Below, in pieces: positions 1 to 64,000 of a DNA stretch of 64,000 nt (positions are counted from its first letter, which is position 1; the number at the start of each line of letters is the position of its first letter). The stretch spans positions 4,084 to 68,083 of the forward strand of contig CABYHW010000004.1 in the NCBI GenBank assembly GCA_902518705.1, in the 5' to 3' direction. The notes below the pieces were generated by a model. That model was not told the DNA's origin and did not search any database. It worked only from the letters and a program-made list of their open reading frames with translations. The DNA comes from an uncultured Alphaproteobacteria bacterium. Lineage in GTDB: Bacteria; Pseudomonadota; Alphaproteobacteria; HIMB59; GCA-002718135. The translations under genes and the position numbers were made by a program.

Positions 1-69
1 TTATTAGTTTTTATTTTTTTACAAAAATATATTGTTGAAGGACTTACTGCAGGAGCAGTTAAAAACTAA
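1..69 (+). CDS. ABC transporter permease, C-terminal fragment (gene begins upstream of window)
   Basis: Frame 1 reads LLVFIFLQKYIVEGLTAGAVKN then TAA at 67-69. The same C-terminal signature (LQKYIV.GLT.GAVKN) ends the next permease at 910, as in paired MalF/MalG-type permeases. Confidence 0.6.
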   Translation, partial: LLVFIFLQKYIVEGLTAGAVKN

Positions 70-910
70 ATTGGATAAATATAATTTATACGAAAAGATA
101 ATCTTATATTTAGGTATACTAGTTTTCATGACTTTTATACTTCTACCGTTTGTAGAAATGTTCTATGCATCCCTTCGTCCATTGGATCATTTATTTCGTT
201 CACCATATCAATTTTATTCTGATGATTTATCTTTTTGGGCATATAGAGAAATGTGGAAAACTGTTCCAATGTTGCCGCGATATATTTTTAATAGTTTTTT
301 TCTTGCTAGTGTTACATCTTTAATTACTTTGTTATTTGTTATTCCTGCCGCTTATTCTTATGCTCGTTTCAGATTTCCTTTTAAGAATTCATCTTTATAT
401 ATTTTACTAGCAATAAATATGTTTTCAGGTGCTGTACTTTTAATTCCATTATATAAAGTTTTAAGAACTTTTGGTCTTCTTAATACATACCAAGCAATGA
501 TAGTACCAGGTGTCGCCTTCTTAATACCTACCGCAATATGGTTATTAAAATCATACTTTGAAAAAATCCCAATTGATTTGGAAGAGGCTGCATTCGTTGA
601 TGGAGCTTCAAGGGTTCAAATTTTAAGACACATTATAGCACCCCTTAGTACTCCTGGCTTAGTAGTTGTTGGGATATATGCTTTTATAGGATCATATGCA
701 CAACAGTTCTTATTTGCGATAACTTTTAATCAAAAAAAAGAATATATGCCTATTCCCTCAGGACTCTATGAATTTATTGGTTACACGACAGTTAAATGGA
801 ATGAAATGATGGCAGCCTCTCTTGTTGGGATAGCACCTGTATTAATCATTTTTCTTTTTCTACAGAAATATATTGTTGCTGGTTTGACTTCTGGAGCTGT
901 AAAAAACTAG
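32..910 (+). CDS. Carbohydrate (CUT1-type) ABC transporter permease, MalG-like
   Basis: 292-aa ORF with multiple hydrophobic spans and an EAA loop (LEEAAFVDGASRVQILRHIIAPL). ATG 32 overlaps the upstream gene; an in-frame TTG at 71, just after the upstream stop, is an alternative start. Confidence 0.85.
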   Translation: MLKDLLQEQLKTKLDKYNLYEKIILYLGILVFMTFILLPFVEMFYASLRPLDHLFRSPYQFYSDDLSFWAYREMWKTVPMLPRYIFNSFFLASVTSLITLLFVIPAAYSYARFRFPFKNSSLYILLAINMFSGAVLLIPLYKVLRTFGLLNTYQAMIVPGVAFLIPTAIWLLKSYFEKIPIDLEEAAFVDGASRVQILRHIIAPLSTPGLVVVGIYAFIGSYAQQFLFAITFNQKKEYMPIPSGLYEFIGYTTVKWNEMMAASLVGIAPVLIIFLFLQKYIVAGLTSGAVKN

Positions 911-986
911 AGAAATACATAAAATCTAACTTGCCTCATAGAGCCAGATGATGTTATCTCTTCTTTATAATTTAAATGGAGGAAAT

Positions 987-2198
987 ATGAATTTCAAAAA
1001 ACTATCTTCATTTCTTACAATTGCTATACTTTCACTTGTTGGCTTTAAAGCATATGCTGCTGACGTACATGGTGTATTCTGTGGTAGTGATCTTCGACCT
1101 AATTATGTTGAAATAGCTGATAAGTACATGGAAGACAATCCTGGAGTAAACGTAACTCTAGAGGCTGTTCCTTGGGGAACATGTCAAGATAAAGTAATCA
1201 ATCTTGCTATCGCGGGTGATCCCGTTGCATTTTCATATGTTGGATCAAGAACTCTAAAAGGTCTTGCAGAAAATGGACATATTTTAGAAACAAATATTCC
1301 TGCTTCACAACAAGCAATGTATCAACCAGGTATCTTAAACACAGTAACACACATGGGTAAAACTTGGGGTTTCCCTCATGCGTTTTCAACTAAAGCACTT
1401 TTCATGAATTGTGGTCTTTTAGAAAAAGCAGGTGTTGCATGTGAAGGTCCTCAAAGTTGGGATGAATTATATTCAATGGCTGAAGCTGTAACAAAAAATG
1501 TTGATGGAGTGGCAGGAATTGGATTAGCTGGTAAAGATTTTGATAATACTATGCACCAATTCTTAAACTACCTATACAGTAATGGGGGACAAGTTATTGA
1601 TCCAATGACAAATGAAATAACTTTGAATTCATCTAATACTGTTGAAACATTAGAATTTTATGGAAAGTTAGCAAACGTTGCTCAAGAAGGTCCTTTAGCT
1701 TGGGAGAGATCTCAGTTAACAGAACTCTTTAATGACGAAAAAATTGCTATGTATATTAATGGACCTTGGGGTAGAGGTCAGCATAAGGAAGGTCTAGATG
1801 TTAAAACAGTTAGAATTCCAGCTGGACCACAAGGAAGTCAAGGTACGCTTTTAATCACTGATAGTGTTGCAGTTTTCTCAAACACAGGCGTTGAAAAAGA
1901 AGCAATGGAATTAGCTAGCATAATCACATCAGGTGATTCTCAATACAGTCTTGATACTGATTGGGGTCTAACACCAATTATGCAATATCCTCAAATTGGA
2001 AATGAAGCTCCATACAATGAAGATTATTGGATGATGTTTATTGATTCTATTGGCGATGGTGGACCAGAGCCACTATTTGTAGACTACAAAGCTTTTCAAG
2101 CTGTTATGAACTCTATGATCCAGGGTGCAATTCTTGGTGAAGGCGATGCTGCAGATTTAGTAGCTGAAGCAGCTGAAGAGTTAGAAGAATACAAATAA
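987..2198 (+). CDS. Extracellular solute-binding protein (family 1, sugar type) of ABC transporter
   Basis: ORF 948-2198. Preferred start is ATG 987, preceded by GGAGG (978-982) and giving a signal peptide MNFKKLSSFLTIAILSLVGFKAYA. Size and W/G/P-rich pattern are typical of CUT1 binding proteins. Visibly less AT-rich than its neighbours. Confidence 0.85.
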   Translation: MNFKKLSSFLTIAILSLVGFKAYAADVHGVFCGSDLRPNYVEIADKYMEDNPGVNVTLEAVPWGTCQDKVINLAIAGDPVAFSYVGSRTLKGLAENGHILETNIPASQQAMYQPGILNTVTHMGKTWGFPHAFSTKALFMNCGLLEKAGVACEGPQSWDELYSMAEAVTKNVDGVAGIGLAGKDFDNTMHQFLNYLYSNGGQVIDPMTNEITLNSSNTVETLEFYGKLANVAQEGPLAWERSQLTELFNDEKIAMYINGPWGRGQHKEGLDVKTVRIPAGPQGSQGTLLITDSVAVFSNTGVEKEAMELASIITSGDSQYSLDTDWGLTPIMQYPQIGNEAPYNEDYWMMFIDSIGDGGPEPLFVDYKAFQAVMNSMIQGAILGEGDAADLVAEAAEELEEYK

Positions 2199-2210
2199 TC
2201 ATATTATTTT

Positions 2211-2233
2211 GCTAGGGCTATATTTGCCCTAGC
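2211..2233 (+). terminator. Stem-loop directly after the binding-protein gene (partial terminator/attenuator)
   Basis: gctagggc-tatattt-gccctagc: perfect 8-bp stem 13 nt after the stop codon, no strong T-tract. It sits between the binding-protein gene and the next gene of the operon. Confidence 0.5.
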
Positions 2234-2251
2234 ATCAAATATAAAATTCAA

Positions 2252-2980
2252 ATGAGTAAATTAACAAGATCCTATTCATCAAAAATTAATTCAATTTTAA
2301 AAAAAATACTTAAAGAAGAAGAAAAAAAATTCTTACAGTGTGCTAAATTAATTAGCAAATCGTATAAAAAAGGTGGGCAGTTATATATTTTTGGAACTGG
2401 ACATTCTAGGTTGCTTGGAGAAGAGTCATTTCACAGAGCAGGAGGTTTTGCTGCCGCATGTCCAATAAGAGATGATGATCTCAGTTTTAAAAAAGGAGCA
2501 AGAAAGGCTACTGCTTTAGAAAGAACTCCAAACATAGCAAAAAAAGCTCTAGCTAAATATAAAATTACTAGCAATGATATTTTAATGATTGTATCTAATT
2601 CTGGTGTTAATCATGCACCAGTTGAAGCTGCATTAATTGCAAAGAAAAAAAAAATAAAAACTATTTCACTAACATCTGTGAAGTACTCAAAACAAGCTCC
2701 TCTATCTAAATTGAACAAAAGATTATTTGAAATAACTGATATATTCATTGATAATAAGATTCCACCTGGTGATGCGATTATAAATGTCAAAGATAATATG
2801 GTTGGGCCAGCTTCAACAATTACTGGATCTTTTATTTTAAATTCAATTTTAATTGAAGTTGCAAATATCTTAAAAAATGAAAAATTGTTTCCATTCTACA
2901 TCAGCGTAAATATGCCAAATGCTAAAAAAAATAACGATAAATTAGAGAAAAAATTTAGTAAGATTAACCCTCATTTATAA
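2252..2980 (+). CDS. SIS (sugar isomerase) domain protein, UPF0309-like
   Basis: 242 aa. YIFGTGHSRLLGEESFHRAGGF and VSNSGVNHAPVEAALIAKKK match the single-SIS UPF0309-type proteins found in amino-sugar/fructosamine loci. Confidence 0.7.
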   Translation: MSKLTRSYSSKINSILKKILKEEEKKFLQCAKLISKSYKKGGQLYIFGTGHSRLLGEESFHRAGGFAAACPIRDDDLSFKKGARKATALERTPNIAKKALAKYKITSNDILMIVSNSGVNHAPVEAALIAKKKKIKTISLTSVKYSKQAPLSKLNKRLFEITDIFIDNKIPPGDAIINVKDNMVGPASTITGSFILNSILIEVANILKNEKLFPFYISVNMPNAKKNNDKLEKKFSKINPHL

Positions 2981-3035
2981 GTATTTTTTAATTTTTTAAT
3001 AACTAGCAAATTACTATATAAGATATTAAATTTAG

Positions 3036-4127
3036 ATGACTAATCAAAATAAAGTTAGTGGAAAAATAATAAATCATAATTCTACCTATATTGGTGATGT
3101 ATTTTTCAGTGAAAAAATTAGTGAGTTAAAAATAAAGGACTCTGATGATTATAATAATATTATAATTCCTGGTTTTATTGATCTGCATTGTCATGGCGGT
3201 AATGGATTTGATGTAATGGAGGGATCAAAATCAATTATTGAAATGTCAAAATATCATCTGAGGCATGGGACAACTTCAATTATACCAACTACTTGGACTA
3301 ATACCCTAGAAAATACTATTTTAGCATTAAAAGGGTTTAATGAAATAAAGAATGATAATCAAAATATTCTTGGTATTCATCTAGAGGGACCTTTTATAAA
3401 TCCTAATAAACTTGGGGCTCAACCAAATTTAACGGAGAAACCATCTTTAGATTTTATAAAAAAAATTCTTGAAATCTCCGATGTAAAAATCATTACTTTA
3501 GCTCCAGAAATTGATGGGATGCAAGAATTTATAAATGACTTAGTAAATCTAAATATTAAGGTTCAATTTGGTCACACTTTAGCAGATTTTTCTTGCTGTG
3601 ATAAAATTATGAAAGATTATGAAGTTGGTTTTACACATTTGTATAATGCTATGTCTGGTAATGATCATAGATCTCCAGGAGTTTTATCAGCTGCTCTTAC
3701 AAAAGGAAAATATGCTGAAATAATCTGTGATAATATACATGTTAGTAAAGAAGCAATCAAAATTGCAAAAAAATGTATTCCTGGGCTGTATGCAATAACA
3801 GATTCTATTAACGCAAGTGGACTGAATGATGGAGAATATATTTTTGCAAAAAATAATATAATAAAAGAAAATAATTCAGTTAAAATAAAGTCTGACGGTA
3901 CTTTAGCTGGAAGTATTGTTACTATGGATCAAACTTTTAAAAATTTAATATCAATGGACTTTTCATTAGAAGAAGCAGTTGCTCTAACAAGTTATAATGC
4001 TTCTAAATATTTGAATCTAGAAAGTGTCGGTATAATCCAAAAAAATTTTTTAAGTAATTTTCTTATTTTAGATAAAGAATTTAATCTTAAAGAAGTTTAT
4101 TTAAGAGGAAAAAAAATTAATGTCTAG
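3036..4127 (+). CDS. nagA: N-acetylglucosamine-6-phosphate deacetylase-like amidohydrolase
   Basis: 363 aa. Metal-binding DLHCHGGNGFD, HLEGPFINP, GHTLA, FTHLYNAMS and the overall NagA layout. Confidence 0.85.
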   Translation: MTNQNKVSGKIINHNSTYIGDVFFSEKISELKIKDSDDYNNIIIPGFIDLHCHGGNGFDVMEGSKSIIEMSKYHLRHGTTSIIPTTWTNTLENTILALKGFNEIKNDNQNILGIHLEGPFINPNKLGAQPNLTEKPSLDFIKKILEISDVKIITLAPEIDGMQEFINDLVNLNIKVQFGHTLADFSCCDKIMKDYEVGFTHLYNAMSGNDHRSPGVLSAALTKGKYAEIICDNIHVSKEAIKIAKKCIPGLYAITDSINASGLNDGEYIFAKNNIIKENNSVKIKSDGTLAGSIVTMDQTFKNLISMDFSLEEAVALTSYNASKYLNLESVGIIQKNFLSNFLILDKEFNLKEVYLRGKKINV

Positions 4128-5142
4128 CTCTCAAGTCTTATCTGAAGCACTTTCAATTCCAAATAAAATTAATCATTTTAGCTTGAATGATAAAAATAAT
4201 TATCAGGAAATATCAAATTTAATATCAGAAAAAAAAATTGATTATGTTGTTACTGTGGCAAGAGGTACTTCAGATTGTGCTGCTCTTTATTTGTCTTATA
4301 TGTTTGCAAAATATCTAGGTTTACCAACATACAGCATGCCTCCATCTATTATAACTTTAGAAGAATCAAAATTTGATTTTTCGAAAGCATTAGTTTTCAT
4401 TATTTCTCAATCTGGAAAAAGTGAAGATTTAGTTGAATGTCATAAAATGGTACAAAAAATGGGAGCAAAGACGATATTAATAAGTAATAATTTAAATAGC
4501 CCTATTATAAAAACATCCAATTATTTTTTTGATATAAATGCTGGGGAAGAAAAAAGTGTTGCAGCAACAAAAACTTTTGTGATGTCTTTATTGATAATTT
4601 TAAAGCTTGTTTTTAACACTCTTAATAAAAAAGATATTAATAAACATATTGAAAAGCTAAGTGATGATTTAATTTTGGATAATCAAAATCAATGGAATCC
4701 AAATATATTAGATAAAACTATAAGTAATGGATATATAATTAGTAGAGGTGTTGGATATGCAATTTCTAATGAAATATCTCTAAAGTTTAAAGAGTTATGT
4801 CAAGAAATGATAGAACCTTTCAGTAGTGCTGAGGTAATGCATGGACCGAAAAGCCTTATAGAAAACTCATTCAAGTTATTTACTATATCGCTTAGAGATA
4901 AAAGTGGGATGATAGTAGCAAAAGATTCTTCTCAAATTATCTCTCTAACTAATCTTCACTATGAAATTACCTATGATGAAAACTCGAATACAAAATTAAA
5001 ATTCAACACTAGTGAAATGGTAGAGTTAGATCCAATAATAGTACTATCAAAATTTTATCCATGGATAATTAATTACTCATTTGAAAAAGGATTAGACCCA
5101 GACAATCCTAGATATTTAACTAAAATAACACAAACATTCTAA
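4120..5142 (+). CDS. Double-SIS sugar-phosphate isomerase/deaminase (AgaS / GlmS isomerase-domain-like)
   Basis: 340 aa with two SIS modules (VARGTSDCAALY, ISQSGKSEDL, EEKSVAATKTF). Start overlaps the nagA stop by 8 nt (ATGTCTAG). Confidence 0.8.
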   Translation: MSSSQVLSEALSIPNKINHFSLNDKNNYQEISNLISEKKIDYVVTVARGTSDCAALYLSYMFAKYLGLPTYSMPPSIITLEESKFDFSKALVFIISQSGKSEDLVECHKMVQKMGAKTILISNNLNSPIIKTSNYFFDINAGEEKSVAATKTFVMSLLIILKLVFNTLNKKDINKHIEKLSDDLILDNQNQWNPNILDKTISNGYIISRGVGYAISNEISLKFKELCQEMIEPFSSAEVMHGPKSLIENSFKLFTISLRDKSGMIVAKDSSQIISLTNLHYEITYDENSNTKLKFNTSEMVELDPIIVLSKFYPWIINYSFEKGLDPDNPRYLTKITQTF

Positions 5143-5143
5143 T

Positions 5144-6763
5144 TTGAATAATATTGATATAGCAATTATTGGCGCAGGTTCTGCAGGAAGTATAATAGCA
5201 AATAAACTTCTGAGTAAAACTAATTTTAATATAGCCCTTATTGAAGCTGGACCTAAAGATAACAATCCTATCATTGATGTTCCTCTTGGTTATGGAATGA
5301 CATTTTACAATAAAAAAATTAATTGGAACTTCTATTCAGAAAAACAAGATAATTTATTTAACCGCCAAATATATTATCCAAGAGGTAAAGTTTTAGGTGG
5401 CTCTGGCTCAATAAATGCAATGGTCTATGCAAGAGGATTAGAAACAGATTATGAGAATTGGGGTAGCAACAAGGAATGGAATTTTGAAAATATAAAAAAA
5501 GTATACAGCTCTATGGAACAACAAATAAATGATGATAAAGAATTTCTTACAAAAGAAAAGATTCCAGTAAATAATGTAAGTAAGCATCATCATTCAATTT
5601 TAGAATATTTTTTTAATGCTAGTAATGAAATTGGTATTAAAAAAAACACCAATTTAACTACATCAATTGAAAATCAAGTAGGTCATTACAATATCAATAC
5701 TTATAAGGGTACCAGGCATTCATCATCAAAAGTTTTTTTAAAGCCTGTATTAAAAAATCCTAGATTAACTTTACTAGACAATACTCGGGTAAAAAATCTA
5801 ATAATCAAAGATAAAAAAATTACTGGTATTAAAATTCAAAATAAATCAACAGAACAAATACTTAAACTATCCCATGGAGCAATATTATGTTCTGGCTCAA
5901 TAATGACACCTTACTTGTTAATGCATTCTGGTATTGGTGATAAAGAACATTTAAAAAATTTTGATAAAGAGATAATAATTGATAATTCTAATGTTGGAAG
6001 AAATCTTCAGGATCATCTTGGTTTAGATTATTTATTTAAAACTTATCATCATTCACTAAATCAATCGTTAGGAACTTGGCCAGGCAGAATTACTTCTGTA
6101 TTAAAATATATTTATAATAGGAAAGGACCATTATCACTAAGTATTAATCAGTCTGGGGGATATGTAAATTGGAATTCAAAACATCATTATCCCAACTTGC
6201 AGATATATTTCAATCCGTTGACTTATTCTATCACTCATAAAAATAAAAGACCTTTACTAAAAACTGATAAATTTAATGGTTTTATTATTGGTTATAATTC
6301 TTGTCGACCAAAAAGTTTAGGAACAGTTAAATTAAATTCTCCTAATTTTGATGTTTCTCCATTGATTGATCCAAATTTTCTATCACATGAAGAAGATATA
6401 TATGATGTTAAATGCGCAATTAATTTTTCTCAAGTTTTGGCGAATACAAATAGTATAAAAAAAATAAGAAATGAAAGTGTTACGCATGATCTTTTAAATG
6501 CTACTGAAGAAGAAATGATTGATCACTTTAAATCTAATGCAGTTTCTATATATCACCCTTGTGGTACTTGTAAAATGGATGAAGATCCTAAAAAAGGAGT
6601 TGTTTCTGAAAGATTAAAAGTTCATGGAATGGAGAATCTTTGGATTGCTGATGCATCTGTTTTTCCAAATATTACTTCTGGCAATATAAATGCCCCTGTA
6701 ATGATGCTTGCTAATCTTGGAAGTAAATTTATTATTGAGGATTTAAACAAAATTAATTTATGA
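5144..6763 (+). CDS. GMC-family FAD oxidoreductase (choline/sugar dehydrogenase-like)
   Basis: 539 aa with a TTG start. N-terminal FAD fold IAIIGAGSAGS, GMC signature GKVLGGSGSINAMVYARG, C-terminal HPCGTCKM and ADASVFPN. Confidence 0.85.
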   Translation: MNNIDIAIIGAGSAGSIIANKLLSKTNFNIALIEAGPKDNNPIIDVPLGYGMTFYNKKINWNFYSEKQDNLFNRQIYYPRGKVLGGSGSINAMVYARGLETDYENWGSNKEWNFENIKKVYSSMEQQINDDKEFLTKEKIPVNNVSKHHHSILEYFFNASNEIGIKKNTNLTTSIENQVGHYNINTYKGTRHSSSKVFLKPVLKNPRLTLLDNTRVKNLIIKDKKITGIKIQNKSTEQILKLSHGAILCSGSIMTPYLLMHSGIGDKEHLKNFDKEIIIDNSNVGRNLQDHLGLDYLFKTYHHSLNQSLGTWPGRITSVLKYIYNRKGPLSLSINQSGGYVNWNSKHHYPNLQIYFNPLTYSITHKNKRPLLKTDKFNGFIIGYNSCRPKSLGTVKLNSPNFDVSPLIDPNFLSHEEDIYDVKCAINFSQVLANTNSIKKIRNESVTHDLLNATEEEMIDHFKSNAVSIYHPCGTCKMDEDPKKGVVSERLKVHGMENLWIADASVFPNITSGNINAPVMMLANLGSKFIIEDLNKINL

Positions 6764-7860
6764 AAATAGTTAAACTTGAAACATTCACAAAACCATATGT
6801 AAGTTTTGTAAAAATAACAGTTGAGGATGGTTCAATTGGTTATGGTCAAATGTCAACTTATCATGCAGATATCACAGCTCAAATTTTTCATAAACAAGTT
6901 GCACCTTGGGTTTTAGGAAAAGAATATTTTGATTTTGATGATTTGGAAGATTTTATCTTTGAAAGAGAGCATAAATTTCCAGGATCATATCTTTTACGTG
7001 CAATAGCTGGTTTAGATACAGCGTTGTGGGATTTAAAAGGTAAAATCGAAAGTAAACCTGTAGTTTCATTGATAGGAGGATCTCCAGGAAATTTAAGAAT
7101 TTATGGTTCATCAATGAAAAGAGATATTACACCAGATGATGAAGCAAATAGATTTAAAAAACTCTTTGATGAAAAAGGTGTTAATGCATTTAAATTTAGA
7201 GTTGGTTCTGAATGTGGAAGAGGTATCGATGAATGGGAAGGAAGAACGCCTAGTATAGTAAAAACAATAAATTCGACTTTAGATAAAAGTGTAATTAAAA
7301 TGGTCGATGCAAACAGTTGTTATAGCTCTGTTCAAGCAATAGAAATTGGGAAACTTTTAGAAGATAATGATGTTACTCATTTTGAAGAACCTTGTCCTTA
7401 TTGGAAACCAGAAGAAACCAAAAAAGTTACTGATAGTTTAAAGATAGACGTTACTGGAGGTGAGCAGGATTGTGACCTTAGAATTTGGAGAGATATGGTT
7501 AACAGAAAAATTGTAAATATTTTTCAACCAGATGTTATGTATATGGGGGGATTAACAAAAGCTTTAAAGGTTGCTAAAATTATTGAAAAAGGTGGTTTTA
7601 TATGCACTCCACATACCGCTAATTTATCTTTAGTAACAATCTGCACAATGCATTTTTTAAAAGCAATAAATAATTCAGGACCCTATCTTGAATTTTCAAT
7701 TGAGGGTAAAGACTATTATCCTTGGCAACAGAATTTATTTTTAGGCGATCCTTTTAAAATATCTAATGGAATGGTTAAAATCGAAGATACTCCTGGTTGG
7801 GGTATCGAGATTAATCCTGATTGGTTAGATAAATCAGAATATAAAAAGACAGAAATATAA
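6760..7860 (+). CDS. Enolase-superfamily enzyme (mandelate racemase/muconate lactonizing family; probable acid-sugar dehydratase)
   Basis: 366 aa. N-terminal capping domain (GYGQ, ALWDLKGK) and barrel metal-ligand contexts MVDANSCY, HFEEPCP, TGGEQD. 4-nt overlap with the GMC gene. Confidence 0.8.
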   Translation: MKIVKLETFTKPYVSFVKITVEDGSIGYGQMSTYHADITAQIFHKQVAPWVLGKEYFDFDDLEDFIFEREHKFPGSYLLRAIAGLDTALWDLKGKIESKPVVSLIGGSPGNLRIYGSSMKRDITPDDEANRFKKLFDEKGVNAFKFRVGSECGRGIDEWEGRTPSIVKTINSTLDKSVIKMVDANSCYSSVQAIEIGKLLEDNDVTHFEEPCPYWKPEETKKVTDSLKIDVTGGEQDCDLRIWRDMVNRKIVNIFQPDVMYMGGLTKALKVAKIIEKGGFICTPHTANLSLVTICTMHFLKAINNSGPYLEFSIEGKDYYPWQQNLFLGDPFKISNGMVKIEDTPGWGIEINPDWLDKSEYKKTEI

Positions 7861-7864
7861 AAAA

Positions 7865-8524
7865 ATGATTAAAAATATAATTTTTGATTTTGATGGTGTA
7901 ATTGTTGATAGTGAAGTTTTAGTTTCTAAAGCATTTGCCAAATATTTTAGTAAAATTGATTACGCAATTACTGAAGAGAAATTTTATAAATATGCAGGAA
8001 AAAAAACTGTTGAAGTAATAGATCTATTATCTGCTAAATATCAGATCCAAAATAAAGAAAAATTTACAAACGAAATATTTGAAATTGTTTCAGAAGTTTA
8101 TTCCAAAGATTTAAAACTAGTAGATGGAGCAAAAGACTATATCATCAAATCTGAAAGAAATCACTTCATTGGATCCAATAGTAATAAAGACAGAATTCTG
8201 GATGGTTTGAAAATTGTTGGTTTAGATAAAACATTTTTAAGTGATCAGGTTTACTCTTTTGATATGGTCCAAAGACCAAAACCTGATCCAGATATATACT
8301 TAAAGGTTTTAAATGATAATTCACTTGATAGAGAAGAAACAGTCATTATTGAAGATAGTGGAGTAGGTGTCAAAGCAGCTACTGAAGCAAAAGTAAGAGT
8401 ATTTGGTCTTACTGCAGGAAAACATTGGTATTCAAACAGAGAGAAAAATGAATTATTTGACAATGGTGCTTTGAATGTATTTAGTGATTATGAAAGTCTA
8501 GGTAAGGCAATAGAGGAACTTTAA
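7865..8524 (+). CDS. HAD-superfamily hydrolase (beta-phosphoglucomutase/phosphatase-like)
   Basis: 219 aa. Motif I IIFDFDGVIVDS, RPKPDPDIY, and motif IV IEDSGVGVKAA. Confidence 0.8.
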   Translation: MIKNIIFDFDGVIVDSEVLVSKAFAKYFSKIDYAITEEKFYKYAGKKTVEVIDLLSAKYQIQNKEKFTNEIFEIVSEVYSKDLKLVDGAKDYIIKSERNHFIGSNSNKDRILDGLKIVGLDKTFLSDQVYSFDMVQRPKPDPDIYLKVLNDNSLDREETVIIEDSGVGVKAATEAKVRVFGLTAGKHWYSNREKNELFDNGALNVFSDYESLGKAIEEL

Positions 8525-8983
8525 ATGGGACCAGATGTAAAAGGCAATCCACTGTATATTTCAGTTTATCTTTTGATAGCCTCCTATATTTTAGGCGAAT
8601 TTATTTTCCCTAAATATCCACTGTTGTATATCCTTAATCTTTTAGGAATATTAATTATAATATTAATGCCAATTGTATTTTTTTCTTCCCGAAATGCATT
8701 TAACGCTCATGAAGAGAAATTACTTCCACAAACTGAAACAAATAAAATTATAAAAACGGGAATTTTTGCTTATTCTCGAAACCCAATTTATCTATGTTTT
8801 GTTTTATTTCATTTTGGAATGTTTCTTACTTTTGAAAATATCATGTATTTTCTTTGCTCTATTGGATTGTTTTTTTGGTTAAATAATTTTGTAATATATG
8901 AAGAAGAAAAGTATTTAAAAGATAAATTTGGAGATGAATTTGAAAGATATTGTGATTCTGTAAAAAGATGGATTTTCTTCTAG
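8525..8983 (+). CDS. Membrane methyltransferase, isoprenylcysteine carboxyl/phospholipid methyltransferase family
   Basis: 152 aa, 4-5 hydrophobic spans, GIFAYSRNPIYL motif. Start abuts the preceding stop. Confidence 0.6.
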   Translation: MGPDVKGNPLYISVYLLIASYILGEFIFPKYPLLYILNLLGILIIILMPIVFFSSRNAFNAHEEKLLPQTETNKIIKTGIFAYSRNPIYLCFVLFHFGMFLTFENIMYFLCSIGLFFWLNNFVIYEEEKYLKDKFGDEFERYCDSVKRWIFF

Positions 8984-9840
8984 TTAAAATTTATTGAGGA
9001 AATCTTATGATTTTTTTCAAATTTAATAACAACTTGAGCTTTTTTATTTAAATCCTTTAACATCCATTTAGTTATCTTCTCGTAATGTTGAATAAAAATT
9101 TTAATTTCATTTGGAGTCATTCTTTTCGAATTTTTATTTTTTGATTGATTAGTTTTTTCCTGCTTTAATCGCCATTTGAAAACATTATCAAAAGAGGATG
9201 TTTTTAAAAAAACAAGTTCATCAAATAGTTTAAATAATTTTTTATATTCTAATTTTAACTTATTATTATAGAAATTTCTCCATTGATATTTTGAATCTTT
9301 TATTTTTTCTAAATTATTTATATTTTTATGTAGAATTTTTTTTGGAATTTCAGAACTTCCACAACACCAACCTTCTAAGAAAAGAATATCACATTTAGTT
9401 TTAGTTATTTTTGTTGATTTAGAAGTGTCATCAATCAATTTATCAAATATGGGGGTTGTAATGGGGTATTTACCTTTATTGAATTGTTTTATATTTTTAA
9501 CCAATTTTCTAATATCATGTGTTCCTGGGACACCTCTAGTTATTAATAATTTATGTATTTGTTTTGATAATAGTAATCGATGTTTTTTTGATAAATAATA
9601 ATTATCTAAATTAAGCAAAAGTATTTTCTTATTATAAAATTTTTCAATAGTTTTAGAGATGATATTAATAAATGATGATTTTCCAATACCTTGAGAGCCT
9701 CCAAACAGGAATTTTTTTGATTTACTAGAGCAAATATAATTTATGATTGGAATTAATTTATCTTCTATGTACTTTTTGGAATATTTTTTATTATATGTTT
9801 TGTGTATTTCTATTTGAATATAGTCTATTAATGCACTCAT
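8980..9840 (-). CDS. P-loop kinase (glycerate-3-kinase/uridine-kinase-like, COG4240-type)
   Basis: 286 aa. Walker A GGSQGIGKSS, then LNLDNYY and ILFLEGWC as in the GLYK-like predicted kinases. Substrate not inferable. Confidence 0.5.
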   Translation of the reverse strand: MSALIDYIQIEIHKTYNKKYSKKYIEDKLIPIINYICSSKSKKFLFGGSQGIGKSSFINIISKTIEKFYNKKILLLNLDNYYLSKKHRLLLSKQIHKLLITRGVPGTHDIRKLVKNIKQFNKGKYPITTPIFDKLIDDTSKSTKITKTKCDILFLEGWCCGSSEIPKKILHKNINNLEKIKDSKYQWRNFYNNKLKLEYKKLFKLFDELVFLKTSSFDNVFKWRLKQEKTNQSKNKNSKRMTPNEIKIFIQHYEKITKWMLKDLNKKAQVVIKFEKNHKISSINFN

Positions 9841-9872
9841 TTAATATTTATTTATAAACAAAATACTTATAC

Positions 9873-10463
9873 ATGAAATTTCTTTTTGATTTAGGTGGTG
9901 TTTTTTTTGATTGGGACCCTCATTATTTTTATAAAGATGTATTTAAAGATAAAGAAGAAAGAGATAATTTCCTTAATAATATTTGCAATGATGAATGGAA
10001 TATCCAACAAGATGCTGGAAGACTCATAAAAGACGCAGAAACTGATCTAATAAAGAATTATCCTGATTATGAAGATAAAATAAAATTATACTATAAAAAT
10101 CATCATAGAATGTTCAAGAAAATCTTTCACCATTCAGTTAATGTTTTAGATGAATTGAAAAATAAAAAATATGAGTGTTATGTTTTATCAAATTGGTCCT
10201 GGGAAACATTTCAAGGTATGGATAAAAAATACCCATTTTTAAATAAATTTGATGGTTTAATAATTTCTGGAAAAGAAAAATTAGTTAAACCTGATGCTCA
10301 AATATATAAATTAGCAGTAAACCGCTTTAATCTAATTCCACAAGAAACTGTTTTTATAGATGATAAAAAAGAGAATATTGAGGCTGCAAACAAACTTGGT
10401 TTTTTAACTATACATTTAACTAACCCTGAAATAATAATTCAAGAAATTAATAGATTTATTTAA
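9873..10463 (+). CDS. HAD-superfamily hydrolase (subfamily IA)
   Basis: 196 aa. Motif I FDLGGVFFDW, SNWS, KPDAQIY, FIDDKKENIEAA. Confidence 0.75.
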   Translation: MKFLFDLGGVFFDWDPHYFYKDVFKDKEERDNFLNNICNDEWNIQQDAGRLIKDAETDLIKNYPDYEDKIKLYYKNHHRMFKKIFHHSVNVLDELKNKKYECYVLSNWSWETFQGMDKKYPFLNKFDGLIISGKEKLVKPDAQIYKLAVNRFNLIPQETVFIDDKKENIEAANKLGFLTIHLTNPEIIIQEINRFI

Positions 10464-10470
10464 TTTAATT

Positions 10471-11622
10471 ATGAACGAAATTTTTGATATTTTAGTTATT
10501 GGAGGGGGTATTAATGGTGCTGGAATTGTAAGAGACGCCTCAGGAAGAAATTTAAAAGTTTGTTTGGTTGAAAAAAACACAGTTGGCTCAGCTACTTCGT
10601 CTTGGTCTACAAAATTAATACATGGTGGATTAAGGTATCTTGAAAATTATGAATTTCGTCTAGTACGTGAATCTCTTAAGGAAAGAGAAGTAATTAAAAA
10701 AATTGCCAGTAATATAACAACACCATTACCTTTTATTATACCGCATCAAAAATCTTTAAGATCTAAATGGTTAATTAAATTAGGATTATTTTTATATGAT
10801 AATATTGGCGGCAAAATGACTATACCAAAATCTTCAACTATAAATATTAAAAAGGAAATTCCTAATATTTTAAAAGATCAATTTAAAATTGGTTTCCAAT
10901 ATTATGATTTACAAGTTGATGATAAAAAACTTGTTCAGTTAAATGTTGAAGATGCAAAGAAAAAAGGTGCAATGATTATTCAAAATAGAAAAGTTATAGA
11001 CGCAAAACGAAATAAAAATATTTGGGATATAACTTTAGATGATAACACTATACTTAAATCTAAAATTCTTATTAATGCTGCTGGCCCTTGGATAAATGAA
11101 GTTTTACATAATGTTATTAAATTAAATTCAAATAAATCAATTCGACTTGTAAAAGGTAGTCATATAATAACTAAAAGTCTTTATAGTCAGAAAAAAGCTT
11201 TCACTTTACAAAATGAAGATAACAGAATAATTTTTGTAATACCGTATAAAGATGAATATTCACTTATTGGCACTACTGAAACAGAAGTTTTTTCACCAGA
11301 AAATCCTAAAATTGATGAAAGTGAAATTGATTATTTATTAAACTCAGTAAATAAATATTTTGTTAAACAAATATCAAGAAATGATGTCGTAAGTTCTTAT
11401 TCTGGAATTAGACCGCTTATTGAAGATTTTAAAGAAGCTTCAAAAGTTACTAGAGACTATATATTTGATTTAAATGAGGATGGTTCACAAGCACCTTTAC
11501 TAAGCATTTATGGTGGAAAATTAACAACATATAGGAAATTAGCTGAAAATGTTCTTTTAACTCTTAATAATCATATTCCCATAAATAAGAAAAATTCTTG
11601 GACTGCTGAACAAAAACTATAA
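10471..11622 (+). CDS. glpD: FAD-dependent glycerol-3-phosphate dehydrogenase, short form lacking the usual C-terminal domain
   Basis: DILVIGGGINGAGIVRDASGRNLKVCLVEKNTVGSATSSWSTKLIHGGLRYLENYEFRLV and YGGKLTTYRKLAE are classic GlpD. The ORF stops at 383 aa, shortly after the conserved YGGKLTTYRKLAE/W-T-x-E region. Confidence 0.85.
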   Translation: MNEIFDILVIGGGINGAGIVRDASGRNLKVCLVEKNTVGSATSSWSTKLIHGGLRYLENYEFRLVRESLKEREVIKKIASNITTPLPFIIPHQKSLRSKWLIKLGLFLYDNIGGKMTIPKSSTINIKKEIPNILKDQFKIGFQYYDLQVDDKKLVQLNVEDAKKKGAMIIQNRKVIDAKRNKNIWDITLDDNTILKSKILINAAGPWINEVLHNVIKLNSNKSIRLVKGSHIITKSLYSQKKAFTLQNEDNRIIFVIPYKDEYSLIGTTETEVFSPENPKIDESEIDYLLNSVNKYFVKQISRNDVVSSYSGIRPLIEDFKEASKVTRDYIFDLNEDGSQAPLLSIYGGKLTTYRKLAENVLLTLNNHIPINKKNSWTAEQKL

Positions 11623-11630
11623 TTGGTATC

Positions 11631-11722
11631 CCTCTTAAATAACTTTTCAAATTTGGTGGGCAGAAAAGTTTTATAAGAGGAATACTTCTTATAGGAGGAA
11701 ATAATATGAACCCTCTGCCCAT
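11631..11722 (+). ncRNA. Candidate structured RNA element (strand uncertain)
   Basis: Imperfect 17-bp hairpin (11631-11647 with 11664-11680, 15/17 pairs). Its loop tggtgggcag (11654-11663) can pair with ctgcccatta (11713-11722), including 2 G-U pairs. An alternative hairpin ataaga/tcttat overlaps the first one. Confidence 0.3.
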
Positions 11723-11738
11723 TATAATAATAGTTTAA
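11706..11738 (+). CDS. Mini-ORF MNPLPIIIIV (10 codons) behind a perfect Shine-Dalgarno; leader-peptide-like
   Basis: AGGAGG at 11693-11698, 7-nt spacer, ATG 11706, four consecutive Ile codons plus Val, TAA 11736-11738. A terminator hairpin lies 40 nt downstream. Confidence 0.25.
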   Translation: MNPLPIIIIV

Positions 11739-11777
11739 ATTCATAATATTTATTGAAAATTTTTAAAAAAGGGATGT

Positions 11778-11800
11778 ATTGCCCCTTAATAAGGGGCAAT
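11778..11800. terminator. Bidirectional terminator hairpin between convergent glpD and the ABC ATPase gene
   Basis: attgcccctt-aat-aaggggcaat, a 10-bp stem. On the minus strand a T6 run follows a few nt after the stem. Confidence 0.6.
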
Positions 11801-11816
11801 AATTAATACGATTCTA

Positions 11817-12947
11817 TTATTTAAATGCTTCGCCTGAACTATCAAATAATTGGCATCTTCCAGCAGGGAATCCTACTTTTACAGTATCACCAACTTTGAT
11901 TTCAGAATGTCCTTCAGTTTCAGCAACTAATGGCTCTCCATCTTTTTCAAGGTATAGATAAGAAACGTCACCAAGCTTTTCGACAACAAATACTTTACTT
12001 TCCCAAGACCCATCCGCATCACCATTTACTACTAAGTGCTCTGGTCTAATGCCTAAAGTTACTGAATCACCCTCTGAAGATGATGCTGACATTTTAGAGA
12101 CTGATATTTTTGACATTCCCATAATATCAACTTCTGTAGCATCAGAACTTTTGCTTAATATCTTACTTGAAATAAAGTTCATTTTTGGTGATCCAATAAA
12201 CCCACCTACGAACATATTATTTGGTTTATCATAAAGTTCTAGTGGTGATCCTTTTTGTGAAACTATACCTGTATCAAGTACAACAATATCATCAGCTAGA
12301 GTCATAGCTTCTGTCTGATCGTGTGTAACATAGATCATTGTTGCTTCTAGTTCATTATGCAGTTTTGCTAATTCAACTCTCATTTGAACTCTTAATGCAG
12401 CATCAAGGTTTGAAAGCGGTTCATCAAATAAGAAAACTTTTGGCTTTCTGGTAATTGCTCTCCCAATAGCAACACGCTGTCTTTGACCACCTGAAAGTTG
12501 TTTAGGTTTTCTTTGAAGATAATCTTCTATTTGAAGAATTCTTGCTGCCTCATTTACTCTTTCATTAATTTCATCTTTTGATCTTTTTTCTAGTTTTAAA
12601 CCAAACGCCATGTTATCAAATACAGTCATGTGAGGGTATAATGCATACGACTGAAACACCATTGCAATATTTCTTTGCTTTGGTGGTAAATCATTAACTA
12701 CCTGACCATCAATTGAAATTGTGCCTGAATTTATATCTTCTAGTCCCGCTATCATTCTTAACATAGTTGATTTACCACAACCACTTGGGCCAACTAAAAC
12801 TGTGAATGATTGACTTTTTATATCAAGAGAAACATCCTTAATTACATGGACGTCTCCAAAATATTTATTAACAGTATTTATATTTATATCTGCCACTTCA
12901 TCCTCCTTTGAGCGATCTTTCAAGTGTATGAATACATCATCATACAA
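11817..12947 (-). CDS. CUT1 ABC transporter ATP-binding protein (MalK/UgpC/MsiK family)
   Basis: 376 aa. Walker A GPSGCGKST, signature LSGGQRQR, Walker B FLFDEPLSNLD, VTHDQ, and a C-terminal MalK-type regulatory domain (GSPKMNF). Confidence 0.9.
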   Translation of the reverse strand: MYDDVFIHLKDRSKEDEVADININTVNKYFGDVHVIKDVSLDIKSQSFTVLVGPSGCGKSTMLRMIAGLEDINSGTISIDGQVVNDLPPKQRNIAMVFQSYALYPHMTVFDNMAFGLKLEKRSKDEINERVNEAARILQIEDYLQRKPKQLSGGQRQRVAIGRAITRKPKVFLFDEPLSNLDAALRVQMRVELAKLHNELEATMIYVTHDQTEAMTLADDIVVLDTGIVSQKGSPLELYDKPNNMFVGGFIGSPKMNFISSKILSKSSDATEVDIMGMSKISVSKMSASSSEGDSVTLGIRPEHLVVNGDADGSWESKVFVVEKLGDVSYLYLEKDGEPLVAETEGHSEIKVGDTVKVGFPAGRCQLFDSSGEAFK

Positions 12948-12999
12948 ATATATTTATATTTAAAGGTATATTTATTGAAAAATCAATACTTTTTAGTAT

Positions 13000-14139
13000 T
13001 TAACCTTTAACTGATCCAGCTACTAAACCTCGTATAAAATATCTCTGTAGAGCAAAAAAGATAAATAAAGGTACAGTCATTGATACAAAAGCACCAGTAG
13101 TTAAAATTTCCCAATTTTCACCTCTAGATCCAAGTAATTCTTTTAATTTTGCGGTTAATATTATTTCACTTGGAACCTGATCTAAAAATACTAAACCTAC
13201 TAAAAGATCATTCCAACACCATAAAAATTGTAAAATAAATATTGAAGCAAAAGCTGGTATCGAAAGAGGAATAATTATTCGTAAAAAAATATCATAATGA
13301 GAAGCACCATCAACTTTAGCAGCTTCCATCATTTCATTAGGTAAGCTTTTTAAAAAATTTCTTAATAGAAAAGTAGTTGAGGCTAATCCAAAACCAGTAT
13401 GTGCCATCCAAACACCGGGATAGGACTTAGCTGCTACTCCAAATAATGCTCCAAAATCATTATAGATTGTTAGTATTGGTATTAGAGACATTTGAAGAGG
13501 AACAACTAGAGATGCAATTATTATTGCTAGTAAAGTATCCCTTCCATAAAATTTCATCCAAGTTAAGGAATATGCAAAGAAAGAGCATATTATTAAAGGA
13601 ATTAGTGTTGAAGGTAATGCTACTGCCATTGTATTAATAAAAGCTCTACCAATTCCTTCCTTGAATAATACTTCTCTGTAATTTTCAAAAGTAAATGCAG
13701 GAGGACTTAATGATGTAGTAAATAATCTCTTACCTTTTTTCTTTTTAAATTCTGTTTTAGATCTCCATTCATAATTTCCATCTTCATCAAGAAGCACTTC
13801 ACTTTCATCTTTAAAAATTGCGACATCTCCAATATTAAATTCATTAATTTTTTTAGATGTAATTCCAAAACTTTCTATTTTTTTTTCTGAATTATCTTCA
13901 AATAACTTTCCTTTAATTTTGAAATAACCATCTTCTTCAATTTGGCTTTCCATTCCTGACATTCTATAAATTTCATTTACTTCAGTAGTAGTTAAGGAAG
14001 TCCACCATCCACTTATAGCTAATAAATCTTTATCTCTTAAAGAACTAATAAACAGACCAAATGTAGGAATAATCCATATAATAACAAAGAAGAGGAGTAA
14101 AAGTTGAGATAATAAAGATGATATTGAAAATTTCTTCAT
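13000..14139 (-). CDS. CUT1 ABC transporter permease (MalG/UgpE/AglG-like) with a long periplasmic insertion
   Basis: 379 aa. EAA loop MEAAKVDGASHYDIFLRIIIPL and a roughly 110-aa hydrophilic insertion after TM1. Confidence 0.85.
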   Translation of the reverse strand: MKKFSISSLLSQLLLLFFVIIWIIPTFGLFISSLRDKDLLAISGWWTSLTTTEVNEIYRMSGMESQIEEDGYFKIKGKLFEDNSEKKIESFGITSKKINEFNIGDVAIFKDESEVLLDEDGNYEWRSKTEFKKKKGKRLFTTSLSPPAFTFENYREVLFKEGIGRAFINTMAVALPSTLIPLIICSFFAYSLTWMKFYGRDTLLAIIIASLVVPLQMSLIPILTIYNDFGALFGVAAKSYPGVWMAHTGFGLASTTFLLRNFLKSLPNEMMEAAKVDGASHYDIFLRIIIPLSIPAFASIFILQFLWCWNDLLVGLVFLDQVPSEIILTAKLKELLGSRGENWEILTTGAFVSMTVPLFIFFALQRYFIRGLVAGSVKG

Positions 14140-15122
14140 TATATTTTTTGTTCCTGTCTATGTTTGTATAAGTTCCATGCTAAGATTGGTATGACACCAA
14201 TCATAATAACAATTGCTAAAACACTTCCTCTTCCCGAGTCACCACCACCTCTAAACATCCAGTCGTACATTAAGTTCGCTAAGACTCCAGTTTGCCATTC
14301 CCCATTAGTCATAGCAAAAATAATATCAAATATTCTTAAAACAATTATTGTAATTAATGTCCAAATCACAAGTATCGTTTGTTCTAAATAAGGAATTATA
14401 ATTGAAAAAAATATTTTTAACTCACTAGCTCCATCAATTCTTGCTGCTTCAAGCATTTCCTTAGGTATACTTCTTAATGCAGCACTAAAAATAACTAAAG
14501 CTAATCCAGTTTGTATCCAAATCATAATAGCCATCAAAAAGAAATTGTTCCACATAGGTATTGTTAACCATGCTTGTGGTTCATAACCAAGAGAAACAAT
14601 TATTGCATTAAGTAGTCCAATTTGTGTATTCTCAGGCCCTCTATACTCATAAATAAATTTCCAAATTACACCAGCTCCTACAAATGATATTGCCATAGGC
14701 ATAAAAATTATAGATTTTGCAATTGAACCCCACCAAATTCTATCAGCTAAGTTAGCAATGACTAATCCAAAAAAAGTGCTTAATGTTGGGACTACAAGTA
14801 ACCATACTAAATTATTTAATATACTTCTTCTAAATTCGGGATCATTAATTGCCCATTTGTAATTGTATAGTCCGACAAATTCTCTTCCAAATTTATCATA
14901 AAAGCTAAGCCTGATAGTTTCAAACACTGGATATAAAATAAAAATAAATAAAACAATAAATGCGGGTGTTATAAAAACTATGACCCTTATAGAATTTTCA
15001 AAATTATATCTTTTCAGTGTTTTGTTACCATAAGTATCTAAAATATAATTTGAGATATGAAAGTAGGCTATGAAAAATAATATTCCTAAAAAAACAATAA
15101 ATACTAAATTCAGGATGGTCAT
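14139..15122 (-). CDS. CUT1 ABC transporter permease (MalF/UgpA/AglF-like)
   Basis: 327 aa. EAA loop LEAARIDGASELKIFFSIIIPY. 1-nt overlap with the downstream permease. Confidence 0.85.
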   Translation of the reverse strand: MTILNLVFIVFLGILFFIAYFHISNYILDTYGNKTLKRYNFENSIRVIVFITPAFIVLFIFILYPVFETIRLSFYDKFGREFVGLYNYKWAINDPEFRRSILNNLVWLLVVPTLSTFFGLVIANLADRIWWGSIAKSIIFMPMAISFVGAGVIWKFIYEYRGPENTQIGLLNAIIVSLGYEPQAWLTIPMWNNFFLMAIMIWIQTGLALVIFSAALRSIPKEMLEAARIDGASELKIFFSIIIPYLEQTILVIWTLITIIVLRIFDIIFAMTNGEWQTGVLANLMYDWMFRGGGDSGRGSVLAIVIMIGVIPILAWNLYKHRQEQKI

Positions 15123-15144
15123 TAGTGATTAAATATATAAAAAA

Positions 15145-15175
15145 AACAGGCGAACAAGTTAATTGTTCGCCTGTT
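15145..15175 (-). terminator. Rho-independent terminator/attenuator between binding-protein gene and permease genes
   Basis: aacaggcgaacaa-gttaa-ttgttcgcctgtt, followed on the minus strand by T8. It sits 14 nt after the binding-protein stop. Confidence 0.75.
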
Positions 15176-15188
15176 CATAATTGAAAAG

Positions 15189-16499
15189 TTACTTAATTGC
15201 GTCCCAACTATCTTGGATCGCATCTGCTACATCTTGGGCAGATTTTCCGTTAGTATAGTCAACCATACCAGTCCAGAAAGTTCCAGCACCAATAGCACCA
15301 GGCATTAAGTCTGACGCATCAAATCTAAACGTTGTTGCGCCTGTTAAAATTTCACCTAGTTTTCTAAAAGTTTCACTAGCATATTTACTTCCATCAACAC
15401 CTTTGTGAGGAGTCAGGAAACCACCTTTAGCCATCCAATATTCATGAGCTTCAGGATGCATTAAGAATTTAATGAACTCTATTGTTGCTTGGTTATCATT
15501 AGTAGCCGCTACTAATGTACCAGCTCCAAGTACAGGAGTACCTAAATCTTTTCCAGCAAATGCAGGGAAATAGAAAAAGTCATAATCTACACCAGCTTCA
15601 ACACCTTCAGGAAAGAATGCAGGAATAAAACTTGCCTGACGGTGCATCATGCACTCAGCAGGAGAAGTAAATAAACCATTTGGAGCATCTCTGAAGTCTG
15701 TTGTAGCAACTGCTTTTGATCCACCATTAACATAACTATCGTTTAGAGCAATTGAGCCAAAGAAATCCATTGCCTCAAGAACTCTTGGGTCATTGAAAGG
15801 CATTTCGTTTGACACCCACATGTCGTAAACATCTGGAGAATGAGTTCTAAGCATAATATCTTCCATCCAGTCAGTTGCAGGCCAACCTGTAGCTGCTCCA
15901 GAACCTAGACCAATACACCAAGGGGTATTTCCATCTGAAGCCATTTGTTCAGTTAATGCCATAAGTTCTTCCATAGATGAAGGAACTTCATAACCATTAT
16001 CTTCAAAGTTATCAGGTGAATACCAAACTAAACTTTTTACGTTAGTTCTAAAAAAGATAGCATTAAACTGATCATTACCGTTTTCATCAGCATAAGTCGA
16101 TAGATCAATCCATGATTGACCGGCAGCATAGTTATCTAAAACTAATTGTTTAATATCATCTCCAAGAGGAACTAATCCTCCCATTGCTGCAGCATTAGCA
16201 GCTAGACCAGGTTGTGGAAACACAACTAGATCAGCAGCACTTCCAGCTTTTAGATCGATCATAACTTGTTGTTCAAAACTATCTGAGCCTCCATATTCAA
16301 ATGTTGCTCCTGTAGCTTTTTCAAATATAGCACCTACTTCTCTCATTGTTTCTTGCTCTGGAGATAACCAAGGACCAAACATAACTACCTTTTGTCCACT
16401 TAGATCAGGACCAGTATATGCGTGTCCTCCAGCAAATGCAGAGAAACTTAGAAATAATGAAGAAATAAATACTACTAGACTTTTAATTGAATTTTTCAT
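15189..16499 (-). CDS. Extracellular solute-binding protein (family 1; sugar/alpha-glucoside/glycerol-phosphate type)
   Basis: ORF 15189-16550. Preferred start is ATG at 16499, preceded by GGAGG (complement of 16504-16508), giving the signal peptide MKNSIKSLVVFISSLFLSFSAFA. Codon usage looks high-expression. Confidence 0.85.
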   Translation of the reverse strand: MKNSIKSLVVFISSLFLSFSAFAGGHAYTGPDLSGQKVVMFGPWLSPEQETMREVGAIFEKATGATFEYGGSDSFEQQVMIDLKAGSAADLVVFPQPGLAANAAAMGGLVPLGDDIKQLVLDNYAAGQSWIDLSTYADENGNDQFNAIFFRTNVKSLVWYSPDNFEDNGYEVPSSMEELMALTEQMASDGNTPWCIGLGSGAATGWPATDWMEDIMLRTHSPDVYDMWVSNEMPFNDPRVLEAMDFFGSIALNDSYVNGGSKAVATTDFRDAPNGLFTSPAECMMHRQASFIPAFFPEGVEAGVDYDFFYFPAFAGKDLGTPVLGAGTLVAATNDNQATIEFIKFLMHPEAHEYWMAKGGFLTPHKGVDGSKYASETFRKLGEILTGATTFRFDASDLMPGAIGAGTFWTGMVDYTNGKSAQDVADAIQDSWDAIK

Positions 16500-16544
16500 T
16501 AATCCTCCTAATTTATAAAAAACAATTATCCCATCATTAGTTAT

Positions 16545-16595
16545 TGTCAATTTATAATAACTTTCTAATTGTTGATATTTACTGTCAATTTATAA
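16545..16595 (-). promoter_or_regulatory. Two direct copies of a 13-mer carrying TTGACA upstream of the binding-protein gene (candidate promoter/operator)
   Basis: tgtcaatttataa at 16545-16557 and 16583-16595. On the minus strand this is TTATAAATTGACA, i.e. a consensus -35 hexamer. The proximal copy lies about 46-58 nt upstream of the ATG, with GATAAT/TAATTG as possible -10. Confidence 0.35.
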
Positions 16596-16657
16596 CAGTT
16601 TTATATTTTGTTGATTTTGCTCAAGAAAAAATTCAAATATAAATCTTATATTTATTC

Positions 16658-17653
16658 TTATGATGGCACAATTTTTGAAATATAAAATGAATTATCCTTA
16701 TTTTGTTTAATTATTGCTGGAATAATTTCCTTATATGCATCAAATAAACTAGTATTTGCTTTTGGTAATTGATTCTTAATTAAATTACTTAATTTAGGTA
16801 AATTGTAAGATGGCACAGATGGAAACATGTGGTGTTCAACATGATATTCCATATGCCAATATAAAAAACTAAAAATTGGATTTAAGCGCACTGATCGAGT
16901 TGTAAATCTGTGATCTTTAATATCTTCAGGTAGACCAATATGTTGAGTTTGATTAAAAAGTTCAATAATATTTCCCCAATACCTAGGAAAGAAAATTAGA
17001 AGAGCTGGAAGTGGATTCATTAAATAAATGGATATTACAAAAGATGCTATCCATATTGTAACATGTATTCTTGAAATAAGTCTACATTTCCAAATTTCAT
17101 TTTGAGGTATGCAATCTCTCATAACAGGAGTTGTAAGCCCAATAGCATGTTTAATAGTTTCAAATTTCCATGAGTCTTTAAATTTTATTAACTCTGCGAA
17201 TGGTACAAAGCTAAATAGAAAACTTTGAAGAGTTGGATATTGATGGAATAATGCAGCTTCATAATCATGAGGGTCTTTTACTGAAGCAGTGTTGCTATGA
17301 TGTCTAAAATGGCTCCACGTCCACCTTGTAGGCTCAAAGTCTGTCATAAAAGAACCTATTTGATAAAAGATTTCATTTAAATATTTTGATTTGAAAGCTG
17401 TTCTATGACCACATTCGTGCCAGATAGGGTTACTTGCGTAAAATAAAACACCATAAAGCCATAGCCATAATACAGTCCACCATGTTCCCCAAGTTACTGC
17501 AGACATGTATCCAAAGAAAAATAGTAATATGAAATATATGGTAACGTGCTGTAATCCCTTAAGATCACTTTTTTTTGATAATAGTTTTAAGTCTTTTTTA
17601 CTTATTTCGGCCCTAAACCATTTAGTATCTACGTTATCTAATTCTTCTGACAT
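16658..17653 (-). CDS. Membrane di-iron oxygenase of the fatty-acid desaturase/hydroxylase superfamily (paralogue A)
   Basis: 331 aa. Three His boxes HECGH, HFRHH, HVEHH, with hydrophobic spans between them. About half the positions look identical to the ORF at 23886-24899. Confidence 0.8.
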   Translation of the reverse strand: MSEELDNVDTKWFRAEISKKDLKLLSKKSDLKGLQHVTIYFILLFFFGYMSAVTWGTWWTVLWLWLYGVLFYASNPIWHECGHRTAFKSKYLNEIFYQIGSFMTDFEPTRWTWSHFRHHSNTASVKDPHDYEAALFHQYPTLQSFLFSFVPFAELIKFKDSWKFETIKHAIGLTTPVMRDCIPQNEIWKCRLISRIHVTIWIASFVISIYLMNPLPALLIFFPRYWGNIIELFNQTQHIGLPEDIKDHRFTTRSVRLNPIFSFLYWHMEYHVEHHMFPSVPSYNLPKLSNLIKNQLPKANTSLFDAYKEIIPAIIKQNKDNSFYISKIVPS

Positions 17654-17712
17654 TGATCTTTTATAAAAAAATTGATGAAAATATAAAGATAAAAATCAAC
17701 TATTTTGACACA

Positions 17713-18768
17713 CTAAACATCAACCCATTTACCAATTTCATTACTTTCTATACATTTATCAATAATATTTTGAATTTTTGCACCTTGATAAAAATCTGGT
17801 TGCATATTCAGGTTTGTTTTTATTGATTCTATAAAATTTTTATAATTACTGGGTGTTTTGGGGCACTCAATTGTATCCCAAGACATTTTATTGATATTTT
17901 CATTTATACAAATGTGAAGAGTCGACCATTTGGTCCTTTCTTCATCAAGCTCAACCTTTACAGCACCCTTTGTACAAAATACTTCTAAGATTATGGAATT
18001 TGCATGTCCGGTTGCATATCTTGTATTTGTTATTGTTCCAATAGCTCCATTCTCAAATCTAACTAACGAATTGAAACCATCATTAGCATCTAATGTATAT
18101 TCTTTTATTTTATTTCCTTTATCGAAGTATGTTTTTAAATCAGTACAAATCTCTTTTATGTCACCTACTGCATTAACAGCAAAATCAAAAATATGAACAC
18201 CCGTATCCCCTAAAGCACCGTTACTTCCATGTTTTGTTGATAGTCTCCACAACCATTTGTCTTCTTCTCTCCAATCACCCCATTTATTACTTGTAAGCCA
18301 AGACTGATAATAACAAGCACTAACATGTCTTGGGCTTCCTATTTCACCAGATTTTAATATTTCAACTAATCTTTGATATGCACTTGACTCCCTATAAGTA
18401 AAATTAATCATATTAATTTTTTTAGATTTTACTGCCGCATTTACCATATCTTTTGCATCACTATAATTTTCAGCAAGTGGTTTCTCACAAAAAACATTAT
18501 AACCACTTTTTAAAATTTGTAGTGTAGTTTCTTTATGAAACTTATCAGGTGTTGTATTGCTAATACCATCAAAAGTTTTTTCTTTTTCAAGCATTTCTTC
18601 TAAACTCAAATATCCTCTGATATCTGCATTTTTATTATTTGATAAAAATATTTCTAAATTTTTTTGATTTGTATCACAAACAGCTTCAACATTAACATTT
18701 GGCATATTGTTAAATTCATTAAGATGTCTTGAAGAAATATTTCCTGTTCCAACAATACCAATTTTCAT
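17713..18768 (-). CDS. Gfo/Idh/MocA-family NAD(P)-dependent oxidoreductase (ThuB/IolG-like)
   Basis: 351 aa. N-terminal Rossmann KIGIVGTGNISSRH, EKPLA motif, typical C-terminal alpha/beta domain. Confidence 0.85.
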   Translation of the reverse strand: MKIGIVGTGNISSRHLNEFNNMPNVNVEAVCDTNQKNLEIFLSNNKNADIRGYLSLEEMLEKEKTFDGISNTTPDKFHKETTLQILKSGYNVFCEKPLAENYSDAKDMVNAAVKSKKINMINFTYRESSAYQRLVEILKSGEIGSPRHVSACYYQSWLTSNKWGDWREEDKWLWRLSTKHGSNGALGDTGVHIFDFAVNAVGDIKEICTDLKTYFDKGNKIKEYTLDANDGFNSLVRFENGAIGTITNTRYATGHANSIILEVFCTKGAVKVELDEERTKWSTLHICINENINKMSWDTIECPKTPSNYKNFIESIKTNLNMQPDFYQGAKIQNIIDKCIESNEIGKWVDV

Positions 18769-18769
18769 T

Positions 18770-19552
18770 TTATTTTTCTTCTGTTGGATGTCCTACACTA
18801 AAACCTTTCTTACTAATCTTTTCAATAGGTCTTGGTCTATTACTTTTCGGAGTTGGAGAGTGTATGTCTTCCCACAAAATTTTATTTTTTTGTTTTACAA
18901 AATGTATTGCATTTGTGATTACTTTTTGCACATTAATATTATGGTAAGTTGGATAAGCTTCGTGACCTGGTCGAAAATAAAATATTTGACCATTTCCTCT
19001 TCTGTATAGTAATCCAGATCTAAATGTTTCTCCTCCTTCAAACCAACTAGTAAAAAGGGTTTCATCTGGAGAAGGAACTTGAAAAGGCTCACCATACATC
19101 TCTTCCATTTCTATTTCAAAATATGGATCTAAACCCTCACAAATAGGATGCCCAGGATTGCATATCCATAATCTTTCTTTTTCTCCATATTCTCTCCAAG
19201 TTAGATTGCAATTGGTACCCATTAATCTTTTAAATATTTTAGAATGGTGTCCGGAATGTAATACTATCAAACCCATTCCCTCAAGAACTCTTCTTTGAAC
19301 CAACTCAACGGTAGAATCTAAAACCTCTTCATGGGCTTTGTGACCCCACCAAATGACAACATCACAATTGTTTAATAATTCTTCACTCAATCCATTCCCA
19401 TCTTCTTTGAGTGTAGCAGTTTTAATTTTTAAATTAATATCAGTTGATAAAAAATCTTTTATGCTGTTATGAATACCCTGAGGATAAATTTTTTTAACTT
19501 TTTCATTTTCTACTTCATGAATATTTTCATTCCAGATAATTACATTTGTCAT
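18770..19552 (-). CDS. thuA: ThuA-like (trehalose utilisation protein A family) protein
   Basis: 260 aa. VIIWNENIHE, DVVIWWGHKAHEEV, GMGLIVLHSGHHSKIFKRLMGTNCNLTWRE, EMYGEPF, FRSGLLYRRGNGQIFYFRPGHE are characteristic ThuA-family blocks. Confidence 0.8.
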   Translation of the reverse strand: MTNVIIWNENIHEVENEKVKKIYPQGIHNSIKDFLSTDINLKIKTATLKEDGNGLSEELLNNCDVVIWWGHKAHEEVLDSTVELVQRRVLEGMGLIVLHSGHHSKIFKRLMGTNCNLTWREYGEKERLWICNPGHPICEGLDPYFEIEMEEMYGEPFQVPSPDETLFTSWFEGGETFRSGLLYRRGNGQIFYFRPGHEAYPTYHNINVQKVITNAIHFVKQKNKILWEDIHSPTPKSNRPRPIEKISKKGFSVGHPTEEK

Positions 19553-19558
19553 TTTGTT

Positions 19559-20533
19559 TTATCTAACTCTTTCTCCATGAAGACGATGTCCTAATAATGC
19601 TAACAATATAATTAAACCATTAAAGAATTGTCTCCATTCACCACTCCAACCTATTGCTATTATACCAATTTCCATATAGGCAATTATTCCTACGCCAAAG
19701 ACTGCCCCAATGATCGTACCCAATCCCCCCCAGTAAGGAGTGCCGCCAACAAACACTGCCGCGAGAGCTAATAACAAATATCCAAAACCCTGAGTAGGAA
19801 AAAATGTATATGTAATCATAGTGGTAAATATTCCACCTATAGCTGCACCAACACCAACAAACATAAAAGCTTTTATTTTAACAGCATTTACATTAATACC
19901 CATTTGTTCTGCACTAACAGAATTATCTCCTACATGCTGAATATGAATACCAAAAACATGTTTGTTAAAAAAATAGTAACAAAAAATTACAAATATTGCT
20001 GCCCAAAAAATTTGCATTGGGAAGCCATAAAAATTTCCAACTAAAAGAGGGTAGATCCAGTGGTTCTCTACTTCCATAATCGTAATGGATCTGCTGTTAG
20101 ATAATAAGAGAATTACACCTCTCAATAAAAATAATACTCCAAGTGACGCAACAAGAGAGGAAAGTCTAAATACAACAATTAATGTTCCAACGAGAGCACC
20201 AATAGCTGCTCCAGTAAAAATACCAAGAACTAAACAAATAGCTGGATCAACTCCATTTTTAACAAGTAAAGCAAATATATAAGCTGCTACAGCGTAAGTA
20301 GAGGCAAAGGAAAGATCTATTTCACCAGATGCAACTAGAAAAACTAATGGTATAGTTAAAAATATCAAAGTTGGCATCATTACAAATACTGATTGATGAA
20401 GGTTAGGCCTTATCCAAGCTTCTGGTGCACCTATTAAAAAAATTACCATTAATAGAACAAAGTATCCAATGCTTCCTAAAGCCCTTCCATTTCTGTGAAA
20501 GTAATTACTTAAATATGAATTATTTTTACTCAT
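19559..20533 (-). CDS. CUT2 (ribose/fructose-type) ABC transporter permease
   Basis: 324 aa, Gly/Ala-rich polytopic protein of RbsC/AraH/FrcC type. Confidence 0.8.
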   Translation of the reverse strand: MSKNNSYLSNYFHRNGRALGSIGYFVLLMVIFLIGAPEAWIRPNLHQSVFVMMPTLIFLTIPLVFLVASGEIDLSFASTYAVAAYIFALLVKNGVDPAICLVLGIFTGAAIGALVGTLIVVFRLSSLVASLGVLFLLRGVILLLSNSRSITIMEVENHWIYPLLVGNFYGFPMQIFWAAIFVIFCYYFFNKHVFGIHIQHVGDNSVSAEQMGINVNAVKIKAFMFVGVGAAIGGIFTTMITYTFFPTQGFGYLLLALAAVFVGGTPYWGGLGTIIGAVFGVGIIAYMEIGIIAIGWSGEWRQFFNGLIILLALLGHRLHGERVR

Positions 20534-21279
20534 TAGTGTGCCTTTATTGTTTCTCGCATTATCTTCATGAGTTCTTCTGGTGTTGATACATCATTTTTAT
20601 TAAGTTGATGAACAACTTCTCCTCTATCTAAAATTACAAATCTATCCGATATATCATATACATGATAAATGTTATGACCAATAAAAAGAACTGATCTATT
20701 TGATTTTTTTACATTTAGGACAAAATCAAAAACTTTCTGTGTTTCATTAAGAGATAAGTTATTTGTTGGCTCATCAAGAACAATTAATTCTGCTTTATTA
20801 TAAATTGCTCTTGCAATTGCTACGCCTTGTCTTTCACCTCCGGATAAATTTCCAACAGGAGATTCAGCATTAATTAATTTTGATGTAAAACCTATTTCTC
20901 TTATTAATCTATTTGCTTCAAAAATTTGTTCTTTTTCTTTTATAAAACCAAATGGGTATCGAAGTTCCTTACCCATAAAAATATTTTTAACTATCGATTG
21001 TTGTGGAGTTAAAGCTCTATCTTGAAAAACAGTTTCTATACCAGACTCTCTAGCCTTGAGGGCATTCCAAGCGTTTACTTTTTTTCCTCTTATTAGTATA
21101 TCACCTTCGTCAGGACTATATACACCTACTAGTGTTTTAATTAATGTTGATTTACCTGCACCATTATCACCAATTAAACCTACCACTTCACCCCTGGTTA
21201 CTTTTAATGATGCTTTGTTTAGAGCAGTAATACCGCCAAACCTTTTTGTAACATTATCTAATTCAATGATATTTTCCAT
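20533..21279 (-). CDS. ABC transporter ATP-binding protein, single cassette (FrcA-like)
   Basis: 248 aa. Walker A GDNGAGKST, signature LSGGERQ, Walker B LIVLDEPT, GHNI. It is half the size of the usual duplicated CUT2 ATPases. Confidence 0.85.
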   Translation of the reverse strand: MENIIELDNVTKRFGGITALNKASLKVTRGEVVGLIGDNGAGKSTLIKTLVGVYSPDEGDILIRGKKVNAWNALKARESGIETVFQDRALTPQQSIVKNIFMGKELRYPFGFIKEKEQIFEANRLIREIGFTSKLINAESPVGNLSGGERQGVAIARAIYNKAELIVLDEPTNNLSLNETQKVFDFVLNVKKSNRSVLFIGHNIYHVYDISDRFVILDRGEVVHQLNKNDVSTPEELMKIMRETIKAH

Positions 21280-21291
21280 AAAATTTGAAAT

Positions 21292-21315
21292 GCTAACCCA
21301 TTAAAATGGGTTAGC
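21292..21315 (-). terminator. Stem-loop between binding-protein and ATPase genes (attenuator)
   Basis: gctaaccca-ttaaaa-tgggttagc, a perfect 9-bp stem 12 nt after the binding-protein stop. Confidence 0.5.
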
Positions 21316-21326
21316 AATATATTTAC

Positions 21327-22322
21327 CTATCTTAAGCCTGCATCAGCAAGAGCTTTAACAGCTTGATAATTATTTGTATCAACAAATCCTGCACCAGTAT
21401 CTTGGTTTATTGCACCAGTACCAAGTACAGCTGTTTGACAAAGTGACAATACTGGAAGATACCCTTGAAGAAAAGGTTGTTGATCAGATGTTAGATGAAC
21501 ATATCCTTTTTCAAACGCCGACATAATTTGTGGACTTGTATCAAATCCAATTTGAAGTAACTCATCTGGTCCATAACCAGCAGCTTTGGCAATACCTTCC
21601 GCAACATTCATTACATCACTACCAGAGTGAACAATTACTTTTGTTTCAGGATTGGCATTTAACGCTGCTGAGAAAACTGGGATAGTCATATTTGGATCTG
21701 AAGCATAAGCTGGTTGTCCATCAAGAACAGTAACTGTCATTCCGTGTTCTTCAAATATGATTCTTGCACCATCTTCTCTTTGAGCTCTAGCGTAATCTCC
21801 AATAGGAACCATTACTATAGCGTGATCTCCAGCTTTGAAACCAAATTGCCTAATTGCTTCTCTTGCAAGAGCTTTACCTTGAGTTGCTAAATTTGCTCCT
21901 ACGTATCCGCCACCAAATTTTGCTCTTACACCTGATGGATCAACGTTTTGATATGTCATTAGAATACCCTTTTCAGCGGCTTGTTTTGCTAAAGGCATTA
22001 GAGCTTCATCTCCTGGATGTCCCATCATTGCAATAGCATCAACACCAAGTCCAACTGATTCTCTAAGTTGACGGACCATTTTTTCAAAATCCCATTCTGA
22101 GTATATAATTTCGGCGTCAGCTCCAGTATCTCTAATAGCATTCATAGCTCCTGCTGCAACTATTCCAGCAAAACCTCCTGCTTCAGGACCACCTGCATAG
22201 AAATGCATTTTTACATCTGAGCACCATTTATCACCTAGGTCTTGTCCAGTTGGAGCAGCATAAGCTTGCATAGAAACTGGAAAAAGAAATAAAGTAATAA
22301 GAAGTAATTTAATAATTTTCAT
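21327..22322 (-). CDS. Periplasmic sugar-binding protein (RbsB/LacI-type fold, CUT2)
   Basis: ORF 21327-22334. Preferred ATG at 22322 behind GGGAGG (complement of 22327-22332). Signal peptide MKIIKLLLITLFLFPVSMQAYA. Ala/Gly-rich type I PBP pattern. Confidence 0.8.
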   Translation of the reverse strand: MKIIKLLLITLFLFPVSMQAYAAPTGQDLGDKWCSDVKMHFYAGGPEAGGFAGIVAAGAMNAIRDTGADAEIIYSEWDFEKMVRQLRESVGLGVDAIAMMGHPGDEALMPLAKQAAEKGILMTYQNVDPSGVRAKFGGGYVGANLATQGKALAREAIRQFGFKAGDHAIVMVPIGDYARAQREDGARIIFEEHGMTVTVLDGQPAYASDPNMTIPVFSAALNANPETKVIVHSGSDVMNVAEGIAKAAGYGPDELLQIGFDTSPQIMSAFEKGYVHLTSDQQPFLQGYLPVLSLCQTAVLGTGAINQDTGAGFVDTNNYQAVKALADAGLR

Positions 22323-22403
22323 ATTTCCTCCCACGGATTTATTTTTAACATTAATATTAAATAATAATAATAAAGTTTAACAAAAATAACTTGTAAATGT
22401 CAA

Positions 22404-23840
22404 CTAGTAGAGTCTTTTACTTATACGCTTAGTTTGTCCATGACTATAGACACCATCAACCCCACCATCTCTTCCATAACCAGATCTTTTGTAACCCCCT
22501 CCAGGTAGGTTGGTTCCATCAACAGCCCAGTCATTATGCCATATAATTCCGGCTTGAATTCTATCAGCTGTCCATCTCGCTTTTTGATCATCTGCAGTAA
22601 ATACACCCGAAGCTAGACCATATTTCGTTGAGTTTGCTATACTTATTGCTTCTTCTTCATCTTCAAAATCAAATATTGATGTAACTGGACCAAATATTTC
22701 TTCTTGTGCAATTGTTGCATCAATTTTTACATTGTCAAAAATCGTTGGTTTGTAGAAATTACCATCTTCTCTTTCAGCCTTTTCTCCACCTATGGCTATA
22801 GTTGCTCCTGATTGTACTCCAGATTTTACATAATTTGAGACTCTTTGCATTTGATCTTTTGAAATAAGTGGTGTTACCTGAGTATCTTTTTCATCACCTG
22901 CACCAACTTTTAATTTTTGAGTTTTTGCCACTAGCTTTGTCATATACTCATCCTTAATTTTTGGATGCAGTAATACTCTAGACATCGCTACACAAATTTG
23001 ACCAGCATTAGGTTTAAAAACTCCTCTTAAAGTACTGTCTACAGCTTTATCAATATCGGCATCAGGATAGATTATAGCTGCAGACTTTCCGCCTAATTCA
23101 AAATGAGTAGGAATAATTCTATCTGCTGTTTCTTTTAGAATTTCAGATGCAACTTCAGGCGATCCTGTAAAAACAATATAATCACTTCCAGGATGTTGAA
23201 CTAGTTTTCGACCAGTTGTTTCACCATAACCATGAACAATATTTATAATTCCATCTGGCACGCCTACATCTTTAAAAATTTGACCATAAAAATTAGATGA
23301 TATGGGACACAATTCAGGAGGTTTGATAACTATTGTATTTCCAACAATCCAGTTTTGTGCAACCATACCTGAAAAAATAGAAACAGGATAGTTCCACGGA
23401 ACAATTTGAAGAGCTACTCCAAAAGGCTCAAGTACAACATAATTTAAAGTATCATGTCCTGAAGGTATAAGTTTATTTTCTATTTTATCTGTTAGCCCAG
23501 CATAAAAATCAAAAGTATCAGCAGCACCTTTAAATTCATCTATACATTGTTTGATTGTTTTACCATTTTCTTGACTTAAAAGTTTACCACCTTCATTTTT
23601 TCGTTCCCTTAATTTTTGAGCAATTGCTCTCATCATATTTGATTTATTTTTTGCATCCATGTCTACTAAAATTCTTTTATCAAAAGCTCTTTTTGCTGCT
23701 TGGAAGGCTAAATCTATTTCTTCATCAAGAGCTTCATCGATATTTCCTACGATTTTTTGATTTGCTGGATTTAAAACAGGAATATTTTTTTTTGATATTG
23801 AATCAATAAAATTACCATCGATAAAATTTCTTAACTCCAT
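22404..23840 (-). CDS. NAD(P)-dependent aldehyde dehydrogenase
   Basis: 478 aa. Catalytic Glu context FELGGKSA, catalytic Cys context AGQICVAMSR, plus EEIFGPV. Confidence 0.9.
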   Translation of the reverse strand: MELRNFIDGNFIDSISKKNIPVLNPANQKIVGNIDEALDEEIDLAFQAAKRAFDKRILVDMDAKNKSNMMRAIAQKLRERKNEGGKLLSQENGKTIKQCIDEFKGAADTFDFYAGLTDKIENKLIPSGHDTLNYVVLEPFGVALQIVPWNYPVSIFSGMVAQNWIVGNTIVIKPPELCPISSNFYGQIFKDVGVPDGIINIVHGYGETTGRKLVQHPGSDYIVFTGSPEVASEILKETADRIIPTHFELGGKSAAIIYPDADIDKAVDSTLRGVFKPNAGQICVAMSRVLLHPKIKDEYMTKLVAKTQKLKVGAGDEKDTQVTPLISKDQMQRVSNYVKSGVQSGATIAIGGEKAEREDGNFYKPTIFDNVKIDATIAQEEIFGPVTSIFDFEDEEEAISIANSTKYGLASGVFTADDQKARWTADRIQAGIIWHNDWAVDGTNLPGGGYKRSGYGRDGGVDGVYSHGQTKRISKRLY

Positions 23841-23885
23841 ATAAATTATAAATAAAACTAAAGTTTAGGAAGTGTCAAGTATAGT

Positions 23886-24899
23886 TTAATTATTTGGAAC
23901 TTGAACTGGTATATAATAATCAGGATTTTTTGATTTTTTAATAACAGCTGGAATTATATCTTTATATGCAGAGTATAATGTTTGTGGTTCTGGTAACTGA
24001 TCTTTTATTACTTCATACAATTTAGGAAGATTATAAGATGGGACCATTGGAAACATATGGTGCTCGATATGATATTCCATTTTCCAATATATAAAACTAA
24101 ATACTGGGTTCAATCTTATAGACCTAGTAGATAGGCGATGATCTTTAGTATTTTCTTGCAAACCCATATGTTGAGTAATGCCCCAAATGCCATTAAAAGT
24201 TGCAAAAAATTTTGGAACTAAAAATAATAGTATTGGCAGTAATGAGCTAAAGTAAATTGAAGAAGCAATTATTGATATCCAAAGAAAAACAAAAAATCTT
24301 GAACTATTAATACAATCTTGAATTTTATCTTGAGGTATACAATCTCTCATTACATCTGTTTTAATTCCAAGAGCATGTTTGATAATTTCGATATATAATG
24401 ATTTATGTATAGTAAAAAATCCAATACCTGGGATAAAATTAATTAAAAAACTTAAAAGTGTGTGTTTAGAAAAAATACTTCCATCAGCTTCGTAATCGTG
24501 AGGGTCAACTGAGGCGGTATAACTATGATGTAGAGAATGACTCCATCTCCATCTAACAGGTTCAAAATTATTCATAAAGCTTGCAATATGATAAAAGAAA
24601 TCATTTAACTTTCGTGTTTTAAAAGCTGTTCTATGGCCACACTCATGCCAAATAGCATCAGCGCCACCCCAAAACATACAATACATAATATAGAATGGTA
24701 CAAACCACCAAGTCTGCCAGAAGTAAGCTGAAAGTATGCCAAGTCCAGTTAGAGATAATGTAAATATTATAATATGCTTCCACCCCTCATAATCTGTTCT
24801 TTTAGAGAGTTTTTTTAGAGTTTTCCGATCTATGTTTGCCCTAAACCACTCGTTTGATATGTTATTAATGCCTGTTTTTATTTTTTTATCATTTGACAT
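23886..24899 (-). CDS. Membrane di-iron oxygenase of the fatty-acid desaturase/hydroxylase superfamily (paralogue B)
   Basis: 337 aa. His boxes HECGH, HSLHH, HIEHH. Blocks shared with paralogue A: IWHECGHRTAFK, VMRDCIPQ, RLNPxFSFxYWxMEYHxEHHMFPxVPSYNLPKL. Confidence 0.8.
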   Translation of the reverse strand: MSNDKKIKTGINNISNEWFRANIDRKTLKKLSKRTDYEGWKHIIIFTLSLTGLGILSAYFWQTWWFVPFYIMYCMFWGGADAIWHECGHRTAFKTRKLNDFFYHIASFMNNFEPVRWRWSHSLHHSYTASVDPHDYEADGSIFSKHTLLSFLINFIPGIGFFTIHKSLYIEIIKHALGIKTDVMRDCIPQDKIQDCINSSRFFVFLWISIIASSIYFSSLLPILLFLVPKFFATFNGIWGITQHMGLQENTKDHRLSTRSIRLNPVFSFIYWKMEYHIEHHMFPMVPSYNLPKLYEVIKDQLPEPQTLYSAYKDIIPAVIKKSKNPDYYIPVQVPNN

Positions 24900-25015
24900 A
24901 TTTTCTTTATAATTAATAAAAAATTAATATTTTTCCAGTAATTTTCTTAATATTATTTTATAACAAACAAGCAATATTTAGTTTAATTAGCAAAATAATA
25001 GAAAAATCTTAAAAA

Positions 25016-26311
25016 ATGAATCTTACTATAGTTGGTACCGGTTATGTTGGGTTGGTAACAGGAGCATGCTTTGCCGAATTTGGTTATTCTGTAACATGTG
25101 TAGACAAAGATATTAAACGCCTTGAAATGCTTAAATCAGGAAAGTGCCCATTTTTTGAACCAGGCATGGATGAACTTTTAGACAAGCATATAAATAAAAC
25201 AAAATTAATATCTTTTGAATCAAATATTAAAAATAACTTAGATAATACAGATATAATTTTTATTACTGTAGGAACTCCAACAAGAAGATTAGAGGATGAG
25301 GCTGATTTAAGTTTTGTATGGCAAGTTGCTGAAGAAATTTCTGATAACATAAAAAAATATTGTTTAGTTGTTACTAAGTCTACTGTTCCAGTTGGTACTA
25401 CTAAGGAGGTTAAAAAAATTATTTCAAATAAAATAGATCAAAAACTTTTTGATGTCGTATCCAATCCAGAATTTCTTCGAGAGGGATCTGCAATCAATGA
25501 TTTTATCAGGCCAGATAGAATAGTTATAGGAACAGAAAATAAAAAATCTGAAAATATAATGAGAGAACTTTATAGACCATTATTTCTTAAAGAAACACCA
25601 ATTGTAGCAACATCTATCGAAACTTCAGAGATAATTAAATATGCATCAAATAGTTTTCTAGCTACAAAAATAGCTTTCATTAATGAAGTTGCCGATTTAT
25701 GTGAAGTTGTTGGTGCTGATGTTCAGCAAGTTGCTTATGCAATGGGTATAGACAAAAGAATTGGATCTAAATTTTTGAATGCTGGACCAGGATTTGGTGG
25801 TTCATGTTTTCCAAAAGATGTTAAGGCTTTTGCTTCAACTGCTAAAAACAAAAATATTGATTTATCAATCATTAATGCAGTTAATAAATCTAACCAAGAT
25901 CGTATAATAAAAATTTCAGATAAAATAGTTTCAAATATTGAGAATAAATCTACTATTTGTTTTCTTGGTTTAAGCTTCAAGCCCAACACTGATGATGTTA
26001 GGGATTCTACTTCCATGAAAATTGCATCTAACCTATTTGAAAAGGGATATAATGTTCAATGTTATGATCCTGAAGCAATGAATAATGCAAAAAAAGAAAA
26101 TTCAAATCTTATATATTTTAATTCTGCTTATGAGGCTTGTGAAGGAGCATCTGCAATTATTATTGGAACAGAATGGAATGAATTTAGGGCATTAAATTTC
26201 AAAAAAATATCAAAAATCTTAAAAGAAAAAATAATTTTTGATCTTAGAAATATATATATTCCAGAAGATTTAAAAGATTTGGGATTTAATTACTATGGCA
26301 CTGGAAAATAA
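25016..26311 (+). CDS. ugd: UDP-glucose 6-dehydrogenase
   Basis: 431 aa. TIVGTGYVGLVTGACFA Rossmann fold, NPEFLREGSA, catalytic Cys in GFGGSCFPKD. Confidence 0.9.
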   Translation: MNLTIVGTGYVGLVTGACFAEFGYSVTCVDKDIKRLEMLKSGKCPFFEPGMDELLDKHINKTKLISFESNIKNNLDNTDIIFITVGTPTRRLEDEADLSFVWQVAEEISDNIKKYCLVVTKSTVPVGTTKEVKKIISNKIDQKLFDVVSNPEFLREGSAINDFIRPDRIVIGTENKKSENIMRELYRPLFLKETPIVATSIETSEIIKYASNSFLATKIAFINEVADLCEVVGADVQQVAYAMGIDKRIGSKFLNAGPGFGGSCFPKDVKAFASTAKNKNIDLSIINAVNKSNQDRIIKISDKIVSNIENKSTICFLGLSFKPNTDDVRDSTSMKIASNLFEKGYNVQCYDPEAMNNAKKENSNLIYFNSAYEACEGASAIIIGTEWNEFRALNFKKISKILKEKIIFDLRNIYIPEDLKDLGFNYYGTGK

Positions 26312-27701
26312 ATTGAAGATTGAAAGTTTTGATAAAGAGGTCTTAAGAGAGTACGACATCAGAGGAGTAGTTGGAAATAATATTAATCAAAATACAGCCT
26401 ATACAATTGGTAGAACGTTTGGATACACTGTAAGTAATAGATTAAAATCTAATGTAATAGCTACTGGCTATGATGGAAGATTAACATCACCAGATTTACA
26501 CCAAGCTCTTTGTGAAGGATTAAAAGACTCTGGAGCAAAAGTTATTAATATTGGTATGGGGCCAACCCCTATGACTTATTTTGCTCATTATCATCTCGAA
26601 GCGGATGCTGTTATAATGGTTACAGGGTCTCACAATCCTTCGGAATACAATGGCTTTAAAATGGTCTTAAATAAGCATTCTTTTTATGCCGAAGACATCC
26701 AAAGCCTTCAAAAATTAATTGATCAGAATAATTTAAAATTAACAGAAGGAGAGATTATTAATAAAGATATTAAAAAGGAATACATCAATAGATTATTACA
26801 AAATATTAATCTCAATAAAAAAATAAAAATTGCTTGGGATATTGGAAATGGAGCAATGGGATCAGTTATTAAAGAAATTACTGATAATTTAAATAATTCT
26901 GAAAACATTTTGATTAATGAAAAAGTTGATGGCAATTTTCCAAATCATCACCCGGACCCTACGGTTCCAGAGAATATGGAGCAATTAATAAAAGTAGTTA
27001 AAGAAAACCAATGCGACATAGGTCTTGCCTTTGATGGAGATGGAGATCGTTTAGGTGTTGTAGATAATGTAGGTAATTTAGTTTGGGCAGATCAATACAT
27101 GTTATTACTATGCACGGAAATTGCAAAATTACATGATAATCCAAAAATAATTATGGATGTTAAATGTAGTAAAGTATTTTTTGATGAAGCAAAAAAACTG
27201 AATTGTGATCCTATAATGTCTAAAACTGGCCATTCACCTATAAAAGAAAAAATGAAAGAATTGAACTCTCCTTTATCAGGTGAAATGAGTGGTCACGTTT
27301 GTTACGCTGATGATTTTTATGGTTATGATGATGCTATGTACGTAGCATTGCGACTACTTAGAATACTATGTAATCAAGAAAAGTCCCTAAATGAATTAAT
27401 AAATATTTATCCAAAAACATTTTCAACACCAGAAACAAGATTTGATGTTGATGAAACAAAAAAATTTTTAATTATTGACGAAATTAAAGACAGAATAAAA
27501 AATACAGATGGTAAAATAATTGACATTGATGGCATAAGAGTTGAAAATAATAATGGATGGTTTCTAATGAGAGCTAGTAACACTCAAAACCAATTAACAT
27601 GTAGAGCAGAGTCAACCTCTCAAGAAGGTCTTAAGTATCTAATTGAAATTATCGAAAATCAATTATCATTAAGTGGTGTAAATTATAAATTTACAATCTA
27701 A
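26295..27701 (+). CDS. Phosphomannomutase/phosphoglucomutase
   Basis: 468 aa. Active-site loop VTGSHNPSEYNGFK, Mg loop FDGDGDRLGV, sugar loop GEMSGH. 17-nt overlap with ugd. Confidence 0.9.
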   Translation: MALENKLKIESFDKEVLREYDIRGVVGNNINQNTAYTIGRTFGYTVSNRLKSNVIATGYDGRLTSPDLHQALCEGLKDSGAKVINIGMGPTPMTYFAHYHLEADAVIMVTGSHNPSEYNGFKMVLNKHSFYAEDIQSLQKLIDQNNLKLTEGEIINKDIKKEYINRLLQNINLNKKIKIAWDIGNGAMGSVIKEITDNLNNSENILINEKVDGNFPNHHPDPTVPENMEQLIKVVKENQCDIGLAFDGDGDRLGVVDNVGNLVWADQYMLLLCTEIAKLHDNPKIIMDVKCSKVFFDEAKKLNCDPIMSKTGHSPIKEKMKELNSPLSGEMSGHVCYADDFYGYDDAMYVALRLLRILCNQEKSLNELINIYPKTFSTPETRFDVDETKKFLIIDEIKDRIKNTDGKIIDIDGIRVENNNGWFLMRASNTQNQLTCRAESTSQEGLKYLIEIIENQLSLSGVNYKFTI

Positions 27702-28788
27702 CAAAACAATCTCGGTTATATTTTTTTAGTCTTTTACAAGCTGTATATGCTTCTTTTTTAGAAAAATTTTCAAATCTAGATTCATAAAGTTGTTTGCCGC
27801 TAACTCTTATAAGAACGACATTTGAAATTTTATCTTTTGTAGAAATTGGATATTTACTTTTTATTAATTTAATTTGTTTTTCAGCATTATTTCTATATTT
27901 AAATGTTCCAACAACAATTGAGTAATTATTTTCTTTAACCTCTTTTACTTCCTTTTTTACAATTTCTTTTTTATTATCATTTGTTTTTATATTTAATTCA
28001 GCAAATTCTTTATCCATAATAATTTTAAGAGATTTATTTCTTTGGCTCCCAGTGTCACCTCCAAAGATTATACCAATGAGTCTTTTATTGTCTCTTACAG
28101 CTGAAAAAGCTAATTGAAAACCAGATGCCTTTATATACCCCGTTTTAATTCCATCCGCACCTTCATAACTTAACATTAATTTATTATGAGTTTTGTAAGT
28201 TTTACCTTTGTAAGCAAACTTTGTATTACTGAACAATTTGTATTCATTTGGAAAATTTGTAATAAGCTTATGACATAGTTTTGAAATATCTCTTGCAGTT
28301 GTTAATTGAGCTCTATTAGGAAGACCAGATGCGTTTTTAAATGTTGTGTTTTTCATACCTAGATTTTTTGCATAGCTTGTCATAAGTTTTGCAAATTCTT
28401 TCTCACTACCAGAAATATTTTCTGCTACTACTGTAGCCACATCATTTGCTGATTTAATTATAAGCGCATTAACTGCATCTCTTACTTTAATACTTGAACC
28501 TTCTTCTAAATATAATTTGCTTGGTGATCTTGATGCTGCAACACTTGATACACTCAATTGACTATCGAAGCTTAGATTTCCTTTTTTAATGTAATCAAAT
28601 ACAATGTATAAAGTCATTATTTTTGTAAGGGATGCTGGATAATTTCTAGTATCAGCATTGACTTCAAATAAAACTTCTTGGGTATCAAAATCGATTACTA
28701 TAGCTGCTTTTTTAGCTAATATATTTGATGAAAAACTTATTATGAAAAAACTATTTAAAATTATGATTAATAATAAATTTTTTTTCAT
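27691..28788 (-). CDS. D-alanyl-D-alanine carboxypeptidase (S11, PBP5/6-like) with C-terminal SPOR-like domain
   Basis: 365 aa. Signal peptide, SxxK (ASLTK), SxN (SAN), KTG (IKTGY). The C-terminal ~75 aa (YSIVVGTFKYRNNAEKQ...CFVRL) looks like a SPOR repeat. Confidence 0.85.
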   Translation of the reverse strand: MKKNLLLIIILNSFFIISFSSNILAKKAAIVIDFDTQEVLFEVNADTRNYPASLTKIMTLYIVFDYIKKGNLSFDSQLSVSSVAASRSPSKLYLEEGSSIKVRDAVNALIIKSANDVATVVAENISGSEKEFAKLMTSYAKNLGMKNTTFKNASGLPNRAQLTTARDISKLCHKLITNFPNEYKLFSNTKFAYKGKTYKTHNKLMLSYEGADGIKTGYIKASGFQLAFSAVRDNKRLIGIIFGGDTGSQRNKSLKIIMDKEFAELNIKTNDNKKEIVKKEVKEVKENNYSIVVGTFKYRNNAEKQIKLIKSKYPISTKDKISNVVLIRVSGKQLYESRFENFSKKEAYTACKRLKKYNRDCFVRL

Positions 28789-28871
28789 TTTTCTTTGATT
28801 AACATAAGATTTTCGATGCTTTCAAACATAAAAATACTTTAAAATATTTCAAAACATATTATTTAATAAAT

Positions 28872-29204
28872 ATGGCAAATGAAGATCAAAATAACAATAA
28901 TAATGAGGATTTTCAAAGGGGTCTATTATTAGATACTAAACCAAAAACAAAAAAACCTTCTATGTATAATGTCCTATTATTAAATGATGATTATACTCCA
29001 ATGGAATTTGTTGTAATGGTTTTAGAAAAAATATTTAATAAAAAACAAGAAGAGGCAACGCAAATTATGCTACATGTTCATAAAAATGGTATTGGAGTAT
29101 GTGGAACATTTACGTATGAAGTAGCGGAGTCTAAATGTAAATCGGTAATGGATATGGCAAAAAAAAATGAACATCCCTTACAATGTACAATGGAAAAAAG
29201 TTAA
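28872..29204 (+). CDS. clpS: ATP-dependent Clp protease adaptor ClpS
   Basis: 110 aa. [24 protein letters not shown] and [11 protein letters not shown] are typical ClpS blocks. Confidence 0.9.
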
Positions 29205-31477
29205 TGCTGTCACAAAATTTAGAAAAAACATTAAGAGAAGCATATCAATTAGCAACGAACTATAAGCATGAGTATGTAACTTTAGAGCACTTATTATTTT
29301 CTCTTTTGGAAGACCAAGATGCAATTAGTGTTCTTAAGGCGTGCGCAGTAGATATTTCAAATTTAAAAGAAAGTGTTGAGAAATTTATTATTAATGATTT
29401 AGAAAATCTTAAAGAGAACTTTACTGGAGAGCCAAAATTAACAAATGGTTTTCAAAGAGTTTTACAAAGAGCTGCTATTCACGTGCAATCGAGTGGGAGA
29501 GAGAGTGTTACAGGAGCTAACATGATTGTAGCTTTATTTTCTGAGAAAGAAAGCCATGCAGTATATTTTCTTCATCAACAAAATATGAGCAGATTAGATG
29601 CTGTTCAATATATTTCACATGGTATTTCTAAAGCTAACGAAAGTTTTGAAAATGAAGAATTTGTAGATAGTCAAACAAATGATGATAATACACAACAAAA
29701 ACCCAAAAGTGCTTTAGGTCAATTTTGTATAAATCTTAATGAGAGATCAAAAGATGGTAAAATTGATAAGCTCATTGGTCGAAACAAAGAATTAGATAGA
29801 ACAATTCAAATTTTATGTAGAAGACAAAAAAATAATCCTTTATTCGTTGGTGACCCAGGTGTTGGAAAAACAGCAATTGCTGAAGGTTTAGCAAAAAGAA
29901 TTACAGAAAAGAAAGTACCTAAAATTATGGAGGATGCTGTAATTTATTCTTTAGATATGGGAGCATTACTTGCAGGCACTAGATACAGAGGTGATTTTGA
30001 AGAAAGATTGAAAGCAGTTCTTAAAGAATTACAAAAGAAAGATAAAGCTGTTCTATTTATTGACGAAATACATACAGTTATTGGGGCAGGAGCAACGAGT
30101 GGAGGCTCAATGGATGCAAGTAATTTATTAAAACCATCTCTAGGAAATGGCACTCTTAAATGTATTGGATCAACAACTTACAAGGAATTTAAAAATTATT
30201 TTGAAAAAGATAGAGCTTTAGTAAGAAGGTTCCAAAAAATTGATGTTAAGGAACCATCAAAAGATGAGACTGTTAAAATTCTTGAGGGCTTAAAAACGTA
30301 CTATGAAGAACACCATAATATTAAATATTCACCAGAAGCAATTATTAGTGCAGTTGAGTTATCGAATAAATATATAGGTGATAGAAAGCTTCCAGATAAA
30401 GCTATTGATGTTATCGATGAAGCAGGAGCCTCTCAATATTTATTACCAGAAGAAAAGAGAAAAAAAATTATTCTTTCGAAAGATATTGAAGCAGTAGTTG
30501 CTTTAATGGCTAGAATTCCAACAAAATCTGTTAATCAAAGTGATAAGAACAGTTTAAAAAATTTAGAAAGAGATTTGAAAAATTTCGTCTTTGGTCAAGA
30601 CAACGCCATCGAAGAATTATCATCTTCCATTAAGTTGGCAAGAGCAGGACTAAGAGAAGATGGAAAGCCAATTGGCTCATATCTATTTTCTGGGCCTACA
30701 GGAGTAGGGAAGACTGAGGTAGCTAAACAATTAAGTAATACACTTGGTATTAAACTTCTTAGATTTGATATGTCAGAATATATGGAGCGTCATACAGTGA
30801 GCAGACTTATTGGAGCCCCTCCTGGTTACGTAGGTTTCGACCAAGGTGGATTATTAACTGATGGAGTCGATCAAAATCCTCATTGTGTATTGCTTTTGGA
30901 TGAAATTGAAAAAGCCCACTATGATTTATTCAACATTCTTTTACAAGTAATGGATTATGGAAAACTAACCGATCACAATGGTAAGACGATAGATTTCAGA
31001 AACGTTATATTAATTATGACAACTAATGCCGGTGCAATTGATGTATCTAAAAACAAAATTGGTTTTAATGCAAAAAGATCTAACGATGATAGTAGTGATG
31101 CAATAAATAGAATTTTTTCACCAGAATTTAGAAATCGTATCGACTCAATTATTCATTTTAATCATTTATCTAAAAATATTGTACTTTCGATAGTAGATAA
31201 ATTTATTATAGAAATTGAAGCACAACTCGAAGATAAAGGAGTTTCATTATCAATTAATAAAGAAGCAAAAGAATTTTTAGCTGAAGAGGGTTATGATGAA
31301 GTATACGGTGCTAGAGAATTAGGCAGAGTCATACAAGAAAAAGTTAAAAAACCGATGGCTGAAGAACTTATCTTTGGTAAACTAGCTAAAGGTGGACATG
31401 TTGAAATTACATGTAAAGATAAAAAAATTAACTTTGAATTTTCTAATAAACAAGAAGTAAAAAAAGAATTAGCCTAA
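29204..31477 (+). CDS. clpA: ATP-dependent Clp protease ATP-binding subunit ClpA
   Basis: ORF from 29183. Preferred ATG is 29204, overlapping the clpS stop (TAATG). Clp N-domain and two AAA+ modules (GDPGVGKTA, GPTGVGKTE). Confidence 0.9.
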   Translation: MLSQNLEKTLREAYQLATNYKHEYVTLEHLLFSLLEDQDAISVLKACAVDISNLKESVEKFIINDLENLKENFTGEPKLTNGFQRVLQRAAIHVQSSGRESVTGANMIVALFSEKESHAVYFLHQQNMSRLDAVQYISHGISKANESFENEEFVDSQTNDDNTQQKPKSALGQFCINLNERSKDGKIDKLIGRNKELDRTIQILCRRQKNNPLFVGDPGVGKTAIAEGLAKRITEKKVPKIMEDAVIYSLDMGALLAGTRYRGDFEERLKAVLKELQKKDKAVLFIDEIHTVIGAGATSGGSMDASNLLKPSLGNGTLKCIGSTTYKEFKNYFEKDRALVRRFQKIDVKEPSKDETVKILEGLKTYYEEHHNIKYSPEAIISAVELSNKYIGDRKLPDKAIDVIDEAGASQYLLPEEKRKKIILSKDIEAVVALMARIPTKSVNQSDKNSLKNLERDLKNFVFGQDNAIEELSSSIKLARAGLREDGKPIGSYLFSGPTGVGKTEVAKQLSNTLGIKLLRFDMSEYMERHTVSRLIGAPPGYVGFDQGGLLTDGVDQNPHCVLLLDEIEKAHYDLFNILLQVMDYGKLTDHNGKTIDFRNVILIMTTNAGAIDVSKNKIGFNAKRSNDDSSDAINRIFSPEFRNRIDSIIHFNHLSKNIVLSIVDKFIIEIEAQLEDKGVSLSINKEAKEFLAEEGYDEVYGARELGRVIQEKVKKPMAEELIFGKLAKGGHVEITCKDKKINFEFSNKQEVKKELA

Positions 31478-32607
31478 TTTTTGAAAGGAAGATAATCTTC
31501 TAATTTTTCTTTTTGATTGTCAATGAGTTGACTTTCGTTATCCAGAAAATTTTGAATAGCTTTACTAAATTCTTGATCTTTAATCCAGTGAGCACTCCAT
31601 GTTTTTGTAGGGGCATAACCTCTTTGTAATTTATGCTCACCTTGAGCACCTGCCTCTACAATTTGAATCTTATTTTGAATTGCGTATTCAATTGCTTGAT
31701 AATAACAGAGTTCAAAATGTAAAAATGGTACTTCATATTTTGATCCCCATAATCGTCCATACAAATGAGTTTTACTTAGAAAATTAATTGCAGAAGCAAC
31801 CATTTTATCTTCTTGATAAGCCATTATAAGCAATATTTTATTTTTAAAATTCTGTAATATATCAAAGAAAAATTCTTTAGTTAAATAAGTAGAACCCCAT
31901 TTTCTACCTGTTGTATCTAAATAACAATCGTAAAAAAAATTTATATGCTCTTCTTTAATATCATCTCCATTAAGTAATTTTACAGTTAAATTATTCTTTT
32001 CAATACATTGTCTTTCTCGTCTAATAATTTTTCTTTTTCTTGAGGATAAGTCTTTTAAGAATTCATTAAAATTTTTGTATTCATTATTGTTCCAATGAAA
32101 TTGTATTCCTGATCTAACCATAATATTATCAATACCATTCCAATTTGATGCATCATTGATAAAATTAAAATGGAGAGAAGAAACATTTATTTTTTTTGCC
32201 TCTTGTATAATATTATTAATTACCTGAACTTGCTTTCCTTTTTTATCTTTTACTGATTTGTTTAAAACAATTCTATCACCAGTTACTGGTGTAAACGGTA
32301 TAGCAGATTGAAGTTTGGGATAATAGTTTATTCCATATCGATGATAAGCATCAGCCCAAGAATGATCAAAAATATATTCTCCAAAAGAATGGTTCTTTAT
32401 ATAAAGAGGACATAATGAGATAATTTTATCATTTTCTTGTTCAATATAATGATATGGCTGCCAACCTGTTTTGGTATTTGCACTATTACTTTTTTCTAAA
32501 GCGTGTAGAAATTCATATTGTAAGAATGGATGATCATTTCCAACACATTCATTCCATTCAGAACTTTTGATGTTAGTGAGCGAAGAGCAAAAAAAATGTT
32601 CACTCAT
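31474..32607 (-). CDS. FemAB-like/GNAT-fold protein (COG3146-type, function unknown)
   Basis: 377 aa. N-terminal W..CV....PFLQYEFL.ALE.S and C-terminal GAQGEHKLQRGY blocks, as in the conserved alphaproteobacterial FemAB-like family. Confidence 0.55.
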   Translation of the reverse strand: MSEHFFCSSLTNIKSSEWNECVGNDHPFLQYEFLHALEKSNSANTKTGWQPYHYIEQENDKIISLCPLYIKNHSFGEYIFDHSWADAYHRYGINYYPKLQSAIPFTPVTGDRIVLNKSVKDKKGKQVQVINNIIQEAKKINVSSLHFNFINDASNWNGIDNIMVRSGIQFHWNNNEYKNFNEFLKDLSSRKRKIIRRERQCIEKNNLTVKLLNGDDIKEEHINFFYDCYLDTTGRKWGSTYLTKEFFFDILQNFKNKILLIMAYQEDKMVASAINFLSKTHLYGRLWGSKYEVPFLHFELCYYQAIEYAIQNKIQIVEAGAQGEHKLQRGYAPTKTWSAHWIKDQEFSKAIQNFLDNESQLIDNQKEKLEDYLPFKN

Positions 32608-32617
32608 TTTGAGTATG

Positions 32618-33082
32618 CTATTTAATTTTAATTATTGCGTCTATTTCAACAGAAATATTGAGTGGAAGAGCATTTGATCCAACTGCGAACCGGGCATGTC
32701 TTCCTTTATCACCAAATATACTAACTAATAAATCTGATGCTCCATTTATGATTTTAGGTTGATCAGTAAAGTTATCTTTACAATTAACAAAACCCCCAAG
32801 TTTCAAAAAGGTGTCTAATCTATCCCAATCTCCATTTATTGATGTTTTTAGAGCTGCGATAATGTTAATGCAGCAAATTTCAGCGGCTTTTATTCCTTCA
32901 TCTTCAGAAATATCTACACCAACTTTTCCACTATACAAAATTTTACCATCTATTACAGGTCCTTGACCTGATACATAAACGGTACTATCTGAAACTTTAT
33001 AAGGAACGTAATTTGCAAGTGGTGTTGGCATATCAGGAATATTTAAATCTAATTTCTTGATATTTTCTTCAAAGATGTGCAT
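32618..33082 (-). CDS. RidA/YjgF-family protein
   Basis: ORF 32618-33124; the internal ATG at 33082 (MHIFEEN) is the likely start. GQGP, GVDISEDEGIKAAE and ARFAVGSNALPLNISVEIDAI fit the YjgF/RidA fold. Confidence 0.7.
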   Translation of the reverse strand: MHIFEENIKKLDLNIPDMPTPLANYVPYKVSDSTVYVSGQGPVIDGKILYSGKVGVDISEDEGIKAAEICCINIIAALKTSINGDWDRLDTFLKLGGFVNCKDNFTDQPKIINGASDLLVSIFGDKGRHARFAVGSNALPLNISVEIDAIIKIK

Positions 33083-33105
33083 TACATATATATAAAACAA
33101 TTTGG

Positions 33106-33693
33106 GTGAAGGTAAAGAAAACAAATATGATTAAATTTAAAAAACTATTTATTTTCATCTTCATTTTCTCAATATTTTTAAAAGGAGAGATTTTAATGGC
33201 TGATGAAAAAAAAGATATTATCCATATGACACTTAAAGATGGAATTGTTGTAATAGAGACAAAACCAGATGTAGCGCCAAAACATGTTAAACAAATCAAG
33301 CAACTTATAGAAGAAGGACAGTATGATGGGGTTGTTTTTCATAGAGTTATAGATGGGTTTATGGCTCAGACAGGAGATGTAGAATTTGGGAATTCAAGTA
33401 ATGATAGTTTTAACTTATCAAGGGCTGGTACAGGTGGATCAAAACTTCCTGATATAGAGGCTGAATTTTCATCAGAAAACCATGGAAGAGGAGCCGTGTC
33501 AATGGCAAGAGCACAAAACCCAAATAGTGCTAACAGTCAATTTTTTATTTGTTTTAATGACTGCTCTTTTCTAGATGGTCAATATACTGTTTGGGCTCAA
33601 GTTACCGAAGGTATGGAATATGTAGATAATATCACAAGAGGTGAACCACCTGCAGATCCAGATAAAATAATTAAAATGGAGATTATTAAATAA
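33106..33693 (+). CDS. Cyclophilin-type peptidyl-prolyl cis-trans isomerase (periplasmic)
   Basis: 195 aa. Signal peptide, FHRVIDGFMAQTGD, GAVSMARAQNPNSANSQFFI. Start may be the ATG at 33127. Confidence 0.85.
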   Translation: MKVKKTNMIKFKKLFIFIFIFSIFLKGEILMADEKKDIIHMTLKDGIVVIETKPDVAPKHVKQIKQLIEEGQYDGVVFHRVIDGFMAQTGDVEFGNSSNDSFNLSRAGTGGSKLPDIEAEFSSENHGRGAVSMARAQNPNSANSQFFICFNDCSFLDGQYTVWAQVTEGMEYVDNITRGEPPADPDKIIKMEIIK

Positions 33694-33697
33694 TTAA

Positions 33698-34780
33698 ATG
33701 TTTGTAGCTGACTTGCATAATGATCTTGTGCAAAGAGTTATCGAAGGTGAAGATGTTACAAAACTTACATCCTATGGGCATACGGACATACCAAGATTAT
33801 TAAAATCTGAAATTGATTTAGAAATTTTAATTATTTGGGTCTCAAGTAATTCTAAAGAACCAAATTTTTTTAAAAGAGCTGATAAAATGTATGATGAGAT
33901 TGAAAGAATTTCATCACACGAAGAAATTGTCATTCCAAAAAAACTCTCAGACATAAATGAGGCGATTAATAACAATAAGTTAATGCTTCCCATTTCAATG
34001 GAAGGTGGAGAAGGTTTAGAAAATGATATTAATAATTTATATCATTTTATTGAAAGAGGTCTTTTCTATTTTGGTCCAACTTGGAATCATTCTTTGGATT
34101 GGGTTTCATCAAATTATGATGAGACATACAATTCTTCAAAACTTAAAAGTCATGGTTTAAACGACTTTGGGAAAGAAGTTATTTCTATTTGCCAAGATAA
34201 CAATGTGCTAGTTGATGTTTCACATATTGGAGAGAAAAGTTTTTGGGATATTGCATCAATAAGTACCAAACCTTTTATAGCCTCACATTCTAGCGTATAT
34301 AATTTGTGTCCTCATTTTCGTAATTTAAAAGATGATCAGATTGAAGCAATCAAAAAAGTAAAAGGTTTGATTGGCCTTAATCCGTATCCTTTTTTTATTG
34401 ATAAATCTTTTAAAGAAAGAGAAACTAAACAAAGAAAAAAATATCTTGATGAATTAAATTCTATTGAAAGAAAATATTCTAACAAAACTTCTCAGTGGAT
34501 AGCAAAACAACATTTTCTTCAAAAAAAATTAGCAAATATATGTCCAAGTATAGAAGTATTTGTTGATCATATTGAGTATGTAATTAATAAAATAGGTATT
34601 GATTATGTCGGAGTAGGTAGTGATTATGATGGTCTTGATTGTTTGCCAAATAAATGGAATGATTGTTTAAATCACATGATAATTCAAGAAAGTTTAGAAA
34701 AAAGAGGATATAAAAATACTGAAATTGAAAAAATTATGGGAAAAAATATTTTAAGAGTTTTAGAAGAAATCGATAATTAA
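33698..34780 (+). CDS. Membrane (renal-type, M19) dipeptidase family protein
   Basis: 360 aa. ADLHNDL at the N-terminus, VDVSHIGEKSFWD, ASHSS, VGVGSDYDG. Confidence 0.8.
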   Translation: MFVADLHNDLVQRVIEGEDVTKLTSYGHTDIPRLLKSEIDLEILIIWVSSNSKEPNFFKRADKMYDEIERISSHEEIVIPKKLSDINEAINNNKLMLPISMEGGEGLENDINNLYHFIERGLFYFGPTWNHSLDWVSSNYDETYNSSKLKSHGLNDFGKEVISICQDNNVLVDVSHIGEKSFWDIASISTKPFIASHSSVYNLCPHFRNLKDDQIEAIKKVKGLIGLNPYPFFIDKSFKERETKQRKKYLDELNSIERKYSNKTSQWIAKQHFLQKKLANICPSIEVFVDHIEYVINKIGIDYVGVGSDYDGLDCLPNKWNDCLNHMIIQESLEKRGYKNTEIEKIMGKNILRVLEEIDN

Positions 34781-35368
34781 CAAAACACCAACTAAGACTA
34801 AAATTAATCCTGATATTTTTTGAATAATATGTTTTCTTCTTTGGAAAAAATCACCCATTCCATAACTTGTTACTACAACTGTAACTATAATATACCAAAT
34901 TCCATCTATTACAGATGCAGTAATGACAAGAATTGAGTGCGAAAAAAAGGAAGCATCAATTTTTACAAATTGTGAAAATACTGCTGAAAACCATATTAGA
35001 ATTTTAGGATTTAAAATTGCTATAGAAAAACCTTGAAAGAATGAATTAAAATTATTTTGATTATTTGTATGTTCAATTACTTGATTTTTTTTGAAAAGAA
35101 ATTGGAAGCCTATAAATAATAAAAATAGAATTCCAATAATTTGTATAAATTGAAATAGTATTTCATTTGTTGTTAAAATAATTATTAGTCCAGTTACAGC
35201 AAAAATTGCATACACACCCATACCAATACCGTGACCAATAGAGGTCAGAATGCCAGCAAATCTATTAACTGTAATACTGTTTCTGATAATTAATGCCAAA
35301 CTAGGTCCAGGAGACATTGCTCCAGCAATACATACAAAGGCAAATTGAAACCAAAAGATAAAAGTCAT
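34760..35368 (-). CDS. LysE/RhtB-family amino-acid efflux protein
   Basis: 202 aa, 5-6 TM, N-terminal GAMSPGPSLALII motif. 21-nt convergent overlap with the dipeptidase gene. Confidence 0.75.
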   Translation of the reverse strand: MTFIFWFQFAFVCIAGAMSPGPSLALIIRNSITVNRFAGILTSIGHGIGMGVYAIFAVTGLIIILTTNEILFQFIQIIGILFLLFIGFQFLFKKNQVIEHTNNQNNFNSFFQGFSIAILNPKILIWFSAVFSQFVKIDASFFSHSILVITASVIDGIWYIIVTVVVTSYGMGDFFQRRKHIIQKISGLILVLVGVLLIIDFF

Positions 35369-36103
35369 TTAATTTTTTGTTAGAGATAAATATTTTTTAA
35401 TTGTTTTTTCTAAACCAAATTCAAAGGTATCACAGATCAGAGCATGACCTATTGAAACTTCTTCGATATCAATAATATTTTCTAAGAAAAATTTTAAATT
35501 TTCCAAATTTAAATCATGGCCTGCATTTAATTTAATTTCAGGAAATTCTTTTTTTAAAAATGTTGATACATCTATATAGGACTTTATGGCAGTATTTTTA
35601 TTCTCTATAAAATTATGAGCATAATCGTATGTATAAAGTTCAACTCTATCAGTTTGTATAACTTCTAAATTTTCAAGAGTTTTAATCGATGGATTTATAA
35701 AAATTGAAACACGAATTTTATTTTTTTTAAATTCACTAACAATATCTTGAAGAAATTCTTTGTTTTCATGACAATCCCAACCAAATGAAGAGGTTAATGC
35801 ACCAGGTGGATCTGGTACTAAGGTGACTTGATCTGGTTTAACCTCAATTACTTTTTTAACAAAAAAATCTGAAGGATATCCTTCTATATTAAATTCTTTA
35901 TTTTCAAATTTTCCCAATAAATTTTTTAATGGTTCTAGGTCAGAAAATTTTGCATGTCTTTCATCTGGACGTGGATGGACCGTAATACCATCTGCACCAT
36001 AGTTTAAGCATTTATCACTAATATCAATCAAGTTTGGTAAGTCAGCACCTCTTGCATTTCTTACTAAAGCAAACTTGTTTACATTAACACTTAAGGCTGT
36101 CAT
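35369..36103 (-). CDS. pdxJ: Pyridoxine 5'-phosphate synthase
   Basis: 244 aa. LSVNVNKFALVRNARG, ITVHPRPDERH, LNAGHDLNL, EVSIGHALI. Confidence 0.9.
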   Translation of the reverse strand: MTALSVNVNKFALVRNARGADLPNLIDISDKCLNYGADGITVHPRPDERHAKFSDLEPLKNLLGKFENKEFNIEGYPSDFFVKKVIEVKPDQVTLVPDPPGALTSSFGWDCHENKEFLQDIVSEFKKNKIRVSIFINPSIKTLENLEVIQTDRVELYTYDYAHNFIENKNTAIKSYIDVSTFLKKEFPEIKLNAGHDLNLENLKFFLENIIDIEEVSIGHALICDTFEFGLEKTIKKYLSLTKN

Positions 36104-36113
36104 ATTTTTTAAA

Positions 36114-36770
36114 TTATATAACCTTCCCGTATGTTTTAATCATCCAATCATTTACTTTTGGATGTTTATAAATTTCATTTCTCATCTTTTTTAAATTTTT
36201 ATATGGCTCTAATATATTTGTTGGAACTCCATCAATAATCCCTGACTCAAACCAACCTAGTAATCTCCATATAGCTAAATCTGCTATAGAGATGTTTTCA
36301 CCAACAAAAAATAAAGAGTTATCATTTTCTTTAATTAAGTTTTCTAGAAAATTAAAATATTTTGGTAGATGTTTGGTGGCTAAGATTTTTCTAGCTAGTT
36401 TTAATTTTTCCTTTTCTTTATCTCTGCTTGATAATGTAAATAAATAATTAATGTCTTGAGCGACTTCAATTACTTGATCTATGCGAGCTGCTGCAAGATC
36501 ATCATCTTTTGGATACAATCCTGATAACTTGCCACAAAATCTTGCAATTGCACCTGTTTGAGCAAAAATTTTACCATCTACATCTAGAACTGGAAGTTGT
36601 CTAAAGGGAGCTATTTTTTTATTGGGAAGAATCCCTGAATTTTTAAAATTATCTCTATCTTTTCCTTCTATTATATAATTATTAAAAGGAATATCGCCAA
36701 TATACAAAGCTAATCTTGTCATTTCAGCGCGCCAAAAAGCTATTTTAAAATAATATAATGTGATTTCCAT
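36114..36770 (-). CDS. Glutathione S-transferase (Sigma/Pi-like soluble GST)
   Basis: 218 aa. FRQLPVLDVDGKIFAQTGAIARF G-site block and a C-terminal helical domain. Confidence 0.75.
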   Translation of the reverse strand: MEITLYYFKIAFWRAEMTRLALYIGDIPFNNYIIEGKDRDNFKNSGILPNKKIAPFRQLPVLDVDGKIFAQTGAIARFCGKLSGLYPKDDDLAAARIDQVIEVAQDINYLFTLSSRDKEKEKLKLARKILATKHLPKYFNFLENLIKENDNSLFFVGENISIADLAIWRLLGWFESGIIDGVPTNILEPYKNLKKMRNEIYKHPKVNDWMIKTYGKVI

Positions 36771-36805
36771 GTTGATTATTTAATTTTATTACATGATACA
36801 CAGTT

Positions 36806-37207
36806 ATGTTCAAAAAAAATATAGATATTTTGATCATTATTCTAAATATTATTTTCTTTTCATACTACGCTATTCAACTTTTAATATTTACTGATGAATT
36901 TGCTATGAACAATTTAGGATTTTTTAATCATGCAGTAGCAGGTTTATCAGAAATTGTAGGAATAATATTTGTTACTTTTGTATTAGCTTACATAATTATT
37001 ATGTTCAGAGGGATAGAAAAACAACTACCATTTATTTTTTTAATATTTATTTTTCAAGTTTTAGTATCATTAAATTTCTGGAGATATGTTTTTACTAATA
37101 GTCCTGGTGAAACAAGTCTAAAAATTATTGCAACTAATGCAATTTTCTTTTCTATATTGAGTATTTTTAATTTATTTTTTATCTTTAGAAATTTCAAAAA
37201 AATTTAA
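36806..37207 (+). CDS. Hypothetical small membrane protein (4 predicted TM)
   Basis: 133 aa, strongly hydrophobic, no recognisable motif. Confidence 0.5.
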   Translation: MFKKNIDILIIILNIIFFSYYAIQLLIFTDEFAMNNLGFFNHAVAGLSEIVGIIFVTFVLAYIIIMFRGIEKQLPFIFLIFIFQVLVSLNFWRYVFTNSPGETSLKIIATNAIFFSILSIFNLFFIFRNFKKI

Positions 37208-37587
37208 CATTGATCATTTATCATTTCATTTTTTCTCATAGGCATAGAATCAATCAATTTAAATAAGCGTATAAAAATTTTTTCATTTATACTATAATCT
37301 TTAATTGAGCCGTCGTATCCGATTAACCATATTCCATACTTATTTAGAAAAGCTGGTGTTTCAAATTCCTTATTTTTGAATTTTTCATAGTATATAAATT
37401 TTAAATTTCTATCGTTTATTGAACATTTATTTTCAGAAACAAATTTTTGAGTAAAAAGAAATATTTGATCCTCCTTTTTTTCAAAGGAAATTATAACTAT
37501 TCTTTTTTCCCAATTTAAATCAGATATTTGTTTAGCCATTGTTTCAACGTTTATAAAAAATATAAATGATACAATAATATATTTCAT
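37204..37587 (-). CDS. DUF4174-like secreted protein
   Basis: 127 aa. Signal-like N-terminus, W.KRIVIISF, LIGYDGSIK and LIDSMPMRKNEM match the DUF4174 pattern. Confidence 0.6.
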   Translation of the reverse strand: MKYIIVSFIFFINVETMAKQISDLNWEKRIVIISFEKKEDQIFLFTQKFVSENKCSINDRNLKFIYYEKFKNKEFETPAFLNKYGIWLIGYDGSIKDYSINEKIFIRLFKLIDSMPMRKNEMINDQC

Positions 37588-37593
37588 TATTTA

Positions 37594-37668
37594 TGGTGCT
37601 GATACCGAGAATCGAACTTGAATCTGACCGTTACCAACGGCCTGTAATAACCATTATACTATATCAGC
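37594..37668 (-). tRNA. tRNA-Thr (anticodon GGU), CCA encoded
   Basis: Reverse complement is GCTGATATAGTATAATGGTTATTACAGGCCGTTGGTAACGGTCAGATTCAAGTTCGATTCTCGGTATCAGCACCA. It has a 7-bp acceptor stem, anticodon loop TTGGTAA and T-loop TTCGATT. One A-C mismatch in the T-stem. Confidence 0.85.
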
Positions 37669-38813
37669 TTTTTATTATTTTTATTCATTAAGAATAATAA
37701 TAATAAACCATTGATTGCCCATATTAAAGAAAGAACATACATATTAAATGTTAAGCCAAAATATTCTGCCATATACCCAACTATTACTGGTCCAAAAATA
37801 AAACCTGCAAATCCTAATGTTGCTAAATTTGATACAGTTAAATTGATTGGCTCATTAGAACTTTTGATTGCTTGTCGATAAACTACAGCAATGAAATTTG
37901 CTGTTCCAAAACCAAATAATATCATTCCTGGAATAATGAAATTAAGATTCATAGTAACAATTGATAATCCTAATATTATGCAAGAAAATAAACTAAAGTA
38001 ACCCCCAACTATTTCTTCATTTAAAATATTAATTAATTTACTTGCTAGCAATCTAGCAAAAATTTCTCCCAAATTAAAAAATAAAATAATCATCCCACCT
38101 AAATATAGGGGTGCTCCTAAATCCTTTGTGAGCCAAACAGGAGACCAATCTATAATTATACCTAAAGTTGCAAAATTCATCATTAATAAAAAACCATAAA
38201 TAAAAATGTTTCCAGAAGGCATTTTAAACTTTATATTTTTTTGAATTGGTTCAATTTCTCTTTTCATTCCAAATAATAAAATGACTAAAATATAAATAAA
38301 GAAAACTGCACCAACTAAAATAAAAGTAATTCTTGGATCTGAAATATTTTGAATAAAAAATGCAGCACTTAACGCTCCAAAAAGTGATCCTGCACTGAAA
38401 CAAGCTTGAAATAAAGGTGTAACTATTTTTGATGTTTTTTCTTCAATAATAGAAATTTGTGTTTGCATTGTTGGGAATAAGAGACCTATGGAAATTCCAA
38501 AAGGAATCCATGAAATTAAAAAAGTATCATAACTAGGGACACTTACCAAAAGTAAAGGGCAGAAAGAAAAAATAGTAATACCTAATATTATGGTTCTAGT
38601 TGTTCCAATTCTAGGAACTACAACTCTTCCCGACATTTGATTAGAAAAGAAATTAAAAATCCCAAATATAAAGATCCCAAAACCTAATTGAGATTCACTA
38701 ATATTTAATCTGTCAATATTCCAAGGAATATGTACAAAATATATTCCTATCATAAACATGAGCAAAAAAGCTACACCAAAACATGCATTTCTTTCTTTAT
38801 TAAAACTATTCAT
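37659..38813 (-). CDS. MFS transporter (paralogue 1)
   Basis: 384 aa, about 12 TM. N-terminal block PWNIDRLNISESQLGFGIFIFGIFNFFSNQMSGRVVVPRIGT is shared with the MFS at 51046-52206. The last 10 nt, including the stop, overlap the 5' end of tRNA-Thr. Confidence 0.8.
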   Translation of the reverse strand: MNSFNKERNACFGVAFLLMFMIGIYFVHIPWNIDRLNISESQLGFGIFIFGIFNFFSNQMSGRVVVPRIGTTRTIILGITIFSFCPLLLVSVPSYDTFLISWIPFGISIGLLFPTMQTQISIIEEKTSKIVTPLFQACFSAGSLFGALSAAFFIQNISDPRITFILVGAVFFIYILVILLFGMKREIEPIQKNIKFKMPSGNIFIYGFLLMMNFATLGIIIDWSPVWLTKDLGAPLYLGGMIILFFNLGEIFARLLASKLINILNEEIVGGYFSLFSCIILGLSIVTMNLNFIIPGMILFGFGTANFIAVVYRQAIKSSNEPINLTVSNLATLGFAGFIFGPVIVGYMAEYFGLTFNMYVLSLIWAINGLLLLFLMNKNNKKLI

Positions 38814-38879
38814 ATAATCTAAATTAATTTGACTTTATAATAATCAAAAATAAAACGAACTAAAAAGTCCGCATTATTT

Positions 38880-39197
38880 TTATGAGATGGTCTTTGTTTT
38901 AGCTCCTGCTATTATCGACGGTCCATCAATTACACCATGTTCTTTAGTAGTAAAGTTATCAAAGTTTTCATGAGTGGATAAAAATTCAAATATTGGACCA
39001 TTTTTATATTTTTCCAGACTATCTTCATCTTTAAAAATATAAACTCCTCCATAAACATTATCATTTTCATCACCGATGAAGTATTTAGATATTAAACCTT
39101 CAACACTACGGAAATCCATCGCATCGATGTGGGCTTGAGCTTTAAAAGCATCTACCTCAAGTCCTTTTAAATTAAAGTTTATTATTAAAATTTTCAT
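38880..39197 (-). CDS. YdhR-like dimeric alpha/beta-barrel protein (putative mono-oxygenase fold)
   Basis: 105 aa. MKILIINFNLKG, GLISKYFI and YGGVYIFKDEDSLEKY resemble the YdhR family. Confidence 0.55.
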   Translation of the reverse strand: MKILIINFNLKGLEVDAFKAQAHIDAMDFRSVEGLISKYFIGDENDNVYGGVYIFKDEDSLEKYKNGPIFEFLSTHENFDNFTTKEHGVIDGPSIIAGAKTKTIS

Positions 39198-39210
39198 TAA
39201 TTACCTCTTT

Positions 39211-39822
39211 CTAATCCCAGTTAGATTCTAGAACTCTAGACAAATTAAAGCCATGCCATGTAATACCATCAAAAAAATTTTTATGATTTGCCCACACACC
39301 ATCTTGATCAAGTTTATCTTGAGCCTTACCATAATCTTTCATGCTTTGAAAACGTATACCAAATCCCCAATTGTTCTGTGATCCTCTAAGTTGACCAACA
39401 GTGCCTCCATTAGCTCCTGCATCCATCCAATATTTAAAAAATGTTTCTGAATCTTTTAGTATTAAATCTTCATCTTCATGACTAAAATTCCAGAATGCAA
39501 AACAATTTTTGACACCAGGATCTGGTTCCATATTATGTAATCTGGGAGTATAAAAATTCATTTTTTCCCATGATGTAATTTCAAAATACGGTTCCATTTC
39601 TTTTTGGAAGTCTTCATCATAACTAATTTTGTCATCAATTTCTCCAAAATGTTCATTATTATTAAAACCTGCAAAAAAAGTATAAAGACCAGTATCTCTG
39701 CCTATATGATTTTGTAATGCGGTTCCTATAGATCCGTATTTTTCAAAATACTTTGTTGCCGTTTTATATGCATCAACAGCTTTAGATGCTGTAATTTTAT
39801 AATCCCAATTTGCTACAATCAT
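39211..39822 (-). CDS. Hypothetical protein with an internal duplication (two ~95-aa alpha/beta-barrel-like halves)
   Basis: 203 aa. The halves align by eye: W at position 5 of each, KYFEKYGSIGTALQ / KYWMDAGANGGTVGQ, FGEIDDKISYD...FEITSW / YGKAQDKLDQD...FDGITW. Confidence 0.45.
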   Translation of the reverse strand: MIVANWDYKITASKAVDAYKTATKYFEKYGSIGTALQNHIGRDTGLYTFFAGFNNNEHFGEIDDKISYDEDFQKEMEPYFEITSWEKMNFYTPRLHNMEPDPGVKNCFAFWNFSHEDEDLILKDSETFFKYWMDAGANGGTVGQLRGSQNNWGFGIRFQSMKDYGKAQDKLDQDGVWANHKNFFDGITWHGFNLSRVLESNWD

Positions 39823-39910
39823 ATTTTCCTCCTTTGAAGATTAATATTTTAAGGTATTATGAAAATATTAATGAAATATTAAAAATATTTAATTTTAATA
39901 ATAACTTGCT

Positions 39911-40763
39911 ATGACTGTGGATAAAATTATACTTGGTTACTGGAGCACTAAAGGTTTAGGATCCACTTCTAGGCAAATGATTATTTATGCTGGAGTTCCA
40001 CTTGTTTCAAAGATTTATAGACTGATACCAAAATTAGAAAATAATTCCCTAACTTATGATGGTAGTGAATGGCACGAAAAAGATAAAATTATTTTAAAGA
40101 AAAAAAATAGTTTAATCAATTTACCTTATTTACAATTTCGTGAAGGGGGAAAAGAAATAATAATTGCTCAATCTATTACTTGCCTATCTTTTCTTGGTAA
40201 AAAATTTAATATGTTTGGAGAAAATTCTAAAGAAGAATTAGCATGTAATCAATTACTTCAAGAAACAGTTGATTTAAGGAATATAGTTACAAGATTTGCT
40301 TATACGCATTTTGAAAATGAAAATGATGAGTTAACTGAAGCATCAACTGTTTTTAATCAAGCATTTGAACATTCAAATGTAGGGAAGTTACAAAAATTTG
40401 AACATTGGCTTAGTTCAAAAAGTAACGAAGAAACTAAACTATTTTTAATAGGTAATAATATTTCTTCACCTGATTTTAATTTGTTTGACACACTAGAACT
40501 TTATTATGAATTTTTGAAACATTATAAATTTGCAAAAAAATATAAACTCTGATAATTTTTTTGAACAATTAGGATTTCCTTTAGTTTCTAAATTTTTTAT
40601 AAATTTTAAAACACTTCCTAAGATGCAAAAATATTTTAATTCAATGTTATATCAGTTTCCTTTCACAAATAAATCCGCTAAGTTTGGATCTGGTAAAAAT
40701 GGAATAACGTGGGATCATAAAAAAGAAATAGATTCAACACCTGATGAGATTGTTATTGATTGA
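39911..40763 (+). pseudogene. Mu-class-like glutathione S-transferase interrupted by a +1 frameshift at an A7 run
   Basis: ORFs 39911-40552 and 40530-40763 together resemble a Mu/26-kDa-class GST: ILGYWSTKGLGS, NLPYLQF, IIAQSITCLSFLGKKFNMFGE, then a C-terminal FPLVSKFFINFKTLPKMQKYFNS. The shift must lie between 40518 and 40552, where the only homopolymer is A7 (40534-40540). Confidence 0.65.
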
Positions 40764-40790
40764 TAAAATTAAGTTGATAAAACTATATTT

Positions 40791-41387
40791 ATGAAAGAAA
40801 TAAATTTTTGGTTTTCAATTGGCAGTACTTATACTTATTTAACAGTCAATAGGTTGCATGAGGTTGCAGAAAAAGAAAATATTAAATTTAATTGGCACCC
40901 CTTTAGTGTAAGAAAAATTATGATGGATATGGATAACATTCCATTTACTCCACCAGCTAAAAAAATAAAATCAGATTACATGTGGAGAGATATTGAAAGA
41001 CGAGCAAAATTTTATGGCTTTGAAGCTAAAGTACCAGCACCATACCCATTAAAAGAATTTGATTTAGCAAATCAAATTGCAATTCTTGGAATGAATGAAG
41101 GGTGGGGAGTTGATTATGTTTACAAAACATATCAAAGATGGTTTCAGCAAGGGAAAGAACCTGCAACAGAACCTAACTTAACAGAAATTTTTAAAGAACT
41201 TAACTTAGATCATGAAGAAACTATAAATAAAGCCAATGAACAGGAAATAAAGGATAAATACTTAAGTAATACAGAATATGCTTATAAAAAAGGAGTTTTT
41301 GGAAGTCCATCATTTATCTTTGGGGAAGAAGTATTTTGGGGAGATGATAGATTAGAAGATTGTATTAAGTGGATACGATTAAATTAA
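40791..41387 (+). CDS. DsbA-like thioredoxin-fold protein (2-hydroxychromene-2-carboxylate isomerase family)
   Basis: 198 aa. INFWFSIGSTYTYL N-terminus, GVFGSPSFIFGEEVFWGDDRLE C-terminus. Confidence 0.75.
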   Translation: MKEINFWFSIGSTYTYLTVNRLHEVAEKENIKFNWHPFSVRKIMMDMDNIPFTPPAKKIKSDYMWRDIERRAKFYGFEAKVPAPYPLKEFDLANQIAILGMNEGWGVDYVYKTYQRWFQQGKEPATEPNLTEIFKELNLDHEETINKANEQEIKDKYLSNTEYAYKKGVFGSPSFIFGEEVFWGDDRLEDCIKWIRLN

Positions 41388-41479
41388 AAGTAATTTATTT
41401 TAATATTTTACATTATATAAAATTTTTTTGCAGAATCTTTATCTTTAATATTTAAATAAACTAATTCAAAGGAGTAAAA

Positions 41480-41848
41480 ATGAATCTTAGTTTACTTTTT
41501 AAAATTCAAGGCGTCGTCTTAATAATTAATGGTTTAGGATCATTATTTTTAGGATCTATTTGGATTGCACTTGGAACTGGTTGGGAAGCTACACCAGATT
41601 TAATTACATTTGGTCAATTTACAGGTGTTGTTCTTTTCGTTATTGGTATTTGGAGTTGGCGTTTCCCTGACATTGCAGCTGAAAATCTTAAATCAATTGG
41701 AATGTTGTTCGCCCTTGGAAGTCTTTTATTTACTGGAATAATTTTATTCCATATTGTTACAGGAGTAATCGCTGGAGCAACACCCTATGTAAATGTAGTT
41801 TTAACTGCATTATTTACATTAGCTTTTTACGTATACAGTAGAGCTTAA
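41480..41848 (+). CDS. Hypothetical 4-TM membrane protein, probably well expressed
   Basis: 122 aa. Strong RBS AAAGGAG 7 nt upstream of the ATG, less AT-rich codon usage than its neighbours, followed by a GC-rich terminator. Confidence 0.6.
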   Translation: MNLSLLFKIQGVVLIINGLGSLFLGSIWIALGTGWEATPDLITFGQFTGVVLFVIGIWSWRFPDIAAENLKSIGMLFALGSLLFTGIILFHIVTGVIAGATPYVNVVLTALFTLAFYVYSRA

Positions 41849-41852
41849 ATAT

Positions 41853-41868
41853 GCGGGCATTTGCCCGC
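41853..41868 (+). terminator. Rho-independent terminator
   Basis: gcgggc-attt-gcccgc, 5 nt after the stop codon, followed by an A/T-rich tail ending in T5. Confidence 0.65.
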
Positions 41869-41913
41869 TAAATTAATTTTTAATAAAATAAAAATTCTAT
41901 TATAATATATCTA

Positions 41914-42030
41914 ATGAAATTTTTTGAATACATCTTTCCTAAAGGTCGATGGTCTCTTACCAGAGTTGCTATCTTGTTTATTATATTCATGATATTAGAT
42001 TTTATAGTTGTTTATTATAAAATTATATAA
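41914..42030 (+). CDS. Possible 38-aa hydrophobic small ORF upstream of the ABC-F gene
   Basis: ATG 41914, MKFFEYIFPKGRWSLTRVAILFIIFMILDFIVVYYKII, TAA 42028-42030. No clear SD. Ends 10 nt before the GTG of the ABC-F gene. Confidence 0.2.
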   Translation: MKFFEYIFPKGRWSLTRVAILFIIFMILDFIVVYYKII

Positions 42031-42040
42031 ATTTAAATAA

Positions 42041-43855
42041 GTGGTTAGTGATTTATTATTTTCTCTTAGAGATGTAGAAATTAAATTTGGAAAAAAAATA
42101 ATTTTTCAAGATTTAAATCTAAATTTACACAAAGGTGATATGATTGCACTTGTTGGTAAGAATGGTGTCGGAAAAACAACACTAATGAAAACTATAAATG
42201 GTGATCAAGATTTAGATTCTGGAGAATTATGGAGTTATCCAAATTTAAATGTTGGTTACTTCAATCAAAAATTTGAAAAATTAAATAACAAAACCATTCA
42301 AGAGAATTTTTCAGACTTACTTAATGAACAAAATAAACATTTTGTTGATATATTTTGTAATAAACTCAATTTAGATAAACTTGCTAATGTTGAAAATCTT
42401 TCAGGAGGTCAAAAAAGAAAAGTTTACTTAATTAGATCTTTATTAAAAGACTCAGATGTTTTGTTATTAGATGAGCCTACCAATCATCTAGATTTGCAAT
42501 GTATCGAATGGTTAGAAAGTTATTTACGAAATTTAAATAAGACAATTATGTGTGTGAGCCATGATAGAACTTTTCTAAGTAATTTTACGAATAAAGTTTT
42601 TTGGATAGATAGAGGAAAATTACGAGTAAGTCCAAGAGGATTTAAGGATTTTGACAAATGGTCAGAGGAGTTACTCGATCAAGAATATAGAGAATTAAGA
42701 AATAGAAAGCAATTTGTCAACATTGAGCTCGAGTGGGCAAACAAAGGAGTAAAGGCGCGAGTTAAGCGAAATGAAAAAAGATTAAAAAGAGCGAAAGAAT
42801 TAAAAGCAAAATTAGAAAAAGATGAAGCATCTTATAGAAGTGCAATAAAATCTTTAAGACCTCAAGTATCTAAAAAATCTACCGATCAATCTAAATTTAT
42901 TGCTGAGCTCCAAGAAGTATTCGTAAAATATCCTAATCAAAGTGAATTTGTTTTTAAAAATCTATCTATCAAAATTTCAAAAAATGATCGTATTGGGCTT
43001 TTAGGTAATAATGGGAGTGGTAAATCAACTTTTCTCCGGACCATTCTTAATGAAATTAAAATTACTAAAGGTAAAATTAAGTTGAAAAAAAATTTAGAAT
43101 TTTCTTATTTTGATCAGATGCGTAATGATCTTAATGGCAGAAAATCTATTAAAGATATCTTAGTACCCTCTGGAGGAGATTATTTAAAAGTTCAAGGAAG
43201 AGATAGGCATGTTTGTAGTTATGTGAAAGATTTTCAGTTTGATCCTAAAAATGTCAATCATACGATACAAACATTATCTGGAGGAGAGCAAAACAGATTA
43301 CTTTTAGCAAAAGTATTAGCAAATCCCAAAACTGGACTTATTTTAGATGAGCCAACAAATGATCTAGATTTAGAAACATTAGATCTATTAACTGAAATGT
43401 TATCCAATTATAATGGAACGTTATTAATAGTATCGCATGATCGAGATTTTTTAGATCAAACTGTAAATAAAATTCTACATTTTAAAGAGGATGGAAATGT
43501 ATCATTGTTCTTTGGTGGATACAGTGATTTTTTGAAATCTGAAAATCAACAAGTTACTAAAAATAAAGAAACTAAAAAATCATATTCAGAAAACAACAAA
43601 GTAAAGAATTCTAAAGCTAAACTATCATATAAGTTTCAATATGAATTAGAGCAATTACCAAACCAAATAAAAAATATTCAACAAGAATTAGAAGATATTA
43701 AAAATGAATTAAAGGATACAAACCTATATTTGGAAAATTATGAACGCTATCAAGAAATAACTTCCAAAATGGAAGTTCTTAATAGTGATCTCAATACAAA
43801 AGAGAATAGATGGTTTGAATTAATTAAAATGGAAGAGGATCTAGTTAGTAATTAA
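42041..43855 (+). CDS. ABC-F family ATPase (Uup-like)
   Basis: 604 aa with a GTG start and no TM. Two cassettes (GKNGVGKTT/LSGGQKRK, GNNGSGKST/LSGGEQNR), a basic inter-domain linker and a C-terminal coiled coil. Confidence 0.85.
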   Translation: MVSDLLFSLRDVEIKFGKKIIFQDLNLNLHKGDMIALVGKNGVGKTTLMKTINGDQDLDSGELWSYPNLNVGYFNQKFEKLNNKTIQENFSDLLNEQNKHFVDIFCNKLNLDKLANVENLSGGQKRKVYLIRSLLKDSDVLLLDEPTNHLDLQCIEWLESYLRNLNKTIMCVSHDRTFLSNFTNKVFWIDRGKLRVSPRGFKDFDKWSEELLDQEYRELRNRKQFVNIELEWANKGVKARVKRNEKRLKRAKELKAKLEKDEASYRSAIKSLRPQVSKKSTDQSKFIAELQEVFVKYPNQSEFVFKNLSIKISKNDRIGLLGNNGSGKSTFLRTILNEIKITKGKIKLKKNLEFSYFDQMRNDLNGRKSIKDILVPSGGDYLKVQGRDRHVCSYVKDFQFDPKNVNHTIQTLSGGEQNRLLLAKVLANPKTGLILDEPTNDLDLETLDLLTEMLSNYNGTLLIVSHDRDFLDQTVNKILHFKEDGNVSLFFGGYSDFLKSENQQVTKNKETKKSYSENNKVKNSKAKLSYKFQYELEQLPNQIKNIQQELEDIKNELKDTNLYLENYERYQEITSKMEVLNSDLNTKENRWFELIKMEEDLVSN

Positions 43856-43862
43856 GCGACTA

Positions 43863-44651
43863 TTAATATGCGCTAGTATTATCAGATTTAGTATCTACAT
43901 CTTTCAATTCTTTTAATAAACTTTCAGCATGTGATGTCATCATTCTAAAATCAGAAAGTAAGGTGGTAAATTGAAAGCCATATTCCATCATTTCTTTCAT
44001 ATACTTAACTGATCCATTATGAATTCCAGCAATCTTTCCTTTTTCTTTTGCTTTTTTTGCAATCATTTTTATGTTTGAAAATACCGGATCTTCACGAACA
44101 TCAAATTTAGGTGGCAAACCATAAGAAGAACTCATATCTGCAGGCCCAATATAAATACCAGTTAAGTTTGGAACTGAAAGAATGGCATCTAAATTTTCTA
44201 CTGCCTCTTTTGTTTCAACCATTGCTAAACTCACTATGTTGTTATTCGCATGCTTATGGTAATCTGATCCATATGCAACCTGAGCTCTCATTGGACCAAA
44301 ACTTCTTTGTCCAATAGGGGGGTAATAACAATATGAAACAAACTTTTCGCAGTCCTCTTTTGTATTAATCATTGGTGCAATAATACCCTGAACTCCAAGA
44401 TCTAACATTTTCATAATAATTCCAGGCTCATTCCAAGGAACTCTTGTCATCGGAACAGTGTTACTATTTGATAATCCCTGAACCATCGCAATAGCAGTTG
44501 AATAGTCATTTTGACCATGTTGCATATCAATTGTAACAGAATCCCATCCCATTTTTCCAAATGCTTCAGCTGTAAAAGAATTAGGAATTGATAGCCATGC
44601 ATTTATAGATGCTTCATTTTTTCTCCATATGTCAAAGAGTGAGTTTTTCAT
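43863..44651 (-). CDS. HpcH/HpaI-family aldolase (2-keto-3-deoxy-acid aldolase)
   Basis: 262 aa. GWDSVTIDMQHG, VRVPWNEPG-like block (TRVPWNEPG), MVETKEAVENLD, YIGPADMS. Confidence 0.8.
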   Translation of the reverse strand: MKNSLFDIWRKNEASINAWLSIPNSFTAEAFGKMGWDSVTIDMQHGQNDYSTAIAMVQGLSNSNTVPMTRVPWNEPGIIMKMLDLGVQGIIAPMINTKEDCEKFVSYCYYPPIGQRSFGPMRAQVAYGSDYHKHANNNIVSLAMVETKEAVENLDAILSVPNLTGIYIGPADMSSSYGLPPKFDVREDPVFSNIKMIAKKAKEKGKIAGIHNGSVKYMKEMMEYGFQFTTLLSDFRMMTSHAESLLKELKDVDTKSDNTSAY

Positions 44652-44656
44652 AAAAT

Positions 44657-44677
44657 TTATTATTATTATTATTATTA
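44657..44677. repeat. (TTA)7 trinucleotide microsatellite in a divergent promoter region
   Basis: Seven perfect TTA units beginning 6 nt upstream of the aldolase start codon (minus strand). Confidence 0.9.
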
Positions 44678-44815
44678 TATTTAAATATAATTACTATTAA
44701 AATTAACTCGTAAATATATAATTCTCAAACTTTAGAGGTATTTTGCCCTACTAAATACAATCAACTTGCAGTGATTTTAAAATTCTTTAATGTAATATTA
44801 TTAAATGGAGGAATT

Positions 44816-46144
44816 ATGATTAAAACAGTAATAAGTTTTGTATCTGTAATTATTTTATCTACTTCTTTTTCTGCAATATCAAAAACCAAGGTAACTTGGT
44901 CGATGGAGTCTAATGCAGATAGAGACCCAATAATGATTGAAAAATTACAAAATGCTTACAACAATTCTCAAGGCAATTATGAACTCGTTATCGAATTTGA
45001 AGATAATGAAACAAGATTAACTTCAATGAGAACTGCTATGATTGGTGGTATGGGTCCTGATATCGTCGAGACTCCTGGTCCATCTTATGTAAAAGAGTAT
45101 CATGCAGCTGGTATGTTAGAAAATTTAGATTCATACGCTGCAGAATTTGGCTGGAAAGATAAGATGATACCTTGGGCTTATAGTTCAGGAGTTTTCGAAG
45201 GAAGTTTATACGCAATTCCAAAAACTCATGAATCAATGGTTATGCTTTATAATAAAACTTTATTTGAAGAAAATAATTGGAAAGTACCAACAACATTAGA
45301 AGAATTAGAAGATGTTGCTGGCAAAATTAAAGCAAAAGGTATGAATGTATTTTCATATGGATCAGATGGATGGCAACCTACTCATGAACACCTTGTAGGA
45401 ATTTATTTAAATAACTATGCAGGTCCTCAAGCTGTATATGAAGCAATAATTGGTGAAAGAGAATGGACAGATCCTGTTTTTGTTGAAGCTCTTGAGTTAC
45501 TTAAAAAACATATGGTTGACGAGGGATATTGGTCTGGAAGCCTAGAAAATTATTATGCTATTGGATGGGATGATTTCCATGCTCAATTTGCTAATAGAGG
45601 GGCAGCTATGATGACAATTGGTACTTGGACTTTTCAAGCAACACAATTAGGTATTGGTGCGAGCGGTGATGAATGGGGTTGGGCTCCACTTCCATCTCTA
45701 TCTTCGCAATCTCCAGATCCTAATTTTATGATTGCAATTGGTACAACTATGTCAGTTAATGCAAATGGTAAAAATAAAGATGGTGCGATAGATGTTTTAA
45801 ACTGGATAATGAGTAACAAAGACAAAGTTCTTGATATTGCTAAAGACTTTGAATTTGGAGAAATGGTAGTTCCATTAACTTTATCTAGCAGTGATATTCC
45901 AACTGATATTGCTCCTCAAGTTCAAGATTATCTAAGCGAATATGCAAGAATTACCGGCGAAGGTAATTATGGATATTGTACTTGGACTTTTTGGCCTGCT
46001 GACCCTGGTGTTCATATTTGGAAAGATATGGAAGTTGTATGGGCTGGCGATATATCTGTTGAAGATTTCTTATATGATCATCAAAAGATGTGGGATAAAG
46101 CTAGAAAAAATGGCGACACTTTACCAGTTCCATTAAGAAACTAA
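44816..46144 (+). CDS. Extracellular solute-binding protein (family 1, carbohydrate type)
   Basis: ORF 44771-46144. Preferred ATG 44816 behind GGAGG (44807-44811). Signal peptide MIKTVISFVSVIILSTSFSA. W/G/Y-rich CUT1 binding-protein pattern. Confidence 0.85.
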   Translation: MIKTVISFVSVIILSTSFSAISKTKVTWSMESNADRDPIMIEKLQNAYNNSQGNYELVIEFEDNETRLTSMRTAMIGGMGPDIVETPGPSYVKEYHAAGMLENLDSYAAEFGWKDKMIPWAYSSGVFEGSLYAIPKTHESMVMLYNKTLFEENNWKVPTTLEELEDVAGKIKAKGMNVFSYGSDGWQPTHEHLVGIYLNNYAGPQAVYEAIIGEREWTDPVFVEALELLKKHMVDEGYWSGSLENYYAIGWDDFHAQFANRGAAMMTIGTWTFQATQLGIGASGDEWGWAPLPSLSSQSPDPNFMIAIGTTMSVNANGKNKDGAIDVLNWIMSNKDKVLDIAKDFEFGEMVVPLTLSSSDIPTDIAPQVQDYLSEYARITGEGNYGYCTWTFWPADPGVHIWKDMEVVWAGDISVEDFLYDHQKMWDKARKNGDTLPVPLRN

Positions 46145-46158
46145 AATAAATATACAAA

Positions 46159-46182
46159 CAGTGAAGCTTCAAAGCTTCACTG
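46159..46182 (+). terminator. Stem-loop after the binding-protein gene (attenuator)
   Basis: cagtgaagctt-ca-aagcttcactg, a near-perfect 24-nt palindrome 15 nt after the stop, followed by TATTT. Confidence 0.5.
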
Positions 46183-46190
46183 TATTTAAA

Positions 46191-47066
46191 ATGAAAATAT
46201 TTTCTAATAAAAATTTTGTTGCCTGGTATTTTGTCTTTCCTGTTGCATTCATTCATTTATTTGTAATAGGCATTCCATCACTTGCAAGTTTAGCGTTATG
46301 TTTAACTGACTGGAGAGGGCTTGGTGAAATAAATTATATTGGTTTTGAAAATTTTATAGAACTATTTGATGATAGATATCTTAAAAAGGCAATTATTAAT
46401 AATGTAATCTGGACTATTGCTTTCCTAACTGTACCAGTTGGAATCGCATTAACTTGTGCTTATCTACTTACAGGAATTAAAAGAGGCCAAATGTTTTTTC
46501 GACTTGCTTTCTTTTTTCCTTACATGCTTGCAAGTGTAATTAATTGTCAAATTTGGAAATATTTATTTCACCCAATTCATGGTCTTGGAGGTTTTTTTGA
46601 GAGGATTGGTTGGGATTTTTTAGCAGTATCTCCATTTACTATGAAATCTACGTCTTTATTTGCAGTAGCATTTGTAGATGGTTGGCATTTTTGGGGTTTT
46701 CTTGTGGTTATATATTTAACAGGAATGTATCAAGTTGATAATCATCTTTACGAAGCTGCAGATATTGAGGGAGCAACAAAATTTCAAAAATTTAGATACA
46801 TAACTTTACCAATGATTAGACCAGTTTTTGTTTTTAGTATTATGATTATAATTATTTGGTCTGTTCCAGTGTTTGATTATGTATATATTTTAACAGGTGG
46901 TGGTCCTGCATACAGTTCAGAAGTAATAGCAAACTATATGTATTCTCAAGCATTTGAGAGATTTGATGTTGGATACTCTTCTGCAATAGGAACACTAATG
47001 TTTTTTTATGTTATGATTATAGTTGCTTTGTTTGGTCTTTTTAGAAAAGCTGGGTGGGATATCTAA
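46191..47066 (+). CDS. CUT1 ABC transporter permease (MalF-like)
   Basis: ORF from GTG 46161, which lies inside the hairpin; ATG 46191 preferred. EAA loop YEAADIEGATKFQKFRYITLPM. Confidence 0.85.
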   Translation: MKIFSNKNFVAWYFVFPVAFIHLFVIGIPSLASLALCLTDWRGLGEINYIGFENFIELFDDRYLKKAIINNVIWTIAFLTVPVGIALTCAYLLTGIKRGQMFFRLAFFFPYMLASVINCQIWKYLFHPIHGLGGFFERIGWDFLAVSPFTMKSTSLFAVAFVDGWHFWGFLVVIYLTGMYQVDNHLYEAADIEGATKFQKFRYITLPMIRPVFVFSIMIIIIWSVPVFDYVYILTGGGPAYSSEVIANYMYSQAFERFDVGYSSAIGTLMFFYVMIIVALFGLFRKAGWDI

Positions 47067-47902
47067 TGATAGTTGCAAAATATAGAAGTAGAGAAGTGAT
47101 ATCCAATTATATAATACTAATTATATTTGCTTTGATAGCTATACTGCCTCTAGCAGTTCTTTTATTTAATTCAATTAAGCCTCAAATGGAGTTTGGCGTA
47201 AATCCACTTGGACCTCCAAGTGAAATAAGATTTGAAAATTTTAGTGAAGCTTGGGTTAAGGGAGAATATGCTAAAGTTTTTTTTAATTCTTTAAAGTTAG
47301 TTGCTGGATCAGTATTATTGTGTCTTGCAGTTTCACTTGCAGCGGGATTTAGTCTTGCAAAATTAAATCCAAAAGGATCTGCAATAATCGCTGTTTACCT
47401 TTTAGTTGGTATAAGTATTCCTGCACAACTTTATATCGTGCCTTTGTTCTTATTATGGAAGGAGATACATCTTTTAAATACACATATAGGATTAATTATA
47501 ATCTACACAGCTTTAAATGCACCATTTGCAACTTTCTTAATTAGATCTTACATGATTAGATTGCCAGATGAGCTATTTGAAGCTGCACGACTTGATGGAG
47601 CTAATACTTTTCAACTTTTTTTTAGAGTTGCGCTACCTCTTTCATGGCCAGTTATTTTAACTGCAGGATTAATAATAGCTCTTGCAGTTTGGAATGAATT
47701 TTTATTTGCTTTAACTTTTATTAGTGAAGAAGGTTTTAAACCTATGGCTACTATATTATTTGCATTTCAGTGGAGATTTGAAAATAATTACGCACTGCAA
47801 AGCGCATCAGCGATAATGATGGTTGCGCCTGTGGCAATTCTTTTCATGCTATTTCAAAGGAGATTTATTTCTGGATTAACTAGTGGAGGATTAAAAGGTT
47901 AA
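47054..47902 (+). CDS. CUT1 ABC transporter permease (MalG-like)
   Basis: EAA loop FEAARLDGANTFQLFFRVALPL. Start is ATG 47054 or ATG 47066 (TAATG overlap with the upstream stop). Confidence 0.85.
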   Translation: MGYLMIVAKYRSREVISNYIILIIFALIAILPLAVLLFNSIKPQMEFGVNPLGPPSEIRFENFSEAWVKGEYAKVFFNSLKLVAGSVLLCLAVSLAAGFSLAKLNPKGSAIIAVYLLVGISIPAQLYIVPLFLLWKEIHLLNTHIGLIIIYTALNAPFATFLIRSYMIRLPDELFEAARLDGANTFQLFFRVALPLSWPVILTAGLIIALAVWNEFLFALTFISEEGFKPMATILFAFQWRFENNYALQSASAIMMVAPVAILFMLFQRRFISGLTSGGLKG

Positions 47903-50065
47903 ATGAATTACAAGTTAGACAAAAATTATGAAGAAAAAGTTTATGCAGGTGTTTTGGGAAAAATTATAGGTGTATTTCTTGGAAGGCCTTTTGAAGGTTG
48001 GACCTATGAAAGAATAATGAAAGAGTTAGGTCCAATAAATTATTATGTAAATGAGAAATTAGATTTTCCCTTACCAGTTTCAGATGATGACATTACCGGT
48101 ACATTTACCTTTTTACGTGCTTTTAGAGAGTGCAATTTTAAAAAAAATATTACTGCTAAAGATATAGGTAAAACGTGGTTAAATAATATTATTGAAGATA
48201 AAACAATTCTATGGTGGGGAGGAAAGGGACATTCAGCAGAGGATACAGCTTTTCAAAATTTAAAACAGGGCATTGATGCACCTGATAGTGGTTCCATTAA
48301 AACTAATGGTAAGGTAATTGCTGAACAAATAGGAGCTCAAATTTTTATTGATGGTTGGGCCATGGTAGCACCTGGCGATCCAGAAAGAGCAGTTCATTAT
48401 GCTAAACTTGCTGCAAGTGTTAGTCATGATGGGGAGGCAATTTATGGCGCACAAGTTGTAGCTGCTCTAGAGTCAATGGCCTTTGTCGAAAGTGATTTAA
48501 CAAAGCTAGTTGAGCAAGCTAAAAAGTTTATCCCAGATAATTCACTAATATTTAGATTAATATCTGACATACAAGAATGGCGATCTGGAAATTTAGGTTG
48601 GGAACAAGCAAGAGAAAAAATTGCTGAAAATTACGGATACGATAAATATTTAGGTAACTGTCATATGGTACCCAATCATGCTTTAATTATTATGGCTTTA
48701 CTATTTGGAGATGATGATTTTCAAAAAACTATGATGATTGTGAATACAGCAGGTTGGGACACAGATTGTAATTCAGGAAATGTTGGTTGTATTTTAGGAA
48801 TTAAAAATGGAATAGAAGGACTAAAATCAGGTCCTGATTATTTGTCTCCTATCAATGATATTTTATATTGCCCCTCTGCATCAGGAGGTGAAACACTTAC
48901 TGACGCACTGACAGAAACTTATAAAATAATTAATACAACTAGAAAAATTAATGGTTTAGAAGAAAATTTACCTAAAAATGGAGCTAGATTTCATTTTGAT
49001 ATTAAAGACTCAACACAAGGTTGGCGAACAAGAGTTGGAAATAATTTTTGTGAAACAAAAATCAGTAATGTTGAATACAAATCTTCATTAGGAGAAAGAG
49101 GTTTAAAAATTGCATATAAAAATCTTTCAGAAGATTTAACTTCAGAAGTTTATGTAGAAACATTTTTTCCTGAGGTTATTTTAGATTTAAAAGGAAAAAA
49201 AAGAGATGATTTCTTTCATTACGATTATATTTCTTGTCCAACTATTTTTCCAGGTCAGAAAGTAACTTTGGAAATAGAAAATATATTTTCTCATGAAATC
49301 TCAATCACATTATTCTCAAAATATTGGGGTGAAAATGATAAACTCCAAAAAAATTCTTCAAATATTTTTAATTTAAGTGGAAATGAAAAAAAACAAATAT
49401 CTTGGAATGTGCCTGACACTAGCTCAAACCCTATTGGTCAAATCGGCTTTAATATCGCATCAAAGGAAAAAAAAGATGGAGAAGTTGTTATTAACTACGT
49501 CAATTTTGAAGGAGAACCGAAACAAATATTTAAAAGACCTGATCACGTAGAAAATTATCAAAGAGGTAAAGAAAAAAAAGAGGGTTACTATGGTGAAATT
49601 TGGAGAAATGCATGGGTTCAATCATTAGACAAATGGGAAAAGAGAGGTAAAAATTTTAGAATTTGCCAAAATAATGGTAGGGGAATTTTATTTACTGGAA
49701 CAGATTTATGGAGAAATTATTCAATTGCATCAAATATTATGTTGCAGTCTAGTAACTCTGGAGGAATAGTATCAAGAGTCCAAGGTGTAAATAAATACTA
49801 CACCTTTGAAATTTGTAAAGGCAACAAGTTACGCATTGGAAAGATGAATAATGATTATAAAATATTAAAAGAAGAAGAATTTGGTGTAGAATTTTTTAAA
49901 GAATATAATTTAAAAATGACAGTAATAAAAAATAAAATTATTGGACACATTAATGATAAAATTATTATTGAAGTTGAGGATGATCATTCTCCTTTTCTTA
50001 AAGGTGGAGCAGGTTTAGTTGTTGATAGCGGGACTTTAGTAACAGAACAGATAATCTTAAATTAA
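47903..50065 (+). CDS. ADP-ribosylglycohydrolase-family domain fused to a ~380-aa C-terminal beta-rich region
   Basis: 720 aa. N-terminal third to half carries ARH-family blocks (GVLGKIIGVFLGRPFEGW, VSDDDITGT, NTAGWDTDCNSGNVGCILG). The last ~130 aa (NYSIASNIMLQSSNSGGIVSRV...LKGGAGLVVDSGT) looks like a ConA-like/DUF1080-type beta-sandwich. Confidence 0.75.
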   Translation: MNYKLDKNYEEKVYAGVLGKIIGVFLGRPFEGWTYERIMKELGPINYYVNEKLDFPLPVSDDDITGTFTFLRAFRECNFKKNITAKDIGKTWLNNIIEDKTILWWGGKGHSAEDTAFQNLKQGIDAPDSGSIKTNGKVIAEQIGAQIFIDGWAMVAPGDPERAVHYAKLAASVSHDGEAIYGAQVVAALESMAFVESDLTKLVEQAKKFIPDNSLIFRLISDIQEWRSGNLGWEQAREKIAENYGYDKYLGNCHMVPNHALIIMALLFGDDDFQKTMMIVNTAGWDTDCNSGNVGCILGIKNGIEGLKSGPDYLSPINDILYCPSASGGETLTDALTETYKIINTTRKINGLEENLPKNGARFHFDIKDSTQGWRTRVGNNFCETKISNVEYKSSLGERGLKIAYKNLSEDLTSEVYVETFFPEVILDLKGKKRDDFFHYDYISCPTIFPGQKVTLEIENIFSHEISITLFSKYWGENDKLQKNSSNIFNLSGNEKKQISWNVPDTSSNPIGQIGFNIASKEKKDGEVVINYVNFEGEPKQIFKRPDHVENYQRGKEKKEGYYGEIWRNAWVQSLDKWEKRGKNFRICQNNGRGILFTGTDLWRNYSIASNIMLQSSNSGGIVSRVQGVNKYYTFEICKGNKLRIGKMNNDYKILKEEEFGVEFFKEYNLKMTVIKNKIIGHINDKIIIEVEDDHSPFLKGGAGLVVDSGTLVTEQIILN

Positions 50066-50068
50066 AGT

Positions 50069-51052
50069 ATGAAATATAGAAAATTTGGCTCTCTTGATTG
50101 GAATGTATCTGAAATAGGTTTAGGCTGTTGGCAGATTGGCGCTGATTGGGGAAAGGTTAGTGAAGAGAAGGCAAATGAAGTATTACAATCATCATTTGAA
50201 AATGGAGTAAACTTTTTTGATACAGCTGATGTATATGGTGATGGTAGAAGTGAAAAATTTGTGGGAAATTTTATAAATTCTATTTCTGAGAGAATTTATG
50301 TAGCAACAAAAGCTGGTAGACGTATTAACCCACACGTTGCAAACGGTTATTATGATAAAGATTTAATGGAGTCATTTGTAGACCGATCATTATCAAATCT
50401 AAATATTGAAACTATTGATCTTTTACAAATGCATTGTCCTCCAACAGAAGTTTATTCATCAGATAATACTTTTGAAATGTTAGATTACTTAGTAGGTAAA
50501 GGAAAAATACAAAATTATGGGTTTAGCGTTGAAACAGTTGATCAAGCATTAGAATGTATAAAAAAACCTCAAACAAAGTCTATTCAAGTTATCTTTAACA
50601 TTTTTAGACAAAAACCTGCGGAACAATTATTTAAAATAGCAAAAGAAAAAAAAGTAGCAATTATAATTAGAGTTCCTCTTGCTAGCGGTTTGTTATCAGG
50701 AAAATTTGATAAAAATTCTTCTTTTGTCTCTGACGATCACCGAAATTATAATATTAACGGTGATGCATTTGATGTTGGTGAAACATTCTCTGGTGTTAAT
50801 TATTCAAAAGCATTGGAAGCAGTTGAAGAACTTAAAAATATTATTCCAAATGAAGTAACTCTTTCTCAATTATCTCTTAAATGGATTTTAATGCATGAAG
50901 CTGTGAGTGTTGTTATTCCGGGTGCAAAAAATAAGGATCATGTAGATCTAAATACTGCCTCTAGTGAAGTTAATGAAATTTCTTCTTTAATGAATAAAAT
51001 AAATCAAATTTATACAAAATATTTCTATGATGATGTACATCATCGTTGGTAA
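50069..51052 (+). CDS. Aldo/keto reductase
   Basis: 327 aa. GLGCWQIG, FFDTADVYGDGRSE, IDLLQMH, VIPGAKN. Confidence 0.85.
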   Translation: MKYRKFGSLDWNVSEIGLGCWQIGADWGKVSEEKANEVLQSSFENGVNFFDTADVYGDGRSEKFVGNFINSISERIYVATKAGRRINPHVANGYYDKDLMESFVDRSLSNLNIETIDLLQMHCPPTEVYSSDNTFEMLDYLVGKGKIQNYGFSVETVDQALECIKKPQTKSIQVIFNIFRQKPAEQLFKIAKEKKVAIIIRVPLASGLLSGKFDKNSSFVSDDHRNYNINGDAFDVGETFSGVNYSKALEAVEELKNIIPNEVTLSQLSLKWILMHEAVSVVIPGAKNKDHVDLNTASSEVNEISSLMNKINQIYTKYFYDDVHHRW

Positions 51053-52206
51053 TAAATTTTGTGTTAGAAGAAACTAAGATATTTAGAAGAGCAACTCTTG
51101 CATCAATAATAACATCAACTTATCCCATGATAGTTGTTGGATGTTACTTCGGTATTACTCCGTGGAATATGAACAGATTGTCAATTGATGAAACTGATTT
51201 GAGTTTTTCAATATTAATTTTTGGAATTTTTTTTGTGTTATCAAATCAAATAGCTGGAAGAATATTAGTCCCAAAATATGGAACAAGGTTAGTTATGTCT
51301 TTGGCCTTTCCACTAATTACCTTTTCTTCATTGTTATCGATAACATCTTCATCATATCTTTATTTTTTATTAACTTTTATTCCAGCTGGGATAGGATGGG
51401 GGGCTTCTGGACCGATTGGAGGCATACATTGTCAACTAATTGAAAAATATTTTAAGAAAATTATTACTCCTTATTACGCTATGGGTTTCAATATTGGTAT
51501 TCTTGTTGGTGGAGGTTTGGCGGGTATAATTATGCGTTACAACTTTGAGCCTTATATTTTTTTTCTAGTTTTATCTTTTTCTTCAATATTAGTTGCATTC
51601 TTAGTTCTTCATCTAGGATTACCGAGTAATTTAGATTTTAAAGGTAAAGGTGAAAAATTTAAAATTCCAGAGTCAAATGTTCTTATATTTGGTTTCTTAT
51701 TATTTTTTGTTTTTGGTTCTGGCGGTATAATTATGGATTGGTCAACATTATGGCTATCAAAAGATTTAAATGCCCCTCTTTATCTTGCAAGCATGGGTTT
51801 AATATTTTTTAGTATTGGAGGTATTTTTGCGAATTTATTCTCTAACACTTTAATTAATTTATTTACTGAAAAAGTTGTAGGATGTCATTTTGTGATGATT
51901 GGCGCATTAGTAATGTTTTTATCTTTATTAACAAACAATTTTTATATTATACTAGGAATCTTATGTATTTATGGATTTGCTATAGCAAACTTGGTTCCTA
52001 TAGTCATTCGCCAAGCTGTTAAGCAGTCTAACGAAAGTATTCCTATGACAGTAACTAATCTCATAACCATTGGATTATCTTCCACAATGATTATGCCAGC
52101 GGCAATCGGTTTTCTTGCAGAAACATTTTCGCTAACTTTGAATATGTATTTACTATCTATTATTGTTTTTACTTCTGGATTTGTTTTTTTACTTAAGTTT
52201 AAATGA
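51046..52206 (+). CDS. MFS transporter (paralogue 2)
   Basis: 386 aa, about 12 TM. N-terminal block PWNMNRLSIDETDLSFSILIFGIFFVLSNQIAGRILVPKYGT parallels the MFS at 37659-38813. Confidence 0.8.
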   Translation: MVINFVLEETKIFRRATLASIITSTYPMIVVGCYFGITPWNMNRLSIDETDLSFSILIFGIFFVLSNQIAGRILVPKYGTRLVMSLAFPLITFSSLLSITSSSYLYFLLTFIPAGIGWGASGPIGGIHCQLIEKYFKKIITPYYAMGFNIGILVGGGLAGIIMRYNFEPYIFFLVLSFSSILVAFLVLHLGLPSNLDFKGKGEKFKIPESNVLIFGFLLFFVFGSGGIIMDWSTLWLSKDLNAPLYLASMGLIFFSIGGIFANLFSNTLINLFTEKVVGCHFVMIGALVMFLSLLTNNFYIILGILCIYGFAIANLVPIVIRQAVKQSNESIPMTVTNLITIGLSSTMIMPAAIGFLAETFSLTLNMYLLSIIVFTSGFVFLLKFK

Positions 52207-53018
52207 AATTAATGAATAAATTAAAAATATCTCAAGTTCAATTTCAAGCAAGTCATATCCCAGCTTTAAATGCTGAGATTCTTGAGAAAAGTTTTAATAA
52301 AACATTAAAATTTAAGCCTCACTTAATTTGTACGCCTGAATGCTCTAACATGATAACCAATGACAAAAATTATTTAATAACAAATGCTCCATATCAAAAC
52401 ACCTGTCCAGTTTTGAAAATGGCAAAAGATTTTGCTAAAAAAAATAAAATTACTATAAATCTTGGCTCCTTACTTTTAAAAATCAAAAATCAAAGAAAAC
52501 TTGTAAATAGATCTTATTTTATAAATAATAATGGTGTTGTAGAAAAAACTTATGATAAAATTCATATGTTTGATGTTAAAATTAATAACAAAGAAAAACA
52601 TCAAGAGTCATCTTTGTTTCAAGCTGGTAATGAAATAACTTATGCAAAAATAAAAAACATTAAAATAGGAATGACAATTTGTTATGATTTACGATTTCCT
52701 AATTTATACAGACAACTTTCCAAAAAAGATTGTTCAATTATTTTAGTTCCTGCTGCTTTCACTAGACCAACTGGAAAAGATCATTGGGAAATTTTAAATC
52801 GATCAAGAGCTATAGAAAATAATGTATTTATTTTGGCAACTGGGATGTGTGGAAACCATCATATGCAAAGGAAAACTTATGGATATTCTCTCATAGTAGA
52901 TCCTTGGGGAAAGATTGTAAATTATACTAAAAATAGACCTTCTACACTTAATTCAACTATTAATATTTCAGAGGTAAAAAAAATAAGAAAAAAAATTCCC
53001 TCATTAAAATATGAGTAA
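52203..53018 (+). CDS. Carbon-nitrogen hydrolase (Nit/omega-amidase-like)
   Basis: 271 aa. Glu-Lys-Cys triad contexts CTPECSN, YDKIHMFD, MTICYDLRFP. Confidence 0.8.
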   Translation: MKLMNKLKISQVQFQASHIPALNAEILEKSFNKTLKFKPHLICTPECSNMITNDKNYLITNAPYQNTCPVLKMAKDFAKKNKITINLGSLLLKIKNQRKLVNRSYFINNNGVVEKTYDKIHMFDVKINNKEKHQESSLFQAGNEITYAKIKNIKIGMTICYDLRFPNLYRQLSKKDCSIILVPAAFTRPTGKDHWEILNRSRAIENNVFILATGMCGNHHMQRKTYGYSLIVDPWGKIVNYTKNRPSTLNSTINISEVKKIRKKIPSLKYE

Positions 53019-53634
53019 TTTTAAATCATTAGTTTCAGGTGTCGGAAATTTAAATAAAACTACAAAATATTATGATGATTGGTCAGAAAAATATGATGAA
53101 ACACTTAAGTTATGGAATTATCAAGCACCCAAAAAAAGCATTAAATTTTTAAAAGAAACAACTAATTTTAAACCAAATAATATCTTAGATTTAGCATGTG
53201 GAACTGGCTTATTTGGTGCCAAATTAAAAAAAGTTTATCCAAAAAGTCATATATATGGATCAGATATTTCAAAAAAAAGCTTAAAAATTTCATCAGAAAA
53301 AAAAATTTATAAAAAATTACAAATAAAAAACTTTGAACAACTACATAATTATAAAATAAAATTTGATCTTATTTCTTTGATTGGCTCTATGACGTATTGT
53401 AAAAACTTTGATAAACTTTTTGTTAATATTAATAAAAATATTAAACAGAAAGGCTTTGTTTTATTTACTCATAGAATTGATTTATGGCAGAAACAGAATT
53501 TTTTAAGTATTTTAAAAAATCATCAAAAATCATTAAAAATCATTAAAATTTCTAGGCCTTTAAATTATTTACCTTTGAATAAAGATTTCAAAAATAAAAT
53601 AAAAATAAAAATTGTTTTATTACAAAAATATTAA
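53011..53634 (+). CDS. Class I SAM-dependent methyltransferase
   Basis: 207 aa. Motif I ILDLACGTGLFG; acidic post-I residue in GSDIS. Confidence 0.75.
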   Translation: MSNFKSLVSGVGNLNKTTKYYDDWSEKYDETLKLWNYQAPKKSIKFLKETTNFKPNNILDLACGTGLFGAKLKKVYPKSHIYGSDISKKSLKISSEKKIYKKLQIKNFEQLHNYKIKFDLISLIGSMTYCKNFDKLFVNINKNIKQKGFVLFTHRIDLWQKQNFLSILKNHQKSLKIIKISRPLNYLPLNKDFKNKIKIKIVLLQKY

Positions 53635-53724
53635 AATTTAGGCTTTTTAATTAAAAAATTTGAGCCAGAACCGAGAATCGGGTATTTATTGGTTAGGTTT
53701 ATTTTCTATCCATAAACCAACGAT

Positions 53725-53759
53725 AAAAGAAGGGATATTCGCCGTGTCCCTTCTTTTTT
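53725..53759. terminator. Bidirectional rho-independent terminator between convergent methyltransferase and mntR genes
   Basis: 11-bp stem aaaagaaggga / tcccttctttt with an 11-nt loop. T-run on the plus strand and TTTTAT on the minus strand. Confidence 0.7.
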
Positions 53760-53796
53760 ATACACTAGATAAAATTGATTTGGCAATAAATTAAAT

Positions 53797-54210
53797 TTAT
53801 TTTTTTGAGTTAAAATTATCCATTTTTCGAAGTGTCTTTTCACTTACGTGATGCTCTATTCCTTCAGCATCTTCAGAGGCCGTATTTTTGTCTAAACCAA
53901 GATTGCGTAAAAAATTGTAGACTATATTATGCCTTTTTCTTGATTCACTTGCTATTTTTTGACCTTTAAAAGTTAAAAAAATTGATCGATAAGGTTCTCT
54001 TTTAATGTAACCCTGTGTTTGTAATCTTTGTATTGTTTTATTGGCTGTGGCTTGTGCAATACCCAAACTTTCAGCAATATCAACAATACGAGCTTCTCCT
54101 CTAGAATTTAACAGTTCTGCAATTAGTTCTAGATAATCTTCAGTATTTTCTGTTTTATGAGCATTTCGGACTTTACTGAATGACATCCCTTTTTTTAACA
54201 TAATAATCAA
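53797..54210 (-). CDS. mntR: DtxR-family manganese-responsive transcriptional regulator
   Basis: 137 aa. TEDYLELIAEL, winged-helix ARIVDIAESLGIAQATANKTIQRL, RHNIVYNFL, EGIEHHVS. Confidence 0.8.
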   Translation of the reverse strand: MIIMLKKGMSFSKVRNAHKTENTEDYLELIAELLNSRGEARIVDIAESLGIAQATANKTIQRLQTQGYIKREPYRSIFLTFKGQKIASESRKRHNIVYNFLRNLGLDKNTASEDAEGIEHHVSEKTLRKMDNFNSKK

Positions 54211-54226
54211 TAAAATTTAACAGAAA

Positions 54227-54244
54227 ATATAGCCATAGCTATAT
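54227..54244. promoter_or_regulatory. Candidate MntR operator (palindrome ATATAGC-CATA-GCTATAT) in the mntR/mntX divergent promoter
   Basis: 18-bp palindrome with 8 of 9 positions pairing. Same TAGC-N4-GCTA core architecture as enterobacterial MntR boxes (CATAGC-N4-GCTATG). An extra half-site AGCTATAT repeats at 54250-54257. Confidence 0.55.
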
Positions 54245-54266
54245 TTATTAGCTATATATACATTCA

Positions 54267-55415
54267 ATGAATGCGCTAATTAATGCTATTAATGAAAAAA
54301 CAAAGATCATTCTTGAGAATGATGGAAGGTTATTAAAGAAATCTTTCTTTGGTCTTTTACTACTTTCCCTTGTTTTTCAAGGGGGTGAATTTGGTGATGC
54401 TATAAGATCATCAATGATTGATGCTTATATTCAAGTATCTGTTTTTGTTGGATTTACTCTTTTTGTTTTTATTGGCTTGGATAGTTTAACAAAATTTGAT
54501 GTAAAGAATTTTTTAGCTAAAACGCAAAAGTTCCATGTTGGTATAGCTGCGTTTTTAGGTGCAATACCTGGATGTGGTGGAGCTATAATAGTTGTGACAC
54601 AATATATTCAGGGCCGTATTTCTTTTGGGTCTTTAGTAGCGGTATTAACAGCAACAATGGGCGATGCAGCTTTTTTAATACTTGCTATTGAGCCCACAAC
54701 AGGATTTTTAATATTTGGTATTGGAATAATTGTTGGATCAATTTCAGGTTATATAATTGATTTTATTCATGGCATAAATTTTATGCAATCAGAGACAAAA
54801 ATAAAAGTTGAATTTGAAAAAATAAATAAAACTTTTGTATCGAATTTTAATTTCTTTTGGCTTTTTTTATTTATTCCTGGTTTTATTTTAGGTATTCTAG
54901 TTGCATTCCAGATAGAATTTTCACCAGCTTATAACTCACTTTTAGTTTTTGTAGCTTCAGCTGGAGCAATACTTTCAATATTTATGTGGTCATTAAATCC
55001 ATTAAGTGATTTTCAATGCTCAACTGACAAAAGCAGAGGATTATTATCAAGAGTAGTAGATACAACTAATTTTGTAACCACCTGGGTCATTAGTGGTTTC
55101 CTTGTCTTTGAAATATTTATGTACTTTACAAGTTTAGATTTAAAAATATTTTTTGATTTATGGCTACCGTTTGTTCCATTAGTAGCAATATTATTTGGGT
55201 TTTTACCTGGTTGTGGACCGCAAGTTGTTGTGGCAACGTTTTATCTAAATGGCTATATTCCTCTTTCTGCAGAGCTTGGTAATGCTATTTCAAATGATGG
55301 TGATGCTTTATTCCCAGCAATTGCTCTTGCCCCAAAAGCTGCGATTTTAGCAACTCTTTATAGTGCAATTCCTGCATTAGTTGTTGCCTACGGATATTTT
55401 TACCTATTTGAGTAA
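54267..55415 (+). CDS. mntX: Putative manganese transporter of the MntX type (10-TM, two PGCG repeats)
   Basis: 382 aa polytopic protein with internally repeated motifs [15 protein letters not shown]...MGDAAF and [15 protein letters not shown]...NDGDALF. Divergent from mntR with a palindromic operator between them. Confidence 0.55.
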
Positions 55416-55419
55416 AATC

Positions 55420-55566
55420 TTGAAGAAAAACTTACCATCTAAAGTTTGTATTGTTTGCAATAAGCCATTCTCTTGGAGAAAAAAATGGGAAAGAGATTGG
55501 AAGAATGTTTTATATTGTTCTAAGAAATGCTCTAAAAATGGATTAAAAAAAAATAATAATAATTAA
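55420..55566 (+). CDS. DUF2256-like small zinc-ribbon protein
   Basis: [33 protein letters not shown] matches the DUF2256 CxxC...CxxC pattern. The ORF has no ATG; candidate TTG starts at 55420 (5 nt after the mntX stop), 55408 or 55381. Confidence 0.6.
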
Positions 55567-55575
55567 ATCTTATTT

Positions 55576-55725
55576 ATGACAGATAAATTAAATAAAGAAA
55601 AAGATACACATCAAACAAAAAATGATTCTAAAAAAGAAATACGCTTAACGAGATTAAAAAGGTTAGAAAAAAAACTGAAATCAAATATTTTAAAAAGAAA
55701 ACAAGCTATTAGCAAAAATGGATAA
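55576..55725 (+). CDS. Possible 49-aa highly basic small protein overlapping the murA start
   Basis: ATG 55576, MTDKLNKEKDTHQTKNDSKKEIRLTRLKRLEKKLKSNILKRKQAISKNG, stop 55723-55725, overlapping the murA ATG in ATGGATAA. No clear SD. Confidence 0.3.
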   Translation: MTDKLNKEKDTHQTKNDSKKEIRLTRLKRLEKKLKSNILKRKQAISKNG

Positions 55726-56974
55726 ATTAATAATAAAAGGAGGTTCTAAAATTTCCGGCTCAGTTAATGTTCACGGTTCAAAAAATTCTGCACTACCGAT
55801 TATAGTATCTTCTCTTTTATCTAAAAAAACTTTAAAACTCTCAAATGTACCTAATGTGGTTGATGTTCTAAATTTAATAAAATTACTGAAAAATTACGGT
55901 GTAAAAATTGAACACAAAAAAAATAAATTAAAAATTAATCCATCAAAAATTAAGAATCTATCAGCAGATTATGATGTTGTGCGAAAAATGAGAGCCTCTA
56001 TATTGATACTAGGTCCATTACTTTCTCGATTTGGTGAGGCTAGAATATCTTTACCAGGAGGATGCGCCATTGGAACTAGGCCAATAGATATACATCTTTC
56101 TGGTTTATCAAAATTGGGAGCTAATTTTGAAATTCAAAATGGTTTTGTTGTTGGCAGTGTTAAATCACAATTAATTGGAAATAAAATTAAATTACCATTT
56201 CCAAGTGTAGGAGCAACTGAAAATATACTAATGGCCTCCGTATTAGCAAAAGGTGAAACTAAAATTTCTAATGCTGCAAGAGAACCAGAAATAGAAGATT
56301 TGTCTAACTGTCTTATAAAAATGGGTGCAAAAATAGAAGGTCATGGAACAAAAACTATACTTGTACAAGGTGTAACAAATTTAAAAAAAGCAGAGCATGA
56401 GATAATTGCCGATAGAATTGTAGCTGGCACATATATAATTGCAGCTTTGATGTTAAATTCAGCTTTAGAAATAAATAACTTTAATACTATTTATTTAAAA
56501 TCCTTAATTGATATTTTAAAAAAAATGGGTGCAAAATTAAAAGTAAGTAAAAATTCTATAAAAGTCTCTACAGGATCAAAACTAAAATCTACTAGTCTTT
56601 CAACTAGTCCATATCCAGGTTTTCCCACCGATTTACAAGCTCAGTTAATGTCTCTTATGTGTATCTCTGATGGGAAATCAAAAATTAAAGAAACAATTTT
56701 TGAAAATAGATTCATGCATGTTCCTGAACTGAATCGATTAGGTGCGAATATTACAGTAGAAAAAGATACCGCTACAATAATAGGTAATCAAACATTTAAA
56801 GGAGCGCAGGTAATGGCTAGTGATTTACGAGCTAGTATAAGTTTAGTGTTAGCTGCTATGAATGCGAATGGTCAAACGACACTAAATCGTGTCTATCATC
56901 TTGATAGAGGCTATGAAAATATTGAAAAAACATTAGGTTGTTTGGGAGCAAAAATAAAAAGACAGAAAAACTAA
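55718..56974 (+). CDS. murA: UDP-N-acetylglucosamine 1-carboxyvinyltransferase
   Basis: 418 aa. Catalytic loop LPGGCAIGTRPID, GATENILMA, FPTDLQAQ, HLDRGYE. Confidence 0.95.
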   Translation: MDKLIIKGGSKISGSVNVHGSKNSALPIIVSSLLSKKTLKLSNVPNVVDVLNLIKLLKNYGVKIEHKKNKLKINPSKIKNLSADYDVVRKMRASILILGPLLSRFGEARISLPGGCAIGTRPIDIHLSGLSKLGANFEIQNGFVVGSVKSQLIGNKIKLPFPSVGATENILMASVLAKGETKISNAAREPEIEDLSNCLIKMGAKIEGHGTKTILVQGVTNLKKAEHEIIADRIVAGTYIIAALMLNSALEINNFNTIYLKSLIDILKKMGAKLKVSKNSIKVSTGSKLKSTSLSTSPYPGFPTDLQAQLMSLMCISDGKSKIKETIFENRFMHVPELNRLGANITVEKDTATIIGNQTFKGAQVMASDLRASISLVLAAMNANGQTTLNRVYHLDRGYENIEKTLGCLGAKIKRQKN

Positions 56975-57020
56975 CTTTTTCTAGTTTTTTCTTTGATCAC
57001 AATATAAAAGCCTGCAATTT

Positions 57021-57668
57021 ATGAGCAAAATAGTTATTGCAATACCAAGAGGCAGAATTACAAAAGAATGTAAAAACTTGTTACTTAAAACGAGTTTTGC
57101 CCCTGATCCTCTACTATTTGATAAAGATACAAGAAAATTAACGTTCAAATCTAAAAAAAGAAACATTGAGTATATTAAAGTAAGAGCCTTTGATGCATGT
57201 ACATTTGTTGCATTTGGAGCTGCTCAAATAGGAATAGCTGGTGAGGATGTAATTAATGAATTTGATTACTCAGAAATATATGCTCCGCTTGAATTAAATA
57301 TTGGTCATTGTCGAATTTCTGTAGCTGCTCTGAAGTCTTTATTAAAAAAAGAGGATCCAGAAACTTGGAGTAATATTAGAATTGCTACTAAATACCCAAA
57401 TATTACTAAAAAATTTTTTTATAATAAGGGAATACAAGTAGAAATTATAAAACTAAGTGGATCAATGGAATTAGCCCCTTCTTTAAATATGTGTAGAAGA
57501 ATTGTAGATTTAGTTTCTACAGGAAAAACATTGAAAGAAAATGGTTTGACTGAAATTGAAGAAATAATGAAAATTCAATCTAAATTAATTGTGAATAGAT
57601 CAGCTTATAAGACAAATATGAATGAAGTTTCAAAAATTATTTCTGAAATAGGTACTTTCGTTAAATGA
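57021..57668 (+). CDS. hisG: ATP phosphoribosyltransferase, short (HisZ-dependent) form
   Basis: 215 aa. IAIPRGRI, GAAQIGIAGEDV, DLVSTGKTLKENGL. Confidence 0.9.
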   Translation: MSKIVIAIPRGRITKECKNLLLKTSFAPDPLLFDKDTRKLTFKSKKRNIEYIKVRAFDACTFVAFGAAQIGIAGEDVINEFDYSEIYAPLELNIGHCRISVAALKSLLKKEDPETWSNIRIATKYPNITKKFFYNKGIQVEIIKLSGSMELAPSLNMCRRIVDLVSTGKTLKENGLTEIEEIMKIQSKLIVNRSAYKTNMNEVSKIISEIGTFVK

Positions 57669-58945
57669 AAATAATAAAATTTAATAAAAATTTTTATGAT
57701 CAATTTAAGACAAAAATTGAAAAAAGAAATTCATTATCAAGTAAATCAATTCAAGAAGATGTAAAAAAAATTATTTATGATGTTAAAAAAAATGGCGATA
57801 AATCTCTAATTAAGTATGCAGCAAAATTTGATAAAGTTAAAATTAGCAAACAAGATCTTAGTTTAGATTTATCGAAAATAAAAATACAATCTAAAGTTGA
57901 GCCACAAATATTTAATAGTTTTAAAAAAGCTATAAAAAATATTTCATCATTTCACAAAAAACAATTACCTAAAAATATCATCTATACTAATAATGGTGCA
58001 ACATTGAAATCTGTATGGAAACCTATTGATTCAGTTGGCTTGTACGTACCTGGAGGAAGGGCTTTTTATCCCTCATCTTTAATTATGAATGCAGTACCCG
58101 CAATCAAAGCTGGAGTAAAAAGAATTGTTTGTATCACACCACCAACTAAATCAATTAATCCATATTTTATAAAATTAATAAGGGAATTAGGTATTAAAGA
58201 AACATATTTTGTAGGAGGAGCTCAAGCTATTAGTGCACTAACGTTTGGCACTCAAACTATTAAGCCAGTCAATAAAATATTTGGACCTGGTAATGCTTAT
58301 GTAGCAGAGGCAAAAAAACAATTGTATGGAAAAGTAGGTATAGATTTACTAGCAGGACCATCTGAAATAATAGTTGTTGCAAATAACAATAATAATCCAG
58401 ATTGGGTAGCTTCAGATCTAATAGCTCAAGCAGAACATGATGAAAATGCACAATCAATTTTAATTACGGATAGTAAAGATTTTGCGACTAAAGTCTTAAG
58501 TTCAATTAAAAAAATTAAAAAAGATTTATCAAAAAAGAAAATAATTGAAAAAAGTTTAAATAATAATGGAATTATTGCTTTGGTCGATAATATAGAACTT
58601 GCTTCAGAAATCATAAATTTTGTTGCACCAGAACATTTACATATTCACATTTCTAATAATAAAAAATTATTATCGAACATAAATAATGCTGGCGGTATAT
58701 TTTTAGGTGAATACTCTGTCGAAGCTTTTGGTGATTATATTGTAGGAACTAACCATGTATTGCCGACATCAGGAGCGGCAAAATTTTCATCAGGTCTAGG
58801 TGTTTTAGATTTTATGAAAAGAACCTCTGTTGTTGAGATGAATAAAAAATCTTTTAATGTTCTTTCGGAAGATACTAAAAAAATGTCAGAACTTGAAGGT
58901 CTAGATGGACATAAATTGTCAGTTAAAATTAGACAAAAGAAATAA
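57665..58945 (+). CDS. hisD: Histidinol dehydrogenase
   Basis: 426 aa. GLYVPGG, FGPGNAYVAEAK, LAGPSEI, AQAEHDENAQ, VGTNHVLPT. Confidence 0.95.
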   Translation: MKIIKFNKNFYDQFKTKIEKRNSLSSKSIQEDVKKIIYDVKKNGDKSLIKYAAKFDKVKISKQDLSLDLSKIKIQSKVEPQIFNSFKKAIKNISSFHKKQLPKNIIYTNNGATLKSVWKPIDSVGLYVPGGRAFYPSSLIMNAVPAIKAGVKRIVCITPPTKSINPYFIKLIRELGIKETYFVGGAQAISALTFGTQTIKPVNKIFGPGNAYVAEAKKQLYGKVGIDLLAGPSEIIVVANNNNNPDWVASDLIAQAEHDENAQSILITDSKDFATKVLSSIKKIKKDLSKKKIIEKSLNNNGIIALVDNIELASEIINFVAPEHLHIHISNNKKLLSNINNAGGIFLGEYSVEAFGDYIVGTNHVLPTSGAAKFSSGLGVLDFMKRTSVVEMNKKSFNVLSEDTKKMSELEGLDGHKLSVKIRQKK

Positions 58946-58969
58946 TTTTTACTATAAGCTTATAAAAAT

Positions 58970-59188
58970 ATGCCAAAAGAAGGATCGATTGAATTTCAAG
59001 GAGTTGTATTAGAACTTCTTCCAAATGCAATGTTTAAAGTAAAATTAGAAAATGATCATGAAATTCTAGCTCACTCATCAGGAAAAATGAGAAAAAATAG
59101 AATAAGAGTATTAGCTGGTGATAAAGTAACAGTAGAAATGACACCTTATGATTTAACAAAAGGCAGAATTACTTTTAGATGGAAATAA
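58970..59188 (+). CDS. infA: Translation initiation factor IF-1
   Basis: 72 aa. [70 protein letters not shown] is near-canonical IF-1. Confidence 0.97.
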
Positions 59189-59358
59189 AAAAATCTAAAA
59201 AAAATAATATCATTTCTTTAAAAAAAAAATCTAAATGCCCAACATGTAAAAAGGTTTCTAAGGAACCATTTATACCTTTTTGTTCAAAAAAATGCGCTAG
59301 TCTTGATTTGATGAAATGGCTAACTGATGAACATGGGCTGCAAATAAAATCTGATTAA
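59179..59358 (+). CDS. yacG: DNA gyrase inhibitor YacG-like zinc-binding protein
   Basis: 59 aa, not in the ORF track (below its size cut-off). CPTCKK...[15 protein letters not shown] is the YacG motif. Start overlaps the infA stop by 10 nt. Confidence 0.75.
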
Positions 59359-59410
59359 TTATCTTATTTTTAATTGAATTTAATTATAAATACTTTATCT
59401 GATGTCTTGT

Positions 59411-59486
<76 letters not shown>

Positions 59487-59709
59487 CTTTTTTTTACTTT
59501 TTTTTGAGGGTAACTTTTTTGCTTTTGCAAAGATAAACTACACAGCTTTTATTAGAGAAAAGTCTAAGTTTTGATAATTTTTGGTTAGGTAATTAGGTCG
59601 TAAATGTTACCTTTAATCACCCTCGAAATGTTTTGTTTTATTTACGCTATTTAATCCTATAATTCTTCAAAATTAGACTCTTAAAAAATTTGTGTTAAAG
59701 TGTTCTATT

Positions 59710-60684
59710 ATGACTAAAAAAATTTTAGTTTTTTCAAATGGTGAAAAAATTGGAGATGGAATAATTAAATTACAACTTCTTCACGAAATTAAAACAAGAC
59801 TTCCAGACTATAAATTATATTGGCTTACTAATAAGGGTAAAACTGTTTATTCAAGCACTCTTAAATTCATTGCAAGTAATTATATTGATGAGATTCTTGA
59901 TCAAGCAGATCTTAGTCCATTTTTTTGGAATAAAATATCAAAAAGATATAAATTAGAAAATGAATTTTTTGATTATATTTTAGATACACAAAAATCAGTA
60001 ATAAGAACTATAGCATTAAAACGAATCAAGCATAGAAATTTTATTTCTGGATCAGCTAATGGTTTTTTTTCTTCTAAAAAAATTAAAAGTAACAAGAAAA
60101 GAAAGTATTATTTAAACTACATTTTAGATTTATTAGATTTAATAGTTATTAAAAAAAATAGAAATGATTTTAAAATTCCAATCAGTGAAAATCTCGAAGG
60201 AGTCATAAGTAATATTTTATTAAAACATAAAAGCTATGTAGGAATTGCACCTGGTGCTGGAGAAAAGAATAAGATTTGGCCTTTAGAGAAATACATCGAT
60301 TTATGTAACTATCTTCAAGTAAATAATAAGACTATAGTTTTTTTTATTGGACCTGATGAACTTCATTTAAAAGAAAAATTAAAAAATATCTTTCCTCACT
60401 CAATATTTATCGAGGATCATATTACTGGATTTCAAAATATAGAAATTATTATGGCTACCACCAAATATTTACAATTAGCCATATCGAACGATAGTGGAGT
60501 TAGTCATATGTTATCAACTGGATATTGCCCATTAATTAAACTCTTTGGTCCAAAAGATTCTAGAAAATTTACTCCTGAAAATCCAAATCTATTTTCTATA
60601 TCTTCAAGTGATTTTAACTCAAAAAATATTAATAAAATACCTGTCTCTAGAGTGATTGAAGAAATAGAAAAAGTTCAGATTTAA
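59710..60684 (+). CDS. Glycosyltransferase family 9 (LPS heptosyltransferase-like)
   Basis: ORF from GTG 59692; ATG 59710 preferred (MTKKILVFSNGEKIGDGI). IAPGAGEKNKIWP and SNDSGVSHML are typical GT9 blocks. Confidence 0.75.
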   Translation: MTKKILVFSNGEKIGDGIIKLQLLHEIKTRLPDYKLYWLTNKGKTVYSSTLKFIASNYIDEILDQADLSPFFWNKISKRYKLENEFFDYILDTQKSVIRTIALKRIKHRNFISGSANGFFSSKKIKSNKKRKYYLNYILDLLDLIVIKKNRNDFKIPISENLEGVISNILLKHKSYVGIAPGAGEKNKIWPLEKYIDLCNYLQVNNKTIVFFIGPDELHLKEKLKNIFPHSIFIEDHITGFQNIEIIMATTKYLQLAISNDSGVSHMLSTGYCPLIKLFGPKDSRKFTPENPNLFSISSSDFNSKNINKIPVSRVIEEIEKVQI

Positions 60685-60743
60685 AATTTCATATATTAGA
60701 AGGTAGACAAGTATATTTTTCATCATTACTTGTTTACTTTTAT

Positions 60744-61451
60744 ATGTTCAAATTTGACAAACTTGTATTTGGCGATGCAGGGTGGGGCGATGAATTTCTT
60801 ATAGCAACACTTATGACTCTACTAGTAAGCATTTTATCAATGGGTTTGGGTCTTTTTTTAGCAATTATTACAGTATGGGCAAAGATAATACAAAACAGAA
60901 TAACAAGATTTATTGCAAATTTTTATACAACTGTAATTAGAGGTGTTCCTGAATTATTAGTTATTTATCTAATTTTCTTTGGTGGCAATGCTGTTGTTAT
61001 GAGTATTGCTAAAGTATTTGGATATAATAAATATATAGAACTAAACGCACTTACAATTGCAACAATAGCCATTGCAGTAATATCAGCTACATATTCCAGT
61101 GAAGTTTTAAGAGCTTCTTATTTGGCTATATCTAAGGGTCAAATAGAAGCTGCAAGAGCACTGGGTATGAATAAATTTAGTATTTTTTTTAAAGTTATTT
61201 CGCCCCAAGTTATAAGACATGCTTTACCGGGAATAGGGAATGTATGGCAAATAACTCTTAAAGATACTTCCCTTATTTCCGTAACTGGTCTTGTTGAAAT
61301 TATGCGTCAATCTAGAATATCTTCTAACGTTGAGCATTCACCTTTAACTTTCTTAATAACAGCCGCAATATTGTATTTATGTTTAACAACAATTTCTGGC
61401 AGGGTTTTTAAAACGCTAGAAGTAAATTATTCAAAAGGATTTTCGACATGA
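60744..61451 (+). CDS. Polar amino-acid/opine ABC transporter permease (HisQ/OccQ-like)
   Basis: 235 aa. EAA loop IEAARALGMNKFSIFFKVISPQ; IRGVPELLVIY block. Confidence 0.85.
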   Translation: MFKFDKLVFGDAGWGDEFLIATLMTLLVSILSMGLGLFLAIITVWAKIIQNRITRFIANFYTTVIRGVPELLVIYLIFFGGNAVVMSIAKVFGYNKYIELNALTIATIAIAVISATYSSEVLRASYLAISKGQIEAARALGMNKFSIFFKVISPQVIRHALPGIGNVWQITLKDTSLISVTGLVEIMRQSRISSNVEHSPLTFLITAAILYLCLTTISGRVFKTLEVNYSKGFST

Positions 61452-62158
61452 TTGAATTTTTAAATAGTATTCAAAATTCTCTTATTTATAAAAATTTCTT
61501 TTTGGTCCTATCTGGCTTAGATAATACAATTTTATTATTATTAATTTCATTACCAATTGGTTTTGTCTTAGCGTTATTATTTGCTCTAGGAAGAGTTTCT
61601 AAAATTACATTATTATCAAGAACAATTGCTAGTTATATTTTTGTCATTAGAGGAACCCCTTTACTTGTTCAAATATATTTAATTTATTTCGGTTTAGGTT
61701 CTGTAAAATTTATTCGAGAAAGTTTTTTGTGGTATGCATTAAAAGAACCTTTTTGGTGTGGAGTTATAGCCCTTACAATTAATACTGTTGCATACGGAGC
61801 AGAAATTTTTAGAGGTGGCATACAATCAATTGAGAAAAGTCAGGTTGAATCAGGCTTATCTCTTGGGTTTGGAAAATTTTTACTTTTAAGAAAAATTATT
61901 CTACCTATAGCTATACGAAAAGTTCTACCTTCTTACGGTAATGAATTAATACTAATGGTTAAAGCAACCTCTTTAGTTAGTCTGACAACCTACATGGAAA
62001 TGACAGGTATTGCTAGAAAGATAATGGCTAAAACATTTGCACCTGTTGAAGCATTTATTGCTGCAGGAATTCTTTATCTTTTTTTAAATTTTCTAATGGT
62101 TCAATTTGTTAAATATTTAGAATGGAAATATAATCCACACTTAAGATTAAATAATTAA
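61448..62158 (+). CDS. Polar amino-acid/opine ABC transporter permease (HisM/OccM-like)
   Basis: 236 aa. IRGTPLLVQIYLIYFG; EAA-like loop VESGLSLGFGKFLLLRKIILPI. 4-nt overlap with the upstream permease. Confidence 0.85.
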   Translation: MIEFLNSIQNSLIYKNFFLVLSGLDNTILLLLISLPIGFVLALLFALGRVSKITLLSRTIASYIFVIRGTPLLVQIYLIYFGLGSVKFIRESFLWYALKEPFWCGVIALTINTVAYGAEIFRGGIQSIEKSQVESGLSLGFGKFLLLRKIILPIAIRKVLPSYGNELILMVKATSLVSLTTYMEMTGIARKIMAKTFAPVEAFIAAGILYLFLNFLMVQFVKYLEWKYNPHLRLNN

Positions 62159-62604
62159 TTTCTAAATTTTTTATGACAAGTGCTGCAATTTGCAGCCATT
62201 GCTTTAATAGCATCACTTATCATCTCTTTATCTTCTAATTCTATACTTAAAGATATCATTTCGATATCGTCTACAAAGTTTTGGTTATATTCATTAAATG
62301 TCTCACGATCACTCCAAATATTATCACTAGCTCCTTCTGCTTGACTATTTTCAGGATAAAAATGTTTAAATTCAGATGCTGAGTGAAGAAGAGTTGCATT
62401 AAGCTCTAACATTTCCTCATATTGATCTGAATTTGATAATCTGTAAAGTTTCGATGATGTGCTTTTAATTTTTTGCATTATTGCCATTCTTTCGTTAACA
62501 ATCTTTTCTAACGATTTGTCCTCTAAAGTTACTTTGTGAGCTAGAACATATAAAGGAATGAATGAAATTAAAGTACTTATTGTTATTTTAAAGAATATAC
62601 CCAT
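62155..62604 (-). CDS. Class II c-type cytochrome (cytochrome c'/c556-like)
   Basis: 149 aa. N-terminal signal/anchor, helical body, single heme motif CSTCH nine residues from the C-terminus. Confidence 0.7.
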   Translation of the reverse strand: MGIFFKITISTLISFIPLYVLAHKVTLEDKSLEKIVNERMAIMQKIKSTSSKLYRLSNSDQYEEMLELNATLLHSASEFKHFYPENSQAEGASDNIWSDRETFNEYNQNFVDDIEMISLSIELEDKEMISDAIKAMAANCSTCHKKFRN

Positions 62605-63481
62605 TATTTGTTATTATATTATGCAAGTAATTATGTCCTAATTTTGCATATTCAAGAGGGTTTGCTTTTTTAGGATCCTGCTCAGCTTCAATAATTAACC
62701 ATTCCTGATATTTTGCCTCATATAGTATCTTAATTAATGGATCGTAATCGATGCAACCATCTCCTGGAACAGTGAAAACACCATCTAAAAAAGACTCTCT
62801 AAAACTTAAGTCATCTTTAATAGATTTTAAAAAAACATCTTTTCTAATATCTTTACAATGAACATGGTTAATTCGAGAAATATAATTTTTTAATACTCTT
62901 TCGTAATTTGCTTCAGCAAACATTAAGTGTCCAGTATCGTAAAGCAAAAATGTATTTTGATTTGTCATATTCATGAATCGATCTACATCTTCCTCTGACT
63001 GTATAATAGTTCCCATATGCTCATGATACGACATTGGCATTCCTTCATCCATCAGCATATCAGATAATTCACTGATTTTTTTGCAGTAGCTATCCCATTC
63101 ATCTTTTTCAAGTATTGGTCTTTTACTAAGAGCTTTTGATTGATCGCCTTGGATTGATCCAGATACATCAGCAAAAACAAAAACATCCGCATTAATTAAC
63201 TTTAATAAATTTAAATGATCTTGGAGTGCTATCCATTCTTCTTTTACACTTCTTTCTCTAAGCATTGCGCCATACCAACCACCTGGCATTTTTAAATTAA
63301 ATTTTTCTAAAAGATATTTTGTTATTCCAGGATTTCTCGGAAATTTTCCACCTAATTCAATACCTGAAAATCCAGATGTGCTTGCATCCTCTAAACATTT
63401 TTCAATAGGAGTGTCACCTCCTAGTTCAGGCATATCATCATTGCTCCAGGCAATAGGCGCGATACCAAGTTTAATTTTCAT
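62588..63481 (-). CDS. iolE: Inosose dehydratase-like xylose-isomerase-fold TIM-barrel protein
   Basis: 297 aa. GIAPIAWSNDDMPELGG, YDTGH, HVHCKD, GVFTVPGDGCIDY and EAEQDPKKANPLEYA closely parallel Bacillus IolE as I recall it. Confidence 0.8.
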   Translation of the reverse strand: MKIKLGIAPIAWSNDDMPELGGDTPIEKCLEDASTSGFSGIELGGKFPRNPGITKYLLEKFNLKMPGGWYGAMLRERSVKEEWIALQDHLNLLKLINADVFVFADVSGSIQGDQSKALSKRPILEKDEWDSYCKKISELSDMLMDEGMPMSYHEHMGTIIQSEEDVDRFMNMTNQNTFLLYDTGHLMFAEANYERVLKNYISRINHVHCKDIRKDVFLKSIKDDLSFRESFLDGVFTVPGDGCIDYDPLIKILYEAKYQEWLIIEAEQDPKKANPLEYAKLGHNYLHNIITNNGYIL

Positions 63482-63524
63482 GAAGTTTTACATATTTCAT
63501 GATAGATGAAAAATAAAGATAATT

Positions 63525-63548
63525 ATGAATATGAATATGAATATGAAT
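63525..63548 (+). repeat. (ATGAAT)4 hexanucleotide tandem repeat forming the start of the next CDS
   Basis: Four perfect ATGAAT units giving MNMNMNMN, i.e. four in-frame ATG codons. Confidence 0.9.
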
Positions 63549-64000
63549 ATATTATTAGTCGATGGAAATGAAAAAGAAGCTTCTGATCGATATACAAAAT
63601 TGGGTATGGATACTCAATTTCAAGTATATGAAAAAATTTTAAAAAAATATTCTACTTCAACTATCAATATTACAACAATTCATCCTGCTGTTCATAATAA
63701 TTATCTTCCTTTAGGCATAAGTCTTGACGATTTCGAAGCGGTTGCTTGGACAGGAAGCTTACTTAATATATATAACATGACAAAATCCATAACTAATCAA
63801 ATAGATTTAGCTAAAGAATTATTTAAAAAAAAGAATAAAATATTTGGTAGTTGTTGGGGGCTTCAGGTTTTAGTAACTGCCGCAGGAGGTAAAGTAAGAA
63901 AAAATCCAAATGGCCTTGAAGCAGTTTTAGCTAAAAATATTACATTAAATCAAGATGGTGAAATTCATCCCATGTATAAAAACAAAAAAAAATCATTTAA
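63525..64000 (+). CDS. Class I glutamine amidotransferase-like protein (partial, runs off the window)
   Basis: Open frame to the window end. ILLVDGNEK, then the nucleophile elbow FGSCWGLQVL typical of GATase1/GMP-synthase-like domains. Confidence 0.65.
   Translation, partial: MNMNMNMNILLVDGNEKEASDRYTKLGMDTQFQVYEKILKKYSTSTINITTIHPAVHNNYLPLGISLDDFEAVAWTGSLLNIYNMTKSITNQIDLAKELFKKKNKIFGSCWGLQVLVTAAGGKVRKNPNGLEAVLAKNITLNQDGEIHPMYKNKKKSF

Follow-up and report, generated by a model that had tools for sequence, protein, structure and literature searches.

Two MocD-like membrane oxygenases in a marine sugar-uptake operon: a candidate module for oxidative demethylation

Why should two genes of the fatty acid desaturase family flank the genes of a solute importer? 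The question is raised by a 64,000-nt stretch of DNA from an uncultured alphaproteobacterium, referred to here as the window. Between positions 16658 and 24899, two such genes (desA and desB) enclose an ABC importer, a ThuA-ThuB-like pair and an aldehyde dehydrogenase (ALDH). All gene and motif positions in the original prediction were confirmed, and its gap range of -1 to 69 nt matches the computed gaps (45, 69 or 81, 47, -1, 6, 1 and 59 nt from desA to desB). It counted nine minus-strand genes in this region where there are eight, each with Pfam scores well above the cut-offs. Nor does the operon end at desB, as had been supposed: four more co-directional genes extend it to 11817, and a closing hairpin is found only at 11777-11801. 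The features are:

24900..25015, minus strand: presumed operon promoter region, a 116-nt AT-rich gap common to the divergent UDP-glucose dehydrogenase gene
23886..24899, minus strand: desA, MocD-like membrane di-iron oxygenase of the FA_desaturase superfamily, 337 aa (PF00487, 122 bits)
22404..23840, minus strand: NAD(P)-dependent ALDH, 478 aa (PF00171, 492 bits)
21327..22322, minus strand: CUT2-class (monosaccharide/cyclitol) periplasmic binding protein, Peripla_BP_4 (PF13407), with signal peptide; alternative GTG start at 22334
21291..21316, no strand assigned: palindromic hairpin with an 11-bp stem, between the binding-protein and ATPase genes
20533..21279, minus strand: single-NBD (half-size) ABC ATPase, 248 aa (PF00005)
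19559..20533, minus strand: RbsC-type permease, 324 aa (BPD_transp_2 by Pfam; multiple hydrophobic segments)
18770..19552, minus strand: ThuA, 260 aa (PF06283)
17713..18768, minus strand: ThuB-like Gfo/Idh/MocA NAD-dependent dehydrogenase, 351 aa (Pfam)
16658..17653, minus strand: desB, second MocD-like membrane di-iron oxygenase, 331 aa (PF00487, 109 bits)
11817..16550, minus strand: four-gene CUT1 ABC transporter, co-directional and directly following desB
15189-16550, minus strand: CUT1 binding protein
15144-15176: hairpin inside the CUT1 transporter region
14139-15122 and 13000-14139, minus strand: two CUT1 permeases
11817-12947, minus strand: MalK/UgpC-like ATPase of the CUT1 transporter
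11777..11801, minus strand: terminator-like hairpin closing the 12-gene co-directional run

The promoter is presumed to lie at 24900..25015 because of its position; no Rfam element was found in this gap, and a promoter scan of the locus gave nothing above chance. The hairpin at 21291..21316 is likely to be an intra-operon mRNA stabiliser or attenuator.

The two oxygenases are paralogues, as first proposed from their three His boxes and long shared blocks. They are 51% identical over 329 residues (E = 3e-112), and the blocks IWHECGHRTAFK, VMRDCIPQ and MEYHxEHHMFPxVPSYNLPKL are present in both. Both belong to the FA_desaturase superfamily. They exceed the PF00487 gathering score of 29.7 and have two long hydrophobic stretches, at about residues 40-80 and 200-240. 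The His boxes follow the pattern HECGH, HxxHH, HxEHH: HECGH/HSLHH/HIEHH in desA, at H85, H121 and H277, and HECGH/HFRHH/HVEHH in desB. The AF2 model of the oxygenase is all-helical (pLDDT 84). In a neighbour-joining (NJ) tree, desB branches outside the whole marine desA clade, as an old paralogue of desA; it is the sole oxygenase in two variant loci (L095 and L096).

Within the superfamily, homology indicates that desA and desB are relatives of MocD and not lipid desaturases. Both align with rhizobial 'hydrocarbon oxygenase MocD-like' genes at 35-38% identity and 96-100% coverage (E about 1e-68 to 1e-70); a Rhizobium etli MocD-like protein is 37% identical to desA and a MocD-like protein 35% identical to desB, the sequences compared being MocD-like genes of rhizobial plasmids and not that of L5-30 MocD itself. 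Curated lipid-desaturase models (DesA and DesB) give only 29-39 bits against cut-offs of 500. A sequence search against solved desaturase structures returned no match for the oxygenases, and the oxygenase model superposes poorly on SCD1 (TM-score 0.32). Among NCBIfam families desA scores best against GntB, the membrane L-arginine gamma-hydroxylase of guanitoxin biosynthesis, which also belongs to the FA_desaturase family. GntB demonstrates that the superfamily can hydroxylate small polar molecules, but the match is far below the cut-off (48 bits against 380), and GntB acts in biosynthesis rather than catabolism.

The importer is of the CUT2 class, as defined by its Peripla_BP_4 binding protein and BPD_transp_2 permease. 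The best NCBIfam match of the binding protein is the rhizopine binding protein MocB (NF052284, 68 bits, below the equivalog cut-off of 420), and in the PDB its sequence is closest to the myo-inositol binder 4RU1. Its AF2 model (pLDDT 86) matches glucose- and inositol-binding proteins. The protein is 86-94% identical in ten compared loci, drawn from SAR11, MarineAlpha5, Rhodobacteraceae, a Gammaproteobacteria-labelled MAG and unassigned contigs. The ATPase is not the fused two-domain protein of about 500 aa that is usual in CUT2 systems. It is half-size, as originally described, with a single NBD in 248 aa, and its alignments to the two-domain models YtfR, AraG, XylG and RbsA cover only their N-terminal half. 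The single-domain form is kept in all relatives.

Downstream of the permease, ThuA is followed after 1 nt by the ThuB-type dehydrogenase. ThuA scores 320 bits against PDB 1T0B and is 56% identical to ThuA of Sinorhizobium meliloti; the dehydrogenase is 40% identical over its full length to S. meliloti ThuB, encoded next to thuA. The best curated match of the dehydrogenase is levoglucosan (C3) dehydrogenase, and its best PDB matches are scyllo-inositol and levoglucosan dehydrogenases. ThuAB are known to form 3-keto-disaccharides (PMC8121099). In relatives the same position may be taken by a GH4 glycosidase, and this substitution, together with the levoglucosan C3 dehydrogenase match, suggests that ThuA and ThuB may oxidise a glycoside at C3. 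GH4 enzymes themselves act by NAD-dependent oxidation at C3. The operon in the window encodes neither a lyase nor a hydrolase for 3-keto-glycosides. The similarities of the binding protein and the dehydrogenase lean towards a cyclitol substrate, GH4 and ThuAB towards a glycoside, and these hints pull in different directions.

This arrangement is widely conserved. It is no product of chance: the same gene order is found in 32 species-level genomes, and 14 more share it but either have no desB or end ahead of where it would lie. Orthologues of desA are present in 80 fetched loci, 63 with an intact transporter and 17 incomplete or in other contexts. The oxygenase lies within the transporter/sugar operon in all 63 intact loci. 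Linkage to the transporter and ThuAB genes is kept across dozens of SAR11 species-level genomes and, in modified form, in MarineAlpha5, Rhodobacteraceae and Gammaproteobacteria. The original prediction had staked its idea of oxygenases working within a sugar operon on this linkage and on placement outside the lipid desaturases, and it is supported on both counts.

The operon contains no Rieske, ferredoxin or cytochrome b5 gene, as was noted at the outset, and a six-frame motif scan of the whole 64 kb found no Rieske or plant-type ferredoxin cysteine pattern. In more divergent relatives the module is fuller: desA and ALDH are joined by a MocE-family Rieske ferredoxin and a PanB-like protein of divergent sequence. 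In loci from SAR11, MarineAlpha5 and Rhodobacteraceae, the Rieske gene is the neighbour of desA and points away from it. Its product matches TIGR02377 at 116 bits (cut-off 136) and is 51% identical to a rhizobial MocE-like protein. Of the 63 intact marine loci, 16 have the PanB-like gene together with desA, and separate look-ups found it in loci L004-L007 and L100-L103 also. MocF-type FAD ferredoxin reductases are absent from the window and from within 10 kb in every fetched marine locus; they were found only in rhizobial loci. The operon in the window has lost its Rieske and PanB-like members, so the most direct signs of MocDE-type demethylation are missing from the operon itself. The oxygenases must draw their electrons from a donor, presumed for this lineage, whose gene lies outside the window.

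MocD had been named as the closest precedent, and the Rieske gene beside desA and the rhizopine-binding-protein match strengthen the comparison. In accounts citing Bahar 1998 (PMC10107442, PMC5789663), mocDEF is described as a ferredoxin-oxygenase unit of the catabolism of rhizopine (3-O-methyl-scyllo-inosamine). The moc system of Sinorhizobium and Rhizobium also includes the binding protein MocB and the Gfo/Idh/MocA dehydrogenase MocA. The marine operon shares with it a MocD-homologous oxygenase, the Rieske protein of relatives, a rhizopine-type CUT2 binding-protein match and a Gfo/Idh/MocA dehydrogenase. Unlike moc, the operon in the window has no Rieske gene, its dehydrogenase is of the ThuB type and paired with ThuA, and it has a second oxygenase paralogue and an ALDH; relatives can have GH4 in place of ThuAB. 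None of the fetched marine loci yielded a MocF reductase, MocC or MocR. Rhizopine is an unlikely substrate, given that the host is an oligotroph of the sea.

Rhizobia and Ralstonia have a widespread cluster of MocD-like, MocE-like, ferredoxin reductase and PanB-like genes, with or without purU and folD, for which no functional study was found in the literature. What it has in common with the fuller marine cassette is the MocD/MocE/PanB-like trio (37%, 51% and 42% identity, the last for the PanB-like gene that follows the rhizobial mocD-mocE-mocF-like genes). It differs in having its own reductase (three plasmids) and no fused transporter, GH4, ThuAB or ALDH. In each of the three rhizobial plasmids examined, the trio adjoins the ferredoxin reductase gene. 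Two of the plasmids also have purU and one has folD: downstream of the PanB-like gene come purU and folD in Mesorhizobium, and purU in Sinorhizobium. These neighbours tie the oxygenase to the release of one-carbon units. The PanB-like protein of the fuller modules probably passes a one-carbon unit to tetrahydrofolate, and by analogy the neighbours of the homologues would favour demethylation of an O-methyl cyclitol.

Oxidative O-demethylation of a sugar has a working precedent in marine Bacteroidota, where a P450 with ferredoxin and reductase demethylates 6-O-methyl-D-galactose from porphyran, and the formaldehyde by-product needs handling (PMC6292453, PMC9400963). That enzyme is a soluble haem protein rather than a membrane di-iron enzyme, the hosts differ, and it is found in polysaccharide utilisation loci rather than an ABC-importer operon.

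Our preferred reading, with about an even chance of being right, is that the operon serves to break down a small sugar or cyclitol that bears a decoration, most probably a methyl group. The molecule carrying it would probably be an inositol-type compound or a glycoside, the latter perhaps alpha-linked. The compound would be imported by the CUT2 binding protein, single-domain ATPase and permease, and desA and desB would hydroxylate a C-H bond of the decoration. If this is a methyl ether, the hemiacetal would collapse to a free hydroxyl and a one-carbon aldehyde, which the ALDH encoded right after desA may oxidise. ThuA and ThuB would then convert the ring to a 3-keto derivative, activated for cleavage or further breakdown. 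No description of such an operon was found in the searchable literature. SAR11 are the most abundant bacteria in the ocean, and the conserved operon suggests an undescribed demethylation route for a marine sugar derivative.

It is unlikely, but deserves consideration, that the oxygenase instead attacks a sugar carbon. This would yield a sugar aldehyde, ALDH would produce a uronic acid from it, and GH4 or ThuAB would process the alpha-uronide. A candidate target would be the C6 position in a 6-deoxy sugar or in a 6-sulfo sugar (a sulfoquinovosyl compound, for instance), with release of sulfite. Such a role, like the aldehyde step of the preferred reading, is consistent with the ALDH gene directly after desA in SAR11 and MarineAlpha5 relatives, and with the CoxSML-type molybdenum hydroxylase, an aldehyde-oxidase-type enzyme, which adjoins the Rieske gene instead of ALDH in Rhodobacteraceae. 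In a Chloroflexi genome, a 55%-identical transporter is linked to GH31 and an aldo-keto reductase, a pair reminiscent of the sulfo-ASMO pathway with its sulfoquinovosidase and 6-oxo-glucose reductase. The closest solved structure to the relatives' GH4 is the alpha-galacturonidase LplD, but at 128 bits this is a weak match, and among curated families alpha-galactosidase fits best. The conserved PanB-like partner and the rhizobial purU and folD neighbours are left unexplained, and MocD, the closest characterised relative, is part of a demethylating system.

ALDH also bears on a further reading, which we regard as improbable: that the oxygenase splits off the aglycone of a small glycoside, such as a glycosyl-glycerol or amino-alcohol glycoside, by oxidative ether cleavage. 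Here the carbon on the glycosidic oxygen would be hydroxylated to give a free sugar and an aglycone aldehyde, and ALDH would convert the latter to a useful acid. The enzyme resembles betaine-, amino- and semialdehyde dehydrogenases and not a known formaldehyde dehydrogenase, which counts against the demethylation reading; betaine-aldehyde dehydrogenases are its top matches both among curated families, where it falls short of the equivalog cut-off, and among solved structures. The setting is related to glycosides (GH4, ThuAB and, in a distant relative, GH31), and CUT2 binding proteins can accept glyceryl glycosides, as does MglB of E. coli. However, the GH4 or ThuAB step would become redundant, yet one of them is always present, and the link to PanB-like, purU and folD genes would have no explanation. 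We know of no marine glycoside that fits.

There is also a slim chance that two modules are merely juxtaposed, with ThuA and ThuB serving the CUT1 transporter as in a ThuEFGK-like disaccharide system, and the oxygenases and ALDH serving CUT2. The ThuEFGKAB system of S. meliloti and Agrobacterium tumefaciens handles trehalose and sucrose isomers, forming their 3-keto derivatives, and in S. meliloti thuAB follow a CUT1 transporter. In the window the two genes are likewise adjacent, in the same order and beside ABC sugar transporter genes, with CUT1 directly downstream; they differ in following a CUT2 monosaccharide-type importer, in being flanked by oxygenases and ALDH, and in being interchangeable with GH4. 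Several SAR11 loci have ThuA-ThuB inside the CUT1 operon, with the CUT2 permease on one side and MalK, the CUT1 ATPase, on the other. In SAR11 genomes other than this one, the oxygenase/CUT2 cassette is inserted into that transporter operon between its second permease and MalK. The segment from SBP2 to ThuB also behaves as a separately recombining block. Against juxtaposition, the permease is followed by ThuA-ThuB in 49 of the 63 intact loci and by GH4 in the other 14, an alternation at exactly this position. Moreover, cassettes of the form Rieske-desA-(ALDH)-PanB-like-CUT2-GH4 without adjacent CUT1 occur in Rhodobacteraceae, a Gammaproteobacteria-labelled MAG and a second Pelagibacteraceae chromosomal site, and GH4 still follows the CUT2 permease in them.

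A chance placement of ordinary membrane-lipid desaturases or hydroxylases beside sugar genes is close to refuted as an account of desA and desB: they match Pfam FA_desaturase and such genes are publicly annotated as 'fatty acid desaturase' or 'stearoyl-CoA 9-desaturase', but lipid-family scores are far too low, homology to MocD-like proteins is full-length, relatives have a dedicated Rieske partner, synteny with the transporter spans four bacterial groups and two or more chromosomal sites, and no lipid-metabolism gene lies near them in the window.

A desA-like copy, about 69% identical, is found in a non-sugar setting with an amino-acid-type ABC transporter, an aminotransferase and XdhC/MobA; the substrate class can thus change within this oxygenase family.

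The operon comprises eight genes on the minus strand, bounded at either end by a MocD-like membrane di-iron oxygenase gene of the FA_desaturase superfamily (desA and desB). The Pfam matches of all eight are far above cut-off.

Genes of the operon, from desA to desB
23886-24899, minus strand: desA
22404-23840, minus strand: aldehyde dehydrogenase (ALDH)
21327-22322, minus strand: Peripla_BP_4 binding protein (SBP) with a signal peptide
20533-21279, minus strand: single-domain ABC ATPase, 248 aa
19559-20533, minus strand: BPD_transp_2 permease
18770-19552, minus strand: ThuA
17713-18768, minus strand: Gfo/Idh/MocA dehydrogenase (ThuB-like)
16658-17653, minus strand: desB

The original prediction counted nine genes in 16658-24899, one too many; its gap range of -1 to 69 nt agrees with the measured -1 to 69 (or 81) nt. 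The co-directional run goes on through a CUT1 ABC transporter, with genes for its binding protein, a pair of permeases and an ATPase of MalK/UgpC-like type, and ends at 11817; the only terminator-like hairpin that ends it lies at 11777-11801. Two other strong hairpins, smaller than this one, at 21291-21316 (11-bp stem) and 15144-15176 (14-bp stem), each directly follow a binding-protein gene inside the operon. A hairpin in this position is the usual way of lifting binding-protein mRNA above that of the membrane components. G+C content is ~30%. An Rfam scan of 11-26 kb finds no element. No promoter is called, since the promoter scan gives a count below chance (57 observed, 67.6 expected).

desA and desB are 51% identical (E = 3e-112) and are paralogues as claimed: each has three His boxes and the long sequence blocks that were quoted. 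Curated lipid-desaturase families give them just 29-39 bits; the cut-offs are 500. The top curated match of desA is GntB, a membrane hydroxylase of free arginine. A tblastn search against plasmids returns 396 records, chiefly from Rhizobium, Ralstonia and Sinorhizobium; desA aligns end to end with plasmid genes annotated 'hydrocarbon oxygenase MocD-like' (36-38% identity), and desB is 35% identical to a MocD-like gene. The suggested kinship with MocD is borne out by these full-length alignments and by lipid-desaturase scores far below cut-off. No test applied here places desA and desB among the lipid desaturases. Public records name both proteins 'fatty acid desaturase'; thousands of such database labels are probably wrong. 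Catabolism of rhizopine (3-O-methyl-scyllo-inosamine) uses the ferredoxin-oxygenase MocDEF, according to passages of PMC10107442 and PMC5789663 that cite Bahar 1998. A sequence-profile search with the desA family against solved structures finds no match. The fold search with an AF2 model (pLDDT 84) finds two matches only, both of them unnamed subunits (12% identity) from the Ycf2/Orf2971-FtsHi complex of Chlamydomonas, and SCD1 has a TM of 0.32 to the model; neither comparison with this predicted fold tells of oxygenase function.

In a NJ tree, desB and one desB-like gene from a SAR11 single-cell genome (locus L080) fall outside the whole marine desA clade, which therefore indicates an old paralogy. 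The same position rules out desB as a recent SAR11 duplicate of desA. The nearest relatives are in single-cell genomes labelled 'uncultured Alphaproteobacteria' (one Pelagibacteraceae), with desA identity of up to 97%; the window therefore belongs to a genome of SAR11 type. A desA-like paralogue, ~69% identical, is found in non-sugar surroundings (L082:9989-10981 and L083:9989-10981); its neighbours are an SBP_bac_3 amino-acid-type ABC transporter, a class-V aminotransferase, a 2OG-Fe(II) oxygenase, XdhC and a MobA-like gene. L082 shares its single-cell-genome contig with a sugar-type cassette, L071. This copy in an amino-acid-type setting calls for caution, since it warns that members of one family may differ in the class of substrate they use.

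A scan of species-representative genomes gives 555 related gene copies, from which the best 80 loci were fetched and their genes labelled by phmmer against the window proteins. A protein search gives ~1,700 non-redundant relatives, the great majority of them marine metagenome sequences. The exact window order, desA-ALDH-SBP-ATPase-permease-ThuA-ThuB-desB, is present in 32 of the best 80 loci; desB is missing, or the locus ends before its position, in 14, and a GH4 glycosidase replaces ThuA-ThuB in 14. Single-cell genomes with window-type cassettes include AG-333-K22, AG-426-A05 and AG-891-K05. Where the transporter is intact, the permease is followed by ThuA-ThuB (49/63) or GH4 (14/63). The conservation survey proposed in the original prediction thus finds the linkage of transporter to ThuAB or GH4 kept in 63/63 such loci. 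SAR11 genomes are minimal, so a conserved eight-gene cassette is unlikely to be idle.

A SAR11 variant without desA (L095, L096) retains only the downstream oxygenase. In some SAR11 genomes the cassette lies within the CUT1 operon, flanked there by the second permease gene and the MalK gene; in the window lineage it lies upstream of this operon, not inside. The cassette is also present in Rhodobacteraceae, MarineAlpha5 and one Gammaproteobacteria-labelled MAG. Four Pelagibacteraceae loci (L100-L103) have a complete cassette, with a Rieske gene and then desA-ALDH-PanB-like-SBP-ATPase-permease-GH4, at a different and unrelated chromosomal site. The flanks are housekeeping genes (GATase, methyltransferase, peptidase M16 and threonine synthase), and the cassette therefore behaves as a movable unit. 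Comparison with L045, L095 and L096 shows that the SBP-ATPase-permease-ThuA-ThuB segment (window 17713-22322) exists as two divergent 'alleles' in one architecture. Identities between L045 and the window are 80% for desA, 94% for ALDH and 87% for desB, and 74% for SBP, 80% for the ATPase, 66% for the permease, 65% for ThuA and 52% for ThuB. The two alleles suggest that this segment recombined as a block; a second ligand specificity is possible. The SAR11 single-cell locus L080 (1-20781) has a sugar-transport island in which a desB-like gene adjoins a desA-like one; the island also includes a PanB-like gene and several sets of CUT1-type permeases.

The ThuA of the window is 56% identical to S. 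meliloti ThuA; the Gfo/Idh/MocA protein is 40% identical to S. meliloti ThuB, whose gene is adjacent to thuA there. GH4 glycoside hydrolysis proceeds via NAD-dependent C3 oxidation. ThuAB yields 3-keto-disaccharides (PMC8121099), and the alternation of ThuAB with GH4 therefore looks like functional replacement. The GH4 of the relatives is nearest to the alpha-galactosidase subfamily, and its nearest solved structure is the alpha-galacturonidase LplD. Among curated families the binding protein scores best on the rhizopine binding protein (68 bits); among solved structures its sequence is closest to the verified myo-inositol binder 4RU1. A fold search with its model retrieves a generic fold of the CUT2 (ribose-type) importers, with glucose- and inositol-binding proteins at the top (20-25% identity); the model confirms only a monosaccharide/cyclitol-type fold and no specific ligand. 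In other phyla, where transporters reach 53-56% identity, the linked genes encode GH31 with an aldo-keto reductase, or a GMC oxidoreductase, or else AP_endonuc_2 TIM barrels. A Chloroflexi locus (L093:10001-17418) combines a 55%-identical transporter with an aldo-keto reductase, a GH31 glycosidase and an AP_endonuc_2 TIM barrel, a set which we take to resemble sulfoquinovose-type or 3-keto-glycoside pathways. The Microvirga plasmid context of a distant binding-protein homologue is uninformative. These distant contexts suggest a sugar or glycoside cargo and name none; together with the ThuAB/GH4 and binding-protein evidence, they argue for a small sugar, glycoside or cyclitol as the cargo. Binding-protein identity is 86-94% across ten compared loci (including L001, L060, L063, L072, L004 and L081) from SAR11, MarineAlpha5, Rhodobacteraceae, a Gammaproteobacteria-labelled MAG and unassigned contigs, where desA is 63-76% identical. 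Either unusually strong selection on the binding protein or recent transfer of the transporter genes could account for this gap.

In more divergent relatives, a divergently oriented Rieske gene stands before desA-(ALDH)-PanB-like-SBP-ATPase-permease, followed by GH4 or ThuAB. The Rieske protein scores 116 bits on the MocE ferredoxin family TIGR02377, slightly below the cut-off of 136, and is 51% identical to a R. etli MocE-like protein. It adjoins desA in all four loci with the Rieske homologue P0334 and in the labelled loci that have it; no trans-acting copy, away from desA, is found among them. An electron-donor motif scan of the window is negative. The Rieske and PanB-like genes are lost in the window lineage, and the electron donor must therefore be encoded elsewhere.

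The PanB-like protein scores 113-136 bits on two curated PanB models (cut-offs 208 and 272), and the marine form only 69 bits against E. coli PanB. In alignment to the latter, the equivalents of Asp84 (Mg-binding) and Lys112 are apparently replaced, which would remove the Mg and keto-acid ligands. Marine and rhizobial forms are 42% identical. The rhizobial gene sits after mocD-mocE-mocF-like genes and is followed by purU and folD in Mesorhizobium and by purU in Sinorhizobium. PanB-like genes accompany MocD/MocE-like genes in loci of marine bacteria and rhizobia, at L063:12573-13352, L072:11074-11871, L088:11649-12458, L089:11703-14316 and L090:15009-16477. The PanB-like protein is a candidate enzyme for carrying a one-carbon unit to tetrahydrofolate. 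By homology and gene order, marine bacteria and rhizobia have the MocD/MocE/PanB-like trio in common, and the trio is connected with one-carbon enzymes that use tetrahydrofolate. This is the strongest argument for one-carbon release, i.e. demethylation, by the oxygenase. The trio is uncharacterised in the literature searched, and its chemistry is now directly testable.

ALDH always directly follows desA in the SAR11 and MarineAlpha5 relatives. The Rhodobacteraceae cassettes (L072, L077) have no in-operon ALDH; a CoxM/CoxS/CoxL-type molybdenum hydroxylase, aldehyde-oxidase-like, adjoins the Rieske gene (L072:5908-9496, L077:5902-9490). It could be the aldehyde-oxidising step and is possibly an electron source too. 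Aldehyde oxidation therefore seems integral to the cassette.

We propose a route in which a methylated glycoside or cyclitol would be taken up, desA/desB would hydroxylate its methyl group so that a one-carbon aldehyde is set free, ALDH would oxidise the aldehyde, and ThuAB would activate the sugar by 3-keto formation; for this route as a whole, belief and doubt are evenly weighted. More tentatively, SAR11 and further abundant bacteria of the sea may have a new pathway in which methylated sugars or cyclitols lose their one-carbon groups to MocD-type membrane di-iron oxygenases. In full it would also employ a Rieske ferredoxin of its own and a PanB-like enzyme, put to new use, that delivers the one-carbon unit to tetrahydrofolate, and desA and desB would be two regiospecific demethylases.

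In an unlikely alternative, the oxygenases would attack a carbon of the sugar, giving an aldehyde and then a uronic acid, for example on sulfo- or deoxy-sugars; with such a substrate, the marine cycling of sulfur or deoxy-sugars would gain an oxygenase of a new type. That an aglycone ether is cleaved oxidatively is less likely still, as is, to the same degree, the chance that two independent modules merely lie side by side. That desA and desB are true lipid desaturases is scarcely credible given their scores on the lipid-desaturase families.

The MocDE-type oxygenase, ThuAB and the CUT2 importer are of known kinds; new are their combination, marine host range and implied chemistry. The gene combination was said to be undescribed, and no description of the operon, of its SAR11 oxygenases or of the MocD/MocE/PanB-like trio was found in the literature searched. 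A survey of SAR11 transporters in strain HTCC1062 (PMC11485210) nowhere mentions CUT2, inositol or ribose. Should the oxygenase substrate be a decorated sugar or cyclitol, the operon would point to a compound class on which the ocean's most abundant heterotrophs feed, and the sugar-demethylation enzymology would be new and distinct from the marine Bacteroidota P450 route. If demethylation is correct, the methyl-sugar fraction of marine dissolved organic matter would feed SAR11 one-carbon oxidation and 3-keto-sugar catabolism.

The window contains other carbohydrate genes. A second island (32-8524, plus strand) encodes a CUT1 permease and binding protein, a SIS_2 protein, an amidohydrolase, a SIS protein, a GMC oxidoreductase, an enolase-superfamily protein and a HAD hydrolase, and may represent an amino-sugar or sugar-acid route. 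The CUT1 ATPase downstream of the operon (11817-12947) passes the NCBIfam UgpC (glycerol-3-phosphate) model (465, cut-off 432); the MalK model scores higher, at 486 bits, yet below its cut-off of 568. A divergent FAD-dependent DAO-family oxidoreductase (10471-11622) adjoins this ATPase. Identification of the downstream CUT1 binding protein as the glucose binder SAR11_0769 is unsupported, with no match to the SAR11_0769 PDB entries at E <= 1e-10; its top match is AcbH.

Follow-up and report, generated by a model that had tools for sequence, protein, structure and literature searches.

The eight plus-strand genes at 44816-53634 of the window (the whole 64-kb stretch of DNA analysed here) fall into two units: six of them form an accessory island, and the other two are unrelated core genes adjacent to it. 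The island, 7.5 kb long at about 44.7-52.2 kb, encodes a solute-binding protein (SBP), two permeases, an ADP-ribosylglycohydrolase (ARH) fusion, an aldo/keto reductase (AKR) and an MFS transporter, and it occupies a variable slot in a SAR11 genome, between an HpcH aldolase gene and the core genes for a Nit hydrolase and a methyltransferase (MT). We consider it fairly probable that this island imports and splits a glycoside, most likely a riboside or furanoside, with its MalK-type ATPase encoded elsewhere. All eight open reading frames reported in the initial annotation are present, and their domains match Pfam (SBP_bac_1, two BPD_transp_1, ADP_ribosyl_GH, Aldo_ket_red, MFS_1, CN_hydrolase and a SAM methyltransferase); the aldolase gene is indeed divergent, and no ABC ATPase gene lies inside the cluster. 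The features are as follows.

11817-12947, minus strand: MalK-type ABC ATPase of a second CUT1 operon (ABC_tran, OB_MalK and TOBE_2)
43863-44651, minus strand: HpcH/HpaI-type aldolase (PF03328), core flank outside the island
44652-44815, plus strand: HpcH/SBP intergenic region, presumed island promoter
44816-46144, plus strand: CUT1-type periplasmic SBP, 442 aa (PF01547 at 84.7 bits; N-terminal signal peptide)
46158-46183, plus strand: stem-loop 3' of the SBP stop codon (dG -16.7 kcal/mol, z -6.5)
46191-47066, plus strand: ABC permease 1, MalF/UgpA-like, 291 aa (PF00528; best NCBIfam matches GlcT and UgpA)
47066-47902, plus strand: ABC permease 2, MalG/UgpE-like, 278 aa (PF00528 at 73.7 bits; best NCBIfam matches GlcU, UgpE and MalG)
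47903-50065, plus strand: cytoplasmic ARH-fold hydrolase with two beta-sandwich domains, 720 aa (PF03747 at 176.5 bits)
47948-48826, plus strand: ARH domain (ADP_ribosyl_GH, PF03747) of this enzyme, aa 16-308
about aa 370-545 of this enzyme, plus strand: middle beta-sandwich
49694-50050, plus strand: CBM66-like/ConA-like lectin domain of this enzyme, about aa 598-716
50069-51052, plus strand: AKR, AKR11-like, 327 aa (PF00248 at 207 bits)
51061-52206, plus strand: MFS transporter, 381 aa, or 386 aa from a TTG at 51046 (PF07690), last island gene
52203-53018, plus strand: Nit-branch C-N hydrolase, core flank and not part of the island
53011-53634, plus strand: SAM methyltransferase, core flank outside the island

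The two units come apart when SAR11-like metagenome contigs are compared. In 39 of the 55 informative contigs HpcH lies directly beside Nit and MT and the other six genes are absent, with no more than 200 nt between HpcH and Nit in 34 of these 39 and a flank order of ABC-F, HpcH, Nit, MT, MntR and ArsP_2; in 15 contigs it is the SBP gene that adjoins HpcH. HpcH keeps the same ABC-F neighbour with or without the island. Since the island-less contigs retain the HpcH-Nit-MT order, Nit and MT are core neighbours. The initial annotation had named co-conservation of all eight genes as the test of its single pathway, and these 39 contigs contradict it; the deamidation of an aglycone by Nit, which it had also proposed, and a methylation step therefore have no support.

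The island itself varies within SAR11. In a comparison with type B loci, identity is 93-99% in the flanks and 81-92% for AKR, MFS, Nit and MT, whereas it falls to 51% for the SBP, 65-70% for the permeases and 54-57% for the ARH fusion. Thus, the front cassette (SBP, two permeases and ARH) has been swapped between SAR11 lineages. The ARH-fusion gene is present in 1, 2 or 4 tandem, diverged copies depending on the lineage, and the lineages with 2 or 4 copies suggest a family of related substrates. The HpcH/SBP gap of type C islands holds a gene for a GntR/UTRA regulator.

The nearest solved relatives of the SBP are the oligosaccharide binders 4g68, BxlE (3vxb) and NagB1 (E 4e-25 to 4e-19), and its NCBIfam match is NgcE. 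For permease 1 the start at 46191 used in relatives (291 aa) is the most likely one, a GTG at 46161 being the alternative. The ATPase at 11817-12947 matches, at 339 bits, a MalK-like ATPase 3' of the ARH gene in a Rhizobium locus (L072), and is a candidate shared ATPase that probably energises the island importer. The arrangement resembles CUT1 operons such as the BxlEFG-BxlA (xylobiose) and NgcEFG (chitobiose) systems of Streptomyces, which combine a cytoplasmic glycosidase with a shared ATPase of the MalK/MsiK/MsmX type: genes for an SBP_bac_1 protein and two MalF/MalG-type permeases precede that for a cytoplasmic hydrolase, and the ATPase is missing from the cluster, a MalK-type gene lying elsewhere. 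Further likenesses are LacI or GntR regulators in relatives of the island and the hairpin 3' of the SBP gene. In contrast to such operons, the island has as its hydrolase a metal enzyme of the ARH fold that carries lectin-like domains, and SAR11 adds the AKR and the MFS transporter.

The signature enzyme of the island is this ARH fusion, whose 720-aa sequence has no signal peptide and which, to our knowledge, falls outside any glycoside hydrolase family. The metal and catalytic motifs of its ARH domain are intact: GRPFE, TDDD, SHDGE and DTDCN are invariant in 12 of 12 aligned sequences, comprising SAR11 paralogues, two other alphaproteobacteria, a Rhizobium and an Anaerolinea, and the key residues of GRPFE, (T/S)DDD, SHDGE and DTDCN vary little, if at all, among 29 divergent family members. 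The strong Pfam match, the acidic metal motifs (TDD, DxD) and a conserved N-terminal glutamate are shared with ARH1, ARH3 and DraG (PF03747), whereas the island enzyme is about twice as long, carries two extra beta-sandwich domains, reads D-T-D-C where the canonical ARH motif is D-x-D-T/S, and sits in a context of nutrient import rather than protein modification. Its ARH domain is very distant from every solved ARH (best match MJ1187, a marginal E = 0.009), and the AlphaFold model of this half is poor (pLDDT < 50). The last ~120 residues match CBM66, the levan-binding module of the Bacillus subtilis levanase SacC (PDB 4azz, 4b1m), in sequence (E 7e-5) and fold (TM 0.72, rmsd 1.8 Å); in SacC, however, the module belongs to a secreted GH32 enzyme, and here it is fused to an ARH domain that is cytoplasmic. 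A literature search found no paper on this ~700-aa ARH-fusion family, which comprises 3476 clusters at 50% identity, and no biochemical data for any member.

The four genes of the front cassette also run in one direction in Rhodobacteraceae, another alphaproteobacterium, Chloroflexota, Bacillota and rhizobia, where SBP orthologues next to the ARH fusion score 250-440 bits. At least 29 non-SAR11 loci, spread over several phyla, have the ARH fusion abutting a CUT1 importer and co-directional with it. The transport-plus-hydrolase unit recognised in the initial annotation is genuine. Its suggestion of a ribosylated metabolite fits as well, given the ribokinase-like kinases, nucleoside hydrolases and extra ARH genes beside homologues in other phyla. 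Among 69 non-SAR11 loci the neighbours include a LacI regulator in 25, a MalK ATPase in 12, a PfkB kinase in 11 and a Gfo/Idh/MocA oxidoreductase in seven. In L088 the PfkB kinase whose gene abuts ARH scores above the ribokinase equivalog cut-off (334.9 against 299.65), and the other tested PfkB kinases have ribokinase or ribose-1-phosphate kinase as best match; IU-nucleoside hydrolases lie 3' of the ARH gene in L038 and L056, and several loci contain additional stand-alone ARH genes.

The same concept is known from the Rus systems of Bacteroidetes, where a transporter and ribokinase(s) are combined with a varying set of enzymes that release ribose from its various conjugates; ADP-ribosylglycohydrolases and nucleoside hydrolases are listed as part of this set (Glowacki et al., bioRxiv 10.1101/574913). 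Rus loci, however, belong to the SusC/D-based polysaccharide-utilisation loci and have RusT as permease and RusR as regulator, their ARH enzymes are putative, and the island is a CUT1 ABC system that in SAR11 has no ribokinase. A second parallel is E. coli yegTUV. This operon encodes the MFS nucleoside-type permease YegT, the ARH-family YegU and the PfkB kinase YegV; YegU is a single-domain protein of about 330 aa, and the operon has no ABC importer. Its ARH-MFS pairing is mirrored in SAR11 and its ARH-PfkB pairing in Chloroflexota; unlike YegT, the island MFS transporter has no match to the nucleoside:H+ symporter family in a Pfam search.

The genes present, their domain architecture and conserved motifs, the presence/absence pattern, the swapped cassette and the cross-phylum synteny are direct observations; in the following scheme we infer ATPase sharing, the role of the AKR, the direction of MFS transport and, above all, the substrate. 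The periplasmic SBP would capture a small glycoside or oligosaccharide, possibly a ribosyl or other furanosyl glycoside, which the two permeases would import with energy from a MalK-type ATPase encoded elsewhere, probably that at 11817-12947. In the cytoplasm the 720-aa enzyme would cut the glycosidic bond with its divalent-metal ARH catalytic domain, the two beta-sandwich (lectin/CBM66-like) domains helping to hold the sugar. The released sugar is most likely ribose or another furanose. In other phyla an adjacent ribokinase-like PfkB kinase would phosphorylate the product; in SAR11 the AKR and the MFS transporter would take its place, probably processing one product and carrying the substrate or the other product across the membrane.

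The strongest competitor, to which we give perhaps a modest chance, is import of a non-ribose sugar such as a fructofuranoside or a xylo- or chito-type disaccharide, with the ARH fold serving as a new kind of glycosidase that has no link to ribose. The nearest solved relatives of the SBP bind xylo- or chito-oligosaccharides, that is, pyranoses and not ribosides, which counts against the riboside reading, and the C-terminal domain resembles both CBM66, a fructan binder, and the GH59_C lectin domain of galactocerebrosidase. LacI regulators and Gfo/Idh/MocA oxidoreductases are generic partners in sugar operons, and most loci have no ribokinase; a PfkB kinase is absent from the SAR11 island and from the 64-kb window, which also speaks against ribose. 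Where kinases are present, however, they are ribokinase-like, with one true equivalog, and nucleoside hydrolases and additional ARH genes co-occur. Moreover, the characterised ARH enzymes (ARH1, ARH3 and DraG) all cleave the C1'' bond of ribose, and we know of no characterised family member that acts on a non-ribose glycoside.

It is somewhat less likely that the functional unit is confined to the SBP, two permeases and ARH, and that AKR and MFS are an independent accessory pair sharing the slot. Outside SAR11 the pair was not found in the cassette, save that L056, from Chloroflexota, has an unrelated AKR gene directly 3' of ARH, and it is 82-86% identical (about 85%) where the front four genes are swapped (51-70%); a paralogue of the MFS gene lies elsewhere in the window (37659-38813). 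But inside SAR11 the pair travels with the island: AKR, whose nearest solved structures are IolS and YhdN, is present in every island locus extending past the last ARH gene (17 loci), MFS is next wherever the contig continues, and both are absent from 39 of 39 island-less loci. The 3-nt ARH/AKR gap and the Chloroflexota AKR likewise argue against independence, as does a deletion variant (L097) in which the importer is lost but ARH retained, hinting that another transporter can serve the enzyme.

Reversal of macromolecule ADP-ribosylation (in regulation, as a toxin antidote or in defence), with transporter adjacency incidental, is very improbable: it would suit the ADP_ribosyl_GH membership and two Caldilineaceae loci that lack a transporter and have Nudix, RtcB and DNA methylase genes next to that of the enzyme, but not the adjacency to CUT1 importers and LacI regulators, the lectin/CBM-like domains, the 1-4 tandem diverged copies, as for glycosidases in sugar-utilisation loci, or the lack of close similarity to the ARH1, ARH3 and DraG structures.

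Gene spacing had been taken as evidence of translational coupling. Indeed, permeases 1 and 2 have one base in common (TAATG, 47064-47068), permease 2 and the ARH fusion abut (47902/47903), 3 nt separate the ARH fusion from AKR (50065/50069), and MFS overlaps Nit by 4 nt (ATGA, 52203-52206) and Nit overlaps MT (53011-53018). The overlap claimed at 51046-51052 rests on the TTG start of MFS at 51046; the GTG start at 51061 used by relatives leaves an 8-nt gap. However, in this streamlined genome (~30% G+C, 93% coding) 49% of the other same-strand junctions in the window (n = 37; median 37 nt) are at most 10 nt, so that the six tight junctions of seven in the cluster are barely beyond chance (p ~ 0.06, a binomial estimate on window counts) and tightness alone is no argument for a functional unit. 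A single nitrogen-glycoside pathway of all eight genes (import, hydrolysis, sugar reduction, Nit deamidation and methylation) is favoured by their co-directional, closely spaced or overlapping order in the window and close relatives, and by the 4-nt MFS/Nit overlap, which makes read-through transcription into Nit-MT likely in this genome, but it is largely refuted by the presence/absence data and very improbable: type C islands carry an antisense GSDH gene between MFS and Nit, the overlap here is a 5-nt gap in L001, L002 and L013, no Nit or MT was found near the ARH gene in the 69 non-SAR11 loci save one weak MT match (L069), and the solved structures nearest to Nit are of the Nit1/Nit2 type, known as metabolite-repair amidases. 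Against the NCBIfam model for deaminated glutathione amidase Nit scores 201.7, below the cut-off of 500.

Upstream of the accessory island, the sequence of the presumed promoter region shows an (ATT)n run at about 44660-44680, and the SBP ATG at 44816 is preceded by the ribosome-binding site GGAGG; a promoter scan of 44652-44815 gave a score not above shuffles. With permease 1 starting at 46191, 46 nt separate it from the SBP gene and contain the hairpin, which is likely an mRNA-stabilising element or partial terminator raising SBP expression over that of the permeases. None of 200 shuffles folds as well, and its position is kept in island types A, B and C, with differing stem sequences and compensatory changes. 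In L005 and L014 the hairpin is followed by a T-run.

The cluster described in the initial annotation is real, and its unit has to be redrawn as a six-gene island, with a four-gene cassette kept across phyla at its core, beside two unrelated core genes, so that the object of study no longer includes the Nit hydrolase and the methyltransferase. We are highly confident of the anatomy and the island boundaries given here. All eight plus-strand open reading frames that had been proposed were found in the window, Pfam agrees with their domain calls (SBP_bac_1, two BPD_transp_1, ADP_ribosyl_GH, Aldo_ket_red, MFS_1, CN_hydrolase and a class I SAM methyltransferase), and an HpcH/HpaI gene is indeed transcribed divergently from them.

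Genes of the island and its flanks
43863-44651, minus strand: HpcH/HpaI gene (HpcH)
44816-46144, plus strand: binding protein (SBP), followed by two permeases
47903-50065, plus strand: ARH fusion enzyme, followed by the aldo/keto reductase (AKR) and the MFS transporter
52203-53018, plus strand: Nit hydrolase
53011-53634, plus strand: methyltransferase (MT)

Most of the reported junctions are correct and two need correction: the most likely start of permease 1 is 46191, which leaves a 46-nt spacer after the SBP gene, and the AKR/MFS overlap requires a TTG start at 51046 whereas relatives start at GTG 51061. The tight packing that had been taken as a sign of one unit is likewise real, but short junctions are ordinary in the window (49% of its other 37 same-strand junctions are 10 nt or less) and are weak evidence for such a unit. 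The window has a G+C content of ~30% and a coding density of ~93%, its nearest relatives are single-cell genomes labelled uncultured marine Alphaproteobacteria and the relatives of its methyltransferase carry a Pelagibacteraceae annotation, all of which fits SAR11.

The boundaries follow from a scan of metagenome contigs with the HpcH protein, in which the proteins of the window served as phmmer queries to annotate 80 loci. The gene adjoining HpcH was readable in 55 of them.

Gene adjoining HpcH in the 55 readable loci
Nit hydrolase: 39 loci
SBP: 15 loci
ARH gene: 1 locus

Where Nit adjoins HpcH the gap is usually ~100 nt, and MT, MntR and ArsP_2 come next in nearly all loci in which the contig runs on, as they do in the window; SBP, permeases, ARH, AKR and MFS were absent by phmmer from all 39 of these loci. 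The island-less contigs (24-29% G+C) keep the order ABC-F, HpcH, Nit, MT, MntR, ArsP_2, and this low G+C together with the kept gene order identifies them as SAR11-like genomes with an empty slot. Conversely, AKR is present in 17 of 17 SAR11 island loci that extend beyond the last ARH gene, with MFS next wherever the contig continues. The accessory island therefore consists of six genes (~44.7-52.2 kb), and Nit, the methyltransferase and HpcH are resident core genes. The eight genes are thus not co-conserved, since Nit-MT occurs without the other six in these 39 loci, nor do they form a single unit, since the ARH gene occurs without AKR, MFS, Nit and MT in 69 loci outside SAR11. In a third island type (type C; regulator and dehydrogenase genes at 9230-9916 and 695-1762 of the homologous locus L152, and also in L160), a GntR/UTRA regulator stands before the SBP gene and an antisense glucose/sorbosone dehydrogenase (GSDH, PF07995) with a signal peptide lies between MFS and Nit, which places Nit-MT outside the island transcript there.

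One contig that had passed for an island-less variant with a truncated AKR (L008) is instead a chimeric assembly, in which high-GC foreign DNA (1-530) gives way to SAR11 sequence partway through the AKR gene. The HpcH/Nit slot holds other inserts of 0.7-1.35 kb in island-less loci (L103, L106, L139, L142 and L146) and looks like a small hot spot where content varies. Direct or inverted repeats flanking the island were sought as marks of insertion, and only AT-rich chance matches were found. Among the resident genes, the Nit protein is a Nit-branch C-N hydrolase to which Nit1/Nit2 structures are closest; it scores 201.7 bits against NF043013 (deaminated glutathione amidase, the Nit1 equivalog), for which the cut-off is 500. 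Further downstream (53797-55415), a gene for a Mn-responsive repressor of the MntR type (NF008273, 182 bits, exceeding the cut-off) is divergent from one for an ArsP_2-family permease; this pair is kept in all related loci and may constitute a Mn-regulated transporter.

The island itself is an accessory gene set in which a CUT1 importer is coupled to a cytoplasmic hydrolase of the ARH fold that carries lectin-like domains. The 720-aa enzyme matches PF03747 at 176.5 bits (cut-off 26.2) over aa 16-308, covering profile positions 2-285 of 287. All SAR11 paralogues and the Rhizobium and Anaerolinea members share GRPFE (31), (T/S)DDD (61-63) and DTDC (286-289) without variation. These motifs fit the two acidic stretches of the PF03747 di-metal site, (S/T)-D-D and D-x-D-(T/S), and the N-terminal catalytic glutamate of that family, with Cys/Ser in place of the usual Thr; equivalence to ARH3 and DraG residues was judged by motif position. 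The domain is remote from every solved ARH, ARH1, ARH3 and DraG included: the closest is MJ1187 (1t5j) only, at E = 0.009, and a family profile searched against solved structures returned no ARH structure at E < 0.01. Clustered at 50% identity, the family comprises 3476 clusters that match with E up to 0.001, or 515 with E up to 1e-30, and its best matches are mostly ~700 aa long and aligned end to end. In an AlphaFold model the C-terminal half forms two beta-sandwich domains; the model was built from a shallow alignment (at least 55% identity) and its ARH half has pLDDT < 50, so structural comparison was limited to the C-terminal domains. Both in sequence (hmmsearch E 7e-5, aa 598-716) and in its predicted fold (Foldseek E 5e-8, TM 0.72, rmsd 1.8 A, with pLDDT 80-93 in this region), the last domain resembles CBM66 of the B. 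subtilis levanase; it further shows weak similarity to two Pfam families, the galactocerebrosidase lectin domain and 3-keto-disaccharide hydrolase. For the middle beta-sandwich (aa 360-560), Pfam gave no match even at E = 1. The enzyme lacks a signal peptide, which argues that it acts on an imported substrate. No record with the exact sequence of the window's ARH protein was found by look-up. A defence or toxin-antidote role for the ARH gene was rejected on genomic context.

To place the enzyme in a wider context, genomes were scanned with the ARH family alignment, which yielded 79 loci, 69 of them beyond the SAR11 set, in Anaerolineae, Caldilineaceae, other Chloroflexota, Bacillota, Rhizobium, Mesorhizobium, Bradyrhizobium, Ktedonosporobacter and others. 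The order SBP, permease, permease, ARH fusion recurs co-directionally outside SAR11, with SBPs that score 250-440 bits against that of the window. Recurrent neighbours were found by clustering and Pfam scans.

Recurrent neighbours in the non-SAR11 loci
LacI regulator: 25 loci, usually immediately upstream of SBP
MalK-type ATPase: 12 loci, often directly 3' of the ARH gene
PfkB kinase: 11 loci, co-directional in 10, usually abutting the ARH gene
Gfo/Idh/MocA oxidoreductase: 7 loci
IU-nucleoside hydrolase: 2 loci (L038, L056)
Nudix hydrolase: 2 loci (L066, L082)
Further stand-alone ARH genes: several loci

A Pfam census of 125 further neighbour ORFs of these loci revealed no other family recurring in more than three loci. 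The kinase of one locus (L088) scores above the ribokinase equivalog cut-off, and the other PfkB kinases tested have ribokinase or ribose-1-phosphate kinase as best match, below the cut-off. AKR, MFS, Nit and MT were not found with the enzyme outside SAR11, the exception being an unrelated AKR that follows the ARH gene in L056. In two Caldilineaceae loci (L066 6956-12163 and L082 6289-13210) the ARH fusion is accompanied by a Nudix hydrolase (Nudix_hydro and NUDIX) with no transporter nearby, and L082 also carries RtcB and a D12 DNA methyltransferase; this context might reflect another role for the ARH-fusion family.

Within SAR11 the front of the island is a swappable cassette. We computed identities to the window for relatives with two or four ARH genes (L002, L003, L017 and L020).

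Identity to the window in the four multi-ARH relatives
Flanks (ABC-F, HpcH, MntR, ArsP_2): 93-99%
AKR, MFS, Nit, MT: 81-92%
Permeases: 65-70%
ARH: 54-57%
SBP: 51%

In their front four genes these relatives stand no closer to the window than does a Rhodobacteraceae single-cell genome (L021) or another alphaproteobacterium (L022). Among single-copy loci, L004 matches the window at 98-100% identity in SBP and permeases and L005 at 81-87%, whereas the stretch from ARH through MT is 96-99% identical in both. Such a mosaic indicates recombination with its breakpoint where permease 2 meets ARH; L014 and L015 belong to this comparison too. A single ARH copy is present in the window, L001, L004-L006 and L013-L015, two copies are present in L003, and four in tandem are found in the single-cell SAR11 genomes L002, L016, L017 and L020, in the same chromosomal slot. 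The paralogues B1-B3 are 64-71% identical to one another and B4 is 50-53% identical to them, which by sequence divergence makes two old lineages. Since GRPFE, TDDD, SHDGE and DTDCN are kept in all of them, every paralogue looks catalytically competent. According to Wilhelm et al. 2007 (PMC2217521, Table 3), synteny was never seen for Sargasso Sea homologues of SAR11_1227, the ARH gene of HTCC1062, in agreement with a mobile cassette. A TARA scaffold (L097 1-1798) has its ARH start codon ~23 nt from the HpcH-SBP intergenic region, with an unchanged upstream region; compared with the window, the 3.2 kb at 44707-47901 that hold SBP and both permeases are precisely deleted. This is a single short contig and possibly an assembly artefact; if real, the deletion hints that another transporter can feed the ARH enzyme.

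The importer has the make-up of a CUT1 system, with a hydrophobic N-terminus and a PF01547 or PF13416 match in the SBP and two PF00528 permeases, and its best NCBIfam matches are NgcE, GlcT/GlcU, UgpA/UgpE and MalF/MalG. The spacer between SBP and permease 1 contains a hairpin (46158-46183; dG -16.7 kcal/mol, z = -6.5), which is kept through compensatory changes in three island types, with a T-run behind it in some, and which probably raises SBP expression above that of the permeases. A scan of 43.8-54.4 kb for promoters and terminators gave the same counts as shuffled sequences and was uninformative on operon structure. An (ATT)n run (44660-44680) lies in the divergent HpcH/SBP promoter region, and its length could vary between strains.

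As the initial annotation had stated, the cluster holds no ABC ATPase. The 604-aa ABC protein encoded upstream combines two ABC_tran domains with an ABC_tran_CTD (ABC-F-like), an architecture which shows that it is not a transporter subunit. A MalK-type ATPase is encoded beside the ARH gene in rhizobia and in L022; none is encoded in the island, and one is found within another CUT1 operon of the window.

Second complete CUT1 system (11817-16550, minus strand)
15189-16550: SBP
13000-15122: two permeases
11817-12947: MalK-type ATPase

This ATPase scores 339 bits to that of the Rhizobium cassette. The island importer would borrow a MalK-type ATPase, for which this gene is a good candidate and its operon the likely donor. 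In the passages covered of the SAR11 binding-protein survey, SAR11_0769 is the sole sugar binder named (Clifton et al. 2024).

We consider it probable that the island is a glycoside uptake and hydrolysis system. The enzyme would probably cleave a ribosyl (or other furanosyl) glycoside because, to our knowledge, every characterised ARH acts at ribose C1'', and because ribokinase-like kinases and nucleoside hydrolases recur outside SAR11; that the sugar is ribose itself is a tentative reading. The SAR11 AKR and MFS presumably handle one product, or provide a second substrate route. The island would work like the many operons that pair a CUT1 importer with a cytoplasmic glycosidase and share an ATPase, and it also resembles E. 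coli yegTUV, a system to which it does not belong. It is likewise similar in concept to the ribose-utilisation (Rus) systems of Bacteroidetes, in which ribokinases are joined by a varying set of enzymes that release ribose, among them untested ARH homologues (bioRxiv 10.1101/574913). Rus systems are defined by a SusC/SusD pair, a RusT permease and ribokinase(s), whereas no PfkB kinase is encoded in the window and transport is by ABC and MFS proteins. The island is therefore not a Rus member, although by analogy it may work like one. Its kind, a sugar-uptake operon, is known. We found no published work on the large family of its hydrolase: searches of the literature on ARH with SAR11, ABC transporters, glycoside hydrolases and ribokinase returned no paper on the ARH-fusion family or the SAR11 island.

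SAR11 is the most abundant bacterial group of the surface ocean, and the choice of dissolved organic compounds consumed there depends largely on the small number of transporters it has. In these bacteria the island is a strain-variable set of importer and enzyme, and members of the ARH-fusion family are consistently linked with sugar importers in bacteria from soil, sludge and the sea. It is possible, though less likely than not, that the ~700-aa ARH and double beta-sandwich proteins are multi-phylum, cytoplasmic, metal-dependent glycosidases that free ribose or another furanose from small glycosides imported by CUT1 systems; in SAR11 they would then open a strain-variable route into an unrecognised pool of dissolved organic carbon, with one to four paralogues and swappable cassettes tuning which conjugates are eaten. 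Knowing the ligand would extend the SAR11 diet by a compound class and explain the four diverged copies in some lineages. It would also assign one branch of the ARH superfamily, a superfamily otherwise noted for the reversal of ADP-ribosylation, to the catabolism of small molecules.

This 64-kb SAR11 stretch is unusually rich in sugar-uptake genes. A CUT2-type ABC system (17713-22334, minus strand; Peripla_BP_4 SBP, BPD_transp_2 permease and ATPase) has ThuA and an oxidoreductase of the Gfo/Idh/MocA family as neighbours, a pairing that recalls ThuAB-type 3-keto-sugar pathways, and a fatty-acid desaturase gene is located at 16658-17653. A paralogue of the island MFS (37659-38813, minus strand, 384 aa; 66% nucleotide identity over 228 nt) overlaps a predicted tRNA-Thr (37594-37668) at its 3' end.

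Follow-up and report, generated by a model that had tools for sequence, protein, structure and literature searches.

To our knowledge, enzymes of the ADP-ribosylglycohydrolase (ARH) family have been studied almost solely as erasers of protein or nucleic-acid ADP-ribosylation. In the 64-kb stretch of DNA from a marine alphaproteobacterium of the SAR11 type analyzed here (the window), a gene of this family begins at position 47903, directly behind sugar ABC permease genes of which the last ends at 47902. This raises the question whether its product acts on ADP-ribosylated macromolecules or on a compound brought in by the neighboring transporter. The original prediction for this locus favored a small-molecule glycoside or riboside hydrolase over a protein de-ADP-ribosylase. 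We found that the protein, referred to as ARHf, travels with a dedicated importer across several phyla, which means that it most likely cleaves an imported glycoside and does not serve in the repair of ADP-ribosylated proteins. This transporter linkage, a predicted metal site and linked kinases support the original preference, and from them we infer a hydrolytic reaction.

ORF listing and translation gave an ATG-started frame of 720 aa, the coordinates of which include the stop codon (see table). Because at least 7,897 homologues exist, nearly all with a length of about 720 aa, the gene is real; at least 597 ARHf loci were counted in species-representative genomes, along with thousands of metagenomic sequences. 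RefSeq labels the protein "ADP-ribosylglycohydrolase family protein" and nothing further, and literature searches for a characterized function returned nothing on the three-domain fusion described below. A mention of SAR11_1227 was met in the course of these searches. All motifs quoted in the original prediction were present in the translation, namely AGVLGKIIGVFLGRPFEGW at aa 15-33, VSDDDITGT at aa 59-67 and GWDTDCNSGNVGCILG at aa 284-299, as were the C-terminal strings at aa ~605-711.

An HMM search confirmed the proposed N-terminal ARH-family domain: PF03747 (ADP_ribosyl_GH) matched aa 16-308 over profile positions 2-285 of 287 and well above its cut-off (176.5 versus 26.2 bits, E 1.2e-51), and it matched each of 22 aligned ARHf family members. 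The full-length AF2 model contains ~17 helices in aa 7-349, but its pLDDT is low, at 31-70 over much of the ARH part; a Foldseek search with this low-pLDDT part retrieved ARH3 (6g1p, prob 1.0, TMt 0.61). The closest solved sequence was MJ1187 (PDB 1t5j), which was marginal in a single-sequence PDB search and reached E 5e-8 with a profile. ARH3, ARH1 and DraG were not reached by the sequence profile search of the PDB, even at E <= 10, so that the ligands were mapped on MJ1187 alone. No signal peptide was found in ARHf, which places the protein in the cytoplasm.

The acidic ligands predicted for a binuclear Mg/Mn site match the ARH family pattern except for Cys289, which replaces the Ser of MJ1187 at the Ser/Thr position of classical ARHs. 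We examined their conservation in the alignment of 22 family members, which reaches ~31-40% identity. D62 and T287 were invariant, and E31, D61, D63, D286, D288 and C289 were at least 90% conserved; E31, the acidic triad and the second block were all invariant in the tandem paralogues. The acidic motifs are kept in 21/22 members and missing from a divergent one (P0161). The predicted di-metal ligands, which the original prediction had singled out for a check, are therefore conserved (E31, D61-D63, D286 and D288) in the alignment and in all tandem paralogues. ARHf shares with the ARH3/ARH1/DraG/MJ1187 family the PF03747 match and the acidic motifs aligned to MJ1187, and its catalytic domain is predicted, at low confidence, to be all-helical like theirs. 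In contrast to classical ARHs, ARHf carries variant motifs (GVFLGRPFE, DDD and DTDC, with Cys for Ser/Thr), is more than twice as long and has two added beta-sandwich domains; the short canonical ARHs encoded nearby carry GDAxGxPxE where ARHf has GVFLGRPFE.

The ~380 residues that follow the ARH domain had been described as one beta-rich stretch with no counterpart in classical ARHs, ending in ~130 aa of a ConA-like, DUF1080-type sandwich. The extra residues are indeed predicted to be folded, with pLDDT 85-92 across aa ~450-550 and 600-720 of the full-length AF2 model, but they form two beta-sandwich domains, since a CBM22/CBM4-like domain precedes the ConA-like one. A fold search of this region with Foldseek returned CBM22/CBM4/CBM11 structures for the former and CBM66 and galactocerebrosidase (GALC) lectin structures for the latter. 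Modeled separately from sub-alignment A4 (aa 362-556), the middle domain reached pLDDT 86.6 and pTM 0.82, and its PDB matches were 2c26 and 4xup (CBM22), 6r31 (CBM11) and 3k4z (CBM4) with E ~1e-6 and TMq 0.5-0.6. For the last domain (pLDDT 83-95), the ConA-like part of the earlier assignment stands and the DUF1080 part does not, the nearest relatives being CBM66 and the GH59 C-terminal lectin domain. We rejected a DUF1080/PF06439 identity: ARHf had no match, none of the 22 members matched at E <= 0.01, and the sole match, in homologue P0095, was sub-threshold (E 0.029, 14.8 bits versus a cut-off of 26.8).

The likeness of the C-terminal domain to CBM66 of the B. subtilis levanase SacC was seen in sequence profile (levanase 4b1m, hmmsearch E 1.3e-6 over ~160 aligned residues) and in fold (4azz, Foldseek TMt 0.81, rmsd 2.0 A), at an identity of only ~18%. 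The C-terminal beta-sandwich of a GH32 endo-levanase is likewise related in sequence profile and in fold. In SacC, CBM66 accompanies GH32 catalysis, whereas in ARHf the domain belongs to a cytoplasmic enzyme with an ARH domain. The top Foldseek matches were GALC structures (3zr5, from mouse, 4ccc and 5nxb), and PF21708 matched 5 of the 22 family members, P0113 above the cut-off, and not ARHf itself. The resemblance to galactocerebrosidase (GH59) is confined to the lectin domain, as the TIM barrel catalytic domain of that enzyme is unrelated to the ARHf catalytic domain.

ARHf thus consists of an ARH-type catalytic domain, a CBM22/CBM4-like jelly roll and a ConA-like domain. This architecture is still seen at ~25-30% identity, and its carriers are found among SAR11-type Alphaproteobacteria, Chloroflexota, Bacillota, Rhizobiales, Deinococcus and Enterobacter. 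Apparent stand-alone C-terminal modules in a search of representative genomes turned out to be fragments, with N-termini starting within the ARH domain or with partial PF03747 matches, and the fusion is therefore obligate.

Features of the ARHf locus and of a related transporter gene in the window.
Feature	Position	Strand	Basis
MalK/UgpC-type ABC ATPase of a second CUT1 system	11817..12947	-	ABC_tran + OB_MalK + TOBE_2
CUT1-type periplasmic solute-binding protein (SBP)	44771..46144	+	SBP_bac_1/SBP_bac_8
ABC permease 1, MalF/UgpA/GlcT-like	46161..47066	+	BPD_transp_1; NCBIfam GlcT/UgpA-like
ABC permease 2, MalG/UgpE/GlcU-like; stop abuts ARHf start	47054..47902	+	BPD_transp_1; NCBIfam
ARHf, 720-aa ARH-fusion protein	47903..50065	+	ORF translation; at least 7,897 homologues of ~720 aa
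ARH-fold N-terminal catalytic domain, aa 1-350	47903..48952	+	PF03747, MJ1187 profile, Foldseek, helical prediction
Glu31 of GRPFE, predicted metal ligand	47993..47995	+	aligned to Glu of MJ1187 GMPTE
Asp61-Asp62-Asp63, predicted acidic triad, variant of classical T/S-D-D	48083..48091	+	conservation
Asp286-Thr287-Asp288-Cys289 of GWDTDCN, predicted second metal-site block	48758..48769	+	aligned to MJ1187 GGDTDS
Middle beta-jelly-roll domain, aa 362-545, CBM22/CBM4/CBM11/CBM16-like	48986..49537	+	AF2, Foldseek
ConA-like lectin-type domain, aa 575-720, CBM66/GH59-C-lectin-like	49625..50062	+	AF2, Foldseek, profile
Aldo/keto reductase (AKR), possible downstream partner	50069..51052	+	PF00248
MFS transporter, overlaps AKR stop, putative unit member	51046..52206	+	PF07690

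The genes upstream of ARHf fit a CUT1 carbohydrate importer, with an SBP_bac_1 protein, two MalF/MalG-type permeases and a MalK-type ATPase elsewhere in the window. The SBP probably starts at the ATG at 44816, which is preceded by GGAGG and gives a signal-peptide-like N-terminus, MIKTVISFVSVIILSTSFSAIS. Its nearest solved relatives (4g68, 3vxb, 7ehp and 3zkk) are deposited as sugar, xylo-oligosaccharide or chitin-oligosaccharide binding proteins. It differs from SAR11_0769, the glucose-binding protein that is the only characterized SAR11 sugar SBP, and matched the SAR11 glucose SBP structure 8hqq weakly (E 1e-5). The cassette itself contains no ATPase gene. The only candidate energizer in the window is the ATPase on the opposite strand, which shares 50% identity with the UgpC whose gene immediately follows ARHf in an Agrobacterium locus (L081) and may serve the cassette. 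Two tRNAs were the only Rfam matches of the window at gathering threshold, and no riboswitch precedes the cassette; a promoter and terminator scan of this AT-rich DNA was uninformative (63 promoter-like sites versus 55 expected).

We gathered 79 ARHf loci, 57 of which have at least 4 kb of upstream sequence. An orthologous SBP-permease-permease set lies directly upstream on the same strand in 32 of these 57, in several phyla. The transporter context named in the original prediction is therefore a recurrent one, and homologues are not consistently found outside it. An SBP orthologue lies upstream of ARHf in 36 loci. The orthologues of permease 1 in other phyla are 38-56% and those of permease 2 are 37-54% identical to the proteins of the window, versus 26-32% for unrelated CUT1 permeases at the same loci as the latter. 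Homologues of ~30% identity in Ensifer and Nitratireductor have the same cassette together with LacI and UgpC. In 21/57 loci, no CUT1 permease was present within 5 kb, and the neighbors there were heterogeneous and without a common theme (sulfatase, LRR protein, DUF6785, ROK kinase, esterase, protein kinase and others).

LacI regulators are frequent, with one in each of 24 loci. A ribokinase that passes the TIGR02152 cut-off accompanies ARHf in 3 of the 79 (L014, L025 and L028), and five further loci have another PfkB kinase directly downstream that scores far below that cut-off; the Chloroflexota order is SBP-perm-perm-ARHf-PfkB. Other loci contain FGGY and ROK kinases as well as GFO/IDH/MocA and Zn-ADH oxidoreductases, and ARHf is often accompanied by a canonical short ARH paralogue. 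Some Chloroflexota have fusions between a LacI-type HTH and an ARH-like domain from the same subfamily. In the 64-kb window, tblastn detected no ribokinase, LacI or short ARH. ARHf matched none of the PADLOC defense-system models and neither DraG nor Tri1 in NCBIfam. In place of an ADP-ribosyltransferase partner, ARHf has a sugar importer beside it, and its immediate neighbors (transporter, AKR and MFS genes) include no such transferase.

Related Pelagibacteraceae carry 1, 2 or 4 tandem ARHf copies at the same site. The AKR gene follows the ARHf copies in loci L001-L005, L008 and L086-L088, and the position of the MFS transporter is also conserved across Pelagibacteraceae loci. The AKR linkage is conserved within this family only and is absent beside ARHf in most other phyla. 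In a check whether the AKR and MFS genes may belong to the genomic backbone and not to the cassette, all three long Pelagibacteraceae contigs examined for an AKR without the cassette turned out to carry both. SAR11 loci have the AKR and the MFS transporter in place of a ribokinase.

Two known gene clusters bear comparison. In E. coli, yegTUV encodes a nucleoside-type MFS transporter, the ARH-family protein YegU and a PfkB kinase and is repressed by a dedicated regulator. The parallel drawn in the original prediction holds for gene content, as a ribokinase or other PfkB kinase adjoins ARHf in 8 loci, and for order, since the ARH-family gene lies between transporter and PfkB kinase in both yegTUV and Chloroflexota; the two differ in that the transporter of YegU is of the MFS type and that of ARHf an ABC system. 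YegU is described merely as a predicted ADP-ribosylglycohydrolase with a still uncharacterized function, so that yegTUV is an analogy for ARHf and not an explanation. The second comparison is with the rus polysaccharide-utilization loci of Bacteroidetes, which encode one or more ribokinases, a transporter, a regulator (LacI being second most common) and variable hydrolases, including ADP-ribosylglycohydrolases, that are proposed to free ribose from unknown ribose-containing nutrients. They occur in other taxa, use SusC/D-type outer-membrane uptake and the RusT permease, and their ARH genes, unlike ARHf, are not reported as CBM-fused.

Based on these findings, we lean towards a working model in which ARHf is a cytoplasmic metal-dependent hydrolase of a small imported glycoside, probably a ribofuranoside, within a conserved uptake cassette. 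The CUT1 binding protein would capture the glycoside outside the cell, probably at the size of a di- or oligosaccharide, and the two permeases would import it, powered by a MalK-type ATPase that is encoded elsewhere and shared. At its acidic and presumably binuclear metal site, the ARH domain would then cleave a furanosyl bond, most likely that of a ribofuranosyl group, while the two carbohydrate-binding-like domains would recognize the remainder of the substrate. Freed ribose could enter metabolism through the ribokinase, where one is linked. The lack of a defense-model match and the co-occurrence of ARH and ribokinase genes in rus loci speak for this model. Against it, a ribokinase was found in just 3/79 loci, no CUT1 permease lies nearby in 21/57, and the C-terminal relatives (CBM66 and the GH32 C-terminal domain) are fructan-associated, which points to furanosides in general over ribose.

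The last point leads to a rather unlikely alternative, in which a glycosidase of the same cassette with a re-purposed ARH fold acts on a non-ribose furanoside or another sugar (fructo-, arabino- or galactofuranoside, or an apioside). Besides the kinship with fructan-binding CBM66 and the GH32 levanase sandwich, the five downstream PfkB kinases far under the ribokinase cut-off, the FGGY and ROK kinases and oxidoreductases of other loci and the departure of the metal-site motifs from those of classical ARHs are consistent with it. Every characterized ARH-family enzyme that we know of (ARH1, ARH3 and DraG) acts on a ribosyl C1'' linkage, however, true ribokinases adjoin ARHf in three loci, and a canonical short ARH is often co-encoded. 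We consider it still less probable that the cassette scavenges nucleotide-derived ribosyl compounds from dissolved organic matter (ADP-ribose, O-acetyl-ADP-ribose, NAD-derived ribosides, nucleosides or alpha-ribazole) by a chemistry near that of ARH3. Family membership, the phosphorylated ligands of UgpB-type CUT1 systems together with linked ATPases annotated UgpC, and the rus precedent for ribose scavenging would fit, but the two CBM-like domains and the LacI/CUT1 context suit carbohydrate aglycones better, the closest solved relatives of the SBP are deposited as sugar or oligosaccharide binders, and ARH3, ARH1 and DraG went undetected by sequence profile.

That ARHf is a regulatory or antitoxin de-ADP-ribosylase of the DraG, Tri1 or DarG kind, with a protein or nucleic-acid target and a transporter nearby by coincidence, appears very unlikely. 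Its Pfam family and the transporter-less 21/57 loci are compatible with such a role, which is at odds with the absence of a PADLOC match, the orthologous transporter linkage across phyla, the linked LacI regulators and sugar kinases, and the size of ARHf, with 720 aa and CBM-like modules compared with ~300 aa for DraG. The least probable reading is that ARHf is a catalytically inactive, crystallin-like or sensor protein that binds a ligand through the ARH fold. The LacI-type HTH fusions of some Chloroflexota imply a ligand-sensing use of the fold, and the acidic motifs are lost in P0161; yet the acidic residues vary little or not at all across ARHf, its paralogues and 21/22 aligned members, and ARHf is the only hydrolase of the uptake cassette, which argues for catalysis.

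If the preferred model of an imported-glycoside hydrolase is true, it would extend ARH-fold chemistry into carbohydrate metabolism, possibly as a new glycoside hydrolase family. We tentatively entertain a broader reading in which ARHf founds a class of ARH-fold metal-dependent glycoside hydrolases for free imported furanosyl compounds, within an ARH subfamily that radiated into CBM-fused, secreted and LacI-HTH sensor forms. Its substrates would be oligosaccharides or glycosides with ribofuranosyl or other furanosyl groups, and not ADP-ribosylated macromolecules. Among culturable bacteria, strains of Rhizobium, Ensifer, Agrobacterium and Enterobacter carry the cassette as well. In Pelagibacteraceae, the 1, 2 or 4 copies behind one dedicated high-affinity importer may mark an unrecognized class of dissolved organic carbon that is eaten by the most abundant heterotrophs of the ocean. 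SAR11 genomes are minimal, and each transporter in them is ecologically informative. The SAR11 cassette with its one to four tandem enzyme copies would indicate an as yet unrecognized class of substrates within the dissolved organic matter of the sea.

The ORF of the 720-aa ADP-ribosylglycohydrolase (ARH) fusion opens with an ATG at 47903, and the ORF listing places this directly after the permease stop at 47902, as originally predicted. Every motif quoted in that prediction is found in the translation, and the ORF is a genuine gene. Mean G+C of the window is ~29%; the nearest genomic relatives of the fusion (94-96% identity) lie in single-cell genomes labelled uncultured Alphaproteobacteria, and homologues of the adjoining aldo/keto reductase are labelled Pelagibacteraceae; the window therefore comes from a SAR11-type bacterium. 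A search of 5.8 billion proteins yielded at least 7,897 homologues, the best 120 of which are all ~720 aa, 55-98% identical and mainly from marine metagenomes. The ARH family is well known and RefSeq already classes such proteins in it; NCBIfam has no model for the fusion.

The predicted ADP_ribosyl_GH domain is recovered by Pfam at aa 16-308 (E 1.2e-51, 176.5 bits against a cut-off of 26.2). The AlphaFold2 model, built with 25 homologues, is of moderate overall confidence (pLDDT 70) and its helical ARH part is weak; Foldseek matched this part to ARH3 (6g1p, TMt 0.61). The only solved structure within reach by sequence is MJ1187, to whose GMPTE and GGDTDS motifs the conserved site positions align. 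Across 22 aligned, diverse family members (31-70% identity to the query), D62 and T287 never vary, and E31, D61, D63, D286, D288 and C289 show at least 90% conservation, the last ligand position being Cys instead of the usual Ser/Thr. The window protein and every SAR11 paralogue examined retain an intact site. One divergent homologue (P0161, 737 aa; alignment A2) keeps all three domains, but its acidic site motifs are gone (VNDALNTG replaces SDDDITGT, GWGTAAN replaces GWDTDCN), and it probably represents a paralogue devoid of catalytic activity.

Pfam gave nothing significant on the other ~400 residues, where two beta-rich blocks are strongly predicted (AlphaFold2, 25 homologues; pLDDT 85-95), each with Foldseek or fold-family matches, so that the C-terminal region is folded. 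Modelled separately, the middle block (aa 362-556; pLDDT 86.6) resembles CBM22, CBM4, CBM11, CBM16 and CBM30/44 jelly rolls. The last block (aa ~575-720) resembles the mouse galactocerebrosidase lectin domain, galectins and CBM66, matching that of B. subtilis levanase with TMt 0.81 and rmsd 2.0 A (Foldseek against the PDB). Independently, the 22-member family profile reaches CBM66 (E 1.3e-6) and, more weakly, the C-terminal sandwich of a GH32 endo-levanase, and PF21708, the GH59 C-terminal lectin domain, is matched in 5 of the 22 members. The expected ConA-like end thus holds as a lectin-type fold, but its assignment to DUF1080 does not, PF06439 having appeared once only and below threshold. 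The protein is an ARH catalytic domain followed by a CBM-like jelly roll and a ConA-like lectin-type domain. With the C-terminal 380 aa as query, an exhaustive HMMER search gave 709 relatives; among these, every full-length protein (700-790 aa, 24-33% identity) has an N-terminal PF03747. Shorter matches, considered as stand-alone C-terminal modules, start within the last part of the ARH domain or hold a partial PF03747 and are fragments.

Scanning a single genome for each species gave at least 597 loci, of which 79 were analysed, from SAR11-type single-cell genomes, many Chloroflexota (including Anaerolinea thermolimosa and Ktedonosporobacter), Bacillota MAGs, SAR324, Rhizobium and Bradyrhizobium. 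Further homologues come from plasmid records of Agrobacterium, Ensifer, Sinorhizobium, Nitratireductor, Deinococcus and Enterobacter hormaechei, all homologues there being annotated just as ADP-ribosylglycohydrolase family protein. When neighbours from the window served as BLAST queries, a same-strand permease pair at ≥37% identity, ending less than 3 kb upstream, turned up in 32 of the 57 loci having at least 4 kb upstream, which bears out the predicted transporter context; around the 21 loci without a CUT1 permease close by, the neighbours are unrelated. Across phyla the linked permeases share 37-56% identity with those of the window, whereas other CUT1 permeases of the same loci reach 24-32%; the linked transporter is therefore an orthologue co-inherited with the fusion. 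Clustering of all neighbours added LacI regulators (24 loci), GFO/IDH/MocA oxidoreductases (7) and PfkB kinases (8). Three of these kinases (L014, L025, L028) score 334-373 bits, above the curated ribokinase cut-off of 299.65; the other five lie directly downstream of the fusion and are assigned as PfkB only.

Coordinates of features. Positions are those of the window unless a locus carrying a homologue of the fusion (L number, own coordinates) is named.
Feature	Locus	Position	Strand
Fusion gene		47903-50065	+
(TTA/TAT)n run		44658-44680	
CUT1 system 2, whole		11817-16550	-
CUT1 system 2, SBP (with two permeases)		15189-16550	-
CUT1 system 2, MalK-type ATPase		11817-12947	-
CUT2-type system, Peripla_BP_4 SBP (with ATPase, BPD_transp_2 permease)		21327-22334	-
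ThuA		18770-19552	
GFO/IDH/MocA oxidoreductase		17713-18768	
Iron-dependent-repressor-type regulator, divergent		53797-54210	-
382-aa membrane protein		54267-55415	
Four-copy arrays	L001; L004; L005; L008	5592-14347; 2423-11174; 5586-14341; 5586-14341	
Two-copy arrays	L087/L088	4649-8997	
Short ARH directly upstream of fusion	L011; L021; L034; L051; L061	8790-9923; 8857-10002; 8777-9925; 8849-9994; 8723-9994	
Short ARH upstream, further loci	L084; L085	7755-8960; 7838-8995	
LacI-type HTH + ARH-like fusion	L057; L023	2844-4454; 253-1869	-; -
~580-aa ARH-like paralogues	L057; L042; L025; L032	4670-6403; 3874-5604; 12148-13917; 2771-4519	-; -; +; +
E. hormaechei record CP103578.1	L082	332573-354657	

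In the window, a solute-binding protein (SBP), two permeases, the fusion, the aldo/keto reductase, an MFS transporter, a CN-hydrolase and a methyltransferase follow one another with overlapping or abutting ends, divergent from an HpcH aldolase (-). The cassette promoter must lie in the 120-165 bp divergent intergenic region; a microsatellite-like run, ttattattattattattata, is found there. The mechanical SBP start is GTG 44771; judged from the sequence, ATG 44816, preceded by GGAGG and giving the signal-peptide N-terminus MIKTVISFVSVIILSTSFSAIS, is the more likely one. The nearest solved relatives of the SBP are deposited sugar, xylo-oligosaccharide and chitin-oligosaccharide binders (4g68, 3vxb, 7ehp, 3zkk), and it matches SAR11_0769 (8hqq), the glucose-binding protein characterised in SAR11, no more than marginally. 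No ATPase, LacI regulator or ribokinase occurs in or near the cassette; we infer that it shares the MalK-type ATPase of the second, complete CUT1 system, which is 50% identical to the UgpC following the fusion in Agrobacterium. This CUT1 system and a CUT2-type one, separated by a fatty-acid desaturase, are the two further sugar uptake systems of the window and occupy 11817-22334 (-), an unusually sugar-rich region for a SAR11-type genome; ThuA and a GFO/IDH/MocA oxidoreductase adjoin the CUT2-type one. Downstream of the cluster, orthologues of the regulator and membrane protein in L001 and L086 match Fe_dep_repress and ArsP_2; a connection to the cassette would be conjectural, and arsenosugar ribosides enter as pure speculation.

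Among related Pelagibacteraceae the number of fusion genes at this one chromosomal site varies: once (window, L002, L003, L086), twice (L087, L088) or four times (L001, L004, L005, L008). Tandem copies are full-length, 51-71% identical to one another and intact in their site residues. Comparing one-copy with four-copy types gives 82-95% identity for the flanks, ~51% for the SBP and 64-70% for the permeases, so the cassette diverges much faster than its surroundings.

Related ARH proteins accompany the fusion elsewhere. A short canonical ARH (~380-400 aa; GDAxGxPxE and YTDD motifs) directly precedes it in five Chloroflexota loci and is nearby in L038 and L048; the short and long pair, both annotated as ADP-ribosylglycohydrolase family proteins, recurs in Ensifer and Nitratireductor and is absent from SAR11 loci. 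In ~536-aa proteins encoded divergently from the SBP gene, an N-terminal LacI-type HTH precedes an ARH-like domain that belongs to the same GWDTDCN subfamily and shares 32% identity over 336 aa with the window domain (E 1e-42); such a protein looks like a transcription factor using the ARH fold as ligand sensor. The ~580-aa paralogues adjoining the cassette in Chloroflexota have G(W/Q)DSD(C/N) motifs and signal-peptide or lipoprotein-type N-termini, suggesting extracellular subfamily members. In E. hormaechei "plasmid" pMB8072_1, a 517-kb record typed as plasmid, an insert of LacI, the fusion and an SBP separates chiP from glnS among chromosomal housekeeping genes (glnS, fur, fldA, seqA, pgm, nagABE, asnB). 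Of the transporter genes, the PLSDB gene table names just the SBP, but as this table has gaps, permeases could be there all the same. The record gives the impression of a chromosome-derived replicon or a mis-assignment.

Read most economically, the fusion, which has no N-terminal signal peptide in translation and is therefore taken as cytoplasmic, would be a metal-dependent hydrolase splitting a small glycoside after import, with the CBM-like domains serving as substrate-recognition modules. We lean towards such a hydrolase of an imported glycoside, with a ribofuranoside as the leading, unproven sub-case. ARH enzymes hydrolyse at ribosyl-C1''. Because of this chemistry, the true ribokinases linked in three loci and the ARH genes previously noted in Bacteroidetes ribose-utilisation loci, the product would most likely be ribose. 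E. coli yegTUV, the original precedent, is an apt analogy, although that operon is itself uncharacterised.

A furanosidase for a sugar other than ribose, sharing the import route and the CBM-like domains, is possible but unlikely; the five kinases assigned as PfkB only speak for it, the three true ribokinases against it. Scavenging of nucleotide-derived ribosides would keep the ribosyl chemistry and is rather improbable, and classical de-ADP-ribosylation is very improbable for a protein co-inherited with a CUT1 importer. That the fusion is an inactive binding protein, as P0161 might suggest, is hardly credible alongside the intact site. With no PADLOC hit, we found no support for a defence or antitoxin role. 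Likewise, we found no paper on the three-domain architecture, the variant site motifs or co-inheritance with a CUT1 importer, nor on the radiation into secreted and HTH-fused forms or the SAR11 tandem amplification. The fusion offers a testable route to a SAR11 substrate and may represent a new glycoside-hydrolase class.
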